Shown: positions 1 to 64,000 of the stretch, piece after piece | Numbering within the stretch: position 1 is the first letter of the stretch | Layout: each line of letters begins with the position of its first letter | Source: Candidatus Entotheonellaceae bacterium | GTDB lineage: Bacteria; Tectomicrobia; Entotheonellia; Entotheonellales; Entotheonellaceae | DNA: 64,000 nucleotides | Assembly: GCA_965238075.1 (NCBI GenBank) | Contig: OZ250173.1 | Span: forward strand, 2,624,001 to 2,688,000 | Reading direction: 5' to 3' | Position numbers and translations under genes: made by a program | Notes under the pieces: model-generated | Database searches by the model: none | The model's input: only the letters and a program-made list of their open reading frames with translations | Told to the model about the DNA's origin: nothing

Positions 1-288
1 GTAGCGGTCGGGCGTCGCGGCGGCGGGCGCTCTTTCCCGGAAGTCCAGACAGAACACCCGGCCGCTGTCGAAGCGGCCCGCCGGGGAATTGGCATTGGCT
101 TGCGGTATCCATAGGGTCATGAAGCCGCCGCCGCCAAGGCCGGAAGCGAAGGGTTCAATCACGTTAAGTGTGAACGAAACCGCCAGCGCGGCGTCGATTG
201 CGTTGCCGCCACGTTGCAGCATTTCAAGGCCGGCCTGCGCCGCCGCCGGATGCGCGGCACAGACCATGCCTTGCGAATAATGAGGCAT
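1..288 (-). CDS. ggt: Gamma-glutamyltransferase, 5' part (runs off window)
   Basis: Not in the ORF track. Minus strand from ATG 288 (GGAG upstream) reads MPHYSQGMVCAAHPAAAQAGLEMLQRGGNAIDAALAVSFTLNVIEPFASGLGGGGFM, the classic GGT N-terminus. Confidence 0.9.
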   Translation of the reverse strand, partial: MPHYSQGMVCAAHPAAAQAGLEMLQRGGNAIDAALAVSFTLNVIEPFASGLGGGGFMTLWIPQANANSPAGRFDSGRVFCLDFRERAPAAATPDRY

Positions 289-324
289 GGTCATCTCCAA
301 AGCCCGAACGCTTTTCGTTCCTGA

Positions 325-2013
<1,689 letters not shown>

Positions 2014-2117
2014 GCTTTGGAGCCGTGCTATCCGTTGTATCTCATGAAGGGAGCGGCGAGAATAAGCCTACGCTTGCGTAAGGCTCCACAGCAGGGCATC
2101 TTCTGACTGGAATCGTC

Positions 2118-4019
2118 GTGATGCACATTGCCAACGAACTGCAGAAAATCCGCCACAACATGGATGCCTTCGTGATCGGCCACGAGGCGGTGAAGGAAGC
2201 CATGTTGTTGGGCCTCATTGCCCATGAGCATATCTATCTCCAAGGCCCGCCGGGCTGCGCCAAAACCTTGCTGGCGGAGGTGGTCGCCGCCTCGGTGAAT
2301 TGGCCGTACTTTTTTTGCCAACTACATCGTGATACCCGCCTGACTGAACTGATCGGGGACGTAATTCTGGAAAAATCCGTGCTGCCCGATAGCGGGGGAG
2401 AGGTCGTCCGCCAGCGGGTACGCGAGGGCGGGGTGCTCACCTCTGAGGTGGTGGTGCTGGATGATATTACCCGAGCGCCCGGGGAGGCCTTGAATGTCCT
2501 GCTGCGGTTGCTCAACGAGCGCAAGTACCACGCGCAACCCATCCCGCTGCGCCTGGCCATAGCCACCTCCAATCCCACGGCCGAGACTTATTTCAACGAA
2601 CCGCTCGACCCGGCTCATCTGGACCGCTTCACGCTGCAGCTGCAGACCCGAGGAACCATTTGTACCCAACAGTGGGACAAGGCCGGTGCCATCGTGGACC
2701 TCGGCCACACAACTCCGACAACCCTGACCGTTCGGCATCTGGTCGCCGCTGACCTGCTGGATGAAGCCCACCGGGCCATGCAAGACGTGGACGTGCCGCA
2801 CCACGTGATGCGGGTCTATCGCAATGTCCTCGACATCCTGCAAAACGAGCATGACTGCAACCCCACGAACTCGCTTCTCAGCGACCGCACCATGTTGGTT
2901 AAGGTTCCGGTCATGATCAGGGCCATGGCCGTGCTTGCCGGACGCTCTGTGGCAACGGCTGAAGATTTGCGTGTCTTGAAGTCGATCCTGACCTTCCGGG
3001 TTCCGGAAGCGGTTTATCAGCAGCTTGATGAGATCTTGCAGCGCGCCGCAGCGTTGGCCATGGGGCTGCCAGAGTGGTTCGATGACCAGACGCAGAAACA
3101 GGCAGCCGTCCGGGAAGCTTCAAATGAGGCGCAACGCATTGACGAAATGTCTGATAGTGACTTGGTCGATGAGTTACTGGCAACCCTGAACGTGGGTGAT
3201 GACGTATCTGATCCGCAGGCGCCCCTGCACGTCAACCGGGCGCTGACGTCACCCGAGCGGTTTCAAGAAAGCGCCCGCTACAGGGTGAAAAACCTGGAGT
3301 TGCTTGTCGAGCGAATCAACGGGCGACTGGACCGCCACAGCGCCGCTCCCGAGGCCCATCCGGGCGGCTCGCCTCGCAGTTGGAAACGCATGCGCTCTTT
3401 GCAGGAGTTTCTTGATACCGACGCCGCCGAGATGGCCACCTGGATGGACCGTGTGCATCCCGGTCTGCCGCGCGTCTACAAGAGGGAAAAGAAACATGTA
3501 GGCGGAGACATGGTGATCATCCGTGACGTGAGTGAATCCATGCGGGGCTACTATGCCCGATGGGCGGCTTCGGTGGTGACTGCGTTGGTGCAACTGGTGC
3601 GCAGGAAGCGTATGCGTATCGGATACATCGAGTTCAATCACGTGTCGCGCAAGTACAGCCATGGCGGGCGATTCTTCACACGCGACTACGATCAGATATT
3701 GGCTTTTGCCGCCAATGTGGCCTGTTCGGGCGTGACCAATTACCAGCTTCCCTTGCACGATGCGCTAACGGAGTTGCGCGCCTGGGGCACCCCCAATAAG
3801 CATGTTGTTTTGCTCACCGACGGCGAACCCACCCACGGCGACTGGCTGGTGCGCGCCGAGCGGCGCCTGGCCAAGGACCTGCGGGTCACCATCCACACGC
3901 TCTTCATTGGCGACATGGAATGCCCGGAGATCCTGGACGTCCTCTCCGAAGAATCGGGCGGCTGCCAGTTGCTGGCGGCGCCGGATGGACAAGGGGGGCT
4001 GAGCCTGCAGGAGCGCTAG
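2118..4019 (+). CDS. MoxR/RavA-like AAA+ ATPase fused to a C-terminal vWA domain
   Basis: Walker A GPPGCAKT, Walker B VVVLDDITR, LDRF motif; C-terminal MIDAS DVSES...GVTN...LLTDG. Confidence 0.85.
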   Translation: MMHIANELQKIRHNMDAFVIGHEAVKEAMLLGLIAHEHIYLQGPPGCAKTLLAEVVAASVNWPYFFCQLHRDTRLTELIGDVILEKSVLPDSGGEVVRQRVREGGVLTSEVVVLDDITRAPGEALNVLLRLLNERKYHAQPIPLRLAIATSNPTAETYFNEPLDPAHLDRFTLQLQTRGTICTQQWDKAGAIVDLGHTTPTTLTVRHLVAADLLDEAHRAMQDVDVPHHVMRVYRNVLDILQNEHDCNPTNSLLSDRTMLVKVPVMIRAMAVLAGRSVATAEDLRVLKSILTFRVPEAVYQQLDEILQRAAALAMGLPEWFDDQTQKQAAVREASNEAQRIDEMSDSDLVDELLATLNVGDDVSDPQAPLHVNRALTSPERFQESARYRVKNLELLVERINGRLDRHSAAPEAHPGGSPRSWKRMRSLQEFLDTDAAEMATWMDRVHPGLPRVYKREKKHVGGDMVIIRDVSESMRGYYARWAASVVTALVQLVRRKRMRIGYIEFNHVSRKYSHGGRFFTRDYDQILAFAANVACSGVTNYQLPLHDALTELRAWGTPNKHVVLLTDGEPTHGDWLVRAERRLAKDLRVTIHTLFIGDMECPEILDVLSEESGGCQLLAAPDGQGGLSLQER

Positions 4020-4402
4020 TCGTAGGTTTTGAGATAGTCGATGATGATCCGGCGTTGCTCCGCATCGGGTATCTTGACGAGCATTCTCGAGTTGGGGACA
4101 AGTCCCTGAGCGTGGCGTATCCAGGTGTCCAGATTGTCTTCATTCCAGATAACATCGGGGGCAAATTTCCGAAACGCTCCGGAATACTCATAGCCCTCCC
4201 TCTTGCCGGCCGGAGCATTGAAAATCCCGCGCAGATCCGGCCCTAACCACACATACGCTTTCTGCCGCTCCGTTACATGGCAGGGGGCGCATTGACGATT
4301 GAAAGCGTCCTCACCGGTTACGAATTCCTCGGCCTGCAGCATCGGTGCGTGTATCGTCCCTAGCATCAGAACGATGGTAGCTACCAAGCGTCCGCGGTTC
4401 AT
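4016..4402 (-). CDS. Class I c-type cytochrome (c2/c550-like)
   Basis: Signal peptide, CAPCH heme motif, GPDLRG, YEYS, VPNSRM distal Met. Confidence 0.9.
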   Translation of the reverse strand: MNRGRLVATIVLMLGTIHAPMLQAEEFVTGEDAFNRQCAPCHVTERQKAYVWLGPDLRGIFNAPAGKREGYEYSGAFRKFAPDVIWNEDNLDTWIRHAQGLVPNSRMLVKIPDAEQRRIIIDYLKTYD

Positions 4403-4423
4403 GATTCAGGTCCCTCCAGGGAA

Positions 4424-4457
4424 TGGTGTTGACACCACTTATGAGTGGGTATATAGC
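4424..4457 (+). promoter_or_regulatory. Putative sigma70 promoter with palindrome over the -35 box
   Basis: TTGACA 4429-4434, 17 bp, TATAGC 4452-4457; inverted repeat tggtgt-tg-acacca at 4424-4437. Confidence 0.4.
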
Positions 4458-4523
4458 CAACCTCTAAGTGGATCAACGTATCCCACAACTCTCGATCTGA
4501 AGTTCTGATACGGAGGGAGCATC

Positions 4524-6068
4524 ATGGGAGATTCCTGGTTGACCAAAGAGCAACTGAAAGTCCTGCGGCATGCCAATGAGGATGAGGGGTTTCGCTTACC
4601 GATTCCGACACAGGTTATTTCAGACGGCGAAATCTTCCCGCCCCCGCAGTCGAGACAACAGGCCATGGTCGAGGCGCTGATCAAGGAAAGGGCCGGCGTT
4701 CTCGGCAAGCCACATGGCCTGAACCGGCGGCAGTTTCTCAGAACCGCCTCGGGTATGGCCGCCGCCTTCCTGGCCATGAACGACGTGTATGGCAAGGTTT
4801 TTACCGTCGATCAGGCGGAAGCGGCGGATTTCGAAGCGGCCGACGCGCGCCTGGCGGCCTTGCGCGACCAATTCATCTTCGACGCCCATACCCACCACGT
4901 CCACGATGACTACACCTGGGAAGGGCAGCTCTTCCTGCTGCAATACTCCCGGGGTGATCAAGAGGCAGGGTTGCCGTCGTGGACCAGCGAGTTGGAGGGC
5001 CGCGAGCTTGACCTGAAGTACTTCAAGTTCCCGCATTACGTCAAGGACATCTTCTTTGACAGTGAAACCGATGTCACTATCCTGAGCAATTCCCCTTCAG
5101 TTGTGCCGGAAAAGCAGCTCCTCACGGAGGACCAGTTGGTGGCCAGCCGGAACTACATCAACGGCATGGCGCGCACCAAGCGGGTCTATGCCCACGGTAC
5201 GATCTGGCCCAGCAATCAACCGTTCCTCGACGATATGGACCGGCAGGCCGAGGAGCTCAAGATCGACTCCTGGAAGGGCTATACGATCGGCGATCCGTTG
5301 GGGCTCGTGCCGGAGGCCAATTTTCCCTGGCGGCTGGATGACGAGAAGGTCACCTACCCAGCCTATGAGAAGGCCATGAAGTATGGCATCAAAAACCTCT
5401 GCATCCATAAAGGATTGCTACCGGTTGACTGGAAGTCTTTCGAAAACTGGCGTTACGCCGCGGTGGATGATGTGGTCAAGGCGGCAAAAGATTGGCCGGA
5501 ACTGAACTTCATCATCTACCACTCGGGTTTCAGGGCCTTCATGGACGTACGAGAGTTTGCCGCGGAATTTGAGCAAACCGGCAAGATTCCGTGGGTCGAC
5601 GATTTGGCCGAGATTCCGAAAAAGCACGGTCTTACCAACGTTTATGGCGAGATCGGGCTATCCTTCTCGTCCTGCATCACCTCCTACCCCAGGGTCGCAG
5701 CTGCCATGCTGGGCCGGCTCATCCAAGGCATGGGCGCCGACCATGTTATCTGGGGCACGGATTCGATTTGGTTCGGCTCGCCTCAGTGGCAGATCGATGC
5801 CTTCCGGCGTCTGGAGATCCCCATGGACCTGCAGGAGAAATTCGGCTTTGCCCCCTTGGGTCCTGCGGATAGCGAGGTCAAAAAAGCCATCTTGGGCTAC
5901 AACTCAGCGAGGATGTACGGTCTGGGGCTCACGGCTGATGGCCGACCGGTTGAGGCGTTCGAGAAGGATCGACTGGCGCGCTTGAGGAACGACTATCTCG
6001 CTGCCGGTGGCATGCGTGACAACATCTACTGGGGTTGGATCCATAAACAGGAGCGGGCAACCGTCTAG
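4524..6068 (+). CDS. Amidohydrolase family protein with internal twin-arginine motif
   Basis: DAHTH metal motif, CIHKG, IYHSG, WGTDS; NRRQFL followed by a hydrophobic stretch near residue 67. Confidence 0.88.
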   Translation: MGDSWLTKEQLKVLRHANEDEGFRLPIPTQVISDGEIFPPPQSRQQAMVEALIKERAGVLGKPHGLNRRQFLRTASGMAAAFLAMNDVYGKVFTVDQAEAADFEAADARLAALRDQFIFDAHTHHVHDDYTWEGQLFLLQYSRGDQEAGLPSWTSELEGRELDLKYFKFPHYVKDIFFDSETDVTILSNSPSVVPEKQLLTEDQLVASRNYINGMARTKRVYAHGTIWPSNQPFLDDMDRQAEELKIDSWKGYTIGDPLGLVPEANFPWRLDDEKVTYPAYEKAMKYGIKNLCIHKGLLPVDWKSFENWRYAAVDDVVKAAKDWPELNFIIYHSGFRAFMDVREFAAEFEQTGKIPWVDDLAEIPKKHGLTNVYGEIGLSFSSCITSYPRVAAAMLGRLIQGMGADHVIWGTDSIWFGSPQWQIDAFRRLEIPMDLQEKFGFAPLGPADSEVKKAILGYNSARMYGLGLTADGRPVEAFEKDRLARLRNDYLAAGGMRDNIYWGWIHKQERATV

Positions 6069-6138
6069 GCTGGGCGCCAGAGCCTTCCCGCGGCCATGCC
6101 GTGCAGGCTTGGCGCGGGAACGGTCAGGCTTCGGAGAG

Positions 6139-6165
6139 GTCGGGGCGAAAGATTTTCGCCCCGAC
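6139..6165. repeat. REP-like palindrome between convergent genes
   Basis: gtcggggcgaaa-gat-tttcgccccgac, perfect 12-bp stem. Confidence 0.7.
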
Positions 6166-6171
6166 AATGGC

Positions 6172-7242
6172 CTAGTACAGAGCCACCGGGTTGCCGGGAG
6201 AGCCGGTCGCGCCGACGATCTTCAGGGGTGACCAGACGAACAGGAACTCGTACGCCCCGTCCCTGATCAGCGGGGTGAAGTCGAGATTCTCGATGTTCCA
6301 GATACCGCGCCGCGTTTGCATTTCGGTGTGGCACGGTACCGCGTACCCTTCTGCCTCGCCAACCGGCTGGGCGTCATTCGCCGACGTATCGCCGCCGGTC
6401 AGAATGATTTTGCGCTCGGCAAAGTACTCGCAGGCGCTAACGCCGAAGCCCGGCTCGCCGGAGTTGAACATCTGCCGGCGCTGCGCCTTCTCTTCTGCGG
6501 ACAGGGTGGGCCACACTTCGTTCGACCACAGGTCGCCGTGGCCGGTGTACAGAAACACGCAGTCGCCCTCGCTTATGTCCGAGAGGCCCTGCTTGCGCAA
6601 CATGCCCCGCACGTCGTCGGCGGTGACAATGCCTGGACTGTCCGTCGCGCGCGGAATCGGCAGCGGGTTCATGCCCTTGTAGTCGGCGGCGTTCAGCAGC
6701 ACGCCGCGGCACACGAAGCCCTTCTCCGCTACAAACTCGACACCAAGGCCGCCCATACCGATGACGCGTCCGCCGGCGCCGCGGGTGTAGGCCTCGGCAG
6801 CCATTTGGCCGTTGTAGAAGAAATCGCCCGCCGAAGTGCGCACGCCGATGTGTCCCGGACCGTCGAATTGGGTGCTCACCTGGCCGATCTCAGTGGTTAC
6901 CATCTCGTCGTGATACACCAGGTTGTTCTTGCCGAACGGGCCGCCGGTGGGAGTGCCGGGAATGGTCAGGCTCCAGATGCGCGGGCCAAAAAGGGGAACG
7001 TCGGAGGCGTACAGTTTGCCAAGCGTCGCCACCTTGCCCTGCTTGACCAGCCTGATCGCGTTCAAAACCATCTCCGGCGTGGTGCGGTTGGGTGCGCCGA
7101 CCCGGTCGTCCGGACCCCATTCCGTCGGAGCCCAGTTTTCCATGAGCGGCTTATCGTCCATCTGGGCGTGGGCCGCGGCGCCAAACAGGCACAGCGCAAC
7201 GACCATCGCCAAGGCAGAAATCCTGTTCATTCGGGATGCCAT
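6172..7242 (-). CDS. Secreted cyclase family (kynurenine formamidase-like) metallohydrolase
   Basis: Signal peptide ending AHA; QVSTQFDGPGH, IENL, GATGSPGNP. Start at ATG 7242 inferred. Confidence 0.85.
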   Translation of the reverse strand: MASRMNRISALAMVVALCLFGAAAHAQMDDKPLMENWAPTEWGPDDRVGAPNRTTPEMVLNAIRLVKQGKVATLGKLYASDVPLFGPRIWSLTIPGTPTGGPFGKNNLVYHDEMVTTEIGQVSTQFDGPGHIGVRTSAGDFFYNGQMAAEAYTRGAGGRVIGMGGLGVEFVAEKGFVCRGVLLNAADYKGMNPLPIPRATDSPGIVTADDVRGMLRKQGLSDISEGDCVFLYTGHGDLWSNEVWPTLSAEEKAQRRQMFNSGEPGFGVSACEYFAERKIILTGGDTSANDAQPVGEAEGYAVPCHTEMQTRRGIWNIENLDFTPLIRDGAYEFLFVWSPLKIVGATGSPGNPVALY

Positions 7243-7357
7243 ATCAACTCCTTCTCGAAGTCGGACATACACTTTCCGAAGGCAACGACGTACCGTTACC
7301 AAATATAAGGGGATATGCGGGTATTGATTTCATAAACGGCCTGTGATGTCAAGCGCA

Positions 7358-8242
7358 TTACACCGGCATGGCGCGTCTGGTATGGGTGCGACCCTCCTTA
7401 GCTGTTTCCTCCCGGCCGCCGGCGATCACACGCACGCCCGCGTCGATTTTTGCGATCACCGTCTCCGGTGTGCAACTTTCCAGGAAGGCCAGTCCGTTTA
7501 CCCGGCAGGCCCGAAAGACACGGTCGCGCGCCCGCTGCATGTCCGGCGGGAACGGCTCGCGCGGCACCTGTTTGTAGCCCAACGCCAGACCCAGATCGCC
7601 GGGGCCCATTTCGGCGAACCCAAGGCCGGGCACGCTGAGTATCTGTTCGGCGTTGGACACGCCTTCGGGGCTCTCGATCTTCACACCCAGGAGTAGCTCG
7701 CCGCGCGGGTTGAGGGGCCACGGGTCGGCGCGGTCGAGGTATGCCTCCGGGCTTACGCCCCATACGGCCGCCGCCTCGGACTCCGAACCGCGCCCGCGCC
7801 GGCCAACCCGCAGACCGCGACCGACGCCGACGGCATGGATCGGATAGCGGCAAGACTCCACAAAGGCGCGCACGGCGTCGGCTGATTCCGCCTGGCAGAG
7901 CAGGATACCGTGGACGCCGCGGGCCAGAATCTGCCTGAACTGCCAGCTGTTGTTTCGAATAACAGGCTCGCTCGATCCGTCGACCGGGACTTCGACAATG
8001 ATTGTCGGTGTTCGGTGACCACTGGCCGTCGGGCCGCCGTCGACCAGCCCCTGCATGTACGTCCCCAGCCCGGTCATGTCGAACGCCCCGTGCTCCATGC
8101 CGACGTTGATGTAATCCGCCCACGTGTTGGCGTCCTCACGGCCCTGCTCGTAGGTGAGGACGTGTCCGGTATGGCCCCCGTCGTAGTAAACGGGCTGGCC
8201 GCTCACCAGCAGGGCGATGGTACGATTGATACGGTGTTGCAT
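7358..8242 (-). CDS. HpcH/HpaI aldolase / citrate lyase family protein
   Basis: MEHG, VESCRYP, VKIESPEG, GPGDLG. Start at ATG 8242 inferred. Confidence 0.85.
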   Translation of the reverse strand: MQHRINRTIALLVSGQPVYYDGGHTGHVLTYEQGREDANTWADYINVGMEHGAFDMTGLGTYMQGLVDGGPTASGHRTPTIIVEVPVDGSSEPVIRNNSWQFRQILARGVHGILLCQAESADAVRAFVESCRYPIHAVGVGRGLRVGRRGRGSESEAAAVWGVSPEAYLDRADPWPLNPRGELLLGVKIESPEGVSNAEQILSVPGLGFAEMGPGDLGLALGYKQVPREPFPPDMQRARDRVFRACRVNGLAFLESCTPETVIAKIDAGVRVIAGGREETAKEGRTHTRRAMPV

Positions 8243-8435
8243 GGGGCATCCTTTCCGTTTTTGGCCAGGAAATTCGGGCCTCAAGAGGTGTTGTTCAGAA
8301 CGCCTCGTTCTGCGCCTGTCAGTGCGCCCGGGAAGCTCTTGACAGGTAGAAGAGGGCATGGCACCTTAGATGCCTTCGCCGCCGCAGGCAAGGCGGTAAA
8401 CAAGTTTGGCGATATTCCTTAATAGGAGAGAGGGC

Positions 8436-9416
8436 ATGCAAAGGTACAAGGCACTAATTATTGTCATGCTGGCGCTTGTATTTTGCGTCTCGTCAGCGAT
8501 GGCTCAGACCAAGGAGATGGGACCGTGGTGGCCGCACCCGATCTGGGGGGCTGGTGATCAGTCCGGCGGTTCGAACTGGATTACGGCGGAAAAGATTGTC
8601 GACTCGCTGAAGATGGTGACGACGGGCAAAGTCTACGAGATCGGTCAGGTGTACGAGCGTGGCATGCCGCTGTTCGGGCAGCGCACCTATTCGATTTTCG
8701 CCAACCAGGCAGGCCCGTTTGGCGACAACATGCTGATGGGTCACGACGATTTTCTGTGCGCCGAGATCGGCCAGGTGGGCACGCAGTTCGACGGCCCGGC
8801 CCACATCGGCATGCGCATGACCATGGCCGACGGCACCAGCAAGGACGTGTACTACAATGGCTTTACGGAACAGGACGACATGAAAGGCTTTTACGGCGTC
8901 GAGAGTTTGGGTATCGAGAACGTCAAGCCGTACATCACCCGCGGCGTTCTGGTTGACGTTGCCGGGTACAAGGGCGTGGATACCCTCGACCACAGCTACG
9001 AAGTCACCATGGACGACGTGCGTGGCGCGCTCGCCAAGCAGGGCATTTCCGAGTCGAGCATCAACGACGGTGACGCGCTGTTCTTCAACTATGGCTGGTC
9101 GAAGCTGTGGGGCGATCCCGACACCTATAACACCAACCCCCCGGGTATCGGCATGGAAGTGGCCGGGTGGGTCGTGGCGCAGAATGCCTCAATGGTCGGC
9201 TCCGACTCCTGGCCGACCGAGGTGTGGCCGAGCCCGACCGGTCTGGTCGTGCCGGCACACCAGGAACTGATCACGAAGAACGGTATTTTCAACCTGGAAA
9301 ATATGGTCTTCGAAAGCGTGATTGCAGACGGCGTGTACGAGTTCCTCTATATCTTCACGCCCATCCGGTTTAAGGGCGCCACCGGCTCGCCGGCCCGTCC
9401 GCTGGCTATTCGGTAA
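8436..9416 (+). CDS. Secreted cyclase family metallohydrolase, paralogue of 6172-7242
   Basis: Signal peptide ending AMA; QVGTQFDGPAH, LENM, GATGSPARP. Confidence 0.85.
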   Translation: MQRYKALIIVMLALVFCVSSAMAQTKEMGPWWPHPIWGAGDQSGGSNWITAEKIVDSLKMVTTGKVYEIGQVYERGMPLFGQRTYSIFANQAGPFGDNMLMGHDDFLCAEIGQVGTQFDGPAHIGMRMTMADGTSKDVYYNGFTEQDDMKGFYGVESLGIENVKPYITRGVLVDVAGYKGVDTLDHSYEVTMDDVRGALAKQGISESSINDGDALFFNYGWSKLWGDPDTYNTNPPGIGMEVAGWVVAQNASMVGSDSWPTEVWPSPTGLVVPAHQELITKNGIFNLENMVFESVIADGVYEFLYIFTPIRFKGATGSPARPLAIR

Positions 9417-9441
9417 TCATCCACACATAGCCGCGTAGCAG

Positions 9442-9477
9442 AAAAGGGGACGCCCGCTTCGGGTCGTCCCCTTTTTT
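9442..9477. terminator. Bidirectional intrinsic terminator
   Basis: aaaaggggacg...cgtcccctttttt between convergent genes. Confidence 0.8.
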
Positions 9478-9491
9478 ATTCCGACAAACAG

Positions 9492-9532
9492 AAAGGCCGG
9501 GAAACGCTTGCGCGCTCCCCGGCCTCTTTTTT
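9492..9532. terminator. Second intrinsic terminator hairpin
   Basis: aaaggccggg...cccggcctctttttt. Confidence 0.7.
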
Positions 9533-9547
9533 GCCTAGCGGGTCAAC

Positions 9548-11053
9548 TTACGCCCGTTTGGCGATATACCCGTAAGCGGTGTTGTCACGCAGGGCCGTGA
9601 GCTTACCAGCCGCGTCGTAATCCCGCTTGATTTGCGCAAACTTGTCCTCGCTCAGGCGGCCATAGTTAGCCTGCAGATCGAGGTTGTACAAGCGTGCGGA
9701 GTTGAGGCCGAAGATCTGTTGCTTGACTGAGCTGTCGGCACCACCCAGAGGCGCGAAGCCGTACTTCTCCTGCATGTCCTCGGGGATTTCCATCCGGCGC
9801 ATCGCCTCGATCTGCCACTGCGGCGAACCGTAGAGCACGGAGTCGGTGCCCCACACGACGTTGGAGGCGCCCAGGCCCTTGATCCAGGTGCCCAGAATCG
9901 CCGCCGTGAGGCGCGGGTTGACGATGGACGTGGATGCGAAGGTCGTACCCATTTCGGCGTAGATGTTCGAGGCGCCGTTCTGGGCCGGGATGTCGGCCAG
10001 ATCCGAACACCACTCGATCCTGCCGGTATTCTCGAAATCGCCCAAGCCATCTTCGGGCTTGTCGAACCAGGCCCGGAAGCAGCCGTGGTAGATGATGAAG
10101 TTGAGCTGCGGCCAGTCTGCCGCGGCCTTGACGAGGTCGCGCGGCGTCTGGTATTCCCACACGCCAGCCCAGCTCTGCTCGTAATCCCTCGGCATCAGGC
10201 CCTTGTGGATGCACAGGTTGACGATGCCCGCCTTCGCGGCTTTCTCGTAGAACGGGTACATCAACTTCTCGTCATCGAGCCAGAAAGGATACTTCGTTTT
10301 GGCAGACAGGGGATCGCCGATGGTGTAGAGCTTCCAGCTTGCGGGCGGCCGCTCGGCCAGGGCGCGGTCGACTTCTTCCATCCAGCCGGGCTGTCCCGGG
10401 GTCACCACGTTATGGGCCAGCATGCGGGTGTGCCCCGCCGTGGTGTTGACCATCTTGGCGGCTTCGGCGATCTGCGCGTTGCTGAGGAATTCCCAGGAAT
10501 CGTCATCAAACGGCGCACCGCTCAACACCGACACGTCGGTATCGCTGTTGAGGTAAATCTGCCGCACGTAGTTCTCGAACTTGATCAGATAGATGTCGAT
10601 GTTATTGGGGTCCATCCCCGTCTTAAAGTCCGTGGCCGTCTGCTGCAAGAAGCCGAGGAAGCCTTCCTGCGAGTAGTCGTCGCGCACGAAGTGGGTCTGC
10701 ACGTCGAAGATGAACTGCTGCCTGAGGGCTTCGGCGCGCTCGTTGGCCATGGCGGCGTCGGCGGCCTCGGCCTCGGACACGTTGAACACGTTGCCGTACA
10801 CGCTGTTCATCGCCAGGAAGGCGGCGGCCATGCCGGAACTGGTTTTGAGGAACTCGCGGCGGTCCATGCCCTGCTTGGCACCGTACGTGTCGGCCAGTTC
10901 CTTGATGCGTGCTTCAACTTGCTTTTGCTGTGCGTTCTGCGGCGGCGGGTTGAATTCGCCGTTGGAGATGACCTGCGTGGGAATCGGCGAGTGGAACGCG
11001 TTTTCCGCTCCTTCGACGAGTGAAAACTCACGATCACTGAAATAGGTACCCAT
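9548..11053 (-). CDS. Amidohydrolase family protein (tandem copy 2)
   Basis: DVQTH, CIHKG, IYHG, WGTDS; internal DRREFL. Confidence 0.88.
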   Translation of the reverse strand: MGTYFSDREFSLVEGAENAFHSPIPTQVISNGEFNPPPQNAQQKQVEARIKELADTYGAKQGMDRREFLKTSSGMAAAFLAMNSVYGNVFNVSEAEAADAAMANERAEALRQQFIFDVQTHFVRDDYSQEGFLGFLQQTATDFKTGMDPNNIDIYLIKFENYVRQIYLNSDTDVSVLSGAPFDDDSWEFLSNAQIAEAAKMVNTTAGHTRMLAHNVVTPGQPGWMEEVDRALAERPPASWKLYTIGDPLSAKTKYPFWLDDEKLMYPFYEKAAKAGIVNLCIHKGLMPRDYEQSWAGVWEYQTPRDLVKAAADWPQLNFIIYHGCFRAWFDKPEDGLGDFENTGRIEWCSDLADIPAQNGASNIYAEMGTTFASTSIVNPRLTAAILGTWIKGLGASNVVWGTDSVLYGSPQWQIEAMRRMEIPEDMQEKYGFAPLGGADSSVKQQIFGLNSARLYNLDLQANYGRLSEDKFAQIKRDYDAAGKLTALRDNTAYGYIAKRA

Positions 11054-11125
11054 TATTACTTACCCTCACATGTTAACAATGTTGTACTACACAGGTGCGG
11101 ACGATGACGCGTGTCCGCTTGATGA

Positions 11126-11160
11126 GTGCATGCGGGACGGGAAGACCGGCCCGCATGCAC
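11126..11160. repeat. Palindromic hairpin between the tandem amidohydrolases
   Basis: gtgcatgcggg...cccgcatgcac, 11-bp perfect stem. Confidence 0.6.
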
Positions 11161-11191
11161 CGTTGGGGCAAGAGCGGAAACTCAGATCCGA

Positions 11192-12697
11192 TTAGGCACG
11201 TTTGGCAATATAGCCGTACGCCTTGTTGTCACGCAGGGCGGTGAGCTTGCCGGCCTGATCGTAGTCCCGCTTGATCTGCGCGAACTTGTCCTCGCTGAAC
11301 CGACTGTAGTCGGCTTGCAGGTCGAGGCCGTATAGGCGCGCAGAGGTGAGACCCAAGATCTGGTTCTTGACCGCGCCATCGGCGGAGCCAAGCGGCGCAA
11401 AGCCGTACTTCTCCTGCATATCTTCGGGTATTTCGAGGCGGCGCAGGGCGTCAATCTGCCACTGCGGCGAGCCGTGAAATACGGAGTCCGTTCCCCACAC
11501 CACGTTGGAGGCGCCGAGGCCGTTGATCCAAGTGCCCAGGATGGCCGCCGTGAGGCGCGGGCTGACGATTGCTGTCGAAGCGAAGGTGGTACCCATCTCC
11601 GCATAAATGTTCGAGGCGCCGTTTTGCGCCGGGATCTCGGCAAGGTCGCTGCACCACTCGATCCTGCCGGTGTTCTCGAAGTCGGCCATGGCATCTCCGG
11701 GCTTGTCGAAGAAGGCCCGGAAGCAGCCGTGGTAGATGATGAAGTTGAGCTGCGGCCAGTCTTTCGCCGCCTTGACGAGGTCGCGCGGGGTTTGGTATTC
11801 CCACACGCCGGCCCAGCTGTCGGCGTAATCCCTCGGCATGAGCCCCTTGTGGATGCAGAGATTGTTGATGCCCGACTTCACGGCCTTCTCGTAGAAGGGG
11901 TACATCAGCTTCTCGTCATCGAGCCAGAAGGGGTATTTCGTCTTGGGAGTCAGCGGGTCGCCGATGGTGTACAGCTTCCAACTGGCGGGTGGCCGCTCGG
12001 CCAGGGCCTGGTCCACTTCATCCATCCAGCCGGGCTGTCCTGGCGTTATCACCGCGTGGGCCAGCATGCGGGTATGCCCCGCCGTCTGGTTGACCATATT
12101 GGCGGCTTCGGCAATCTGCGCGTTGTTGAGGAACTCCCAGGTGTCGTCATCGAAGGGCGCGCCGCTCAAGACGGATACCTTGGTATCGCTGTTGAGGTAG
12201 ATCTGGCGCACATAGTTCTCGAACTTCATCAGGTACATGCTGATGTTGTTCGGGTCCAGGCCGTTTTTCCACACGTCGGCGCCTTCTTTCAGGAAGCCGA
12301 GGAAGCCGTCCTGAGTGTAGTCGTCGCGTACGAAGTGGGTCTGGACGTCGAAGACGAACTGGTTCTTGAGGGATTCAGCGCGTTCGTTGGCCATGGCGGC
12401 GTCGGCAGCCTCGGCCTCTGAGACATCGAACATGTTGCCGTACACGCTGTTCATGGCCAGGAAAGCGGCGGCCATGCCGGAACTGGTTTTCAGGAACTCG
12501 CGGCGGTCCAGGCCCTGCTTGGCGCCGTACGTATCGGCCAGTTCCTTGATGCGCGCTTCGACCTGCTTCTGCTGCGCGCTCTGCGGTGGCGGATTGAACT
12601 CCCCATTCGAAACGACCTGGGTTGGAATCGGTGAGTGAAAGGCGTTTTCCGCGCCTTCCACGAGCGAGAATTCTCTGTCACTGAAATAAGTACCCAT
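11192..12697 (-). CDS. Amidohydrolase family protein (tandem copy 1)
   Basis: Same length (501 aa) as, and collinear with, 9548-11053. Confidence 0.88.
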   Translation of the reverse strand: MGTYFSDREFSLVEGAENAFHSPIPTQVVSNGEFNPPPQSAQQKQVEARIKELADTYGAKQGLDRREFLKTSSGMAAAFLAMNSVYGNMFDVSEAEAADAAMANERAESLKNQFVFDVQTHFVRDDYTQDGFLGFLKEGADVWKNGLDPNNISMYLMKFENYVRQIYLNSDTKVSVLSGAPFDDDTWEFLNNAQIAEAANMVNQTAGHTRMLAHAVITPGQPGWMDEVDQALAERPPASWKLYTIGDPLTPKTKYPFWLDDEKLMYPFYEKAVKSGINNLCIHKGLMPRDYADSWAGVWEYQTPRDLVKAAKDWPQLNFIIYHGCFRAFFDKPGDAMADFENTGRIEWCSDLAEIPAQNGASNIYAEMGTTFASTAIVSPRLTAAILGTWINGLGASNVVWGTDSVFHGSPQWQIDALRRLEIPEDMQEKYGFAPLGSADGAVKNQILGLTSARLYGLDLQADYSRFSEDKFAQIKRDYDQAGKLTALRDNKAYGYIAKRA

Positions 12698-12964
12698 GGG
12701 AATGCCTCCTCTTTAAGGTACACAAAGGACAGAACTTCTTCCGTTTCCATAGAACACAACCCGGCAACAGCCAAAGGACACCGCGGCATCCCGTTGCCGT
12801 TGCTGGTTGTCTCAATGATCACCACGGTAGCGCGCACTCTAGCGCAGTCATTTTACCCATGTCAATAGAGTATTTGCATTTCGGACGTATTTGCGTTTCG
12901 CACAATAAGGATTTCGACTGATGTTCGGGAGCAATCCAAGGCGAGCTTCCGGGGATGACATGGG

Positions 12965-12996
12965 GTTTGACACCGTCAAACGGCTATCAGTATAGT
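12965..12996 (+). promoter_or_regulatory. Putative sigma70 promoter of the RND operon with a palindromic operator over -35
   Basis: TTGACA 12967-12972, 18 bp, TATAGT 12991-12996; inverted repeat gtttgac-acc-gtcaaac at 12965-12981. Confidence 0.55.
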
Positions 12997-13096
12997 ATGC
13001 CATCCTTTGAGACGAACGGGTGTGAGGGTCGCCAGTGGCTTCGACAGCAAATGGTGCGCTTAAGGCTGCTATGGAGATAAGGCTAAGATAAAGCTC

Positions 13097-14470
13097 ATGA
13101 AGAACAAGACCAGTTGCACTCCTTCCATGATGACCTCTTCTTCTATAAGTGGACAAGGAGGCGGCCGACGCCGTTACGGTGCTTGGGCCTGCTGGCTTTT
13201 CCGAACCGGTCGACCGCCGGGTGCGGTTGTCCTGTGGGTTTGTGTACTTGCCTTGTCTGCCTCTACGTGGGGCACGGCGGGCGCCCAAGACGCGCCGCAG
13301 GGCCCGCCCCCGGCGCCGGTGACGACGGCCGTGGCCGAGGGTGGGGCGTTCAGCAAGCCGGTGCACGTGACGGGCACGGTCGAGCCGCTGGCCAGCACGG
13401 TGCTTTCGAGTGAAGTCGATGGTTATCTGGCCGAACTGCTGGTTGATGAGGGCGACACCGTGACCGCGGGGCAGGTGTTGGCCCAGATTCGTGCCTTGCC
13501 GTACCGCTATGCTCTGGAGCAAGCCCAGGCACTGGCGCGGGCGGATCAGGAGCGCCTGCGGGAGTTGCGCCAGGGAACCCGCGAGGAAGACATCGTGATG
13601 GCCAAGGCGAATCTCGCCAAAGCCGAGGTGGTGGCGGAAAAGGCGAACAAGCGCTATGCCCGCAGCCAGTCGTTGCTGGAGAAGAAGATCATCAGCGATG
13701 AGGAATTAGACGAGGCGCATGAACGCTGGGAGGAAGCCCAAGCGACATTGGAGGTCGAGAAGGCGACCTATGACCGCGCCTTGGCCGGGGCGCGCGAAGA
13801 GGAGATAGGGGCTGCTGAGGCCCACGCCGCTGCCAGTGAGGCACAGGCTGCCGTGGCCAAGGACCTGCTCGAGCGCGCCACGATTCATGCCCCGTTCGAT
13901 GGCGTGATCACCGCAAAACATACGGAAGTCGGGTCGTGGCTTTCGATCGGCGAAGGCGTCTTCGATCTCGATACCACCAGTAAGGTGCGTGTGCGGGTGG
14001 ACATTCCAGAGACGTATTACGGCCGGATTGTCATCGGCAGTGACATGTCGATTACCTTCGACAGCGTTCCCAATCAGAGTTTCGTCGGCAAGGTGACGAA
14101 GAAAATTCCGCGCGCCAGTGGCAGGAGCCGGGCCTTCCCCATTTTGGTGAATCTGGATAACCGCGAAGGTCACTTGGCGTCCGGCATGTTGGCCCGTGTG
14201 ACGCTGGAGACCCCGAACACGGGCGAGCGTAGTGTCATCGTACCGCGCGACGCCTTGGTGCCGCGCGGTACGAACCACATCCTGGTGCGCGTGCAGGACA
14301 AGGACGGTCAGCCGATTGCGGAGATTTTGCCGGTTAAGCCGGGGCGCTATTTCGGCGAGGCGGTGGAGGTATTTGGCGATTTACAGGCCGGCGACCGTGT
14401 CGTGGTGCGCGGCAATGAGCGGCTGCGCCCGGGTCAGCCTCTGGTGCTGGATCGGTTTCTGACAAATTAA
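13097..14470 (+). CDS. Efflux RND transporter periplasmic adaptor (membrane fusion protein)
   Basis: Lipoyl-like VDEGDTVTAGQVL, long helical hairpin, IHAPFDGVI. Exact start uncertain. Confidence 0.92.
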   Translation: MKNKTSCTPSMMTSSSISGQGGGRRRYGAWACWLFRTGRPPGAVVLWVCVLALSASTWGTAGAQDAPQGPPPAPVTTAVAEGGAFSKPVHVTGTVEPLASTVLSSEVDGYLAELLVDEGDTVTAGQVLAQIRALPYRYALEQAQALARADQERLRELRQGTREEDIVMAKANLAKAEVVAEKANKRYARSQSLLEKKIISDEELDEAHERWEEAQATLEVEKATYDRALAGAREEEIGAAEAHAAASEAQAAVAKDLLERATIHAPFDGVITAKHTEVGSWLSIGEGVFDLDTTSKVRVRVDIPETYYGRIVIGSDMSITFDSVPNQSFVGKVTKKIPRASGRSRAFPILVNLDNREGHLASGMLARVTLETPNTGERSVIVPRDALVPRGTNHILVRVQDKDGQPIAEILPVKPGRYFGEAVEVFGDLQAGDRVVVRGNERLRPGQPLVLDRFLTN

Positions 14471-14515
14471 ACGGTGCTTACGGCGTTGGGCACCGGGAGT
14501 TGAGGGCGTTAAACG

Positions 14516-17500
14516 ATGATTCGATACTTCATTCGGAATGGCATTGCCGTCTCCGTACTAAGCATGGCGTTGTTGCTGTTCGGCGTGCTGGCCCTGTTCA
14601 GCCTGCCTATCCAGCTTACCCCCGACGTTTCGGCGCCGGTCATCAGCGTTGTGACCTACTATCCTGGTGCGACCCCGGAGGATATCGAGCAGGACATCCT
14701 GATCGATCAGGAACAGTACCTGAAGAGCCTTCCCGGGCTGGAGAAGATGATCAGCACGGCTTCGATGGGGCAGGCGGAGGTCGAGCTGGAATTCGGGTTG
14801 GAGACGAACCAGCAGGAGAACATCGTACGTATTAACAACGCCCTCGCACAGGTGCCCGGCTACCCGGAGAACGTGGATGAGCCGACGATTCAAAGCTCCC
14901 GTGCCTCCGAGCAGCCAGTGGCCTGGATCAGTGTGCGTACTCGCTCCGACCACCCGGAATCGCTCGATGTGCAGGAAATGTTCGACTACGTGGAGGACCA
15001 CGTTAAACCGTATTTCGAGCGGCTGACGGGCATTTCCAGCGTTCGCGGCGTATACGGCGGTACTGAGCGGCAGATGCAGGTGATGATCGATCCCACCAAG
15101 TTGGCTGATCGGGGCATTCCCATTTCCAAAGTGCGGTCGGCGATTCGGGCCCGTAACCGCGACGTATCCGGCGGCGACCTGGACGAGGGCAAGCGGCGTT
15201 TCAACGTGCGCACGGTCGGCCGCTATGAATCCTCTGCCGATATCGAAGATACGATCATCGACATCCAGGACGGCACACCCATCTACCTGCGCGATGTCGG
15301 TTACGCCCGCCTGGGACACGCCGAGAAGCGCACCCTGATCCGCCAAAATACCGAACCCGCTCTGGCGTTTGGTCCGCAACGCAAGCGGGGGACGAACCTG
15401 CTGGTCGTCATGGAACAGGTCCAACAGGCCATTCGGGACATGAATGATGGGCCCTTGCGCGCGAAGGGTATCTACCTGACACAGGTGACGGATAGCACCA
15501 GCTACGTCCGCGACGCGGTCGACATGGTGCGGTTCAACCTGCTTTTTGGCGGCCTGCTGGCCCTTGGCATCCTGTTAATCTTCTTGCGGCACGCCCGTTC
15601 CACCCTGATCGTCGGCCTGGCTATTCCGCTGTGCGTCATCGGTGCCTTTTTCGTGATCAGCGTGTCCGGACGTTCCATCAACGTGATCTCGCTGGCGGGC
15701 CTCGCCTTCTCAATCGGCGCCGTCCTCGATGCCTCGATCGTCGTGCTGGAGAACATCTACCGACACCGCTCCATGGGCAAATCGTCCTTTGATGCAGCCT
15801 ACGACGGCACCAGCGAAGTGTGGACGGCTATCCTGTCCTCGGTCCTGACGAATGTCGTGGTCTTCACGCCCATTATCACGTTGGCGGACGAAGCAGGGCA
15901 GATCTTCCGCGACCTCGCCATCGCTATCGTGGCGGCTAATATTCTGGCCCTGATTGTTTCCATCCTCATCATTCCCCCTCTCGCCGCCCGGCTGCTCACG
16001 AGCGTGCCGACGATGGGCAAGCAGGGATTCGCGGGGCAACTGCAGCGCCTGTTCGGAGTCGCCTCCTTGGCAGCCAGAATCCATGACGGCTTTCTGCGAT
16101 CCGCGCTCACTTGGCTGATGGCCGGCGTCATCCGGCGCATCATCGTCACGGCGTCGGTCTTGGCCTTTGCGGTGGCGTGCATCGTGGCTTTCATGCCCAA
16201 GACGGAATACCTGCCGGAAGGCAATCGGCAAACGATTATTGGCGTCCTCATCCCGCCGCAGGGTTACGGCATGCCTGAGATAACGGCTATCGGGAAGGAA
16301 TTGGAGAAGCGGGTGAAGCCGATGCTGGATGCCTCCGTGGCCGATTTCGAGGAAGGTCGAGTTGAGGCGCCGCCGCTGAAATACTTCTTCTTCGCGGCAT
16401 TTCGCAATCGCATGTTCCTCTTCACCCGCCCGAAGAGCCGCGCCCACCTGTCTGCGGTGCCGCCCGCTCTGCAGCGCCTTATGAGCGATGTCCCAGGCAC
16501 CATAGCCTTTGCTATCAAGATGTCCATTTTCAGCCGCGACATCATGGGTTCGCGCGCTATCAATGTCGATATCATCGGTCCTGACGTAAAGGTCCTGACC
16601 AACATTGCGCAGGGAACCTTTTTCAAAGTCTTGCAAGCGCTGCCCGGGGCGCGACCCGAGCCGAAGCCGGGTATTGAGATCGGCCAGCCGCAGGTGATCG
16701 TGCGGCCCGACTGGGAACGCGCCGCGCAGCTTGGGATCGACGTGCAGGACATCGGTTACAGCACCTGGGTGCTGGGCGATGGGGCCTATGTGGACGATTA
16801 TTACCACGAAGGCGACAAGATGGACCTGTACCTCTATTCCACCATGGGGGCTTACGACACCCTGGGGAATTTCGAGAACATCCGCATCGCGACGCGGTTG
16901 GGAGATACGGTGCCGCTGTCCGATGTTGCCAGTATTGATTTCACCTACGGTCTGGAACGCATTCGCCGTGTGGATAACCAGCGCGCGGTGACCCTGCGGA
17001 TTACCCCGCCCAGCAACATCTCGCTGGAAGAAGCAATTGAGATCGTGCAAAACGACATCATTGGCGCCGTGCAAGCGGATGGCATGGTACCGCCGGGATA
17101 TACCATGCGCATCAGCGGCACCAGCGATAAGCTGTCAGCCATTCGTGCCAAGCTCGGCACCGACTTCCTGCTGGCGCTGATGCTGACGTATCTCACGATG
17201 GTTCTGGTGTTCCGCCACTGGGGTTATCCTCTGGCCGTTATGCTGTCGGTTCCCATCGGTTTGACGGGCGGCGTGCTGGGCCTCTGGGTGCTTAACCGCT
17301 ATTTGGACATCGTCAGCCCGGGAACTATTCAGTCGCTTGACGTTCTGACCATGCTTGGCTTCGTCATTCTGCTGGGCAGTGTCATCAACAACCCCATTCT
17401 GATCGTGCAGCAGGCAATCAATTTTATGCGCCAGGGTCTGGATGCCCATCAGGCGATTGTGGAATCGACCCTGACCCGCATCCGTCCAATCTTGATGACG

Positions 17501-17746
17501 ACGGGAACCACCATTTTCGGCTTGATGCCGCTGGTGCTGAACCCTGGTGCCGGCAGCGAGTTGTACCGCGGCCTCGGCATGGTCATGTTCGGCGGCCTCA
17601 TTCTGGGCACCGTTACGACCATTGTCTTCATCCCGTCGGTCATGTCGCTTATGTTCGACTTTGTTGGACTGCTACGGCGACAGAGCAGCTTCGCGGCTGC
17701 TGCCGCGACACCGGCGCCACTCGCCAGCGAAGCCGGTAGCGACTAG
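14516..17746 (+). CDS. Efflux RND transporter permease (AcrB/AcrD/AcrF family)
   Basis: 1076 aa; SINVISLAGL, DASIVVLENI, RIRPILMTT. Confidence 0.95.
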   Translation: MIRYFIRNGIAVSVLSMALLLFGVLALFSLPIQLTPDVSAPVISVVTYYPGATPEDIEQDILIDQEQYLKSLPGLEKMISTASMGQAEVELEFGLETNQQENIVRINNALAQVPGYPENVDEPTIQSSRASEQPVAWISVRTRSDHPESLDVQEMFDYVEDHVKPYFERLTGISSVRGVYGGTERQMQVMIDPTKLADRGIPISKVRSAIRARNRDVSGGDLDEGKRRFNVRTVGRYESSADIEDTIIDIQDGTPIYLRDVGYARLGHAEKRTLIRQNTEPALAFGPQRKRGTNLLVVMEQVQQAIRDMNDGPLRAKGIYLTQVTDSTSYVRDAVDMVRFNLLFGGLLALGILLIFLRHARSTLIVGLAIPLCVIGAFFVISVSGRSINVISLAGLAFSIGAVLDASIVVLENIYRHRSMGKSSFDAAYDGTSEVWTAILSSVLTNVVVFTPIITLADEAGQIFRDLAIAIVAANILALIVSILIIPPLAARLLTSVPTMGKQGFAGQLQRLFGVASLAARIHDGFLRSALTWLMAGVIRRIIVTASVLAFAVACIVAFMPKTEYLPEGNRQTIIGVLIPPQGYGMPEITAIGKELEKRVKPMLDASVADFEEGRVEAPPLKYFFFAAFRNRMFLFTRPKSRAHLSAVPPALQRLMSDVPGTIAFAIKMSIFSRDIMGSRAINVDIIGPDVKVLTNIAQGTFFKVLQALPGARPEPKPGIEIGQPQVIVRPDWERAAQLGIDVQDIGYSTWVLGDGAYVDDYYHEGDKMDLYLYSTMGAYDTLGNFENIRIATRLGDTVPLSDVASIDFTYGLERIRRVDNQRAVTLRITPPSNISLEEAIEIVQNDIIGAVQADGMVPPGYTMRISGTSDKLSAIRAKLGTDFLLALMLTYLTMVLVFRHWGYPLAVMLSVPIGLTGGVLGLWVLNRYLDIVSPGTIQSLDVLTMLGFVILLGSVINNPILIVQQAINFMRQGLDAHQAIVESTLTRIRPILMTTGTTIFGLMPLVLNPGAGSELYRGLGMVMFGGLILGTVTTIVFIPSVMSLMFDFVGLLRRQSSFAAAAATPAPLASEAGSD

Positions 17747-17821
17747 AAGGAGATCTAGCGGGCGCCCTATCGCCGTCCGGTCTGCGTTTTCGGTCACAAC
17801 GAAATGAAAGGGGAGTCGGAT

Positions 17822-18763
17822 ATGATACTCGGCAGTGGTGACTTACGCTTCGAACCGGTGGTCGATTGGGAAAAGCTGCCGGCGGGTTGGTCGTTCGTCG
17901 ATGTCGCCGGCGTGGCGGTCGATTCCCACGATAACGTGTACGTGCTGAACCGCAGCGAGCACCCCGTCATCGTCTTCGACCGCGACGGGAATTTCCTGCG
18001 CTCCTGGGGCGAGGGCGCTTTCAGCGACCGCACGCACGGCATTTACGTCGGACCCGACGACAGCGTCTATTGCGTGGATGACGGCCTGCACACGGTTCGC
18101 AAATTCACGACCGAAGGCAAACTGCTCCTCACCCTCGGCACGGAAAGCCAGCCGGCTCCCAAATGGGCCGGTAAGCCCTTCAACCGCCCGACGCATGCGG
18201 CAGTCTCGCCGATTACCGGCAATCTGTATGTTTCCGACGGTTACGGCAACTCCCGTGTTCATATCTTCACGCCCGACGGGCGGCCCGTGCATTCCTGGGG
18301 TGAGCCCGGCATCGACCCCGGACAGTTCATTCGCCCGCACAACGTGGCCATCGATCAGGATGATCAGGTGTATGTGGCCGACCGGGAAAACCACCGTATT
18401 CAGGTATTCGACGCCAAGGGCAACTTCCTCAGCATGTGGAACAATATCCACCGTCCCGACGGCATCTGCCTCGACAAGGCCGGTTATCTGTACATCGGCG
18501 AGTTGAACGGCATGGCCGGCGTCGATGATGCGCCCGGCTTGGGGCACCGGGTGAGCATCTACAACCTGAAAGGCGAGTTGCAGACGCGTTTTGGCGACCC
18601 CGAGGAGGGGGAGGGGCCGGGCCAGTTCATCGCGCCGCACGGGGTGGGCGTCGACTCACGCGGCGACGTCTATGTCGGCGACGTGGCCTACACCATCCGA
18701 GGACGACACCTCGAGCCGCCGCGGGAATTGAAGTGTTTGCGGAAATTCAGCCGGAAGCGATAG
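17822..18763 (+). CDS. NHL-repeat protein (peptidyl-alpha-hydroxyglycine amidating lyase-like)
   Basis: Repeated PHGVxVD / YVADRENHRIQVF beta-propeller units; DGYGNSR. Confidence 0.88.
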   Translation: MILGSGDLRFEPVVDWEKLPAGWSFVDVAGVAVDSHDNVYVLNRSEHPVIVFDRDGNFLRSWGEGAFSDRTHGIYVGPDDSVYCVDDGLHTVRKFTTEGKLLLTLGTESQPAPKWAGKPFNRPTHAAVSPITGNLYVSDGYGNSRVHIFTPDGRPVHSWGEPGIDPGQFIRPHNVAIDQDDQVYVADRENHRIQVFDAKGNFLSMWNNIHRPDGICLDKAGYLYIGELNGMAGVDDAPGLGHRVSIYNLKGELQTRFGDPEEGEGPGQFIAPHGVGVDSRGDVYVGDVAYTIRGRHLEPPRELKCLRKFSRKR

Positions 18764-18795
18764 GCGGGCCGGTGCCAGGCGAATTGGGGGGAGCC

Positions 18796-19344
18796 ATGTC
18801 AGGTACGTTGGCGACGGCAACGTTTGGAACCGGGTGTTTCTGGTGCACTGAGGCGGTGTTCTTGGAGGTTAAGGGCGTCCATCGTGTCGTTTCCTGCTAC
18901 GCTGGCGGCCACACGAAAAATCCGACCTATCAGCAAATCTGCACGGGCACGACCGGCCATGCGGAGGTCATCCAGATCACCTTCGATCCTGCCGTCATTA
19001 CCTTCGAGGACCTGCTCGAGGTGTTTTGGCGCACCCACGATCCCACCACGCTGAACCGCCAGGGGGCCGACGTTGGCACGCAGTACCGTTCGGTGATCTT
19101 TTACCACGACGACGAGCAGCGGGTGAGCGCCGAAAAATCCAAGCAGGAGACGGACGCCTCCGGGTTGTGGAAAGACCCGATCGTTACCGAGATCACGCCT
19201 TTCGACACGTTCTATACCGCCGAGGGCTACCACCAGGAATTCTACCAGCGCAACCCGCACCAGCCGTATTGCTTCGTGATCATCGACCCCAAGATGAAGA
19301 AGTTTCGCAAGGACATGCCGGACATCCTCAAGACTGCGAAGTAA
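18796..19344 (+). CDS. msrA: Peptide methionine (S)-sulfoxide reductase
   Basis: GCFWC, GHAE, HDPT, QGADVGTQYRS, AEGYHQ. Confidence 0.96.
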   Translation: MSGTLATATFGTGCFWCTEAVFLEVKGVHRVVSCYAGGHTKNPTYQQICTGTTGHAEVIQITFDPAVITFEDLLEVFWRTHDPTTLNRQGADVGTQYRSVIFYHDDEQRVSAEKSKQETDASGLWKDPIVTEITPFDTFYTAEGYHQEFYQRNPHQPYCFVIIDPKMKKFRKDMPDILKTAK

Positions 19345-19354
19345 CCGCGCTGTG

Positions 19355-20296
19355 TCAGTCCTGTTCTCCGCGCTCCTTTTGCAAGACTTCTTGAAGCACC
19401 TCGCGCGGCACACGCACCTCAACCCCTGCGCGTTCTTCCTGCAACAGCATGGCCGCACGCGAATCCCGTTGCCCCCAACCCTTGTTCAGCGCTTCGGTGA
19501 GTTCCGCCAGCGTCAGATTGGCAAGACGCATCGGCACGTCGAATTCCCTGCCGACCTCCACGGCCAGTGACACATCCTTGCGAGCCAGTCGGAGGGCAAA
19601 ATCGGCTGGATCGAACCGCCCCGGCAGGTAGTTTTGCGCCAGGCCGTCGAAGGTCTGCCGGCGTCCCAGGGCGCCCTGGCGGACCGCCTGCCAAAGCGCC
19701 AGCGGCTCGACGCCCGCCTTGACGCCCATGCTGAAAGTCTCGGCGAGCGCCGTCTGCAGGATGTAGCCGGTGCAATTGTGCACCAGCTTGGCGACGGAGC
19801 CCGTGCCGATGGCTCCCACATAGAACGCTTGGTCGCCGATGGCGTCAAGGACCGGCTTGCAGCGCTCGAAGACGTTCTTGTCGCCGCCGACCCAGATGGC
19901 CAGTCGGCCGGTGCGGGCGCCCAGCGGTCCGCCGCTGACCGGGGCGTCCAGCAGGTGCGCGCCGCGCGCCGTGAAGGCGTCGTGGATGCGGCGGATCAAC
20001 GTCGGCGAGTTGGTGCTCAGGTCGAAATAGACCTTGCCGGGGCTGAAGCCTGGCAAAATGCCGCGCTCGCCGAGGGCGACGGCTTCCACCTCCGGCGGCC
20101 CCGGCAGGGAGGTGAACAGGATGTCGCTGGCCTCGGCCACTTCCCGCGCGCTGTCGGCCCACACGGCGCCGGCTTCCAGGTGCGGCCCGGCGGCATCCCG
20201 GTTGATGTCGTTGACGATGAGATGGTGACCGGCTTTGAGGACGTTGAGGGCCATGCTCGACCCCATGGTTCCCAGGCCGATGAATCCGAGTTCCAT
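19355..20296 (-). CDS. NAD(P)-dependent beta-hydroxyacid dehydrogenase (MmsB/GarR family)
   Basis: GFIGLGTMG, LDAPVSGG, AKLVHN, FALRLARKD. Confidence 0.92.
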   Translation of the reverse strand: MELGFIGLGTMGSSMALNVLKAGHHLIVNDINRDAAGPHLEAGAVWADSAREVAEASDILFTSLPGPPEVEAVALGERGILPGFSPGKVYFDLSTNSPTLIRRIHDAFTARGAHLLDAPVSGGPLGARTGRLAIWVGGDKNVFERCKPVLDAIGDQAFYVGAIGTGSVAKLVHNCTGYILQTALAETFSMGVKAGVEPLALWQAVRQGALGRRQTFDGLAQNYLPGRFDPADFALRLARKDVSLAVEVGREFDVPMRLANLTLAELTEALNKGWGQRDSRAAMLLQEERAGVEVRVPREVLQEVLQKERGEQD

Positions 20297-20329
20297 GCCG
20301 TGCTCCTTCCGCTAAGTTGGCAGTCTTGT

Positions 20330-21004
20330 CTACCGTTCTCGCAGTTTTTCCAGGGAGAAATCGTCGCTGTTGATCCAGTCGCGGTAGGCGGCTTCGGCGT
20401 CCAGCACCTTGCGCGATTCGGCGATGACGTCGCGGGCGATTTCCAGTGGGATGGTGACCACGCCGTTGGCGTCGGCATGAATCAGGTCGCCGGGTTGCAC
20501 CCGAACGCGGCTTACTTCAACGGGCACCTGGGCTTCGAGAAATCCGAAGTTGCCGTGCGCCGGCACCATGCCCGGCGCGAAGTAGTGGAAGCCCATCTCT
20601 CGCACGGTGTCCACGTCGCGCACCCCGCCGTCCGTGACCAGACCGATGGTGCCCAGCCGCTGTGCCACCGTCGTCAGGCCGTCGCCGAAATGACAGCCGT
20701 GGAGTGGCTTGGGGCCCACGTCCTTCAGCACCAGCACCACGGGTTTCGGCGAGTTGTGTATCGCCTCGAAGCATTTCAGGCGCGCTTCCTTGTCGTGCAC
20801 CCGTCCGTGCGTGGTGGTGTCGAGCGTTGCGGTTACGGCGTATCCGACCATGACGCCGAGCTCGGGGAACATGCACCGGATGTCCCAGCCCATGAAGCCG
20901 TCGGTGTCGCTGCGCACCTTGAAGGGCTCAATGGCGTTGGCTATAGTAGGCGTGTCGATTTGCCGTAAAGCGTTAAATTCGCTATCGGTAAGCGCATTCT
21001 GCAC
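20330..21004 (-). CDS. RraA family protein (HMG aldolase-like)
   Basis: DTPTIANA, VGYAVT, VTDGGVRD, GDLIHADANG. GTG start inferred. Confidence 0.88.
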   Translation of the reverse strand: MQNALTDSEFNALRQIDTPTIANAIEPFKVRSDTDGFMGWDIRCMFPELGVMVGYAVTATLDTTTHGRVHDKEARLKCFEAIHNSPKPVVLVLKDVGPKPLHGCHFGDGLTTVAQRLGTIGLVTDGGVRDVDTVREMGFHYFAPGMVPAHGNFGFLEAQVPVEVSRVRVQPGDLIHADANGVVTIPLEIARDVIAESRKVLDAEAAYRDWINSDDFSLEKLRER

Positions 21005-21085
21005 GTCATCTTCTCCTTGGAATCGGATGCGGTCACACAGTTTCAATCGGCTGCATGAAACCTATACGGAAAGTTAGTGGACAGT

Positions 21086-21997
21086 ATGGCAACTACGGTG
21101 CTTATGACCGGCGCAACAGGGTACATTGCCAACCAGCTTTTGCCCACCTTTGCCGAGACGTACAAGATGGTGCTGGTGGACGTGAAGGAAGAGAACCGGG
21201 CGGGGGAACGCGTTGAAGGCGTCGTGCTGGCCGACCTGATTGACATGGATCGCAGCAAGTACGCGCATCTGTTCCAGGGTGTGGATGCGGTGGTGCACCT
21301 GGGCTACACGCGCCGGACGGGCGACCCGCTGGACCATTTTCACGACGAGAACCGCAACGTCGCCATGGCCTACAACGTGCTGCGCTGCGCCTATGAAGCC
21401 GGCACCTCACGCGTCGTGATCGCCAGCTCCAACCACGCCGCCGACTGGTACGAGCACAACCTCATTCACGCCGGCAAGATGGATGTCCTCGACCCGTACC
21501 GGCTGCCTTTGTCGGACAATTTCTACGGCTGGGCCAAGGCCACCTACGAGCATATGGGATTCCTGTTCGCCTGCGGCTTTGGGGATTTCGTCGATGCCAA
21601 CGGCCGTCAGCAGCACACCCGGCCCATTACCACACAGCGGAAGATGGGCGTCGTCATGGTGCGTATCGGCGCGCCGCGTGAGTTGGACCCGAGCCTGTAC
21701 CAGGGCGATCCGGCCAATTACAAGCGCGACCTCGGGGCCTACATCAGCCCGCGCGACCTCACCCAACTGATCGCCAAAGCGGTGGAAACGCCCAACATCG
21801 ACAACGAGCACGGCATTCCCTGGCAGGTCGTCTACGGCATCAGCAACAACACCCGCGCCTTCTGGTCGCTAACCAGCGCCCGCCGCGTGCTGGGTTATGA
21901 GCCGCAGGATGATTCGGAAATCAAGTTCGCCAAGGACATCCGGCAAATCCTGCACGATGCCGGGGCGCCGGGTGGCAAGGTTGGTCCGCCTGCCTAA
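21086..21997 (+). CDS. NAD-dependent epimerase/dehydratase (uronate dehydrogenase-like)
   Basis: TGATGYIA, ASSNHA, YGWAK, YGISNN. Confidence 0.87.
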   Translation: MATTVLMTGATGYIANQLLPTFAETYKMVLVDVKEENRAGERVEGVVLADLIDMDRSKYAHLFQGVDAVVHLGYTRRTGDPLDHFHDENRNVAMAYNVLRCAYEAGTSRVVIASSNHAADWYEHNLIHAGKMDVLDPYRLPLSDNFYGWAKATYEHMGFLFACGFGDFVDANGRQQHTRPITTQRKMGVVMVRIGAPRELDPSLYQGDPANYKRDLGAYISPRDLTQLIAKAVETPNIDNEHGIPWQVVYGISNNTRAFWSLTSARRVLGYEPQDDSEIKFAKDIRQILHDAGAPGGKVGPPA

Positions 21998-22003
21998 ACA
22001 CCC

Positions 22004-22858
22004 TCACACTTCTGCCCACAGGCGCCGCAGGTACGCGGCGTCTTCCCGCGCCCACGCCTCCAGGTTCGGCGGCGTCTCGTCGGCATAGCCGACCTGCCGG
22101 ATAATGGACTCATCGAAACCGTACTCGGTGTGCACCGAAAATGGCCCGTCGTAGCCCAGGGCTTTCAACGCCCCCAGCGCCCGGCGCCAGTTGACCGCGC
22201 CGCTGCCGAGCTTGACGAAGCGCGGCAGAAACGGTGGCTCGCTGCCCTCTGGCTGCGGGGCGTGGAAGGCGTCCTTGACGCCGATGATCGACAGGTAATC
22301 CCGCACCATCGCCAGCCCCATGTCGTAATCCTCACCATCCAGAATCATGTGCCCCAGGTCCGGGTAAGCGCCGATCCACCGCGCGTCCAAATCCCGCAGC
22401 AGGTGCATCATGCCGGCGCAGTTGGAACCCAGCACGGGGCCGCTGTGGAGTTGGTAAACGGTCTGCACGCCGTGTTTCCGGCCGATCTCCGCGAACCGTT
22501 CCAGATTTCGACGCCCGGCGTCCACCAAAGCCCAGTAGTTGTCCCCGGGTTTGAAGGCGAAGAAGCCGAGCTTCACGCGGGGGACCCCGGCGGCAGCGCA
22601 ACCGGCGTAGAGCGGTTCGACGTCCGCTGCATTGGGATCGACCCAGGAGATGGGGGTGGTTGCCAACGGGCAGGTGAGGCCCTGATCCCGCCAGACGCGG
22701 GCAGCCTGCGGCAGCGCCGTTTCGGCGTTTTCGGGGTTGACCGGGTGGCCGGGACGCACGTTGACGTCAACGCCGTCGAAGCCCAGCGCACAAACCTTGT
22801 CGCCGAGCTCCGGAACGCTCAGGGCGTGAAAGAATTTGGAGTTCAGTACAATCTGCAT
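22004..22858 (-). CDS. Sugar phosphate isomerase/epimerase (xylose isomerase-like TIM barrel)
   Basis: GFDGVD, RPGH, DLGH, VKD, LGSGAVNW, SVHTE. ATG 22858 inferred. Confidence 0.85.
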   Translation of the reverse strand: MQIVLNSKFFHALSVPELGDKVCALGFDGVDVNVRPGHPVNPENAETALPQAARVWRDQGLTCPLATTPISWVDPNAADVEPLYAGCAAAGVPRVKLGFFAFKPGDNYWALVDAGRRNLERFAEIGRKHGVQTVYQLHSGPVLGSNCAGMMHLLRDLDARWIGAYPDLGHMILDGEDYDMGLAMVRDYLSIIGVKDAFHAPQPEGSEPPFLPRFVKLGSGAVNWRRALGALKALGYDGPFSVHTEYGFDESIIRQVGYADETPPNLEAWAREDAAYLRRLWAEV

Positions 22859-22893
22859 AACGGATGCCGTCAAAAAAGAAGCGAAAATGGCTG

Positions 22894-22932
22894 CCCCCTC
22901 TCCCCTGGCGGGAGAGGGTTGGGGTGAGGGGG
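22894..22932. repeat. C/G-rich REP-like palindrome
   Basis: ccctctccc-ctggc-gggagaggg followed by ttggggtgagggg, intergenic. Confidence 0.7.
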
Positions 22933-22964
22933 CAATCTGGAGTGAGACACGGCCAAGAAGCGCG

Positions 22965-24290
22965 TTACGAGCCGCCGCCGGCCGCGTGCAGCGCCGTCGG
23001 AAGCGAATCGGCCAGTTCCCCCTGTTCATCGAACGGCCACGGTTCCGGCTCGCCGAGAATGTCGAAACGGTCGTCGTGGCGCAGGGCATCGGCCAGCGGT
23101 TCTGACACCTCGAAGTGCGTGACCGCCAGGGTATTTCGCACGCGCACGACGCGGCAGTCCAGCGGCTCCACCCGCGGCACGGACTTGATGGCCAGGGCGA
23201 CGGCTTCCTGTGAGGTGTTCATGATGAGGGGAATGGCGCCGCCGTCCAGGTAGGCGGAGGCGATGATGTTGGCGTAGAAGGCGCTGAAGTCGATCTTGCG
23301 GAAGAGCTTCATGGTGATCACGTCGGCCAGCGAAATGCCCGCCGCGTTGCCGTGCGAGGCGTCCGTGAGGTCCAGAACGACGATGCGCTTGACGCGCGGC
23401 GTGTCGAATCCCTCGATGCCCCGATTGTTGCGGCCCGTGACGTTGGGATCGAAGCCCGCGCCGCTGACGTTCTTGCCCATTTCTTCGATGACCAGCACGT
23501 CGATGTCGTCAATGGCGAGGCGGCCCATGGATTGCTTCGCCAGCGCCTGCAAGGCGGCCTCGCGCTCCAGCAGACGTTCGGCGGCGATGGCCTCGACGAG
23601 CATGGTGTCGTCGTGGGCGTTCTCCACAATGCCGATGCCGAATCGGAAGGGCGCCTCGCGCATGATGAGACGAGCGGCGGCAGGCAGCACCTCGGGAAAG
23701 TGGTCCATGCCCTGGCTGTGCAGCGTGGTGGCGCCGCGAATTTTCCCCATGCCGATGGTCATCATCTTGACGATGCCGCTCTCGATGTTGCCGCGGAAAC
23801 TGGTGTGGGGCTTGATGCGATTGACCAGCACGATGCCGTCGGCTTCCGCCGCATAAGCGTCGGCGTGGACCGGCAGGCCGCTTTCCAGTTGCCCTAGCAC
23901 CTTGGTGTCCATGGTGGCGCGGATGGGAGCGCCCACCGCCGCCTCGGTCAGACCGTAGTCTTCCAGCACTTGTCGCTGACCGGCGGCGTTGCTGGCGCCG
24001 TGGCTGCCCATGGCCGGAAACAGGAAGGGATCGCCGCCGAGCGATTTGATGCCGTCCACGACCGCCTTGACGATGGCCTGGATGTTGGCGATGCCGCGGC
24101 TGCTGCAGCCAATGGCGATGCGCTCGCCCGGCTTGATCTTGGCGGCGATTTCAGGCTTCTTGAACTGCTCGGCGACGGTCTCGGAAATGTTGTCCACGCG
24201 CGTGGTCTGGGCCTTCTGCCGTACCGGCACCATGCGGGGCAGGGGGATCTCCAGACCGCCGGCGATATTGACGTCGATGCGCTCGATCAT
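22965..24290 (-). CDS. Lactate racemase (LarA) superfamily / DUF2088-like protein
   Basis: SRGIANI, PAMGSHG, NRIKPHTSF, ESGIVKM, GKNVSGAG. ATG 24290 inferred. Confidence 0.8.
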   Translation of the reverse strand: MIERIDVNIAGGLEIPLPRMVPVRQKAQTTRVDNISETVAEQFKKPEIAAKIKPGERIAIGCSSRGIANIQAIVKAVVDGIKSLGGDPFLFPAMGSHGASNAAGQRQVLEDYGLTEAAVGAPIRATMDTKVLGQLESGLPVHADAYAAEADGIVLVNRIKPHTSFRGNIESGIVKMMTIGMGKIRGATTLHSQGMDHFPEVLPAAARLIMREAPFRFGIGIVENAHDDTMLVEAIAAERLLEREAALQALAKQSMGRLAIDDIDVLVIEEMGKNVSGAGFDPNVTGRNNRGIEGFDTPRVKRIVVLDLTDASHGNAAGISLADVITMKLFRKIDFSAFYANIIASAYLDGGAIPLIMNTSQEAVALAIKSVPRVEPLDCRVVRVRNTLAVTHFEVSEPLADALRHDDRFDILGEPEPWPFDEQGELADSLPTALHAAGGGS

Positions 24291-24519
24291 GGCATGCACT
24301 CTCTCGTGTTTGAGTGGGGTAGGGCGGGGTTCAAGGGCGAACGAGGCGCTAGTATACCACGCCCCACCGAGCCCGCTGCCGGGCGCCCGCGCGGGCTTTG
24401 GCGGACGGGTTGAGACGAAAATTTCTATAGGCACTTGGCGGCGTTTGCCCTATGATGGCGCGTCCTGTAAGCCTCACATCATCCACGCGGGGCGGCGCCC
24501 CGTCATAAGGTGGCCGATT

Positions 24520-26109
24520 ATGACGTTTGATCTGTTAATCAGACACGGTACGGTAATCGACGGCGCCGGGCGCCCGGGTGTGGCTGCCGACGTCGGCGTC
24601 AGCGGCGGGCGGGTCACCGCGGTGGCTCCTGCGTTGGAAGGCGACGCGGCGCGCGACATCGACGCCAGCGGCCGTGTCGTGGCGCCGGGGTTCATCGACG
24701 CGCACACCCATTCGGACTTCACCCTGTTGAGTACGCCCGGCGCCGACAGCAAGGTGCGCCAGGGCATCACCACCGAGGTCGTTGGCAACTGCGGCTTCTC
24801 GCCGGCGCCGGTGGCGCCGCAGACGCTTGGTTTGCTGAAGGAATACGTCGGTTTTCTGAACGCCGACCTGCCCTGGAACTGGCAGCGGCTGGGTGAGTAT
24901 TATCAGCGCGTCAGCGATCAGGGCTGCGCCTTGAACCTGGTGCCGCTCGTTGGTCACGGCGCCGTTCGCATCGCCGTCATGGGATTTGCCGATCGGGCTC
25001 CCAGCGCCGACGAATTGGTGCACATGCAGCGTCTCGTGGGCGAGGCTATGGAGGACGGCGCCTTCGGTCTGTCCTCGGGTCTGATCTACACCCCCGGATG
25101 CTACGGCGACACAGCCGAGCTCGTTGCCCTGGCGCAGGTCGCGCGGCAGGCCGGCGGCGTTTACGCCACGCACATGCGGGGCGAGGGCGGCACGCTCGAG
25201 GAGGCCATCTCCGAGGCTCTGAGCGTTGGCGAAGAAGCTAGCATCCCGGTGCAGATATCCCACCTGAAGGCGTCCGGACGCGAGAATTGGGGCAAGATGG
25301 AACGGGCGCTGCACATGATCGAGGCGGGGCGGGAACGCGGCATCGCGGTGACCGCGGACATCTATCCCTACATCGCGGGCAGCACGACGATGACCAGCCT
25401 GTTCCCGGCCTGGACGCTGGAGGGCGGTATGGATCGCTTCCTGGCCCGCATCGGCGACCGGGACACGCGGCAGCGCATCATTGATGAGGTGCAGGGCGGC
25501 GGCGCGGGCTGGTCGCGGGCCACGGGGTCGCTGGGTTGGGACGACATTTTGGTGGCGTCCTGCCAGCAGCAGAAGCAGTTCGAGGGCTGCACGGTGGCGC
25601 AGATTGCCGATGCCATGGGGAAGGAACCGCCCGAGGCCATGATGGATTTCCTGCTGGCCGAACAGGGCAAGGTGGCGGTGGTGCTGTTCATGATGTGCGA
25701 GGAAAACGTCGCCCGCGGCATTGCGCACCCGCTGTTGATGATCGGCTCCGATTCCCTGGCGCTGGCCGCGGGGCAGGGCGGCAAGCCGCATCCGCGCACT
25801 TACGGCACGTTTCCGCGCGTGCTGGGGAAGTACGTACGCGACGAACGCCTCCTCAGCCTCGAAGAAGGCATCCGCAAAATGACCTCTATGGCGGCGGACA
25901 CGTTCGGCCTCGGCGACCGCGGCGTACTCGCCAAGGGCAAGGCGGCGGACATCACGATTTTCGATGCGGCGACCGTTGCCGACCAGGCCACCTTCGGCGA
26001 GCCGCACCAGTATTCCATCGGCATTGATTACGTGATCGTCAACGGCCAGGTTGTCGTTGAGCACGGCGTGCAACACCCGGTTTTGCCCGGTCAGGTGTTG
26101 CGGAAGTAG
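24520..26109 (+). CDS. N-acyl-D-amino-acid deacylase (D-aminoacylase)
   Basis: PGFIDAHTHSD, GNCG, HMRGE, ISHLK, HPRTYGTFPR. Confidence 0.93.
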   Translation: MTFDLLIRHGTVIDGAGRPGVAADVGVSGGRVTAVAPALEGDAARDIDASGRVVAPGFIDAHTHSDFTLLSTPGADSKVRQGITTEVVGNCGFSPAPVAPQTLGLLKEYVGFLNADLPWNWQRLGEYYQRVSDQGCALNLVPLVGHGAVRIAVMGFADRAPSADELVHMQRLVGEAMEDGAFGLSSGLIYTPGCYGDTAELVALAQVARQAGGVYATHMRGEGGTLEEAISEALSVGEEASIPVQISHLKASGRENWGKMERALHMIEAGRERGIAVTADIYPYIAGSTTMTSLFPAWTLEGGMDRFLARIGDRDTRQRIIDEVQGGGAGWSRATGSLGWDDILVASCQQQKQFEGCTVAQIADAMGKEPPEAMMDFLLAEQGKVAVVLFMMCEENVARGIAHPLLMIGSDSLALAAGQGGKPHPRTYGTFPRVLGKYVRDERLLSLEEGIRKMTSMAADTFGLGDRGVLAKGKAADITIFDAATVADQATFGEPHQYSIGIDYVIVNGQVVVEHGVQHPVLPGQVLRK

Positions 26110-26121
26110 CGGGGGGAAGGG

Positions 26122-27291
26122 ATGTCTCAAACCACGTTAGCTGATCCCCTGGCGGCGGCGATTGACCTGCTGCCCCAGGTGCGGGCGGCGCGCGACGAGT
26201 TGGAAGAGATTCGTCACATACCGAGCGCCCTGGCGCGGGCGATCGGCGATGCCGGGCTGTTCCAGCTTTATCTTCCGAGCGCCATCGGCGGTGCGGAAAC
26301 CCCGCCGCTGAAGACGTTCCGGGTGATTGAAGAGTTCTCCAAAGCCGAAGGGTCGGTGGGCTGGTGCGTCATGATCGCCAACAGCGTCTCGTTGTTCACC
26401 GGCTGGCTGGCACCGGACGTCGCGCGCGACATGTTTGGGCAGCCGCCCGTGGTGCGCATGGCCGGCTCGGTGCGGCCTGAAGGCAAGGCGTGGGCCGTGG
26501 ACGGCGGCTACCGCGTGACGGGGCAATGGAATTTCGCTAGCGGGGTGCATCACGCCAACTGGCTGTTCTGCACGTGCACCGTCATGGACGGCGACACGCC
26601 GCGTCGGTCTGCCAACCAGGCGCCCGTGATCCGTTCGATGTACATCCCGGCCGAAAATGCCACGATCGAGGACACCTGGTCGGTGGTCGGCATGTGCGGC
26701 ACCGGAAGCCACGATTTCGTGATCGACGACGTCTTCGTGCCGGAGGCGCACGCCTTTTCGCTCTATGAACCGCCCAAGGTTGTCGCGCCCCTGTATAACC
26801 CGCGCCTGGTTATGGTCGCCGCCTGGACGAACACCGCGGCCAACGCCTTGGGCATCGCCCGGGGCGCCATGGACACCTTTGTCGAGTTGGCGAGCCGTTC
26901 CGGCTCGACGAACTCGGCCACGCTGTTGCGCGACCGGCCTTTGGTGCAGTCGCGTATCGCCGAAGCGGAGGCCATCCTGGGCGCGGCGCGGGCCTATGTG
27001 CTGGAATCGGTGGGGGCGGCGTGGGATGCGGTGTGTGAACAGGCACCCGATCCGGGCCCGGAGATCGCCCGGGCACGGCTCGCCATCACGCACGCCATGC
27101 ACGAAGCGGTGCGGGCCGTGGACTTGGTGTTCCACACTGCCGGCACCAATGCCGTGTATCGCAAACACCCGCTGGAGCGTTATTTCCGGGACATCCACGT
27201 TGCCGTGCAGCATGCCGCCGGGCTGGCGTCGCACGTCGAATCGGCGGGGAAGGCGCTGTTGGGGTTGCGCCCGATGGACCTGGGTTGGTGA
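26122..27291 (+). CDS. Acyl-CoA dehydrogenase-fold flavin-dependent hydroxylase (HsaA/NcnH-like)
   Basis: GQWNFASG, DTWSVVGMCGTGSHD, LERYFRDIH. Confidence 0.85.
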   Translation: MSQTTLADPLAAAIDLLPQVRAARDELEEIRHIPSALARAIGDAGLFQLYLPSAIGGAETPPLKTFRVIEEFSKAEGSVGWCVMIANSVSLFTGWLAPDVARDMFGQPPVVRMAGSVRPEGKAWAVDGGYRVTGQWNFASGVHHANWLFCTCTVMDGDTPRRSANQAPVIRSMYIPAENATIEDTWSVVGMCGTGSHDFVIDDVFVPEAHAFSLYEPPKVVAPLYNPRLVMVAAWTNTAANALGIARGAMDTFVELASRSGSTNSATLLRDRPLVQSRIAEAEAILGAARAYVLESVGAAWDAVCEQAPDPGPEIARARLAITHAMHEAVRAVDLVFHTAGTNAVYRKHPLERYFRDIHVAVQHAAGLASHVESAGKALLGLRPMDLGW

Positions 27292-27301
27292 TTGGTGTGG
27301 G

Positions 27302-27405
27302 CATCACTCCGGCGAAAGAACGTTACCCCGGACCTGATCCGGGGCCGGAGTGCAGTGGCTTTCCGGGGAATAAGGTCGCTGGATTACGGCGTGCGCCGGA
27401 ATGAC
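27302..27405. repeat. Composite REP-like element (…CCGGAATGAC type) with inner palindrome
   Basis: catcactccggcg…ccccggacctgatccgggg…cgccggaatgac. Confidence 0.6.
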
Positions 27406-27423
27406 CATTTGAAGGCGCGGGGA

Positions 27424-27458
27424 GATTGCCAAGGGCAAAGTAGAGACCCTTGGCAATC
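27424..27458. terminator. Hairpin between convergent genes, probable terminator
   Basis: gattgccaaggg…cccttggcaatc, 12-bp stem. Confidence 0.55.
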
Positions 27459-27480
27459 GGGTTCGCAGGCTTAGGTTTAT

Positions 27481-27996
27481 CTATTCAACCATCTTCTTGA
27501 TGTTGTCCAAGCCCGTCTGGTAAATGCCGCGCAGGGCTTCGGCCATCTCAGCGCCACCGTCTTCATAGGTGTCGGCGTCGATCTGACCTATCCACTCGAC
27601 GACGGAGGTTCCCGGGTCCGTTGCGGGGTACACCCTGATCGTGGAACGGTAGCGGGCGTCGGTCAGGAAGCCCTTGCTCATGACGTAGGTGTAATGGCTC
27701 GGACCTTGGTCGACCATGGGTTCGTCGATCTTCACACCGTCTTCGAGCGTGAGGTAGCGGATCGAACCAACTCCCTTGTCGTTGGTCATGACGCAATCCA
27801 CGACAATGGGCACGAATTTGGGTAAGTCGCAGAAGCCACCGACCTGTTCCCACACGGCTTCGGTGGTGGCATTCACCTGGATCCAGGTGTATATGTTGAG
27901 GTTCTTCGCATACGCCGTGCCGGCGCCTAGCATCAGGGTGACGGCCGCTACGCCGATCAGGCGGCGCATCGTCCGCTGCAGGTACGTCTGATTCAT
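27481..27996 (-). CDS. Secreted SRPBCC family protein (MxaD-like)
   Basis: Signal peptide ending AYA; VWEQVGGF, GVGSIR, IYQTGLDNIK. Confidence 0.8.
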   Translation of the reverse strand: MNQTYLQRTMRRLIGVAAVTLMLGAGTAYAKNLNIYTWIQVNATTEAVWEQVGGFCDLPKFVPIVVDCVMTNDKGVGSIRYLTLEDGVKIDEPMVDQGPSHYTYVMSKGFLTDARYRSTIRVYPATDPGTSVVEWIGQIDADTYEDGGAEMAEALRGIYQTGLDNIKKMVE

Positions 27997-28200
27997 TTCC
28001 AGCTTTCCTCCTCGCTTCCCTCCGATTGATTTCGCCTATTCTGACTTTCCGTAAAACAGGCGGCTACTGAGCGGGCGGCAGAATAGCCGTTGCTATCCCA
28101 GGGGTCAATACCCCGGTTGCGTTGCGGGAAGAGTTGGCATAAGGTGAGACCCGCTGCAGGGACATCGTGTCAGGACAGGCGATCACAAGGAGAACCAGCC

Positions 28201-28632
28201 ATGGCGAAGATTAAGCACATTGCCCTTTCGACGCAGAACCCGGACGAAACGGCCAAGTTTTACACCGAGGTGTTCGGCCTGGAAGAAATCGCCAAGCTCG
28301 ACGGGCCGGGGGCTTCCGGTTACTACCTCAGCGACGGCGACATCAACATCGCGATTCTCAAATTCAAGAACGACGCCGTGGCCGGAACGGAGCGCGGCAA
28401 GGAATGGAGCGGCCTGCACCACATCGGTTTTCAGGTGGAAAGCCTGGAGGACATCGCGGCCAAGCTGACCGCCGCCGACGCGGCGCCGCGCGATGACATC
28501 AACCAGGCGCTCAGGGTGGGGATGGGACGCCCGCATCATGCCAACGTCGAGGTCAAATACAGCGGACCGGACGGCGTCATTGTCGACGTATCGGAAACTG
28601 GCTGGGTGGGCACCTCGCCGCTGAAGACCTGA
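28201..28632 (+). CDS. VOC / glyoxalase family protein
   Basis: IKHIAL, FYTEVFGL, GLHHIGF, GPDG; GGAG RBS upstream. Confidence 0.88.
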   Translation: MAKIKHIALSTQNPDETAKFYTEVFGLEEIAKLDGPGASGYYLSDGDINIAILKFKNDAVAGTERGKEWSGLHHIGFQVESLEDIAAKLTAADAAPRDDINQALRVGMGRPHHANVEVKYSGPDGVIVDVSETGWVGTSPLKT

Positions 28633-28636
28633 TCCC

Positions 28637-29257
28637 CTATGGCTGTCCCCACAGCAATCCTTCCAGGGCCGCCAGGCACGACGCCGTGTCCTCAAACACG
28701 ATGCCGTGCATGCCTAGCGCCCGCGCGGCTTCGACGTTCACCGGCAGGTCGTCGATAAACACGCAGGCGGACGCCGGCAGGGCGAGCATTCCAAGGATGG
28801 CTTCATACGCCGCGGCGTCCGGCTTCATCACGCCAATCTCGGCGGAAATGGCGACGTGGTCGAAACGCCGCACCAGGTCCTGCGCCTCAAGCATGCCGCG
28901 CAGGTCGGTGCTGAAGTTGCTCAGCAGTCCCAACGCCATACCCTGTTGCCGCAGTCGGTCGATGCAGGCCAACAGTCGTTGATTGAGAACGTCCCCGCCG
29001 TAAAACGACGCCCGCAGCCCGCGCAATTGCGATTTGCTCAGCCCCAACGCCTCACCTACCGCCTGCCAGTGCGCGTCCGATCGGATGCTGCCGTTTTGCG
29101 CCGCCACCCACAACCGCTTGTCGTGCACCGTCGCCGTCAAGGTGCCCGGCGTCAGGCCGAGGTCGCGTTCCCAGGCCGCCCGCGGTTCCGGATCGACAGT
29201 CCGGGCCAAGACGCCGCCGTAGTCGAAGATCACGGCCTCGATGCCACCGCCCCGCAT
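28637..29257 (-). CDS. HAD family phosphatase
   Basis: DYGGVL, LLSN, KPD, FIDD. Confidence 0.9.
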   Translation of the reverse strand: MRGGGIEAVIFDYGGVLARTVDPEPRAAWERDLGLTPGTLTATVHDKRLWVAAQNGSIRSDAHWQAVGEALGLSKSQLRGLRASFYGGDVLNQRLLACIDRLRQQGMALGLLSNFSTDLRGMLEAQDLVRRFDHVAISAEIGVMKPDAAAYEAILGMLALPASACVFIDDLPVNVEAARALGMHGIVFEDTASCLAALEGLLWGQP

Positions 29258-29277
29258 GTAGGATTCCTCATCAAGCT

Positions 29278-29368
29278 GTGGGTCGGATTAGCGAAGCGTA
29301 ATCCGACATTCCACTGTCGCCCCATAGGCTTCTTCTGTCGGGTTAGACCTACGGCTAACCCGACCTAC
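29278..29368. repeat. Inverted pair of GTAG-type REPs (REPIN-like)
   Basis: gtgggtcggattagcgaagcgtaatccgaca (29278-29308) and tgtcgggttagacctacggctaacccgacctac (29336-29368). Confidence 0.75.
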
Positions 29369-30084
29369 TTGAAGCCGCCAGTCCACACATGATTCAATCC
29401 GACACGGAAATGCTCCAACCCGAGGGCAGGGCTAACCAAGTGCAGATGTCAATACCGCATAGCCTGCCGAAGAACCGCGAGGCGTCCCAGGGCAGGGCGC
29501 TGCTGGTTCGGACTTGCGCTTCCCTGGCTGTACGTCTGAACAGTTGGGAACGTTCTCCGAGGACGTGCGGGTTATGAACGAGGACACCAAGTCCATGAAC
29601 TCGGCGATCTCCGACGATACCTCAGCCGGTATTGCAACCGAATCCCTCACCGCGGTGCATACAAATTACCAGGATCCCTCCCGTTGGAACCATTTTTCAG
29701 GCCAAGCTACAAACACCTGCAACGAGACCATGCGCGTCACGTATGGGTACCATACAAGATTGGATGGGACACCCGGTCAAGTCCCGTGGTGTACACCCGG
29801 GCACGCAGGGCTCAGGTCGGGAGCAACGACGCTTTCTCCCTGGCAAAGTGAACCCGTCGCCTCTTTAACCTGCGGGCATCTCGATCAGGTGGTGTGCCTG
29901 TAGCGATGCGCACACTCGGGCAGCGTTTGCTGAACCGATAGGTCTGGGAGTTCACGATTGCAGGCGTCGATGCGTTTCTCGGTAGCTGACCTGCGTCCAT
30001 CCATCGAGCGGTCGATGAACGTTTCGAGCCCCGGTAGTTCCCCTGTAACCCCTGCTGAAAAACCGTCTCCGTTCCAAGAGCCCA

Positions 30085-30113
30085 ACTTCTGATAACCCCG
30101 GCTTATGTGAACC
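30085..30113 (+). other. XerC/D dif-like recombination site (left)
   Basis: acttctgataa-ccccggc-ttatgtgaacc, an 11-7-11 layout resembling E. coli dif ggtgcgcataa-N6-ttatgttaaat. Confidence 0.6.
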
Positions 30114-30131
30114 TCTAGGCGGTGGCGCGAA

Positions 30132-30359
30132 TCAGTCTCGGAATGGCAACACGTAGTCTTCCCAGTATTCACGCGCAAGTTCCTGTGCGCGGGCAATTCC
30201 TTCGCGGGTCATACGTTTGGCGACAAGTTCTTTGAATTTCTCAGCGCATGCGTAACCCTGACCGACGGCAATGTTGAGCCAGGCGTAGCCTTGCACGTCG
30301 TTCTGCGGCCCGCCCCTGCCGAGCAAGTACATGACACCCAAGCTGGCTTGCGCCTTTTT
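30132..30359 (-). pseudogene. C-terminal fragment of a Sel1-repeat protein
   Basis: KAQASLGVMYLLGRGGPQNDVQGYAWLNIA…MTREGIARAQELA; in-frame TAG immediately upstream at 30360-30362. Confidence 0.75.
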
Positions 30360-30467
30360 CTATCTCCCACTTTTCGAGGAAAGGCCAGCTTGCATGGCCG
30401 TCTGCCATCGCCCCGTTGTCTTGCGAGAACAGCGGCTCTCCGGTCCGGATTACTTGCCCCGGCAGGC

Positions 30468-31556
30468 TCAGGAAGAGTCCTCGCGGGCGAGCAGGATCCG
30501 CTTCCGTTCCACTCCCCAGCGGTAGCCGCCGAGTGCGCCGTCGTTCCGGACCACCCGGTGGCAGGGGATCGCGACGGCGAGCGGGTTGGAGGCACATGCG
30601 CGCGCGACCGCCCGGGCCGCTTTCGGCGAGCCGACGCGATCGGCGATCGTGCCGTAGCTGGCGGTCGTACCGGCGGGAACTTCCCTCAGCGCCTGCCATA
30701 TCCGCCGCTGGAACGCCGTCCCGAGGATGTCCAGCGGCAGGTCGAGGCCGAGCGCGGGCGCTTCGACGAAGCCGATGACTCGGGCTACCACGGATTCGAA
30801 CTCCGAATCTCCCCCAACCAGTTTCGCCCGCGCAAAACGGTCCTCCAGCTCGTTCACCAAGACGGTCGGATCGTCGCCGAGCAGAATCGTACAGACCCCT
30901 CCGGCCGTCGCCGCGACGAGGATGGAGCCGAGCGAACACTCGCCGACGGCGAACCGGATCTTCTCGCCCGTGCCACCGCGCCGGAAGGTCGAGGGAGCCA
31001 TCCCGAGCGTCGCCGACGAGGCCGCGTAGAACCGGCCGCTCGAGTTGAACCCGGAGTCGTAGATAGCGTCGGTGACTGTTCGGGACGTCCGCAGCGCCTC
31101 GCGCATCCGATCCGCACGGTGAGCGGCGGCGTACGCCCGCGGCGTGCAGCCGGCGACGGCCTTAAAGACTCGGTGGAAATGAAACCGGCTCATGCCGGCC
31201 GCTCCCGCGAGCGCGTCGAGGTCCGGGACCTCCTCCGCGGTCTCGATGAGGCGGCACGCGGTTGCCACCGCCTCCGCATGCCTTTCGGCAAGCGGAAGAT
31301 CGTTTGGGCGACAGCGTCGGCACGGCCGGAAGCCGGCATTCTCGGCGACCTCGCAGGAAGCGTGGAAGCGCACGTGCTCGCGCCGCGGTCGTCGGGCCGC
31401 GCAGCCCGGACGACAATAGACACCGGTCGTCGCGACGGAGTAGACAAACTCGTCACCAGCGGCATGGTCGCGGTTCACGACCGCCACCCAACGTTCCTCG
31501 TCGCTGCTGAATCGGGTCGGCATGGGGGTTCGGATCGCCTTCGGTTCGGCCATCAT
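30468..31556 (-). CDS. ada: Bifunctional Ada transcriptional activator / O6-methylguanine-DNA methyltransferase
   Basis: CRPGC…FRPCRRC zinc domain, AraC helix-turn-helix, AIPCHRV active site. Confidence 0.95.
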   Translation of the reverse strand: MMAEPKAIRTPMPTRFSSDEERWVAVVNRDHAAGDEFVYSVATTGVYCRPGCAARRPRREHVRFHASCEVAENAGFRPCRRCRPNDLPLAERHAEAVATACRLIETAEEVPDLDALAGAAGMSRFHFHRVFKAVAGCTPRAYAAAHRADRMREALRTSRTVTDAIYDSGFNSSGRFYAASSATLGMAPSTFRRGGTGEKIRFAVGECSLGSILVAATAGGVCTILLGDDPTVLVNELEDRFARAKLVGGDSEFESVVARVIGFVEAPALGLDLPLDILGTAFQRRIWQALREVPAGTTASYGTIADRVGSPKAARAVARACASNPLAVAIPCHRVVRNDGALGGYRWGVERKRILLAREDSS

Positions 31557-31730
31557 ATCTTCTCCTCGGGTCGTTGCATCGCCGGCGGTGAGCGGCCCTG
31601 CTCGCCGCGATGGATATCTTGGTATTTGCGCCACGATAGAGAATTTGGCATGCCCGCCGCGGTCGCGCACTCCGATTCTTGCTTTCGAATTCGCCGGCGG
31701 AGGTGAGTGCCGGCCCCCGCTCCGATTCGA

Positions 31731-31830
31731 ACGCCACACGGCCGGCGAGATCGCAAATCAGGCCAACCAGCTATCCGCCGAGGGTCATGCCGGAGCCGGA
31801 GAACAAGTACTGCGCGGCGATTCGCCGTGC
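31731..31830 (-). pseudogene. Degraded fragment resembling an MFS transporter helix
   Basis: RRIAAQYLFSGSGMTLGG*LVGLICDLAG with TAG where Trp (TGG) is typical; family recalled from memory only. Confidence 0.35.
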
Positions 31831-31917
31831 GACTTCGTCGAACAGTAAGAAAGGACAATTAGCGTTTTCCTGAGAGGAGGGCAACATCATCAAGCGGGTT
31901 TAACGATCTGACTTATA

Positions 31918-31946
31918 TATTCTGATAATGTCTCAATATGTCAACT
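31918..31946 (+). other. XerC/D dif-like recombination site (right)
   Basis: tattctgataa-tgtctca-atatgtcaact; same 11-7-11 layout and orientation as 30085-30113. Confidence 0.55.
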
Positions 31947-32423
31947 TTCGCCAGCGGTAAAACCCACGCCGTTACTGGCCGAAGCGCCCCTCGTCCAGCG
32001 CCGATCAGCGATTTCCCGCCAAGGGGCCGGTTTTGGCAATTTGGGGGCAAAATTGGTGGGGCCGACAAGGCCAAAATGGATGATTTCAGACCGTGTTGTA
32101 GGGCGAATGTGGAGCTTAGCAAGTGACGCACAAGGTGGCGATTCGGGGCACGAGCCGTAGCCTATGAAGTCGGGAAAAAACGGGCGTGGATTCGCTCAGG
32201 CTGTTCCCCTGCCGCCGGTATTGGCTGCGCGGTTGCTGCCTTTCGGGACTCTCCATATCGCCGCTGTCGCTCCGCGATTCTTCGCCGCCATTATCCACCG
32301 TCACGTCATGTTGTCCAATCGGTGAGAGTCTTGTCGCCACCGCGCCGCGGCTTTACAAGGCCCGGCAAGCGTGGCATGCTCAAAAGCTCGTTTGGCTGCG
32401 GATATCCGAGGGGGGCAGGAGGC

Positions 32424-33749
32424 GTGTCGGTTGTCGATCAGAAGCGGTTGCCGGTGGACATCTTCAAGCTCGACGCCGCGCGCATCCAGCAGGGCTGGTA
32501 CAGCGATCACTACTTCAACAACAGCACCTTTATCCTCGGTGCGCTGGCCGAACAGGGCTACCGCTTTCGGGGCGCCTGCGCCGCGCTTGCCGCGCAAGGC
32601 GTTGACGTGTCACAGGTTGACGTCGGCAACATCGAAGCCGACATGCAGTACTTCACCCGCCGGGCGCCGTTTTCCCTGGTCGCCGGTGTGGATGAGGTGC
32701 TGGCCATGTTCAAGCTTTGCACCGGCTTCCATGACGACCAGGGCCGCTTCGTCAACACCGCTGACAACCTGGAAATCGACGCCGTGCACGACGGCGCCAA
32801 GGTGGCGCCCTGGGAGCCCGTCATACGGGTGCGGGGTCGTTATCGCGACTTCGCCATTCTGGAAACGCCCACCCTCGGTGCCCTGTCCAGACGCACTCGC
32901 ATTGCAACCAACGTTTACCAGGCCCTGCAGGCGTCCGGCGGCAAGCCGCTGTTGTTTTTCCCCGCCCGCTTCGACATCTACGAAGCCCAGGCTGGGGATG
33001 GCTATGCCTACCGAATCGCCGTCGATGTCTGGAACCTCGAGCGGCACGACACCCTCGATGCGTACATCTCCACCGAGGCGCAAGGCGATTGGTGGGGCGG
33101 CAAAGGCAGCGGCACCATGGCTCATGCCTACCTACTCTGCTTTCTCCGCGACACCGTGGAGGCTACGCTGCAATTCGCGTCCCTGATTCCCGCGGAGATC
33201 AAGCGCGTGGCCCTGGTTGACGTCAACAACGACTGCGTGGGCGACAGCGTCCAAACCGCGGTCGCGATGTTCCGGCGCTACCGGGAGCACGTAGAGGCCG
33301 GGCGGCCCGAGGACGCCGAATGCTACGTCCTGTTCGGCGTTCGGCCCGACACCTCGGGCGACATGATCGACGTTAGCGTGGCGCCGCTGGGAGATCCCAC
33401 GCTGGACTGCGGCGTGAATCCTCGCCTGGTGCGCAACATCCGCGAGGCTCTGGATACCCTGGCCGACCACATCGACCTGCCTTACCGCTGGCTGGAGCGC
33501 GCCCGGCGCTATTTCCGCAACATCAAGATCGTGGCCACGGGCGGCTTTACCCCGCAGCGCATTCAGCAGTTCGAGACGCTGCGGGTGCCGGTGGACATTT
33601 ACGGGGTGGGCTCGTTTTTCTTTGAGGGCGAGAACAACGACTTCACGGCCGACGTCGTGCGGGTGAAGATCGACGGCAGTTGGCATGATATGGCGAAAAC
33701 GGGCCGCGAGGCGCGCCAGAGTCCTCAGTTGCAGCGCGTCGTGTATTGA
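32424..33749 (+). CDS. Nicotinate phosphoribosyltransferase family protein
   Basis: YSDHYF, GTMAH, GVRPDTS, ATGGF, DIYGVGS, DFTAD. GTG start after AGGAGG. Confidence 0.85.
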   Translation: MSVVDQKRLPVDIFKLDAARIQQGWYSDHYFNNSTFILGALAEQGYRFRGACAALAAQGVDVSQVDVGNIEADMQYFTRRAPFSLVAGVDEVLAMFKLCTGFHDDQGRFVNTADNLEIDAVHDGAKVAPWEPVIRVRGRYRDFAILETPTLGALSRRTRIATNVYQALQASGGKPLLFFPARFDIYEAQAGDGYAYRIAVDVWNLERHDTLDAYISTEAQGDWWGGKGSGTMAHAYLLCFLRDTVEATLQFASLIPAEIKRVALVDVNNDCVGDSVQTAVAMFRRYREHVEAGRPEDAECYVLFGVRPDTSGDMIDVSVAPLGDPTLDCGVNPRLVRNIREALDTLADHIDLPYRWLERARRYFRNIKIVATGGFTPQRIQQFETLRVPVDIYGVGSFFFEGENNDFTADVVRVKIDGSWHDMAKTGREARQSPQLQRVVY

Positions 33750-33764
33750 GGAAGGTCCCTCCTT

Positions 33765-33844
33765 GGGAGCACGGGCATCTTGCCCGCCTTAACCCCCCAA
33801 CCCCCCTTGTCAGGGGGGCCTGGGAGCGCGGGCTTCCAGCCCGC
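33765..33844. repeat. Mosaic of REP-like palindromes
   Basis: gggagcacgggcatcttgcccgc, taaccccccaaccccccttgtcaggggggc (33790-33819), gggagcgcgggcttccagcccgc. Confidence 0.75.
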
Positions 33845-33878
33845 AAAAGGAATGACGATGGGGGCTTGGGAGTAGCGT

Positions 33879-34754
33879 GTGCGCGCGTTAGTCGTTTACA
33901 AAAGAAGTCACTACGAGCTCTACGAATCGCGGACGGGTTTCCAGACCCTGCGAGGACAGGTGCGTCCGTTCGTTCGGGCCATGATGTTGAGTCATGACGC
34001 GAACCAGCGCACGCTCGCCGCCGTGCATCGGGCTTTCGAGGCCGTGGGGGTCCCTTACGACTGCATTTATCGTGGGGAGTTGCGCAGCGCGGAAGGCTAC
34101 GATCTGCTGTGCAGCGTCGGGGGGGACGGGACATTCCTGGAGGTGGCGCGCCACAGTGTGACGACGCCGGTGCTGGGGATTAATTCCGACCCGCAGCGCA
34201 GCATTGCTTTATTCTGCGCCGCCGATCAGGATACGGTCCGGCAGCGTCTGGAAGCCGTCTTGGCAGGCGCATTGCGGGAGGTACGGCTGGCGCGCATGCA
34301 GGTGACCCTCAACGGCATCCCACTCGACTTCTGCGCGCTGAACGATCTGTTGTTCTGTCACGCCAACCCTGCCGCCATAACGGCCTATACCTTGCAACTA
34401 GGCGCCGTTCGTGAAACGCAAAAGAGCTCCGGCGTGTGGTTTGCCAGCGCCGCAGGGTCCACCGCGGCCATCCGGTCGGCGGGCGGGCGCCGCATGCCGC
34501 TGCGTTCGCGCCGCTTGCAGTATCTGGTGCGCGAGCCGTACGTTGCCGACGGATCGCCCTATCGCCTCATTAAGGGCATGGTAGCGCCGGACGCGCAGTT
34601 GGAACTGATCTCGAAGACGCGCCAGGGACGGCTTTACATCGACGGCTCGCACCGCCACGTGCCTTGCGGACTGGGCGACGTGTTGCAGGTGAGCACCGAC
34701 GCCCCGCCCCTCCGCGTGCTCGGCATCGACGACCAGCGGCGTCAGCGATTCTGA
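33879..34754 (+). CDS. nadK: NAD(+) kinase
   Basis: GGDGT, ALND, SAAGSTA…SAGG. Confidence 0.88.
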   Translation: MRALVVYKRSHYELYESRTGFQTLRGQVRPFVRAMMLSHDANQRTLAAVHRAFEAVGVPYDCIYRGELRSAEGYDLLCSVGGDGTFLEVARHSVTTPVLGINSDPQRSIALFCAADQDTVRQRLEAVLAGALREVRLARMQVTLNGIPLDFCALNDLLFCHANPAAITAYTLQLGAVRETQKSSGVWFASAAGSTAAIRSAGGRRMPLRSRRLQYLVREPYVADGSPYRLIKGMVAPDAQLELISKTRQGRLYIDGSHRHVPCGLGDVLQVSTDAPPLRVLGIDDQRRQRF

Positions 34755-34794
34755 TGCAATTGGCTTGCCTCACTCGTTCAAAAAGGATGACCCC

Positions 34795-36426
34795 TTGAGC
34801 AACGTTGCAAACGCGATGATCGATGTGTTGGCCGAGGCCGGTGTGCGGCACGTCTTTGGGGTGCCGAGCGGCCCTTGGGCGCCGTTTATGGACGCCATGC
34901 GGACCGGGCCGGTGGAGTATGTGCTGACCAGCACGGAGGCCGCCGCCGGATTCATGGCCGACGTGTGCAGCCGCATCACCGGTCAGCCCGGCGCCTGTTA
35001 CGGCACCTTCGGGCCGGGTGCCACGAACCTGTGCACGGGCGTCGGTGCTGCTTATCTGGACCGCTCGCCGGTGCTGGCGTTCACCACCGAAGCGCCAGAA
35101 AGCATGCGGCACCGGACGCTGCAGATGCACATCGATCACCAAGCCCTGTTCGCACCCTTGACCAAATGGACGACGCGCCTGTCGCCGACGACCGTACGCC
35201 AGACGCTGCGGCGCGCCGTGCAGGTGGCGACGTCCGAGGTGCCCGGTCCTGTGCACATCGGCCTGCCGGCGGATATCGGCAAACAGGCCGCGGCGCCGGA
35301 GATGGGTAGCGCACCCGTTCAGCAGGGTGCGGCGATGGCGGCTCCTGATGCGGCGCAACTGGAGCATATGGCGGATTTGTTGCGGCAGGCGAAACGCCCG
35401 CTGCTGGTGGTCGGGCTGTCCTGCCTGCGGGCGACGGGTCACGACGCCCTGGTGCGGTTTGTCGAGCGGCAGCGCTTGCCGGTCGTTTTCTCACCCATGG
35501 CCAAGGGATTTATCAGCGAGCAGCATCCTGCCTACGCCGGCGTCCTGTTTCACGCCCTGAGCGACATCGTTGCCGAAACCATTCAGGATGCCGACCTGGT
35601 GCTGGCCTTGGGGTACGACCCTATCGAGTTCAACTACGAGGATTGGCTGACCGCCGTGCCGCTCGTCCACGTCGACACGGTTCCTGCCGACGTGGACGCC
35701 TCGTGTCACCTGGCGGCCGAGATCGTCGGCGACATCGGCGCGGCGCTTCATTTTCTGGCGCAGTTGTCTCCCTTGCCGAATGCCTGGGACCTGTCGGCGT
35801 TGGAGGACCGCCGCCGCCGCCTGTTCGATACGCTGACGGCGCCGCGCACTTCCTTGTCGCCATCGCAGGTTGTGTCCGCGGTGCAGGAACTGTTGCCCGA
35901 GGACGGCTGGCTGGCCTGTGACGTCGGGGCGCATACCCATTTGATCGGCCAGTTGTGGCACGCCTCAAGACCGGGTCAGTTGATCATGACGAATGGCTGG
36001 TCGTCCATGGGCTTTGGCATTCCGGCGGCTCTGGCCGCCAAGCTTTGCCAGCCGCAGCAAAAGGTGGTGTGCATTACCGGGGATGGGGGGTTCCTGATGA
36101 TGGTGGGTGAGATGGCCACCGCCATGCGTCTGGGGTTGGCGGTGGTGGTTGTCGTGCTGGTGGACCGGCATCTGCAGCTCATCACCGTCAAGCAGGAGCG
36201 CCAAGGCTACCCCTGCTACGGCACGCCGCTGTTTCCCGCCGCTTATCCGTCACCGTCGCACTATTTCGGCGTTCCCGTCCTGCCGGCAACCACGGTCGCC
36301 GAGGTGCACGAGGCGATTGCCCAAGGGCTCGCCGCTTCCGGGCCCGTAATCGTCGAGGCGTCGGTCGACCCGTCAGAGTACGACGAGATCATTCTACGCC
36401 CCCACAAGCTCGCCGAACGGGCATAA
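34795..36426 (+). CDS. Thiamine pyrophosphate-dependent enzyme (acetolactate synthase-like)
   Basis: FGVPSG, GPGATN, SMGFGIP, GDGG. TTG start inferred. Confidence 0.9.
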   Translation: MSNVANAMIDVLAEAGVRHVFGVPSGPWAPFMDAMRTGPVEYVLTSTEAAAGFMADVCSRITGQPGACYGTFGPGATNLCTGVGAAYLDRSPVLAFTTEAPESMRHRTLQMHIDHQALFAPLTKWTTRLSPTTVRQTLRRAVQVATSEVPGPVHIGLPADIGKQAAAPEMGSAPVQQGAAMAAPDAAQLEHMADLLRQAKRPLLVVGLSCLRATGHDALVRFVERQRLPVVFSPMAKGFISEQHPAYAGVLFHALSDIVAETIQDADLVLALGYDPIEFNYEDWLTAVPLVHVDTVPADVDASCHLAAEIVGDIGAALHFLAQLSPLPNAWDLSALEDRRRRLFDTLTAPRTSLSPSQVVSAVQELLPEDGWLACDVGAHTHLIGQLWHASRPGQLIMTNGWSSMGFGIPAALAAKLCQPQQKVVCITGDGGFLMMVGEMATAMRLGLAVVVVVLVDRHLQLITVKQERQGYPCYGTPLFPAAYPSPSHYFGVPVLPATTVAEVHEAIAQGLAASGPVIVEASVDPSEYDEIILRPHKLAERA

Positions 36427-36463
36427 AAAAATCCGTCTGTCAGGACGCTGGCCTGGCAGACGG
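36425..36463 (-). terminator. Intrinsic terminator of the csp gene
   Basis: aaaaaatccgtctgtcagg…cctggcagacgga, giving a hairpin plus U-tract on the minus strand. Confidence 0.7.
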
Positions 36464-36490
36464 ACCGTTGAGCAGTGCCGCTAACGTAAA

Positions 36491-36691
36491 TTACGGCTTG
36501 TTAACGTTCGTGGCCTGCTCGCCCTTGGGGCCGTTCACAACCTCGAATTCTACCTCTTCCCCTTCCGAGAGGGTCTTAAAGCCGTCGCCTTGGATCGCTG
36601 AGAAGTGCACGAAAATGTCTTTCTCACCCTCACGGGCAATAAAGCCGTAGCCCTTGCGATCATCAAACCATTTTACCGAACCTTTCGCCAT
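36491..36691 (-). CDS. Cold-shock protein (CspA family)
   Basis: [18 protein letters not shown]…IFVHFSAI…GPKG. Confidence 0.96.
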
Positions 36692-36847
36692 GCGACGTTC
36701 TCCGTACCTTTGCACAAAGCAGAACTTCTTTGAGAACCGAGGAACAACCCTGCGATTCCCGCCAGCAGTGCAGAAGGGGTAAGGGGAAGAACACAGTGCG
36801 TCCGAGCGTACCCAAGGCAATGAGTTCTGTAATACCGCTAACCCTCT

Positions 36848-37402
36848 CTACATTGACGGCGGCACTATAACAGCGGTCTGGAGGGCTGTCAAGAAGCGTT
36901 TGGGCAAGGATTTTTGCGGCTCCAAGCGTGTCGATTCACGCGAAAATTGTTGCAGCGGATAGCGGCGTTCCTGCCACGCCGGCATGCCGCCCTCGAGCAC
37001 CGTCATGTTGCGATAACCCTGCCGATACAGGAACTGATAGGCCAAACTGGCCAAGTGATGCGGGCAGGTTCAATACAGCACCACGGGTATGTCTGTGGGA
37101 ATGTCCGCCAGGCTGTAGGGCAGGATGCCCAAGGGGATGGAAACGGCGCCGGGCAGGTGGCCGCGCGCGTAGTCGCCGTAGCCGCGTACGTCGATGATCT
37201 TCAGGGGCACATCGGTATCGATGCGGGCTTTCAATTCATCAACGCTGGTGAATATGATGGTGATGTCCTGAGCAACCTTCTGCTGTGCAAACTGCGGGTA
37301 GTCACGTGGGTCTGCCGAGACGGTCGCCGCGCAGGCGAGCCCGAGCACGAGGAGGCCACCGGCAAGGCCAGCGACGCGGCGACGCGAGGGTTTGTCTGTC
37401 AT
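36848..37402 (-). CDS. Exported rhodanese-domain selenoprotein (Sec111, UxC motif)
   Basis: Track ORFs 37070-37402 and 36848-37054 are one frame joined by TGA: IDVR…HLPGA…PVVLY-U-TCPHHLASLAY…VLEGGMPAW. TGA sits at the catalytic Cys position; hairpin ggcc-agttt-ggcc follows. Confidence 0.88.
36864..36892 (-). promoter_or_regulatory. sigma70 promoter of csp, implying a ~165-nt 5' UTR
   Basis: Minus strand TTGACA, 17 bp, TATAGT; lies inside the 3' tail of the rhodanese ORF. Confidence 0.7.
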
Positions 37403-37619
37403 GTGCTTGTCCTTATGGAAACACGATGCTGCTTGAGGTAACTGAAGTTGAACCGTGCAATCCAGGAATTCTAACCAACTGTCGTGGGGCTGAAAAGGAA
37501 TATCTTGGCGGTGGAAACGAGGCTTGTCAGGCGCGTAGCGTCTATGGTATTAACGTCGCTTCACCACAGCTTAAGAGCCTACGAGGATTTCACGTTCGCA
37601 GATGGAAGGGGAGACGGCG

Positions 37620-38948
37620 ATGCGGGAAGATGGGCATGATCGGCGGGTAGACGAGAACGTGTGGCGGCCGGGGACGATCACCCGCCGGCGCTTTGTCGGT
37701 GTTGGGGCGGCGTCCGTGGCAGCCGCCGGAGCGCTCGGCGCCGCCATGCTGGTGCCGTCGCCCTGGCGTCAGGTGTATGGGTCCGAGAAGCCGATCAAGG
37801 TCGGCGGCATTCAGCCGCTGACGGGACCCGCCGCCGGCGGCGGGTTGATGGCGAAGGTCGGGCAGGAAGTCGCTGCCGAGCGCATCAATGCCGCCGGCGG
37901 CGTCAACGGGCGCCCTATCGAACTGATCGTCGAAGACTCCGACAAGCCGGCCGCCGGCATCCGCAAAACCCGCAAGCTGCTCACCCGCGATCGCATCGAC
38001 GTGGGGCAGGGCGGCTTCATGAGCAACGTGTGCATCGCCTGCATGCCGGAATACCGGCGCGCCCGTATCGTCAACATGATCGGCGTCTGCCTCGACACCA
38101 CCATCACCACCTCGCGCTGCGACCGCTACACCTTCCGCCCCTTCGATTACGCCCCGGCGCAGGCGGTGGCCTTTACGCCGTACCTGGTGAACAACATCGG
38201 CAAGAAATGGCACATCCTGTTCGCCGATTACGCTTGGGGTCAAACGACCCGGGATGCCTACCGGGTGGGTATTGAGAACCTAGGCGGCGAAGTGGTCGGC
38301 ACCACCGGCATCCCGCTCGGCACCGCCGACATGGTGCCCTTCCTCAGCAAGATCAGGGGCGATTTCGACGGCCTGTTCATGATCTTTTTCGGCAAGGACG
38401 GCGTCAACGTAGTCACCCAGGCGTACAACCTGGGTCTGCACAACAAGTATCGTTTCGCCGGCGACGGCGCCGCGGTGGTGGCCGGCACCAATCTCCCGGC
38501 ACAGAGGGAGAAGGCGCTGGGATTCGTCGGCATCGACCGCTATCTCCCGATCTTCGAAGGACCCCTCGATACCGAGCACCACCAGAAATTTTTCAACGCC
38601 GTGTTCGAGCACTCGAAAAAATACGACTCGAACGGCATCCTGTCCGACCGCTACAGTCAATCGAACTTTGAAGCCCTGAACGTCCTGAAAGTCGGCATGG
38701 AAGCATGCGATTTCCGCGGCCGCGAGGACACCGAAAAGCTCGTCGAGGCCCTGGAGGACCTGCAAGTGTACGCCGGGGACGATTTTCCCACCGGCGACAG
38801 GCTGCTGCGCAAGGCCGACCACCAAGCTTTCACCAACGAGTACATCTTCGAGGTGGTGCAGGGTGACGGCGATACCTACCAGCCCAAGGTGCTGCAAGTC
38901 GTGCCGTGGCAGGACACCATCGTGCCGCCGGCGTGTCAGTTTGCCTGA
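37620..38948 (+). CDS. ABC transporter substrate-binding protein (branched-chain amino acid type), Tat signal
   Basis: TRRRFV signal, INAAGGVNGRPIELIVED, DYAWG. Confidence 0.9.
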   Translation: MREDGHDRRVDENVWRPGTITRRRFVGVGAASVAAAGALGAAMLVPSPWRQVYGSEKPIKVGGIQPLTGPAAGGGLMAKVGQEVAAERINAAGGVNGRPIELIVEDSDKPAAGIRKTRKLLTRDRIDVGQGGFMSNVCIACMPEYRRARIVNMIGVCLDTTITTSRCDRYTFRPFDYAPAQAVAFTPYLVNNIGKKWHILFADYAWGQTTRDAYRVGIENLGGEVVGTTGIPLGTADMVPFLSKIRGDFDGLFMIFFGKDGVNVVTQAYNLGLHNKYRFAGDGAAVVAGTNLPAQREKALGFVGIDRYLPIFEGPLDTEHHQKFFNAVFEHSKKYDSNGILSDRYSQSNFEALNVLKVGMEACDFRGREDTEKLVEALEDLQVYAGDDFPTGDRLLRKADHQAFTNEYIFEVVQGDGDTYQPKVLQVVPWQDTIVPPACQFA

Positions 38949-38972
38949 ACCCGGACGCGCTAGCGAGGCGGC

Positions 38973-39719
38973 ATGAGCGACAGCCCCCACCCCTTGATTA
39001 CCGAAAAACTGACCATGCACTTCGGCGGCTTGGCGGCCCTGGAAGACATCGATCTGGTCGTCGAGCGGGACACGACGCACGCCATCATCGGCCCCAACGG
39101 CGCCGGCAAGAGCACTTTCTTCAACTGCCTGACGGGCCTGCTGCGTCCTACCGGTGGGCGCATTCTGCTGGAGGGCCGGGACATCACGGGCCTGCCGCCT
39201 GAGCGCATTTCGCAGCGCGGCGTGGCGCGCTCTTATCAGATCACCAATATCTTTCCCGGCTCCACCTGCCTGGAAAACATCCGCGTTGCCGTGCAGTCCC
39301 GCCAGCCCACCTCGTCGTTCCTGCGGCATCATCGCGCCGACGCGGCCACCTTGGAGGGCGCAGCGGGAATCATCGAGACCATCGGCCTGGGCGGAAAGGA
39401 GGACGTGATGGCCTCCAACCTCTCCCACGGTGAGCAGCGCAATCTGGAGATCGGCATCGCCCTGGCGACCGAACCTACGCTGCTCTGCCTGGATGAGCCG
39501 ACCGCCGGCATGAGCGGCTCGGAAACCCGCGACGTCGTGGAGTTGATTCGCCGCATCGGCGCCAGCCTGACGATTCTCATCGTCGAGCACGACATGCAGG
39601 TCGTCATGAGCCTCGCGCAGCGCATCACGGTTCTGGATTACGGCCAGGTTCTGGCGCAGGGCACGCCCGAGGAAATTCAGGCCAACCCGCAGGTGCAGGA
39701 AGCCTACCTGAAGATGTGA
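38973..39719 (+). CDS. ABC transporter ATP-binding protein (LivG-like)
   Basis: GPNGAGKST, LSHGEQR, LDEPTAG. Confidence 0.93.
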   Translation: MSDSPHPLITEKLTMHFGGLAALEDIDLVVERDTTHAIIGPNGAGKSTFFNCLTGLLRPTGGRILLEGRDITGLPPERISQRGVARSYQITNIFPGSTCLENIRVAVQSRQPTSSFLRHHRADAATLEGAAGIIETIGLGGKEDVMASNLSHGEQRNLEIGIALATEPTLLCLDEPTAGMSGSETRDVVELIRRIGASLTILIVEHDMQVVMSLAQRITVLDYGQVLAQGTPEEIQANPQVQEAYLKM

Positions 39720-39726
39720 GGGAGCC

Positions 39727-40434
39727 ATGCTGAGGTTGCAGGACGTCCAGGCGTTCTACGGCAAGAGCCACGTGCTGCACGGCGTCAGCCTGGAGGTGGA
39801 CGGCGGCCAGGTTGTGGGATTGCTCGGGCGCAACGGGGTGGGAAAGAGCACCACCCTGAAAGCCATCATGGGTCTGGTGGCCGTCCAGAGCGGCTCGATC
39901 ACCTTTGGCGGGCACGACCTGCACCGGCAGAAGCCCTACCGGATTCCCCGCCTCGGTATTGGCTACGTGCCCGAGGACCGGCGCATCTTTCCCCGGCTGA
40001 CCGTGCTGGACAACCTGCGGACCGGGTTTGACCGCCAGGGCGCCTCCGCTGCACGCACGGAGCAGTTGCTTGAGCAGGCGTACGCCAGCTTTCCGCGCCT
40101 CAAGGAGCGCCAGCGGCAACTTGCCGGCACCCTGTCCGGCGGCGAGCAGCAGATGCTGGCCATCGCCCGGGCCATGATGCTCGACCCGAAGATCATTCTG
40201 CTGGACGAGCCTACCGAGGGCCTCATGCCGCGCTTGGTAGGCCAGATTCAAGAGATTATTGACGTCTTGCGTCAAGCCAACGTGTCGATTCTGCTGGTGG
40301 AGCAGAACGTGCCCATGACCCTCGCCGTCAGCGACCGCGTATACCTTATGGAGCGCGGCGCCATCCGCCATGAGGCGGCGGCGAGTGAGCTTTCCGTGGA
40401 CGACGACGTGATCCACAAGTACTTGGGGGTGTAG
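39727..40434 (+). CDS. ABC transporter ATP-binding protein (LivF-like)
   Basis: GRNGVGKST, LSGGEQQML, LDEPTEG. Confidence 0.93.
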   Translation: MLRLQDVQAFYGKSHVLHGVSLEVDGGQVVGLLGRNGVGKSTTLKAIMGLVAVQSGSITFGGHDLHRQKPYRIPRLGIGYVPEDRRIFPRLTVLDNLRTGFDRQGASAARTEQLLEQAYASFPRLKERQRQLAGTLSGGEQQMLAIARAMMLDPKIILLDEPTEGLMPRLVGQIQEIIDVLRQANVSILLVEQNVPMTLAVSDRVYLMERGAIRHEAAASELSVDDDVIHKYLGV

Positions 40435-40436
40435 GG

Positions 40437-41309
40437 ATGAGCGAATTGTTTCAGGACCTGGTGGTGCAGATGCTCATCGGCATTTCCACCGGCTTGATTC
40501 TGGCCTTGGTGGCGTCCGGCCTGACCCTCATTTTCGGCATCATGGACGTGGTGAACTTCGCGCACGGCGAGTTGTTCATGCTGGGCGCCTACATGGGCTG
40601 GGTGTTTTTCACCATGACCGGCAGCTTCTGGCTGGGTGCCGCCGCCGCGATGCTGTGCGTCTTCGTTTTCGGCCTGATCATGCAACGCAGCGCGCTGCGC
40701 TCGCTCATCGGCAGCGACCCGCTCACCACCATTCTGGCGACCTTCGGGATCAGCCTGGTCTTGCAGACGGCCGCCATCTGGATATGGGGGCCGACCGTGC
40801 GCCGGGTCGGGACCGCTATTACGGGTCACGTGGCGGTCTTCCACCTGCAGTTTCCCGTCTACCGCCTCCTGGTCGCCGTGCTTTCTCTCGCCATCATTGC
40901 CGTCTTGTGGTTGTTCATGCACCGCGGGCGCTTCGGGTTGTGGATTCGCGCCACTACCCAGGACCGTCAGATGGCCCTGGCCATGGGGATTCCCGTGCCG
41001 CTCGTGCACACCGTGGTTTTCGGCATCGGCGCGGCCATGGCGGCTATCAGCGGCTACCTGTACGCGCCTATCATCGGTGTCGATCCGACCATGGGCGTCA
41101 ACAATATCCTGCGAGCCTTCATCGTCGTCGTCGTCGGCGGCATGGGCAATCTGTGGGGGTCGGTGCTTGCCGCCGTGTTCATCGGCATGCTGGAGGCGCT
41201 GGCCGTCATCTGGGTCAGCCCGGCCCTGGCGGTCATCTTTTCGTTTGCCGCGTTGATCGTAACCCTGCTCGTCCGTCCCACGGGCCTGTTTGTGGCAGTG
41301 CCGCGCTAA
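40437..41309 (+). CDS. Branched-chain amino acid ABC permease (LivH-like)
   Basis: GLTLIFG…VNFAHG, VVVVGGMG. Confidence 0.92.
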   Translation: MSELFQDLVVQMLIGISTGLILALVASGLTLIFGIMDVVNFAHGELFMLGAYMGWVFFTMTGSFWLGAAAAMLCVFVFGLIMQRSALRSLIGSDPLTTILATFGISLVLQTAAIWIWGPTVRRVGTAITGHVAVFHLQFPVYRLLVAVLSLAIIAVLWLFMHRGRFGLWIRATTQDRQMALAMGIPVPLVHTVVFGIGAAMAAISGYLYAPIIGVDPTMGVNNILRAFIVVVVGGMGNLWGSVLAAVFIGMLEALAVIWVSPALAVIFSFAALIVTLLVRPTGLFVAVPR

Positions 41310-41322
41310 GGAGGGGAGAAGA

Positions 41323-42312
41323 GTGGCAGCAGCGGCTCGCATGGCCGGCGCACGGAGCGCCGAAAAGCCCGCTTTCTGGATCGCCTTCGTCGCGGTGGCG
41401 GCGGTGCTGGCTGTGGCGCCGCTGTGGTTTCCGAACGACTTCTGGCAACGGCTGCTCACCGAGGTGCTGATCCTCGGCCTGCTGGCCATGTCGTCCGACC
41501 TGCTGATCGGCTATGTCGGCATGGTGTCCTTCGGCCACGCCCTGTTCTTCGGCACCGGCTGCTACGGTGCCGCCTACGCCCTGATGTGGACGGAATCCCC
41601 CCTCGCCCTGTGGCTGGCGCTGCTTCTGGGTCTGGTGGGGGCGGCCGTCATGGGCATCTTCGTCGCCTTCTATTCCACCCGCCTGCGCGACATCTACTTC
41701 TCGATCACCACGCTGGTGTTTGCACAGATTTTCTGGGTCATCGTCTTCACCTGGACCGATGTCACCGGCGGCGAAAACGGCCTCGTGTTCAGCCCGCCGC
41801 GGCTGTCGTTCCTGGGCCTGTTTGCGGCCGAGTTCACGACGATGTCGATGCACTGGTTCGTGCTGGCGGTGGTGGCGTTGTGCTACGTGTTCTGCCGCCG
41901 CGTCACCCAATCGCCGTTCGGCAAGGTCCTGCAAGCCATCCGCGAAAACGAGCCCCGCACGCGGGCCATCGGCTACAACGTGGAGCGCCACAAGATGGGC
42001 ATGGTCATGCTCTCGGCGCTGGTCGCCGGGCTGTCCGGGGCGCTGTACGGCATCTTCAACGCCTACGCGGCGCCGGATTACTTTTTCTTCCTGCAATCGG
42101 GTGAAACGGTGATCTACAACGTGCTGGGCGGGATTGGCACGCTGGCCGGCCCCGTCCTGGGCGCCGGGGTGTTTGTGCTGCTCAAGGAACTGTTCAGCAC
42201 GTATTGGAGTCCCGAGTACTACCTGATACCCGTTGGCCTGCTGTTCACGGCCATGGTGATCTACATGCCGCAAGGGCTGCTCGGCTTTCTGCGGCACAAG
42301 CTCAACACGTAG
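41323..42312 (+). CDS. Branched-chain amino acid ABC permease (LivM-like)
   Basis: SFGHALFFG, TGGENG, AIRENE, LGGIGT. Start GTG 41323 or ATG 41341. Confidence 0.92.
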   Translation: MAAAARMAGARSAEKPAFWIAFVAVAAVLAVAPLWFPNDFWQRLLTEVLILGLLAMSSDLLIGYVGMVSFGHALFFGTGCYGAAYALMWTESPLALWLALLLGLVGAAVMGIFVAFYSTRLRDIYFSITTLVFAQIFWVIVFTWTDVTGGENGLVFSPPRLSFLGLFAAEFTTMSMHWFVLAVVALCYVFCRRVTQSPFGKVLQAIRENEPRTRAIGYNVERHKMGMVMLSALVAGLSGALYGIFNAYAAPDYFFFLQSGETVIYNVLGGIGTLAGPVLGAGVFVLLKELFSTYWSPEYYLIPVGLLFTAMVIYMPQGLLGFLRHKLNT

Positions 42313-42356
42313 CGCTGGGGTCGGGGAACGATGCCGGCGCGGAGAAGGGAAGGGTT

Positions 42357-43544
42357 ATGATCAGCAAATTCGACAGCTTGTACGCCGGGCACGTGGACAT
42401 GGACGACGTCGGCTACGGCGGCACCGCGGTGAACGACCGGCGGTTTTCCAACGAGTATCTGGTCACCACGTACGACAAGGCGCAGGCCATTGCGCAGGTG
42501 ATGGACGGGCAGGGGTACGACACCCTGTGGATGGCCGAGCACCATTTCCAGCCTGAGGGCTACGAGTGCATTCCGAACGTCCTGCTGCTGGCCCTGCATC
42601 TGACGCACCTGACGCAGCGCCTGCGGATCGGCTGCGGCTTTAACATCGCGCCCATGTGGCACCCGCTGCGCCTGGCCGAGGATTTCGCCACCGTAGACGT
42701 CCTCACCGGCGGGCGGGTTATTTTCGGCGTCGGGCGCGGCTATCACACCCGCGAGATCGAAACGTTCGGCTCGCCGTTGCTCGATCAGGCGGCCAACCGC
42801 GACCTGTTCGAGGAGCAGGTCGAGATCATCTTCAAATCCTTCAGAGAGGAATCCTTTTCGCACCGCGGCCAGCATTACACGCTGCCGCCCAACGTCCCGT
42901 ATCGCGGCTACGAGCTGAAGGAACTCACCCTGGTGCCGCGTCCGCTGCGGCAGCCCGTCGAGTGCTGGCAGCCGATTCAGAGCGCCAGCCCGCGCGCCCT
43001 GGACTTCATGGCCAAGCACGGTATCAGGGGGATCATCGGCGGCGGCGTGGCCGAAGGCGGCGCCATGCACAAAGTCGTCGAGGGGTACCGCGATGCCGTC
43101 GTCCGCACCGGCCGAGAGGCCGAGCTCGGCACCGATCTGAGCTTCGGCTTCCACTTCCACCTCGCCCCCACGCGCGAGCAGGCCATCCGGGAAGCCGCCC
43201 CCTGGTTTGAAGAAAACCTCAAGATGTTCGGCCCCCTGCGCCTCGTCCGCGCCCTCAGCGACCAGCAAATCGCCGACATGGGGGATCCCGCCAAGGCGCC
43301 CACCGCCGGCCTCCCAAGCCTCCAGCAAGCCGTCGATGCGGGCGGCTTCTTCTGCGGCCCGCCCGAGCTCATCATCGAGCAGCTTCAGGCCGTCGAAGCC
43401 CGCTATCCCGGCGTCGAAAGGGTCAGCGTCAGCCACCCCGTCGGCACCCCCCGGCAGGTCATTGTGGAGCAATTGGAGTGGTTCGCGCGGGACGTCATGC
43501 CCGCCTTCAAGGACCGCAAGTCGGCCTTGGCCCCGGTGGACTGA
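42357..43544 (+). CDS. LLM-class (luciferase-like) flavin-dependent oxidoreductase
   Basis: WMAEHHF, HPLRLAED, GRVIFGVGRGY. Confidence 0.92.
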   Translation: MISKFDSLYAGHVDMDDVGYGGTAVNDRRFSNEYLVTTYDKAQAIAQVMDGQGYDTLWMAEHHFQPEGYECIPNVLLLALHLTHLTQRLRIGCGFNIAPMWHPLRLAEDFATVDVLTGGRVIFGVGRGYHTREIETFGSPLLDQAANRDLFEEQVEIIFKSFREESFSHRGQHYTLPPNVPYRGYELKELTLVPRPLRQPVECWQPIQSASPRALDFMAKHGIRGIIGGGVAEGGAMHKVVEGYRDAVVRTGREAELGTDLSFGFHFHLAPTREQAIREAAPWFEENLKMFGPLRLVRALSDQQIADMGDPAKAPTAGLPSLQQAVDAGGFFCGPPELIIEQLQAVEARYPGVERVSVSHPVGTPRQVIVEQLEWFARDVMPAFKDRKSALAPVD

Positions 43545-43636
43545 GGGCGGATGTGGCGAGGGCGGCCTCGTCGGCATCGGGCGGTGAGCCCGAGGCTTGG
43601 AAAAATGACCGCGCGAGCGGTTGCGCCATGTTGGTG

Positions 43637-43740
43637 TAACCCCCCAACCCCCCTTGTCAGGGGGGCTTTGGGCAAAGCATCTTGGGAGGTGTGTTTTGCC
43701 GGTCCAGAATTTTCCCCCTGATAAGGGGGCGAGGGGGGTT
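43637..43740. repeat. Inverted pair of C/G-rich REP-like elements upstream of DUF559
   Basis: taaccccccaaccccccttgtcaggggggc (43637-43666) and ccccctgataagggggcgaggggggtt (43714-43740). Confidence 0.8.
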
Positions 43741-44141
43741 ATATCCCCTACAACAAGTCCCTGACCGAGAAGGCACGTCAAAACCGCACAAACCCAACCC
43801 CGGCGGAACGGAAACTCTGGTTCGAGGTCCTGCAAAACAAACGTTTCGATCATTTGAAGTTCACCTGCCAGAAACCGTTGAGCGACTATATCGTCGATTT
43901 CTATTGCGCTGCGCTGATGCTGGCCATTGAAATAGACGGGGACAGTCACGACGAGCACCAACGATACGATGAAACCAGAACCCGCAGGTTGAATGCTCTG
44001 GGTATTGAGGTCATCCGCTACACGAATGCCGAGATCATGAACAATCTCGAGGGCGTGTATGAAAGCTTGCTGAAACGCGTGACGGAAAGGAGGAACTCCT
44101 GCGTTGGCCCTTTTGATGCACCTTTGTCAGGTCGGAAATGA
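43725..44141 (+). pseudogene. DUF559 (Vsr-like) endonuclease lacking a start codon
   Basis: GGYIPYNKSLTEKARQNRTNPTPAERKLW…FTCQKP…YIVDFYC…AIEIDGDSH…D..R; in-frame TAA at 43722 and no start codon before the conserved N-terminus. Confidence 0.8.
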
Positions 44142-44163
44142 CGGGCAGGTCCGACGCTCCTCC

Positions 44164-44688
44164 TCAGTGCTCCATCAATATCTCGACGCACTGGGCGACG
44201 GCCTCTCTGGCTTTGGCGCGCAGAACGGCATCGTCGTTGTTGCTGATGGGGTGGGGGATGACGGCGAAGGGGAAGGCGGGCATGCCGGTGGCGCGGGCCA
44301 TGGCTTCGGCGGTGGCGGTGAAGCGGTCGGTCATGATGGCGGTGGCGGCGAGGCCGGCTTTCCTGGCGGAAACGGCGTCATGCAGACTGCATGAGGAACA
44401 GCTGCCTCAATCGCCGACGGCGGAGATGACGGCGTCGGCGGCTCGCATGCCGGCGATAACGTTGGCTGGTGCCGGGCGGCTGGCGTCGGGCTTCTTGAGG
44501 CGGATGACGTGGGTGACGCCGTGCTCGGTGCGCAGAATGTCTTCCATGTGGTCGAGTAACTCGCGCACACGGATTTTACCGTTGTCCAGGAGGCCGACGG
44601 TTCGGCCCTGCAGCGAGGTCAGACGGGCGGCATCGGTTGTGGCAGTGGCGACATCTTCAGCAGTGGGATCAAGAACTTGCAGAGACAT
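44164..44688 (-). CDS. UGSC-family selenoprotein (Sec94)
   Basis: Read-through of TGA 44407-44409 gives …DAVISAVGD-U-GSCSSCSLHDAV…F…A…GMP…VIPHPI…; perfect hairpin tcatgca-gtc-tgcatga begins 13 nt after the UGA. Confidence 0.92.
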
Positions 44689-44708
44689 GAGCGGTAGCTC
44701 TCCCCGGT

Positions 44709-45758
44709 TCAGGGTGAATCAATCGTTTGGGTGACGGCTTGCGCTTTGGAGCCGAGCCACGGCGGAATGACGCTCCCGAATCCGCCAGCAGGGCCGCCGG
44801 CCGCCACGACGAGCAGGTCGTCCGGGGTGCGCAGGGCGGTGAATTCCTGATCGGGTCCGCCGCTGCGGTTGACGATGTTGGCTTTGCCGACCGTCGCCCA
44901 TTGCCGCCGCAGCACCCGCGCGGCGTGGAAGACGTACTCGCGGACATCGCTTTTCTGCCAGCCGGCGGCAACGAGTAACTCCCGCAACTGCTTCGGAATG
45001 ACCAGGAAGTAGCTGCCGGACCACACTGAATACGTTAGCATGTTGTATCGCATCTCGGCGGCGAAGGTGTCGAGGATTTCCTCCGGGTCGTGTGTCCACT
45101 CGTTCATGATCTGGCGCGGCGGCGCTACCGACATGACGGTGACCGCGGACGCGCCGGCCGGCACGCCGCGCTCCTGTGCCAGTGGCAGCCACGGGCTGTC
45201 CTCCTCGTCTTCGGCGATGCAGAAGGCGAACTTGCCCGGATGCCCGAGGGTCGAGCGGTCGAGTTGGCCGGGTACGCAGCTAAGCAGATTGATCAACACC
45301 AGCCGCACCGTGCGGCCAATGGTGGCGTTGGCGCGGTTGCCGTTGGCCAGCACGTTGTGCGTGGCGTTCATGCCGATGGCGCCGCGCACCGGGCCATTGA
45401 CCACGATGAACGGCGCGCTGCCGCCCGTGCTTGCCGTGCTGCCGTGCATGTTGAACCGTTCCTGGCACATGGCCCGCAGCACCGCTACCACTACCGGCAT
45501 GTAGTCTGGCCGGCATCCCGCCATCACGGCGTTGATCGCTATCTTCTCGGCGGTCAGCGGGCGTTGCCGCACACGCTCTACTCCCAACACGTCGTCCGCA
45601 TCCAAACCAGCCGCCTGCAAGCACGCTGCGACGCGCTCCGCGGTCGGTGGCACAATGGGCAGGCCGTCGGTCCAGCCTTGTTCCTGGTAGAACTCGTTGG
45701 CTTCAAAGGCGTCGGCCACGTCGTAGGTGGCCGCTTGCAGTCGGGTGGGGTGCGTCAT
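44709..45758 (-). CDS. Conserved DGLP-motif protein, usual partner of UGSC proteins
   Basis: GWTDGLPIVPPT, INAVMAGCRP, RANATIGR, GHPGK, VVAAGG. Confidence 0.75.
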   Translation of the reverse strand: MTHPTRLQAATYDVADAFEANEFYQEQGWTDGLPIVPPTAERVAACLQAAGLDADDVLGVERVRQRPLTAEKIAINAVMAGCRPDYMPVVVAVLRAMCQERFNMHGSTASTGGSAPFIVVNGPVRGAIGMNATHNVLANGNRANATIGRTVRLVLINLLSCVPGQLDRSTLGHPGKFAFCIAEDEEDSPWLPLAQERGVPAGASAVTVMSVAPPRQIMNEWTHDPEEILDTFAAEMRYNMLTYSVWSGSYFLVIPKQLRELLVAAGWQKSDVREYVFHAARVLRRQWATVGKANIVNRSGGPDQEFTALRTPDDLLVVAAGGPAGGFGSVIPPWLGSKAQAVTQTIDSP

Positions 45759-45843
45759 AGTTGGACCCTCAAGAAACCCGCGATTGTGATTTCAAGCGGG
45801 GAATCGGAGCAGGTACGAAGGTGAGCAGAAGCTGAACAGGTTA

Positions 45844-46617
45844 TCAGTGATGCTCTTTGAGGGTATCGGCGCGCAGGCCGTTACGGAGCGTTTCGACGGG
45901 GATAACTTCGGAGGGGGGGATGTTGCCGACGTTGACGTGGTTGCCGTAGTGTTTGAAAAACCACGTTTGCTGCTTTTTCTGCGGGGCTTCAAAGATGAGG
46001 TTCTGCAGGCCGATGGCGCGAACGATCTGATCGACTTCCTGCGACTGCACGTCGCCCGTGGCATCGAACACGCCGACGGTGCCGGTTTCCCGGCCTTCGA
46101 TGATGACCTTCCACGCGCCAGCCTTGAGTTCGGCTCTGGCCTGGGTGATGCGTTCATCAACGCTGATCTCACTGTCCTCGTACGGGCATTTCTTGCCGAT
46201 TTCGGACAAGACACATAGCTGGCGCGCCCTGGCTTGGCGGATCAGGCACAGCTTGGTCTCGTGCGGCATCGCCACGGTGCCGTCCGAGATTTCAACGCAG
46301 GTAAAGCCGAACTGCTTGATCTCCGTTAAGAATTCCGCCACGCAGTTCTGAGCAACGGCTACCTCCATCAAGGTGCCGCCGGGGCAAACGTAAATCTCGT
46401 TGTCGTGCAAGATGCGGATCTTGTCGCGCAACCGTTCGGCAGTGAACAGCTGCGACGTGCCCCAGCCGAATTTGACGATATCGATGTAGGGCGCGGCGTC
46501 CGCCACGAAATCTTCCAGTTGCATTACCCCCAGGCCCTTGTCTAGAACTGAGGTCAATCCCTGTTCACGCGGTTTCTTTGTTCGGACGGGGAGGGAGATA
46601 CAGTCATAGGCGTGCAT
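45844..46617 (-). CDS. comA: Phosphosulfolactate synthase
   Basis: KPREQGLT, VKFGWGT, GGTL, EISDG, IEGRE, FEAP, LRADT. Confidence 0.92.
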   Translation of the reverse strand: MHAYDCISLPVRTKKPREQGLTSVLDKGLGVMQLEDFVADAAPYIDIVKFGWGTSQLFTAERLRDKIRILHDNEIYVCPGGTLMEVAVAQNCVAEFLTEIKQFGFTCVEISDGTVAMPHETKLCLIRQARARQLCVLSEIGKKCPYEDSEISVDERITQARAELKAGAWKVIIEGRETGTVGVFDATGDVQSQEVDQIVRAIGLQNLIFEAPQKKQQTWFFKHYGNHVNVGNIPPSEVIPVETLRNGLRADTLKEHH

Positions 46618-46765
46618 TTCAACTCTCCTTGGTTAACGGATGCCGCAGATGGTTGGCCATGCATCCCTATCGCATTGCAACGACTTGTTCAGGACCGTCC
46701 TTAGCACCTCCGATTTTTGTGTGTTTGGCCAGTAGACCACATTCCAGCCCCCATGTCGAGCCCGC

Positions 46766-47812
46766 CTACGGCTCCTGATGAATCTGCACCTTGATCGAGC
46801 CGGTGGTTTTGTCGTAGGCGGTGTCGAAACCCTGCTGAATCTCGTCCAACGAAAAGACGTTGGTGACCATGGGTTGTAGGGGCGCCTTGCCGGAGGACAG
46901 CATGTTGATGGCCAGCTCGTAGTCGTGCTGGCCATTCAGGATGCCGTAGCACGACGAAAAGAGGATGGCTTGTTCCTTGAGAAGGGGCGGCAGCCAATCC
47001 AGCGTGATGGGTCGCCGGAAGCCGCCCAGGATGACGATGCGGCCCTGCATGCGGGTTACATCAATGGCTTGCTCCAAGGTGTCGCCGTTCCTGCCGCCGA
47101 CGGTTTCGATAGTCAGGTCGGCGCCGCGTCCGTCGGTTGCGCCCTCGACTGCTTCCTTGAGGGCCGCACCTTCCGGCGGCAGGACGTCGTCGGCCCCGAG
47201 GCGTTTCGCCAACTCGCCCTGCTGGGCGTGGCGAGCAGTAACGAAAATCCTGCCGGCGCCCAATGCGCGGGCCGCAGCCACGGTTGTCAGGCCGATGTTG
47301 CCGGCCCCTAGCACCACCACGGTTTCGCCGCCTTGCATCTGACCGCGGCGGACGCCGTGTACCGACACGGCGAGCGGCTCGACCAGGGCGCCTTCTTCCC
47401 ACGACATGCCGTCGGGCAGCGGGTAGCAGCCGATGGCGCGGCGTTTCATGTACTCGGCAAATCCGCCGCCTTCGTTCTCCGCCTTGTTGAGGCACTGGCG
47501 GAACTGCCCCTGCCGGCAATACCAGCACTGCGCGCACGCCAGCCCGTGCCCGATGGTTTCGACCGCCACCCGTTGTCCGAGCAGGCCGCTTGCCACCCGG
47601 CTGCCGACTTCGACGATTTCGCCCGCGACCTCATGACCAAAGGGGATGGCGTCGGGCTCGGTTTTGTCGGCATTCATGAGCAGGTCGGAGCCGCAGATAC
47701 CGGTGGAGCGGACGCGAATGACGACGTCCTCGGGGCCGGGTTCGGGGGCGGCTATGTCGGCCAGCATCATGGCGTTGTCGCCGTCGAAGAAAGCGGCTTT
47801 CATCTTGGGCAT
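46766..47812 (-). CDS. Zinc-dependent alcohol/polyol dehydrogenase (MDR family)
   Basis: GICGSD, GHE, C-x2-C-x2-C-x7-C, GAGNIG. Confidence 0.92.
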   Translation of the reverse strand: MPKMKAAFFDGDNAMMLADIAAPEPGPEDVVIRVRSTGICGSDLLMNADKTEPDAIPFGHEVAGEIVEVGSRVASGLLGQRVAVETIGHGLACAQCWYCRQGQFRQCLNKAENEGGGFAEYMKRRAIGCYPLPDGMSWEEGALVEPLAVSVHGVRRGQMQGGETVVVLGAGNIGLTTVAAARALGAGRIFVTARHAQQGELAKRLGADDVLPPEGAALKEAVEGATDGRGADLTIETVGGRNGDTLEQAIDVTRMQGRIVILGGFRRPITLDWLPPLLKEQAILFSSCYGILNGQHDYELAINMLSSGKAPLQPMVTNVFSLDEIQQGFDTAYDKTTGSIKVQIHQEP

Positions 47813-48006
47813 GGGTAGTCCTTCCGTGGCTTGGGTGGCAATGGCGTGGCACTTCAGGCAGGTGGCGTCAGGAGGGCGCACCATACGCGTTTCCCGCCGG
47901 GTTTGCAAGCGGCGGCTCGGCTTGTTGCGCTGGGCCGCCTTTGCCATAATGGACCACTCAGCAAGGCGGAATCGTTGGCCACACGAACTATAAAGGAGAG
48001 AGTGAC

Positions 48007-48966
48007 ATGGCGACGCTGTTGGGAAGTGGCGATTTTCAGTACGAGGTTGACGTAGCCTGGGGCAAGCTGCCCGACGGGTGGTCCTACAAGGAGGCGGCGG
48101 CGGTCGGCGTGGACGCCAACGACAATGTCTACGTGTTCAGCCGGGGCGACCATCCCATGATCGTCTTCGACCGTCACGGCAATTTCCTGCGGTCCTGGGG
48201 CGAGGACCTGTTCGTGCGTGCCCACGGTGTCACCATCGGGCCCGACGAGTCGATTTACTGCACCGACGACGGCGACCATACGGTTCGCAAGTGCACCTAC
48301 GACGGCAAGGTGCTGCTGGAACTCGGCGTACCGGGCCAGGCGGCTGCGATGCACAGCGGCAAGCCGTTCAACCGTTGCACCCACATTGCCCTGTGCCCGG
48401 ACACGGGCGCCATCTACGTGGCTGACGGCTACGGCAACTCGTGCGTGCACAAGTACGACCCGAACGGCAAGCTGCTCTTCTCGTGGGGCGAGGCGGGCAC
48501 CGACCCCGGCCAGTTCAACATCGTGCACAACATCTGCACGGACAAAGAAGGCTACGTGTACGTCGCCGACCGTGAGAACCATCGCGTGCAGGTATTCGAC
48601 CGCAACGGCAAGTATGAGACGGCGTGGAGCAACGTGCACCGCCCCTGCGGCCTGTTCATGGATAGCGGCGACGCAGAACTGTGCTACATCGGCGAGCTGG
48701 GCTCGGGCATGGCGGTGAACGCCACGCACCCGAACCTCGGCCCGCGCATCGCCATCCACAACCGCAAGGGCGAGGTCCTCATGCGGCTGGGCGATGACAC
48801 CAAGGGCGCTGGCGAAGGGCCGGCCCAGTTTTTGGCGCCGCACGGGGTGACGGTGGATTCGCATGGCGACATCTACGTCGCGGAGGTGTCCTGGACCAGT
48901 ATCGGCCAGCACCAGAACCCGCCGCGCGAGATGCAAACACTGCGCAAGCTGATTAAACGTTCGTAG
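48007..48966 (+). CDS. NHL-repeat protein, paralogue of 17822-18763
   Basis: DGYGNS, YVADRENHRVQVFD, FLAPHG. Confidence 0.88.
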   Translation: MATLLGSGDFQYEVDVAWGKLPDGWSYKEAAAVGVDANDNVYVFSRGDHPMIVFDRHGNFLRSWGEDLFVRAHGVTIGPDESIYCTDDGDHTVRKCTYDGKVLLELGVPGQAAAMHSGKPFNRCTHIALCPDTGAIYVADGYGNSCVHKYDPNGKLLFSWGEAGTDPGQFNIVHNICTDKEGYVYVADRENHRVQVFDRNGKYETAWSNVHRPCGLFMDSGDAELCYIGELGSGMAVNATHPNLGPRIAIHNRKGEVLMRLGDDTKGAGEGPAQFLAPHGVTVDSHGDIYVAEVSWTSIGQHQNPPREMQTLRKLIKRS

Positions 48967-48989
48967 CACCGGATAAGGAGACAGTGGAA

Positions 48990-49817
48990 ATGCCCCTGGA
49001 TGTTCAAGTACGGGACCGCATCGCGGTGGTGGCGAGCCAGACGGCCCTGATGGCGCAGGCGTACGGCGAATGGTCGGCGGCGGATTGGCAGCGCGGCACC
49101 TTTTGCTCGGGTTGGACGGCGGCGGACGCGGTTGCGCATCTGGTGACCGGGGCCGACTTCTACACGCAGGTCATCGAGTCCGGCCGTACCGGCAAGCCCG
49201 GCAAGCCGTGGGGCGTTACGAACGTCGAGGAGTTTCGCGTTGCGCGCGGGGATGCCAGCAAGAAACTGACGGCGGCCGGTCCGGCTGCCGTGTTGCAAGC
49301 ATTTTCGGACAGCACCGCGGCGCTGCAGGCCGTGCTGGAGTCGCTGCAAGACAGGGAGCTGTCGGAGTTGGCCTGGCATCCGCGCGGACTGATGCCGATA
49401 GATGGTTGGATCGGCATGCGGCTCATCGAACTGGGCGTCCACGACTGGGACATTCGCCAGCCGCACGAGCCGGACGCCGGGCTGTCGTCCACCGTTGTGC
49501 CGGCGCTGCTGGCGGTCCTGCCTGACATGCAGACGCAGTTTCTCACCCAACGCGCTGGTGACGACCTTACCGGAACGTATGGCTTCCAGGCTGGCGATGC
49601 GTCGTGGGGGATTCGCTTGCATGAGGGTGCGGCATCCTACCTGCCCGAGGCGCCGTCCGACTGCGATGCCTGTCTGCACGCGGATGCCGAAAGCATGATC
49701 CTGCTCACCATGGGCCGCGCTGACCTGGAGGCGAAACGGGCCAACGGCGCCCTGACCGTGACCGGCAATGCCGCCAAGGGTCAGCAGCTTTGCGCCACCC
49801 TGTTCCGGGCGTTCTGA
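48990..49817 (+). CDS. Maleylpyruvate isomerase family (DinB-like) enzyme with SCP2-like C-terminus
   Basis: W…T.CSGWT…VAHL, ELGVHDWDI, LTVTGN. Confidence 0.82.
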   Translation: MPLDVQVRDRIAVVASQTALMAQAYGEWSAADWQRGTFCSGWTAADAVAHLVTGADFYTQVIESGRTGKPGKPWGVTNVEEFRVARGDASKKLTAAGPAAVLQAFSDSTAALQAVLESLQDRELSELAWHPRGLMPIDGWIGMRLIELGVHDWDIRQPHEPDAGLSSTVVPALLAVLPDMQTQFLTQRAGDDLTGTYGFQAGDASWGIRLHEGAASYLPEAPSDCDACLHADAESMILLTMGRADLEAKRANGALTVTGNAAKGQQLCATLFRAF

Positions 49818-49846
49818 AATGAACCGCTGACGCCCAGGGAGCGATT

Positions 49847-50746
49847 TTGCTGGATTATCAGGTATTGCAAAGCTTGCTGGACGCCCACCGCGAGGCCGTC
49901 CGCCAGCCGGTGCGGACCTTTGACATTGGCGGACGCCCGTTTGACTTCAACCGCTACCGCTATCTGGTCGGCGTGATCAACCTGTCTACCGATTCGTGGT
50001 ACCGGGAGAGTGTCTGTCCGACCACTGAGGAAGCCATCGCCCGCGCCGAGCGGCTGCACCAGGATGGTGCGGACATCATCGACGTGGGGGCCGAATCGAC
50101 CTTGCCGGAGGCGCGACAGGCCGACGTCGCGCAGCAACTCGACCGCCTGCTGCCGGTGGTGGAGGCGCTGAAAGCGCGCCGGTTGCTGGTTTCGGTGGAA
50201 AGCTATTACCCGGAAGTCCTGGAAGCCTGCGTCCGTGCCGGAGCCGACATTTTCAACATAACCGGCACTCGCTATGGCGACGACATCTTCCGGCTGGCTG
50301 CCGACTACGACGCGGCGGTCATTCTGTGCTACGTCCAGGGCGACACCGTGCGCGATGTGTCGGACTTTCGGTTTCACGACGACATGACGGCCGAAGTCAG
50401 CGACTACTTCCGCGCCCTCACCACCCACGCCGCCGGCCTCGGCGTCAGCAAGTGCTTCATCGATCCGGGGCTGGGCTTCTACTACCGCAACTTGCAGGAC
50501 AGCAATTTGCGCATCAACTACCAGCTCAACACCTTCCTGAACTGCTTCCGCCTGCACACATTGGGCTACCCGACGTTCAACATCCTGCCGCACGCTCCCG
50601 AAATTTTCCTGGAGGACGAGCGCCGATCCGCCGAGCCGTTTTTCAGTGTACTGGCTCTGCTGGGTGGCACCCACGTCATTCGCTCGCACGAAATCCGCAC
50701 GGTGCACCGCGTTCGTCAGATCATGGCGTTGTATCAGTCTGCCTGA
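49847..50746 (+). CDS. Dihydropteroate synthase-like pterin-binding protein (divergent)
   Basis: GVINLSTDS, GADIIDVGAEST, IDPGLGF, VIRSHE; SRK motif not seen. Confidence 0.75.
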   Translation: MLDYQVLQSLLDAHREAVRQPVRTFDIGGRPFDFNRYRYLVGVINLSTDSWYRESVCPTTEEAIARAERLHQDGADIIDVGAESTLPEARQADVAQQLDRLLPVVEALKARRLLVSVESYYPEVLEACVRAGADIFNITGTRYGDDIFRLAADYDAAVILCYVQGDTVRDVSDFRFHDDMTAEVSDYFRALTTHAAGLGVSKCFIDPGLGFYYRNLQDSNLRINYQLNTFLNCFRLHTLGYPTFNILPHAPEIFLEDERRSAEPFFSVLALLGGTHVIRSHEIRTVHRVRQIMALYQSA

Positions 50747-50772
50747 ATCCCACTCTGTCTGCCCGGCTACAA

Positions 50773-50798
50773 CATCGGATTACGCTAATCCGACCTAC
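50773..50798. repeat. GTAG-type REP
   Basis: catcggattacgctaatccgacctac, same family as 29278-29368. Confidence 0.7.
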
Positions 50799-50807
50799 TG
50801 CTCCGAC

Positions 50808-52907
50808 CTATGCCGCCAAACCCGCGTGCCGGAGTAAAGCGGCGGTCGCCGGCTCCCGACCTCGAAACGCCTGGAATATCTCCATGGGTGGGCGGCTGCC
50901 GCCCAGCGCCAGGATCGTTTCGCGATACCGACGGCCAACGGCCGCCACCGCACGTGGGTCGTCCACGCCGGCTTCTTCAAACGCCGCAAAGGCATCGGCG
51001 CTCAAGACCTCGGCCCACTTGTAGCTGTAGTAACCGGCCGCGTAGCCGCCGGCGAAGATGTGGCCGAAGCTGCACAGGAAACGATCTTCGGGAAGGGGCG
51101 GCAGCACACTGGTCAGCGGTGCCAGCCGACGTTGCAGGTCAAAGGCGCTTTCCGTGCCGTGTGGGTCGTGGCCATGGTGCAGGGCCAGATCGATGAGGCC
51201 GAAGGAAAGCTGCCGCAGCATGAGACTGCCGGCGCGGTAGTGCCGGGCGGCGCAGAGTTTGTCGTACAGGTCGTCTGGCAGCGGCTCGCCGGTTTCCACG
51301 TGGGCGCTCATGCCGAGCAGCGTTTCGCGGTGATAGCACCAGTTCTCCATGAACTGGCTTGGCAGTTCCACGGCGTCCCAATCCACGTTATTGATACCCG
51401 ACGCCATGCCGTAGTCGATGGCGGTGAGCATGTGATGCAGACCGTGCCCGAACTCGTGGAACAGGGTCCGCAGTTCGGTGAACGACATCAGCGAGGGTTG
51501 GTCGCCCACGGGCGGCGTCTGATTGCAGATGAGATAGGCCACCGGCAGGCGAACCGACTGCCCGGACGGCGCCAGGAGGCGGCTGCGGCCCACGCACTCG
51601 TCCATCCAGGCGCCGCCGCGTTTTTCGGCGGGACGGCTGCAGGGATCGAGATAGAACGCGGCGATTTCCTGGTCGTGCTCGTCGTAGATACGGAAGAATC
51701 GTACGTCCTCCTGCCACACGGGCGCGTCGCCGTCCGCCGCCTCGATGCGCACCCCGAACAGGCGCCGGGCGAGGGCGAACAGACCGTCCAGTACGCGCGG
51801 CAGGGGAAAATACGGTCGCAGGGCTTCTTCGCTGAAATCGTACTGCTGTTCACGCTGGCGCTCGGCCCAGAACGGCAGGTCCCAATGGCGCAGGTCCGCC
51901 GCTTCAGGGGCTCCGGCTGCCGCGGCGCATTGCCGCTGGTCTTCCAGGTCCTGCTGCGCCGCAGCCAGGGATGCCTGCCGCAGTTCCTCCAGAAAGCTCT
52001 CGACAGTCGGCACGTTCGGGGCCATTTTGCTGGCCAGGCTGATCTCGGCGAAGCTGCCGTAGCCCAGCAAGGCGGCCATTTCCTGCCGCAACTGCAGGAT
52101 GCGGGCGATGAGCGGGGCGTTGTCCAGATCGCCGCTGCTGGCGCGGGTGATTGAGGCACGGTAAAACCGCTCTCGCAAGCCGCGACGCCGGCTGTGCGCC
52201 ATGAAGGGCATGAAGGACGGGTAATCCAGCGTGATGCGCCAGGGGCCGTTCTCCACCGTCGCGTCCGGCGTTCCCGCCTCGCGGGCTGCCTGGGCCGCGA
52301 CGTGCAAGAGACTAGTCGGCAGGCCCTCCACGTCTTGCGGGTCCTCCAAGATCAGCGCGAAGGCTTTGGTGGCGTCCAGAACGTGGTTGCTGAACTGGGT
52401 GCTGAGTTCGGCCAGTTCTTGCTGGATGGCGTTGAAGCGCTCCTTTTTTTCGCCTTGCAGCCCGACGCCGGACAGTTCGGCATCGCGCAGCAGCACCTCG
52501 ACAATGCGCTTCTGGGTCGCGTCGCAATCCTGCCAGGCAGCGCCGTTTCGCAGCTCATGCAGCGCTTGATAAACGGCTTGGCTCTGTCCCAGCCGCATGA
52601 AGAACTGCACGATTTCGGGTTGCATTTCCTCGTAGGCGCGGCGCAGTTCCTCACTGTTCTTGACGCCCATCAGGTGCCCCACGATGCCCCACGTCACCCG
52701 CAGACGGTCCCCGAGGCGTTCGAGCGGCTCAACCAGCCCCGTCCACGTGGGTTGCGCGTGCGCCTCCAGGAGCTGCAATTCGACGTCGAGTTCATTCAGG
52801 ATTTGCCGCATGGCCGGCGCCACGTGCTCGGCGCGAATGCGGTCGAAGGCGGGGAAAATGCTGCTTTCCAGGAGCGGATTTGTGGCCGCGGGTTGGGTTT
52901 CATTCAT
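50808..52907 (-). CDS. prlC: Oligopeptidase A (M3 family)
   Basis: NPLL, KRGGAWM, FHEFGH, WDAVELPSQ, YYSYKW. Confidence 0.94.
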   Translation of the reverse strand: MNETQPAATNPLLESSIFPAFDRIRAEHVAPAMRQILNELDVELQLLEAHAQPTWTGLVEPLERLGDRLRVTWGIVGHLMGVKNSEELRRAYEEMQPEIVQFFMRLGQSQAVYQALHELRNGAAWQDCDATQKRIVEVLLRDAELSGVGLQGEKKERFNAIQQELAELSTQFSNHVLDATKAFALILEDPQDVEGLPTSLLHVAAQAAREAGTPDATVENGPWRITLDYPSFMPFMAHSRRRGLRERFYRASITRASSGDLDNAPLIARILQLRQEMAALLGYGSFAEISLASKMAPNVPTVESFLEELRQASLAAAQQDLEDQRQCAAAAGAPEAADLRHWDLPFWAERQREQQYDFSEEALRPYFPLPRVLDGLFALARRLFGVRIEAADGDAPVWQEDVRFFRIYDEHDQEIAAFYLDPCSRPAEKRGGAWMDECVGRSRLLAPSGQSVRLPVAYLICNQTPPVGDQPSLMSFTELRTLFHEFGHGLHHMLTAIDYGMASGINNVDWDAVELPSQFMENWCYHRETLLGMSAHVETGEPLPDDLYDKLCAARHYRAGSLMLRQLSFGLIDLALHHGHDPHGTESAFDLQRRLAPLTSVLPPLPEDRFLCSFGHIFAGGYAAGYYSYKWAEVLSADAFAAFEEAGVDDPRAVAAVGRRYRETILALGGSRPPMEIFQAFRGREPATAALLRHAGLAA

Positions 52908-52945
52908 GGTATGCAATTCCTTATTCAGGTGCGTCCGAGGGTTTG

Positions 52946-54529
52946 TCAACTCGCGGGAGAGCTCGCTTTACCCATCCACAGGGCAGGAATGATGCCCAGG
53001 GCCGTGATGGTGCCGATGAGCAGAAAGGTGTCGTGATAGCTGTGCAATGCTGCTTCCGTGCCGACCAGGTCGTGCAGTACGGCCAGAGACTTCATTTGCG
53101 CCGTCTGGTTCAGGTCGCCGAGATGCTCGAAGGTGGTGGTCAAGGAGCCCAGCAGCTTGTCGGTGCCGAGCGGCGACAGCATGTGGTCCTGTGCCAACAG
53201 GGTGGTGCGCTCCGCCACGCGGTTTTGAAACACCGTGGCCGCCAGTGCCACGCTGCCGGTGCTGGCGATGCCGCGATTCAGGCTCAGCAAGCCGGAGCCC
53301 ATTCGCACCTCGGATTCGTTCAGGGCCGATAACGACACCGCGGACAGCGGCGCGATGGTAAAGGCTCGCGCAAAGCCCCGCGCCGTCAGCCACAGGGTGA
53401 TGGTGCCGACGCTGGTCCAGGTCGTGATGGAGGCGTACTGAACCAGGCAGAAAGCTACTGCGCCGAGGCCGAAAATGATCAGGAATTTCCCCGGCAAAAG
53501 GTCGGCGAGACGCCCGGCGCCGACGCTCAGGACGCCGATGACCACGGCGGACGGCATCATCATCCAGGCCGCTTGCAGGGGCGTGTAATCCAGGTGGATT
53601 TGCAGGAACAAGATAACAATAAAGTTGGCGGCCATAAAGCTGATCGTGTTGATGAAAACCACGATTGACGCCAAGGAGAAAGCCAAACTTCTGTAAAGCC
53701 GCAACTCCACGAACGGCTGCTCGTGGCGCAACTCGGCGATGATGAAACTGGCCCCGGCGACCAACGCCACGCCGAAAAGCGTCAGGATGTACTGCGAATC
53801 CCAGCCCTCAGCGCTTCCCTGGCTGACGGCCAGCAGCAGCGACACCAGAAACGCCGCCAGCGTCAGCATGCCCGCGACGTCCAGGGGTCTGTCGCTCTGC
53901 CGCGGTGCCGCCGGCAAGATGAGATACGCCAGGATCAGTCCGACGATGCCCACTGGCACGTTGATGTAGAACACCGCCCGCCAACTGGCGTGTTCGATCA
54001 GGTAGCCGCCGAGCACCGGGCCCATCATCGGGCCCAGCGAGAAGCCCAATGAACTGACGCCCATCGCCAGGCCGCGCTTCTCCTTGGGAAAGGTCTCGAA
54101 CAAGATGACCTGCGAGGTGGGGAACAGCAACCCGCCGCCCACCGCCTGCACGAGCCGAAACGCAATCAGCGACGATATGTCCCACGCCAGGCCGCTGAGC
54201 GCCGAGCCGCCCACGAAAATGCCGAGGGCCAGCAGATACACTCTGCGGTTGCCCAGCCGCGCCCCGATCCAACCGACGCTCGGCATGATCACCGCCTGCA
54301 TGATCATGTAGCCGGTCTGCACCCACTGCATCACGTCGAGATCGACCCGCAGGCTGGTCATGATTTTCGGAAAGGCGATATTCACGACCGTCACGCTCAG
54401 GCCGACGGTCGTAAAGCCCACCATCAGCCCGGCGGTGATCCACCAATGGTAATAGGGGCTACCTGCCCCCAAAGCCGGGCGCAGAAGGGAAGGCTGATCG
54501 GAATATGCGTAGGAAGAAGGTACAGCCAT
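52946..54529 (-). CDS. DHA2/EmrB-family MFS efflux transporter
   Basis: 14-TM pattern, WVQTGY, GPVLGG, WRAVFYINVP. Confidence 0.92.
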   Translation of the reverse strand: MAVPSSYAYSDQPSLLRPALGAGSPYYHWWITAGLMVGFTTVGLSVTVVNIAFPKIMTSLRVDLDVMQWVQTGYMIMQAVIMPSVGWIGARLGNRRVYLLALGIFVGGSALSGLAWDISSLIAFRLVQAVGGGLLFPTSQVILFETFPKEKRGLAMGVSSLGFSLGPMMGPVLGGYLIEHASWRAVFYINVPVGIVGLILAYLILPAAPRQSDRPLDVAGMLTLAAFLVSLLLAVSQGSAEGWDSQYILTLFGVALVAGASFIIAELRHEQPFVELRLYRSLAFSLASIVVFINTISFMAANFIVILFLQIHLDYTPLQAAWMMMPSAVVIGVLSVGAGRLADLLPGKFLIIFGLGAVAFCLVQYASITTWTSVGTITLWLTARGFARAFTIAPLSAVSLSALNESEVRMGSGLLSLNRGIASTGSVALAATVFQNRVAERTTLLAQDHMLSPLGTDKLLGSLTTTFEHLGDLNQTAQMKSLAVLHDLVGTEAALHSYHDTFLLIGTITALGIIPALWMGKASSPAS

Positions 54530-54698
54530 GGATACGTTGGGAAGCGTCTTTTGCGCTCCTGTCTCCTTCAGTTGGACTTGACTCGACGCCGAAGCGGACA
54601 GGTGCTCGATCTCGCTCGCGCGTCGTGGGTGTTACCCCCATTGGTAGGGTATAACATCCTCGGCGTTGACACGTCCTGGTAAAAAATAAGGAGTGGGG

Positions 54699-54947
54699 AT
54701 GCATTCCAACTGGTTCGTTCGTGGCGACGTTGACAGTTTCTTCGGTCTCTTTTTCGATAATCTGGCCAATCTGATGCTTATCGCCGTCCTGGACGCACCC
54801 GTCCCGGGGTAGCGGCGTTGGTAGGGTGCTCTATGCCTGGCAGGCCAGACGGCTGATGCGGCGCAGCCAGCGTCGTCTTCCCTGGTCTTATCCGTCCGTA
54901 ATTGTGCCGATGGGTCTGTCCAATATGTTGGGATCATTGCAAAACGG
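54699..54947 (+). pseudogene. Deletion-collapsed remnant of an NCS2/AzgA-like permease
   Basis: AAGGAG RBS then MHSNWFVRGDVDSFFGLFFDNLANLMLI… (stop 54810-54812), followed by LYAWQARRL and SVIVPMGLSNMLGSLQN; family recalled from memory. Confidence 0.65.
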
Positions 54948-55052
54948 GGAGTGCCGCGGCACCGGGATTTGCGGTGATGTAGGCCTTGGGCACCGTGTTT
55001 ATGGTGAGATTACACGCAGCGGGGCAGGGGCAGGTCGAGGCGTGATTCCGTA

Positions 55053-56882
55053 TCACTCAACCGTGACGGATTTTGCCAAATTGCGCGGCTGGTCGATGTC
55101 GCAGCCGCGTTCCATCGCGCAATAGTAGGCAAAGAGCTGCAGAGCGACGACAGCCGGGATGGGCTGCAGAAAATCCAGGGTGGCGGGGGTGTAGATCACG
55201 TCGTCGGCGATGTCGCCGATTTCATAATCGCCCTCGGTGGCAATGGCGACAATCCTGCCGTTGCGGCTTTTGATTTCTTGCATGTTGGAAACGGTTTTCT
55301 CGTAGGTGGTGTCGCGGGTAGCCAGGCAGACGGTGGGGAAATTCTCGTCGATCATGGCGATAAAACCGTGTTTCATCTCGCCGGCGGCGCAGCCCTCGGC
55401 GTGAATGTACGAAATTTCCTTGAGCTTCAGGGCACCCTCCAAGGCCATGGGGTAGTTGTACTTGCGGCCGATAAACAGAAAATTGTTGGCCTGTGTGTAC
55501 TTTGCCGCGATGGCGTGGATGTGGTTGGCCTCCTTGAGAACCCTGTTGATGTGGTCGGGCAGGCGCATGAGACCGTTGACGACTTCCATGCCATCCGTCA
55601 CTGACAAGTGATTGAAGCGCCCGTGCAGCAGCGCCATCATGGCCAGGATGCAGCACTGGCTGGTAAAAATTTTGGTCGAGGCCACGCCGATTTCCGGGCC
55701 GCCGTGGTTGTACACGCCCGCCTTGGTCATCCGGCTGATGGTCGATCCCACCACATTGACGAGCCCCAGCAGCAAGGCCCCCTTGCGTTCCGCCTCTCGC
55801 ATCGCCGCCACGGTGTCGGCCGTTTCGCCGGACTGGCTGATGGCCAGCACCACGGTGCCGGGGCGGATGTTGGTCTTGCGGTAGCGCATTTCGCTGGCGA
55901 TTTCCACCTCCACGATGAGGTCGGTGAGCTTTTCGAAGATGTAGCGGGCGTACAGGCCGGCGTAGTAGCTGGTGCCGCAGGAAATAATCACCAGGTGCTG
56001 CGCCGCTTTCATTCCTTCTTCGAGCACGTCGTCCAGGCCGCCGAAGTGCGCCATGCCCTCGCTTTCAACCAGGCGTCCGCGGATGGCGTTGGTAATGGTT
56101 TCGGGCTGCTCGAATATCTCCTTGAGCATGTAGTGCGGAAAGCCCTCCAGATCGGCGGCGTTGTCCTGCCACTCGATAGGTTCGGCGTCGCGCTGCACCT
56201 GTTTTCCGGCCAGGGTGTCGATGGTGAAGTCCTTGGTGGTGACGCTGACGATGTCATCGTCTTCAAGGTAAACGACCTTGTCCGTAAGCCGCAGAAAGGC
56301 CGACACGTCGCTAGCCAGCAACATTTCGCCATCCCCGACCCCAAGCACCATGGGCGAGCCGCGCCGTGCCGCCACCAATTGATCCGGATGGCGGGTGTGC
56401 ATCACCACCAGGCCGTAAGTGCCGGTCACCTGTCCCAGGGCCTGTTTGACGGCCTGAACGAGATCGCCCTTGTAAGCGTCGTCGATAAGGTGCGCCATGA
56501 CTTCCGTATCGGTCTCGGAGGTAAAGCGGTAGCCGCGGCTGGTGAGTTGCGAGCACAGGCTCTGGTAGTTCTCGATGATGCCGTTGTGGATGAGCATGAT
56601 CGTCTCGTCGCCGTTGGCGTGCGGATGGGCGTTGGCTTCCGACGGCTTGCCGTGCGTGGCCCAGCGGGTGTGGCCGATGCCGATGGTTCCCTCGAACTGA
56701 TGCTGTGCGATTTTGGCCGCCAGCTTCTCCACTTTGCCCGGCATGCGAACGCGGCATACCGCATCGTTCTCGATCACGGCGATGCCGGCCGAGTCGTAAC
56801 CGCGGTATTCGAGCCGCCGCAATCCCTCGATGAGAATTGGCGTGGCAGGCTTGTTGCCAATGTAGCCGATGATGCCGCACAT
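55053..56882 (-). CDS. glmS: Glutamine-fructose-6-phosphate transaminase
   Basis: MCGIIG, GHTRWATHG, SQSGET, PRNLAKSVTVE. Confidence 0.98.
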   Translation of the reverse strand: MCGIIGYIGNKPATPILIEGLRRLEYRGYDSAGIAVIENDAVCRVRMPGKVEKLAAKIAQHQFEGTIGIGHTRWATHGKPSEANAHPHANGDETIMLIHNGIIENYQSLCSQLTSRGYRFTSETDTEVMAHLIDDAYKGDLVQAVKQALGQVTGTYGLVVMHTRHPDQLVAARRGSPMVLGVGDGEMLLASDVSAFLRLTDKVVYLEDDDIVSVTTKDFTIDTLAGKQVQRDAEPIEWQDNAADLEGFPHYMLKEIFEQPETITNAIRGRLVESEGMAHFGGLDDVLEEGMKAAQHLVIISCGTSYYAGLYARYIFEKLTDLIVEVEIASEMRYRKTNIRPGTVVLAISQSGETADTVAAMREAERKGALLLGLVNVVGSTISRMTKAGVYNHGGPEIGVASTKIFTSQCCILAMMALLHGRFNHLSVTDGMEVVNGLMRLPDHINRVLKEANHIHAIAAKYTQANNFLFIGRKYNYPMALEGALKLKEISYIHAEGCAAGEMKHGFIAMIDENFPTVCLATRDTTYEKTVSNMQEIKSRNGRIVAIATEGDYEIGDIADDVIYTPATLDFLQPIPAVVALQLFAYYCAMERGCDIDQPRNLAKSVTVE

Positions 56883-57014
56883 AACGTGTCTCCATAGAGA
56901 ATGCGAGGGTCTTGTCGATGGCTGACTCGAGTCTGGGAAGCACTAGGATACAACAAAAGAATTGCCGTATCGACGACGCTATTTTCGTCAGGCAACGGGC
57001 AGTCTGGGTCGCCC

Positions 57015-57623
57015 TTACGGAGCCTGCCAAAGGATGGATTCGTCCTCATCGAAAAACAGCACTTTAGGGGCGGAGCGTTCGACGAGCTCACCGCTAGGCT
57101 TGACCTTCAGCTCTGTTGAGCCCATCAAGATGCGATCCTTGCCGTTCTGGTCGGCGAACCGCAGGAAGGGGGCACCGTTGGGCCACGTGGCCAGGACGGC
57201 GCGGTTCTTCCAGTTGGCGTCCAGGAAACGCAGTGAGACGCCGCCGGTGCCGCTGGCACTCAGCAGGGCGCCACTGCGCCCCGCCTGGCTGAATAGGTTG
57301 AGCGAAGACGAGCCATCATCATCCACGCTCAGCAGGATGCGGCTGCGCCGGCCGTCGTCATAGAAGCCCAGTCCCAAGACGCCGTGCGGCAACCGGCCAA
57401 GCCTGGCGAGCGTCGTGCCTTGTTCGTCAACGAGCAGGAAGGCCTTGGCTCGCAATTCGTCAACGACTGGCGGCCGTGCCGTTCCCTGGGCGCCTATGAG
57501 CACCCCAACGCCCAGCAACGCCAGCGCCATCGTCGCCAGCAGTTTCCATCGCCGGTTGGACCTCTCCAGGCGCGCCAAGCGCCCGGCAATGGCCTCGACT
57601 TGTAACTCATGTCCATGTTTCAT
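57015..57623 (-). CDS. Hypothetical membrane-anchored protein
   Basis: Short coiled segment, one hydrophobic helix, then repeated LxFxD-xG beta motifs. Confidence 0.65.
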   Translation of the reverse strand: MKHGHELQVEAIAGRLARLERSNRRWKLLATMALALLGVGVLIGAQGTARPPVVDELRAKAFLLVDEQGTTLARLGRLPHGVLGLGFYDDGRRSRILLSVDDDGSSSLNLFSQAGRSGALLSASGTGGVSLRFLDANWKNRAVLATWPNGAPFLRFADQNGKDRILMGSTELKVKPSGELVERSAPKVLFFDEDESILWQAP

Positions 57624-57817
57624 CAGGCATCATCCCCGTCTGTAGCCACATCGCTATCCGCTAAGTTATTGTAGCCTATGGCAGGCGGGGACGGCATGGC
57701 CCAGCGTCCGCGATGGGTTGCATCGCTCGCTGTAGCTGGGTTATAACCTTGTGGTGTGTTCACGAACAATCGAACTTGGCACCCGGAAACTGTTGAAGGT
57801 GAGAGGGAGGGGCTTAC

Positions 57818-58765
57818 ATGAAAACTCTGCGTACGCCAGTAAGCTGGCGTTGGCTCGGTGTCTTGACTATCTGCTGCGTAACGGCGGTGGGTTGCGCGTA
57901 CAATGAAACGTTTGAAGCGCCGCCGTCACCTCTCAACCAGTTGGCCGAGGTTGCCGAGGCACTCGACGCGGTCAACGAACGTGGCTATGGAGAGCACTTC
58001 CCTGACGACCTGGCCGCTTTGCAGGCGCGCTACAAGGCGGCGCGGTTCGAGTATTATTCGTCCAGGACGCAACAGTCCAGTGAGATGTCGATGAGCATCA
58101 TTGCCGATGCGAACGAGTTGATGCGCCAGCCTTGGGCCAGCCCCACCATGAATCAGTCCCCAGTGGCCAGGTTCAGCGGTCCGGCAACGGGCAGAGCGCT
58201 CCAGTCTCTTCTGTTCGACGCCTCGGCGTCCGTGGATCCCGAGGGTGATCCGCTTATTTATATGTGGGATTTCGGTGATGGAACGACCCAGCGAGTGCTG
58301 TGGCCGCAGGCGGAACACCGGTTTGCCGTTGCCCGTACGCATATCGTGCGTTTGACTGTTAGCGACCATCAGGGGGAATCGGACACCGCAAGCCAGGTGA
58401 TAACGATCGCACAGCCAATCGTGATCCCGCGGCCGGCGATTGTCTTGTTCGAGTTTGATTCGGCAGACTTGCAGGCCAACGCGATGGCGCAGCTTGGAGA
58501 AGTCGTGCAGGCCATGATGCAGCAGCCGACCTTGGAGGCCGACGTTGTGGGGCATGCCGACGCCCAGGGAACTGAGTCATACAACCTGGCGCTTTCGCAG
58601 CGTCGGGCGCAGACCGTGAGTAACTACCTGACCACCAGCGGCGTTTCGGCGGACAGGATCAGCACGAGCTGGCGCGGCGAGTCGGAACCGGCTTTCCCCA
58701 ACACGACCGCCGAGTTCCGCGCCCTCAACCGGCGTGTGGAAGTCACCGTGCGCCCCCCCATGTAG
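57818..58765 (+). CDS. Lipoprotein with PKD and OmpA-like peptidoglycan-binding domains
   Basis: AVGC lipobox, FDASASVDPEG…WDFGDG, GHAD…YNLALSQRRA…NRRVE. Confidence 0.88.
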   Translation: MKTLRTPVSWRWLGVLTICCVTAVGCAYNETFEAPPSPLNQLAEVAEALDAVNERGYGEHFPDDLAALQARYKAARFEYYSSRTQQSSEMSMSIIADANELMRQPWASPTMNQSPVARFSGPATGRALQSLLFDASASVDPEGDPLIYMWDFGDGTTQRVLWPQAEHRFAVARTHIVRLTVSDHQGESDTASQVITIAQPIVIPRPAIVLFEFDSADLQANAMAQLGEVVQAMMQQPTLEADVVGHADAQGTESYNLALSQRRAQTVSNYLTTSGVSADRISTSWRGESEPAFPNTTAEFRALNRRVEVTVRPPM

Positions 58766-58781
58766 CCTACCTGTCTTCGAT

Positions 58782-58867
58782 TGTGGCACGGTCTATCGCC
58801 TGTCCGTCCTCGGCGTGACCGTGCCACACCCACCGTAGGTCGGATTCGCTGCAGGCGTAATCCGACG
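58782..58867. repeat. Two adjacent REP-like palindromes
   Basis: tgtggcacggtc…gaccgtgccaca (58782-58828) and gtaggtcggattcgctgcaggcgtaatccgacg (58835-58867). Confidence 0.7.
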
Positions 58868-58872
58868 TTCCA

Positions 58873-60507
58873 CTAAGTCGTATAATCCGTAAAACGCAGC
58901 GTCGTGGCGCGCGCCCGGAAGTCCGTCTTGACGTTCACGATGGCGGGCTTGCCGGAAGCATAGGCGCGTTCCAGAGCCGGGCGAATGTCGCCGGGCTTTT
59001 CCACGTACTCGCCGTGCCCGCCAAAGGCGTCCATCATCTTCTCGTAGCGCTGGTATCCCAGCGTCCGACCCACCTTGTTGCCTTCCGGATCGGCCGTCCA
59101 GCCACCGTTCAGGCTGATCACCGTGACGATGGGAATGTTGTGCCGCACGGCCGTATCCATCTCCATGGCGTTCATGCCGAACGAGCCGTCGCCGTGCAGA
59201 ACCATGACCTGCTTATCCGGTTGTCCCACCTTGGCGCCAACACCGAACGGCACGCCGACCCCCATGGTGCCGAAAGAGCCGGAATTGAGCCGGTGCCCCG
59301 GTCGGTACGTCGGGATGGACTGGCGGCCGTAGTTGAGAATCTCCTGGCCATCGACCACCAGAATGGCATCGCGATCCAGAAAATCCTTGACTTCCTTGCA
59401 CAGCCGCAGCGGGTGGATCGGCACCTCGTCGGAGTGCATCAGCGGCTCCAGGCGCGCTTGCCCCTTGAGATCCTGCTCGCGCAATGCGGCGATCCAGGCC
59501 GTCTCCTTCTGCGGTTCGAACTTGCCCTGAACCAGATCCAGCATCTGCTGCAAAACGGCCTTGGCGTCGCCGGCGATGCCTACGTCAACCGGCCGATTGC
59601 GGCCAATTTCGGTCGGATCGATATTCACCTGAATGGTCTTGGCGTCGGCATTAAAGCGCGGCGCCTGGCCGTGCGAGATCACGTAGTTGAAACGGGTGGC
59701 GAGAAAGAGAATGACGTCGGCCTCGCGGAAGGCCAGCGAACGGGCGCTGAGAAAACAGCGCGGGTGGTCTTCGGGCACCACGCCGCGGCCCTGCGGGGTG
59801 GTGAAGAACGGGATGCCGGTCTCGTCGACGAACTGCTGCATCTCGGCGGCAGCGTCGGCCCAGATGATGCCGGTGCCGCTGACGATCAGCGGCCGCTCCG
59901 CCCGCGACAGCATGTTGACGGCCTCAGCCACCTGACCGGCGTCACCCATGCTGCGGTGGTGCGTCTTGGCGGGCGCCGGCCACACCACGTCGTCTTCATC
60001 GACGCGGCTGTAAAGAACGTCGCCGGGGAGATCGAGGTACGACGGCCCCATCCGGCCGTTCATGGCCTGGCGATAGGCGATGTTGATGTATTCAGGCAAG
60101 CGCCTTGGGCTGATAGCCTGCCCGGCCCACTTGCTCGCCGGACGCATCATGCTGAGCTGATCGACTTCCTGAAACGTCTCGCTGTGAAAGTGGTGGATGG
60201 GGCTGGCGCCGCCGAGCGCGACCACCGGTGCGGCGTCGGTGAGGGCGTGCGCCAGGCCGGTCAGCAGGTTGGTGGCGGCGGGGCCAGAAGCGGTGGAGCA
60301 TACCCCGGCTTTGCCGGTGACGCGCGCATAGGCGTTGGCCATCATCGCCGCGGCCTGCTCGTGGCGCACGTCGATCACCTTCATACCAAGCTGGCGGCAG
60401 CTGTCCTGGGCGCCCAGCATCGGGCCACCCATGATGAAAAACATCGTGTCGGCGCCTTCGTTCTGCAGGGCACGAGCGACGAGTTCGTATCCGTATACCT
60501 CTCCCAT
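58873..60507 (-). CDS. TPP-dependent enzyme (2-hydroxyacyl-CoA lyase / oxalyl-CoA decarboxylase-like)
   Basis: DVRHEQAA, FQEVDQ, GSFGTMGVG, GDGSFG. Confidence 0.87.
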   Translation of the reverse strand: MGEVYGYELVARALQNEGADTMFFIMGGPMLGAQDSCRQLGMKVIDVRHEQAAAMMANAYARVTGKAGVCSTASGPAATNLLTGLAHALTDAAPVVALGGASPIHHFHSETFQEVDQLSMMRPASKWAGQAISPRRLPEYINIAYRQAMNGRMGPSYLDLPGDVLYSRVDEDDVVWPAPAKTHHRSMGDAGQVAEAVNMLSRAERPLIVSGTGIIWADAAAEMQQFVDETGIPFFTTPQGRGVVPEDHPRCFLSARSLAFREADVILFLATRFNYVISHGQAPRFNADAKTIQVNIDPTEIGRNRPVDVGIAGDAKAVLQQMLDLVQGKFEPQKETAWIAALREQDLKGQARLEPLMHSDEVPIHPLRLCKEVKDFLDRDAILVVDGQEILNYGRQSIPTYRPGHRLNSGSFGTMGVGVPFGVGAKVGQPDKQVMVLHGDGSFGMNAMEMDTAVRHNIPIVTVISLNGGWTADPEGNKVGRTLGYQRYEKMMDAFGGHGEYVEKPGDIRPALERAYASGKPAIVNVKTDFRARATTLRFTDYTT

Positions 60508-60699
60508 GTAACGCTCCTTGATGCGTAGTGATTGGGCTGGTTTGCCGTGTGACGTGTGATGGTACGTGGCGGAAACCGATGAGAACCCAGCGCCGGAACA
60601 GTGCCGGGGAAGTGCTCAAGCGGCGTCTATCATAGGGCCAGCCAGCGGCCAAAGGCAAGCGGGGAACCGTCCTTCGGCGGTCTTGTCCCGACCGTGGCT

Positions 60700-62091
60700 T
60701 CAGATGTGAATGGCTTCATCGTAAGCGTCGCCGACCGCCTCCATAATGGCTTCGGACAGGGTGGGGTGGGCGTGCACGGTTTTGAGAACTTCGTAGTGGG
60801 TCGTTTCGAGCGTGCGGGCGATGCCGACCTCGGCGATCAGGTCGGTGGCCTCCGAGCCGATGATGTGCGTGCCCAGGAGCTCATCCGTGTCGGCGTCGAA
60901 GATGACCTTCACCATGCCCTCGCTGTCGCCGACCGCCAGGGCCTTGCCGCTGGCTGAGAAGGGGAAACGGCCGACGCGGATATTGCGGCCGGCTTCGCGG
61001 GCGGCGTGTTCGGTGAGGCCGACGCTGGCGACCTGCGGATGGCAGTAGGTACAGCCGGGAATGTTGTCGTAGTTGACGTCGGGGTGGTCCAGGCCGGCGA
61101 TCGTTTCAACCGCGGCGATGCCTTCCGCCGACGCCACGTGCGCCAGGCACGGCTGGCCGTTGAGGTCGCCGATCGCGTAAATGCCCGGCACGTTGGTGCG
61201 ACAGTGCGTGTCCACCGGCACAAAGCCCCGTTCGCTATGCACGCCGGCGTCGTCGAGCCCGAGGGTTTCGACGTTGCCCTGCACGCCGATGGCGACCAGC
61301 ACCTTATCGGTTCGAACGGTCTGCGCGCCCTGCGGTGTGCCGACTTGCAACAGCAAGCCGTCGTCAGCTTTCTCCATGCCGTCCACCCGGCTTTCCACGA
61401 GGATGTCGATCCCCTGCTGGGTAAGTGATTTGTGCAGCGCGGCGCTGATTTCGTGGTCCTCCACCGGTAGCACCTGCGGCAGCATCTCGATGAGTGTCAC
61501 GTGGCTGCCGAAAGTGTTGTAGAGGTAGGCGAATTCGACGCCGACCGCGCCGGCGCCAATGATCGCCAAAGACCCCGGCACTTCCTGGAGCAGCATGGCC
61601 TCGGTGCTGCTGAGAACCTGTGTGCCATCGAACGGCAGGCCCGGCAGCTCGCGCGGTCGCGCGCCGGCAGCGAGGATGATGTTCGGGGCGTTCAGCGTGG
61701 CGGTGACGTTGCCCTGTTCGTCGTGCACCGAAACCGCGCCCGCTCCGGCCAGGTGGCCCGTGCCCTGTACCACCTGCACCTTGTTCTTGCGCATCAGAAA
61801 TGCCACCCCTTGCACCAACCGGTCGGCCACCTGACGGCTGCGGGCGATGACCTGCGGAAAATCGAACCGCAGGTTGTCGCAGTGCACGCCAAACTCGGCG
61901 CCCTTCCGCATCAGGTGATAAATTTCGGCATTGCGCAGCAGGGCCTTGGTCGGGATGCAGCCCCAGTTCAGGCAGATGCCGCCCAGGGCCGCCCGCTCCA
62001 CCAGCGCCACCTGCATGCCAAGCTGCGCGGCTCGAATCGCTGCCACGTATCCACCCGGTCCACCCCCGACGATGATGAGATCTTCCGCCAC
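60700..62091 (-). CDS. lpdA: Dihydrolipoyl dehydrogenase
   Basis: GGGPGG, GGICLNWGCIPTK, GAGAVG, HPTLSE. GTG start inferred. Confidence 0.96.
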   Translation of the reverse strand: MAEDLIIVGGGPGGYVAAIRAAQLGMQVALVERAALGGICLNWGCIPTKALLRNAEIYHLMRKGAEFGVHCDNLRFDFPQVIARSRQVADRLVQGVAFLMRKNKVQVVQGTGHLAGAGAVSVHDEQGNVTATLNAPNIILAAGARPRELPGLPFDGTQVLSSTEAMLLQEVPGSLAIIGAGAVGVEFAYLYNTFGSHVTLIEMLPQVLPVEDHEISAALHKSLTQQGIDILVESRVDGMEKADDGLLLQVGTPQGAQTVRTDKVLVAIGVQGNVETLGLDDAGVHSERGFVPVDTHCRTNVPGIYAIGDLNGQPCLAHVASAEGIAAVETIAGLDHPDVNYDNIPGCTYCHPQVASVGLTEHAAREAGRNIRVGRFPFSASGKALAVGDSEGMVKVIFDADTDELLGTHIIGSEATDLIAEVGIARTLETTHYEVLKTVHAHPTLSEAIMEAVGDAYDEAIHI

Positions 62092-62278
62092 GTGTTCCCC
62101 TTTGCGGGCCGTTGTCCGGCCACGGTTCTGACAGGTCTGAAATGCATCCATCCAAGGCCGTGAACATACGTTGCTGCAAGCGAAAAAGTCAACAGAACCG
62201 GCGCGTTGCGACGCCACCCCCCGTGTGCTACCGTTGCCGCCTGTTCCCAGTGGCCGCGAATGTGATGAAGGAGGGGTT

Positions 62279-63724
62279 ATGACGCAGACGCTTGCCCGAC
62301 CGGCGGATTTCTTTGACCAGCAATACGGCATGAACACGACCAGCCTGCAGCGCGTCCTGGACCGCACGCTCAGCCCGCAGATCGACTATGCCGACCTTTA
62401 TTTTCAGTACGAAGTCAGCGACGCTGTATCCCTGGAAGAAGGCGAAGTGAAGCAGGGCTCGAAGCAGATCAACCAGGGCGTCGGCATCCGGGCGCTGGCG
62501 GGTGAGAAGACGGGCTACGCGTTTTCGGACGAGATCACCGTGCCCAGCCTGGAAGCGGCGGCTCGCACGGCGCGGGAAATCGCCCAGAGCGCTTCGCAGT
62601 CGGCCAGCGTGGCCGTCCAGGGTGCGCAGGCACCGGCGCATGACCTGTACGCCGTGCAGGTTGCTGGCACCGACATTCCAGTGCAGCGCAAGCTCGATCT
62701 GTTGCAGCAAATTGACGCCTTCTGCCGCGCCTACGATCCCCGCATCACCAAGGTTCAGACCTCCTTCAGCAGCGTTCACAAACTCGTCTTGATCGCCACC
62801 TCCGAGGGCAAGGTCGTCGGCGACGTGCAACCCCTGCTGCGCCTCAACGTGACGTGTATCGCCGAAGCCGACGGCAATCGCCAGAACGGCAGCGCCGGCG
62901 GCGGCGGCCGGGTCTCGTTCGAGACGTTCATCAAGGAGGAGCAATACCTCGATTTGGCGCGTGAGGCCGCACGCCGGGCGGTGCTCAACTTGGACGCCAT
63001 CGATGCCCCGGCCGGCACGATGGACGTGGTGCTCGGCCCCGGCTGGCCGGGTATTTTGCTGCACGAGGCGATCGGCCACGGGCTGGAGGGCGACTTCAAC
63101 CGCAAGGGTACGTCGGCGTTCAGCGGCCGCATCGGCGAGCGCATCGCGTCGGAGGCGTGCACGGTGGTCGATGATGGCACCATTCCATGGCGGCGCGGTT
63201 CCCTCAACGTGGACGACGAGGGCACGCCGACGTCGCGCACTGTGTTGGTGGAAAACGGCATCCTCTGCGGCTACCTGCAGGATCGCCTGAACGCCCGCTT
63301 GATGGGCATGGCGCCCACCGGCAACGGCCGCCGGCAGAGCTACGCCCACATGCCGATGCCGCGCATGACCAACACCTTCATGCTCAATGGCGAATCGACG
63401 CCCGAGGAAATCATCAGCTCGGTCGCGTCGGGCCTCTACGCGGTGTCGTTTGGCGGTGGGCAGGTGGACATTACCAACGGCAAGTTCGTCTTTTCGGCCA
63501 ATGAAGCCTATCTGATCGAGGACGGCAAGGTGACGCGGCCGGTCAAGGGTGCCAGCCTGATCGGCAACGGGCCGGACGTCTTGACCCGCATCAACATGGT
63601 CGGCAACGACTTCGCGCTCGATACCGGCGTCGGCACCTGCGGCAAGAACGGCCAGGCAGTGCCGGTGGGCGTGGGCATGCCGACGATTCGCATGAACGCG
63701 GTTACGGTCGGCGGTACGCAATAG
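62279..63724 (+). CDS. tldD: Metalloprotease TldD
   Basis: LHEAIGHGLEGD, PRMTNT, GTCGKNGQ. Confidence 0.96.
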   Translation: MTQTLARPADFFDQQYGMNTTSLQRVLDRTLSPQIDYADLYFQYEVSDAVSLEEGEVKQGSKQINQGVGIRALAGEKTGYAFSDEITVPSLEAAARTAREIAQSASQSASVAVQGAQAPAHDLYAVQVAGTDIPVQRKLDLLQQIDAFCRAYDPRITKVQTSFSSVHKLVLIATSEGKVVGDVQPLLRLNVTCIAEADGNRQNGSAGGGGRVSFETFIKEEQYLDLAREAARRAVLNLDAIDAPAGTMDVVLGPGWPGILLHEAIGHGLEGDFNRKGTSAFSGRIGERIASEACTVVDDGTIPWRRGSLNVDDEGTPTSRTVLVENGILCGYLQDRLNARLMGMAPTGNGRRQSYAHMPMPRMTNTFMLNGESTPEEIISSVASGLYAVSFGGGQVDITNGKFVFSANEAYLIEDGKVTRPVKGASLIGNGPDVLTRINMVGNDFALDTGVGTCGKNGQAVPVGVGMPTIRMNAVTVGGTQ

Positions 63725-63761
63725 GACAGGGCGTTGGCGATTCACGACGGGAGAAACAGGG

Positions 63762-64000
63762 ATGACGATTGAGCCTCAGGTGGTGCAGGACCTGCTGCAA
63801 ACGGCGCGCGCACGCGGCGCCACCGGCGGCGATGCGCTGCTGGTGGACAGCACGTCTTTCGAGGCGCAGGTGCGGTTGGGAGACGTCGAGACGGTACAGA
63901 ATTCGCACCAGAAGCGCCTGGGCCTGCGGCTGTTCTTCGGACAGCGCTCGGCCACCACGTCAACCTCGGATTTCTCACCGGCGTCGTTGCGGCAACTGCT
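63762..64000 (+). CDS. pmbA: TldE/PmbA family protein, 5' part (runs off window)
   Basis: MTIEPQVVQDLLQTARARGATGGDA…VRLGDVE…LGLRLFFGQRSATTSTSD, directly after tldD. Confidence 0.85.
   Translation, partial: MTIEPQVVQDLLQTARARGATGGDALLVDSTSFEAQVRLGDVETVQNSHQKRLGLRLFFGQRSATTSTSDFSPASLRQL

Follow-up and report, generated by a model that had tools for sequence, protein, structure and literature searches.

Does a 93-codon open reading frame that stops at a TGA conceal a longer selenoprotein gene, and what would its product do beside the protein encoded immediately upstream? These questions were raised by a minus-strand locus in the window, the 64,000-nt stretch of DNA that was analysed. The best explanation overall was judged to be an operon of two genes, one for a selenoprotein and one for a partner enzyme, and on balance this is a reasonably probable reading.

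Organization of the locus

The ORF at 44407..44688 (minus strand) encodes 93 aa ending in AVGD, followed by the TGA at 44409..44407. With this TGA read as U, the frame stays open for 80 more codons, starting U-GSCSSC, until a second TGA at 44166..44164. The 349-aa DGLP gene comes first on the same strand and the UGSC gene follows after 20 nt. Both the in-frame continuation past AVGD and the 20-nt distance from the end of the DGLP gene to the UGSC ATG had been part of the original prediction, and the translation and coordinates agreed with it. The features are listed below.

44709..45758, minus strand: partner gene (DGLP or "Unknown_1" family), 349 aa, stop TGA at 44711..44709, from the ORF list
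44689..44708, minus strand: intergenic spacer of 20 nt, read directly, with a Shine-Dalgarno-like GGGGAGAG 9 nt ahead of the UGSC ATG
44164..44688, minus strand: full UGSC selenoprotein gene from translation, 174 codons with Sec as codon 94, true stop TGA at 44166..44164
44407..44409, minus strand: in-frame UGA, predicted Sec (U94) and first residue of U-G-S-C, from translation and column comparison
44406..44395, minus strand: spacer of 12 nt between the UGA and the stem
44378..44394, minus strand: predicted SECIS upper stem-loop, with 5' arm 44394..44388, loop GUC 44387..44385 and 3' arm 44384..44378

Judged from the window sequence alone, the read-through frame and the hairpin do not exceed chance, and it is homology and comparison that give them significance. 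Eight of the 18 TGA-ended ORFs among the 47 listed, the UGSC ORF included, remained open for at least 40 codons past the TGA. Perfect hairpins of 7 bp occurred 12 times in the 64 kb with a 3-nt loop and 30 times with loops of 3-6 nt. The frequent open frames are consistent with an alternative in which the TGA is a true stop, either in a nonsense-mutated Cys homologue or between two small genes, or a reassigned codon. Reassignment is opposed by the 18 of 47 listed ORFs that end in TGA, since TGA is then not a sense codon genome-wide. The window has a G+C content of 62%, and open frames after TGA are common there.

No further UxxC or CxxU read-through candidate in the window was convincing, as all 15 others overlie known genes in other frames. 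Neither selA, selB, selD nor tRNA-Sec was found in the 64-kb window (ARAGORN reported 0 tRNAs, and no SelA, SelB or SelD domains occurred in 77 ORFs). A consensus promoter scan of 43900-48100 returned 0 promoter-like sites, and the terminator scan of the same interval returned 3 sites, all on the plus strand and without excess over shuffles. A possible terminator fold after the UGSC gene gave z = +0.59. A phosphosulfolactate synthase (ComA) gene lies 85 nt upstream of the pair in the window; ComA and the other window neighbours, a Zn-ADH and a luciferase-like monooxygenase, were not conserved with the pair in 80 related loci.

Identity of the UGSC protein and conservation of the Sec column

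Sequence comparison identified the second gene as encoding a 174-aa UGSC-family protein, as had been predicted, with the UGA at codon 94 conserved among relatives. The read-through protein matched Pfam UGSC (PF24696) at 174.4 bits against a cut-off of 25, with protein residues 4-172 aligned to profile positions 1-171 of 172, so that the match covers both halves, before and after the UGA. The NCBIfam model NF041046, "UGSC family (seleno)protein", scored 124.5 bits with C put for U, half a bit short of its cut-off of 125.

In the 68 related loci with a UGSC gene the Sec column was TGA in 64 and TGC in four. TGA at this exact column across many phyla, together with the conserved downstream half, argues against a true stop. 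Twenty-four database homologues were found, of which 20 were aligned; eleven have C, two have W and five end exactly at ...GD. Alignment to the Cys homologues, the check proposed with the prediction, placed CGSC at the same column. Within 49 UGSC sequences U94, G95 and C97 were invariant and S96 was at least 90% conserved. The UxxC motif of the original prediction stood, with U94 and C97 invariant, while the extra Cys named with it, at U+6, was common (55 of 66 Sec copies) and not conserved. Protein databases show relatives of UGSC as stubs of 93-106 aa, as fragments of the C-terminal part or with a W where Sec belongs.

In the AF2 model of the UGSC protein (pLDDT 94.2) strands and helices alternate through five beta-alpha units in a flavodoxin-like (beta-alpha)5 arrangement, and from this model the U-G-S-C selenol/thiol pair would sit at the N-terminus of helix 3. 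The PDB matches listed by Foldseek were flavodoxin-like domains with TM 0.33-0.55, none of them a thioredoxin. The thioredoxin topology (beta-alpha-beta-alpha-beta-beta-alpha) was seen neither in the model nor among the listed matches, so the predicted fold differs from the thioredoxin-like fold suggested for UGSC in 2008 (PMC2398784). A sequence search of the PDB with the UGSC family profile returned noise only (E 0.27-0.66).

The SECIS hairpin

The predicted hairpin, tcatgca-gtc-tgcatga, was found at 44394..44378, with 12 nt separating the UGA from its first base. All 66 Sec copies kept the 7-bp stem, with 7/7 pairs in 45 and 6/7 in 21, while the four Cys copies retained just 2-4 of 7 pairs and had all lost it; the stem extends to 9 bp in about 39 of the 66 relatives. 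The loop positions G23 and T24 were invariant in the 66 Sec copies. Base-pair cells of the stem alignment with changes on both sides numbered 13, where shuffles gave 3.5 +/- 1.6 and not one of the 500 reached 13; the covariation score was 0.128 against 0.081, and 88% of cells were paired at the real stem against 11-49% in slid controls. Codons within the stem were frozen, with AGT for Ser at U+7 in 57 of 57 and TGC for Cys at U+6 in 55 of 55, while codons outside it varied, with six codons for Ser at U+2 and TGT (17) or TGC (49) for Cys at U+3.

To judge from these comparisons the hairpin 12 nt past the UGA is a real SECIS; covariation, frozen synonymous codons and loss in the Cys forms all back the original assignment. 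SelB and tRNA-Sec would decode the UGA of the UGSC gene as selenocysteine. Single-sequence folding of the SECIS region was not significant (z = -0.97), the minimum-energy fold pairing differently, and no Rfam family reached its gathering score anywhere in the window, just two chance matches (E 3-7) falling within 44330-44440.

The resemblance to the E. coli fdhF element that had been noted was confirmed in register, with GTCTGCA identical at positions 23-29 counted from the U of the UGA. E. coli K-12 fdhF carries GCAGGTCTGC after an 11-nt spacer and the window carries GCAGTCTGC. In both a stem-loop stands just past the UGA, and the apical-loop G23-U24 lies at equal distance from it. The two differ in the spacer (12 nt in the window, 11 nt in fdhF) and in the loop, which is a 3-nt GUN in place of GGUC, and the window element lacks the bulged U in its 5' arm: fdhF reads GGUUGCA-GGUC-UGCACC, and in the window the stem runs unbroken for 7 bp up to a GUC triloop. 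G23, U24 and the bulged U17 are SelB determinants in the E. coli element. The window element would work like the fdhF SECIS but is not the same variant, as the bulged U and GGUC tetraloop are not present.

The gene is thus almost certainly a real selenoprotein gene. That it encodes no selenoprotein is barely credible, given the conserved column described above and an RNA hairpin whose upkeep restricts the choice of synonymous codons.

The partner protein

The 349-aa partner carries a DGLPIVPPT motif and two cysteines, C82 (in NAVMAGC) and C180 (in FCIAE). Its family comprises 5150 clusters at 50% identity. C82 was nearly invariant in 55 DGLP sequences and invariant in a set of 15, and C82 and C180 were both invariant in DGLP proteins whichever type of partner accompanied them.

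Neither Pfam nor NCBIfam matched the partner even at E<=10, and its family profile found nothing among PDB sequences at E<=1. The ESM Atlas returned its own unnamed clusters only, one of them auto-named "Thioredoxin family protein" and without a common Pfam family. The AF2 model was confident (pLDDT 94.4). A cyclic-amide-hydrolase ("Toblerone") fold and a class I fumarate hydratase fold were considered for it and set aside, Foldseek TM values of 0.17-0.28 being too weak. By these searches and the model, the partner has no solved structural relative.

A fusion of UGSC with a domain termed Unknown_1 was published in 2008 by Zhang and Gladyshev (PMC2398784, Fig. S1A). The Unknown_1 block (…A[IV]N[AG]VMAGC[RK]P[ED]Y[ML]P…VNGP…) corresponds to partner residues 75-133 in a comparison by eye, about 37 of 59 positions being identical to the Sulfitobacter row, and the Cys highlighted in the block is C82 (PMC2398784). 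The partner is therefore the Unknown_1 domain and its link with UGSC is not new but already in print. Unknown_1 is represented there by a 60-column block only, which comes without a function, operon link or structure.

Association of the two proteins

Related loci were gathered by a genome-contig scan with the partner, and the counts accordingly run from the partner to UGSC. A UGSC gene adjoined the DGLP gene in 68 of 80 related loci, downstream on the DGLP strand in 63 and upstream in four. Of the 12 loci without an adjoining UGSC gene, five have no more than 417 nt of downstream sequence. A solitary DGLP gene without a nearby redox partner was found in six of the 75 loci with enough flank. 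Beyond the pair no conserved neighbourhood was detected, as no gene family exceeded 15 of 81 loci; family III CoA-transferase genes occurred in 15 of these and thioredoxin-reductase-like genes in four.

Natural UGSC-DGLP fusions occur in both orders. The modules appended in 30 long DGLP relatives were UGSC in 17, AhpC-TSA/Redoxin in five and a ferredoxin-thioredoxin reductase catalytic chain in one, and one further Redoxin fusion to DGLP was found at locus L073. Among the 63 downstream pairs one in-frame fusion was present (L074). A cluster of 14 ORFs that had seemed to be DGLP-UGSC fusions proved on a frame check to be out-of-frame shadow extensions.

Co-folding was carried out with a natural Cys-type pair from another organism (L060), a stand-in with Cys for Sec and with alignments made for this analysis, and gave a score of 0.76 against 0.00 for the best control. 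Of 157 solved complexes 116 attained this score, as did 2 of 215 mismatched pairs, a calibration that holds only roughly for a Cys-type stand-in with such alignments. The L060 runs shared at least 65% of contacts, with partner pLDDT of at least 86. The modelled interface takes in residues 102-104 at the Sec column and the DP arm; C82 and C180 of the partner are absent from the residues named in it. The two proteins therefore probably bind, and the adjacency together with the co-fold of the stand-in pair supports the predicted status of DGLP as a dedicated partner.

Proposed role of the pair

Of the roles considered, the likeliest is that UGSC serves a two-cysteine enzyme as its dedicated selenol/thiol reductant. 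UGSC and the upstream 349-aa DGLP protein would form a heterodimer in which UGSC packs, through its Asp-Pro arm at the N-terminus and its U-G-S-C loop, on the most conserved motifs of the partner, DGLP..PP, NAxMAGC and RLxLxN. DGLP, with C82 and C180, would be the two-cysteine enzyme, and its turnover would leave an oxidised cysteine or a disulfide. As its dedicated reductant, UGSC would attack the oxidised cysteine with Sec94 to give a selenenylsulfide, Cys97 would resolve this with formation of an internal Se-S bond in UGSC, and reduction of that bond would fall to a general thiol system, for example thioredoxin reductase. We hold the chances for and against this reductant mechanism to be roughly even. 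The recurrent family III CoA-transferase neighbours hint at an organic acid or acyl-CoA as the DGLP substrate.

Thioredoxin-fold modules fused to target reductases are familiar, for example from Trx-MsrA-MsrB fusions. In DGLP relatives, likewise, UGSC is replaced by an N-terminal Redoxin/AhpC-TSA domain (CPT[STC]) or by the catalytic domain of a ferredoxin-thioredoxin reductase. The DGLP family differs from such fusions in that the acceptor is uncharacterised and the donor is, as a rule, a selenoprotein with a flavodoxin-like and not a thioredoxin fold.

An extended form of the proposal, which we regard as doubtful, is that DGLP and UGSC form a two-subunit, selenium-dependent reductase of a new class, with a catalytic subunit of previously unseen fold. 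Its substrate would be a CoA-activated or free organic acid, and a thioredoxin-reductase-like flavoprotein would supply it with electrons taken from NAD(P)H. The donor module would have been swapped repeatedly among UGSC-Sec, UGSC-Cys, Redoxin and a ferredoxin-thioredoxin-reductase domain, and few uncharacterised redox enzymes in bacteria of water and soil would be as widespread as the pair.

D-proline reductase (PrdA/PrdB) and glycine reductase combine a small UxxC selenoprotein with a larger non-selenoprotein subunit and draw electrons from a thioredoxin-type system. By analogy, Sec might itself attack the substrate, with UGSC as the catalytic subunit of a reductive-cleavage enzyme, DGLP binding and activating the substrate and Cys97 resolving the C-Se intermediate. 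The small UxxC selenoprotein with an obligate larger partner fits this reading, as do the catabolic neighbours (CoA-transferase III, acyl-CoA dehydrogenase, SDR) that a minority of the loci have. If selenium chemistry on carbon matters, Sec should be strongly preferred, and Sec forms outnumber Cys forms both in the GOS survey (255 and 21; PMC2398784, Table 2) and in the related loci. The two invariant cysteines, however, are in DGLP and not in UGSC, and the replacement of UGSC in relatives by a TlpA-like Redoxin or ferredoxin-thioredoxin-reductase domains fits an exchangeable donor better. No sequence relationship to these reductases was detected, the UGSC and DGLP proteins having no Pfam match at E<=10 to GRDB or another such family and no Gly_reductase-type link; moreover, the partner is without a solved relative, and the hosts of the related loci, to judge by record titles, belong mostly to aerobic heterotroph lineages. 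We consider direct attack by Sec unlikely.

DGLP could also be a non-redox two-cysteine enzyme, for instance an isomerase or racemase of the acid/base type, with UGSC as a repair or activation partner that keeps its cysteines reduced. The invariant cysteine pair would suit such an enzyme, the partner modules are all thiol-disulfide reductants, and the six loci with DGLP alone imply that it may work without a stoichiometric partner. Against this, operon coupling in 68 of 80 loci with repeated fusion would be unusual for a mere repair factor, and the modelled interface spans the partner's most conserved motifs, making a non-redox role rather improbable.

A further alternative, raised in the original prediction, is a sulfur or selenium relay in which a persulfide or perselenide on U94/C97 is passed to or from DGLP. 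The DsrE/TusD sulfur-relay proteins have the same architecture as the UGSC model, flavodoxin-like (beta-alpha)5 with a helix whose N-terminus bears the active residue, and the nearby phosphosulfolactate synthase gene is in keeping with a relay. The listed Foldseek matches, however, included no DsrE/TusD structure, the ComA gene is a neighbour in the window and not across the 80 loci, and the modules that replace UGSC in relatives are disulfide reductases rather than sulfur carriers. The relay is, in our estimate, very improbable.

Relation to known UGSC proteins and significance

Nothing essential distinguishes the locus from the UGSC family (PMC2398784; PF24696; NF041046), with which it shares the full-length profile, U-G-S-C, the in-frame UGA with a stem-loop and the preference for Sec over Cys. 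As an ordinary member it is in itself no discovery. It differs from the published UGSC/Unknown_1 fusions (PMC2398784) in having separate genes, partner then UGSC, as do most of the related loci (63 of 80, one of them fused in frame).

The original remark that the pair has no assigned biochemistry agrees with the publications consulted on UGSC, which a 2026 review still lists among selenoproteins with largely uncharacterised biological functions (PMC13188914). What the comparison contributes is that UGSC stands almost always beside DGLP and is the predicted binder of a very large family that databases leave unnamed. The family has two invariant cysteines and is joined in other lineages to ordinary thiol-disulfide reductant modules. 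Cultivated hosts exist for Cys-type pairs (Parapusillimonas granuli LMG 24012 and Candidimonas nitroreducens) and for a Sec-type pair (Sheuella amnicola NBD-18). With the obligate neighbour, the invariant cysteines, the swapped reductant modules and the cultivated hosts, a family of unknown function now has a proposal that can be tested. The locus also shows plainly how selenoproteins escape gene callers, as ordinary gene finders cut the UGSC gene at its UGA.

Layout of the UGSC locus

The UGSC gene and the gene for its partner, the DGLP protein, were located together on the reverse strand. The original prediction had described an open reading frame stopping at AVGD, an 80-codon read-through, a hairpin and a 20-nt gap to the DGLP gene, and each was found where it had been placed.

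Features of the UGSC locus
43854-44141, forward strand: DUF559 (endonuclease-like) ORF, 95 aa, matching profile positions 33-108 of 109 only
44394..44378, reverse strand: perfect hairpin TCATGCA-GTC-TGCATGA, 12 nt past the first TGA
ATG at 44688 to TGA at 44409..44407, reverse strand: UGSC ORF as called, 93 codons, ending ...AVGD
Read-through to a second TGA at 44166..44164, reverse strand: 80 further codons (U-G-S-C-S-S-C-S-L-H-D-A...), 174 aa in total, the first TGA read as U
20 nt between the partner gene and the UGSC ATG, reverse strand: intergenic gap containing the Shine-Dalgarno-like GGGGAGAG
44709..45758, reverse strand: partner (DGLP) ORF, 349 aa, motif WTDGLPIVPPT
45844-46617, reverse strand: phosphosulfolactate synthase (ComA) gene, TIGR03849 ('archaeal ComA' equivalog) 292.8 against a cut-off of 280
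46766-47947: Zn-dependent dehydrogenase gene, preceding the ComA gene

On the same strand, 85 nt separate the ComA gene from the partner gene downstream of it, and other neighbors in the window include a luciferase-like monooxygenase and a branched-chain amino acid-type ABC transporter. The DUF559 ORF lies on the opposite strand, 22 nt past the UGSC stop, and is N-terminally truncated given the profile positions it matches; no ORF with a family match was found in the 309 nt ahead of it (43545-43853). The 64-kb window contained no tRNA, no SelA, SelB or SelD domain among the 77 ORFs scanned and no other credible UxxC/CxxU read-through candidate.

Assignment to the UGSC family and the Sec column

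The read-through protein matched the Pfam UGSC family (PF24696) with 174 bits, residues 4-172 aligning to profile positions 1-171 of 172, and as this match spans the UGA both sides belong to one domain. With C substituted for U, the NCBIfam model NF041046 'UGSC family (seleno)protein' gave 124.5 bits, 0.5 below its cut-off of 125. A search of a 5.8-billion-protein set returned 24 relatives in the length range, of which 20 were aligned at the Sec column after the four weakest were left out. Eleven carried Cys (CGSC), two carried W and five stopped exactly at ...GD, while the remaining two were a C-terminal piece and a protein divergent beyond the U column. Such a mix of Cys, W and stops at GD is the signature of a selenoprotein truncated by ordinary annotation. 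The W in P0122 and P0123 (GDWGSC) presumably reflects a gene caller translating TGA with a Trp-reading table, an artefact that hides the Sec.

At the 68 UGSC-bearing loci among 80 related loci, the Sec column was TGA in 64 and TGC in four (L050, L060, L064 and L068). The predicted hidden UGSC-family selenoprotein is therefore supported by the profile match on both halves and by the codons at this column, where the homologues do carry Cys or Sec.

Some loci had more than one copy. In L049 a pair of Sec-type UGSC genes, both with the hairpin intact, lie within 13 kb (3275-3787 and 7227-7733, forward strand), and L002 and L024 came from the same MAG, indicating that the pair is multi-copy in some genomes. 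A second, divergent UGSC-like ORF was present in L036 (1093-1512, forward strand; E 1.2e-09), upstream of the main pair by about 4.5 kb. Its in-frame TGA reads AA-U-GAC in context, and in the register of the other copies only three of seven hairpin pairs form; decay of this copy or another SECIS geometry could explain it.

Chance expectation in the window

The G+C content of the window is 62%. TGA ended 18 of the 47 listed ORFs and is thus an ordinary stop, which excludes a genome-wide reassignment. Eight of those 18, UGSC included, stayed open for at least 40 codons further, so a frame that reads on is weak evidence for a selenoprotein here without homology. Perfect 7-bp hairpins numbered 12 with a 3-nt loop and 30 with 3-6-nt loops in the 64 kb. 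A single-sequence fold of the 65 nt after the UGA was unremarkable (z = -0.97), its minimum-energy structure pairing differently and the hairpin being kept by the centroid only, and Rfam gave no match at the hairpin region. In the window sequence alone these features are no more than chance would give, and the case stands on homology and comparison.

The SECIS element

A gapless alignment was made of the 48 nt from each UGA in 66 Sec copies (the window and 65 locus copies), leaving out the divergent second L036 copy. The 7-bp stem was complete in 45 of the 66 and had six of seven pairs in the other 21; the same stem in the four Cys-type genes had 4, 2, 2 and 4 of 7 pairs. When the helix was taken as 9 bp, 88% of cells were paired, as compared with 11-49% when the 3' arm was slid by 1-3 columns. 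Two-sided changes occurred in 13 cells versus 3.5 +/- 1.6 in shuffles (none of 500 reached 13), and the covariation score was 0.128 against 0.081. The compensatory changes alter the protein, the usual Cys...His (UGC...CAC, a U-A pair) being replaced by Gly...Leu (G.U), Ser...Leu (A-U), Arg...Arg (C-G) or Trp with a switched G-C pair. Freezing of synonymous codons was confined to the element: Ser at U+7 was AGU in 57 of 57, Cys at U+6 UGC in 55 of 55 and Ser at U+5 UCG in 54 and UCA in two, while outside the stem Ser at U+2 used six codons and Cys at U+3 was UGU in 17 and UGC in 49. The SECIS is thus demonstrable by covariation together with codon freezing.

Numbered from the U of the UGA, G23 and U24 were invariant in the 66 copies. 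In E. coli K-12 fdhF, 11 nt separate the UGA from GGUUGCA-GGUC-UGCACC. The resemblance to this element that had been proposed is correct because G23-U24 fall in the same register and positions 23-29 (GUCUGCA) are identical, although the window element has a triloop where fdhF has GGUC and is without the bulged U. We take G23, U24 and U17 to be the contacts of E. coli SelB.

Pairing of UGSC with the partner

The locus scan used the partner and not UGSC as the query, so that co-occurrence was tested without circularity. At least 616 stretches were matched and the best 80 were kept as loci. A UGSC profile built from the full-length rows of A1 was run on six-frame translations with TGA read through, and hits covering at least 100 profile positions were counted. 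A UGSC gene was present beside the partner in 68 of these 80 loci, which upholds the DGLP protein as its partner and makes the pairing near-obligate. It was downstream on the same strand in 63, downstream on the opposite strand in one (L055) and immediately upstream, 59-90 nt away, in four (L048, L077, L078 and L080). The 12 loci lacking it comprised five with at most 417 nt of downstream sequence, a Redoxin fusion (L073) and six solitary partner genes. By their record titles the 80 loci cover Alpha-, Beta- and Gammaproteobacteria, Acidimicrobiia, Chloroflexota, Acidobacteriota, Myxococcota, Rokubacteria and Methylomirabilota.

Beyond the pair nothing was broadly conserved across 81 loci, and the ComA, Zn-dependent dehydrogenase, DUF559, monooxygenase and ABC transporter neighbors of the window were not shared with the 80 related loci. 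Family III CoA-transferases were found in 15 of the 81, directly adjoining the pair in about nine, followed by SDR (10), LysR regulators (9), TctC receptors (7), acyl-CoA dehydrogenases (6) and thioredoxin-reductase-like flavoproteins (4, of which L068 only passed the TIGR01292 cut-off).

The partner family and its fusions

Neither Pfam nor NCBIfam gave a match to the partner, even with the threshold relaxed to E<=10. Of 8000 scored candidates 7773 were significant relatives, all named ones being 'hypothetical protein', and the family included 5150 representative clusters at 50% identity with E<=1e-3 (1163 with E<=1e-30). The AlphaFold2 model was confident (pLDDT 94.4, pTM 0.93), with Foldseek matches to the PDB at TM 0.17-0.28 only and no match of the family profile to PDB sequences. 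Residues D31, P34, A80, G81, P88, R149 and G321 were invariant in 55 diverse members and G32, L33, P37, P38, C82, R142-A145, C180, E183 and W190 nearly so. A glycine-rich stretch at about residues 316-330 (VVAGG-x-AG-x-F(S/G); G321, A324 and G325 invariant in 15 sequences) resembles an anion- or phosphate-binding loop and might suit a ligand such as CoA or a nucleotide.

Thirty longer partner relatives were compared with Pfam. Four had an entire N-terminal UGSC domain and 11 began with the part after the Sec column only (eight above the Pfam cut-off, three below), the form that a Sec-type fusion would take if it were cut at its UGA; two ended in the N-terminal half of UGSC. An AhpC-TSA/Redoxin domain was carried by five and a ferredoxin-thioredoxin reductase (FTR) catalytic chain by one, and seven had nothing. 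L073 is an additional Redoxin fusion, and the Redoxin domains carry the active-site motif CPT[S/T/C]. Both C82 and C180 were unchanged in all 15 sequences compared, whether the partner was UGSC-paired, solitary or fused to Redoxin or FTR. In every case, therefore, the variable part is a thiol-disulfide electron donor and two cysteines are kept in the constant part, the donor module being interchangeable with ordinary disulfide reductants. In the mechanism proposed here UGSC would be a dedicated selenol or thiol reductant for a two-cysteine partner enzyme, the best-supported reading and one to which we give about an even chance. Its main rival, a PrdB-like role in which the Sec would attack a substrate directly, is considered unlikely.

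Predicted fold and complex

The UGSC model (pLDDT 94.2) had five alternating strand-helix units, with U94 opening helix 3. Its listed PDB matches were flavodoxin-like domains (flavodiiron flavodoxin domains, AzoR and lumazine synthase; TM 0.33-0.55) with no thioredoxin among them, and the model thus lends no support to the thioredoxin-like fold suggested in a 2008 report (PMC2398784).

The original prediction had proposed co-folding the pair. This succeeded with a natural Cys-type pair from Parapusillimonas granuli (L060, table-11 alignments), a stand-in for the Sec pair of the window. The score was 0.76 (best of three controls 0.00). Among solved complexes 116 of 157 reach that mark, and among mismatched pairs 2 of 215; these counts are approximate where, as here, the alignments were our own. 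Three runs shared at least 65% of contacts with partner pLDDT of at least 86. The confidently predicted interface included UGSC residues 9-21, which make up the conserved arm with the Asp-Pro (window D7-P8), and the redox-motif C-G-S at 102-104, which would place the Sec-column residue in the interface. On the partner side it included residues at or next to P33, P34, N72, M75, L149 and N153 (L060 numbering), all among the most conserved columns; C78 and C176 (C82 and C180 in the window) were not among the named interface residues. The model supports binding of the two proteins.

The Redoxin-DGLP linker (P0195, P0223, P0239, P0266, P0275 and L073 5488-7047, forward strand) had a conserved P-G-C-[GAS]-[SA]-[KR] with a further cysteine, and the FTR-fused P0177 had P-G-T-G-V-K at the same place. 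This motif may occupy the site taken by the UGSC N-terminal arm in the co-fold.

Relation to published families

An 'Unknown_1' domain was found fused to the UGSC C-terminus in ocean reads (Zhang & Gladyshev 2008; PMC2398784, Fig. S1A). Compared by eye, its alignment block corresponds to partner residues 75-133 and its highlighted Cys to C82, and from this likeness the partner is plainly the 'Unknown_1' family and already in the literature; the available part of that report assigned it no function. The window gene is a typical representative of an already known, predicted selenoprotein family, with a partner seen fused in 2008. Added here are the near-obligate pairing, the SECIS evidence, the interchangeable donor module and the predicted complex of a natural pair. 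To these comes the partner as a family that is very large but has no name, and that has a confident model and two invariant cysteines but no solved structure among its relatives. That the system has no assigned biochemistry agreed with the full-text literature, where none was found for UGSC among the matches listed, and with the accessible text of a 2026 review placing UGSC among selenoproteins whose biological functions are largely uncharacterised (PMC13188914).

Other genes in the window

Paralogous genes are abundant in the window and included three Amidohydro_2 genes (4524-6068, forward; 9548-11053 and 11192-12697, reverse), two 'putative cyclase' genes (6172-7302, reverse; 8406-9416, forward) and two NHL-repeat beta-propeller genes (17804-18763 and 48007-48966, both forward). 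An Ada-type gene (30468-31739, reverse) combined an Ada Zn-binding domain, an AraC HTH and an O6-methylguanine methyltransferase DNA-binding domain.
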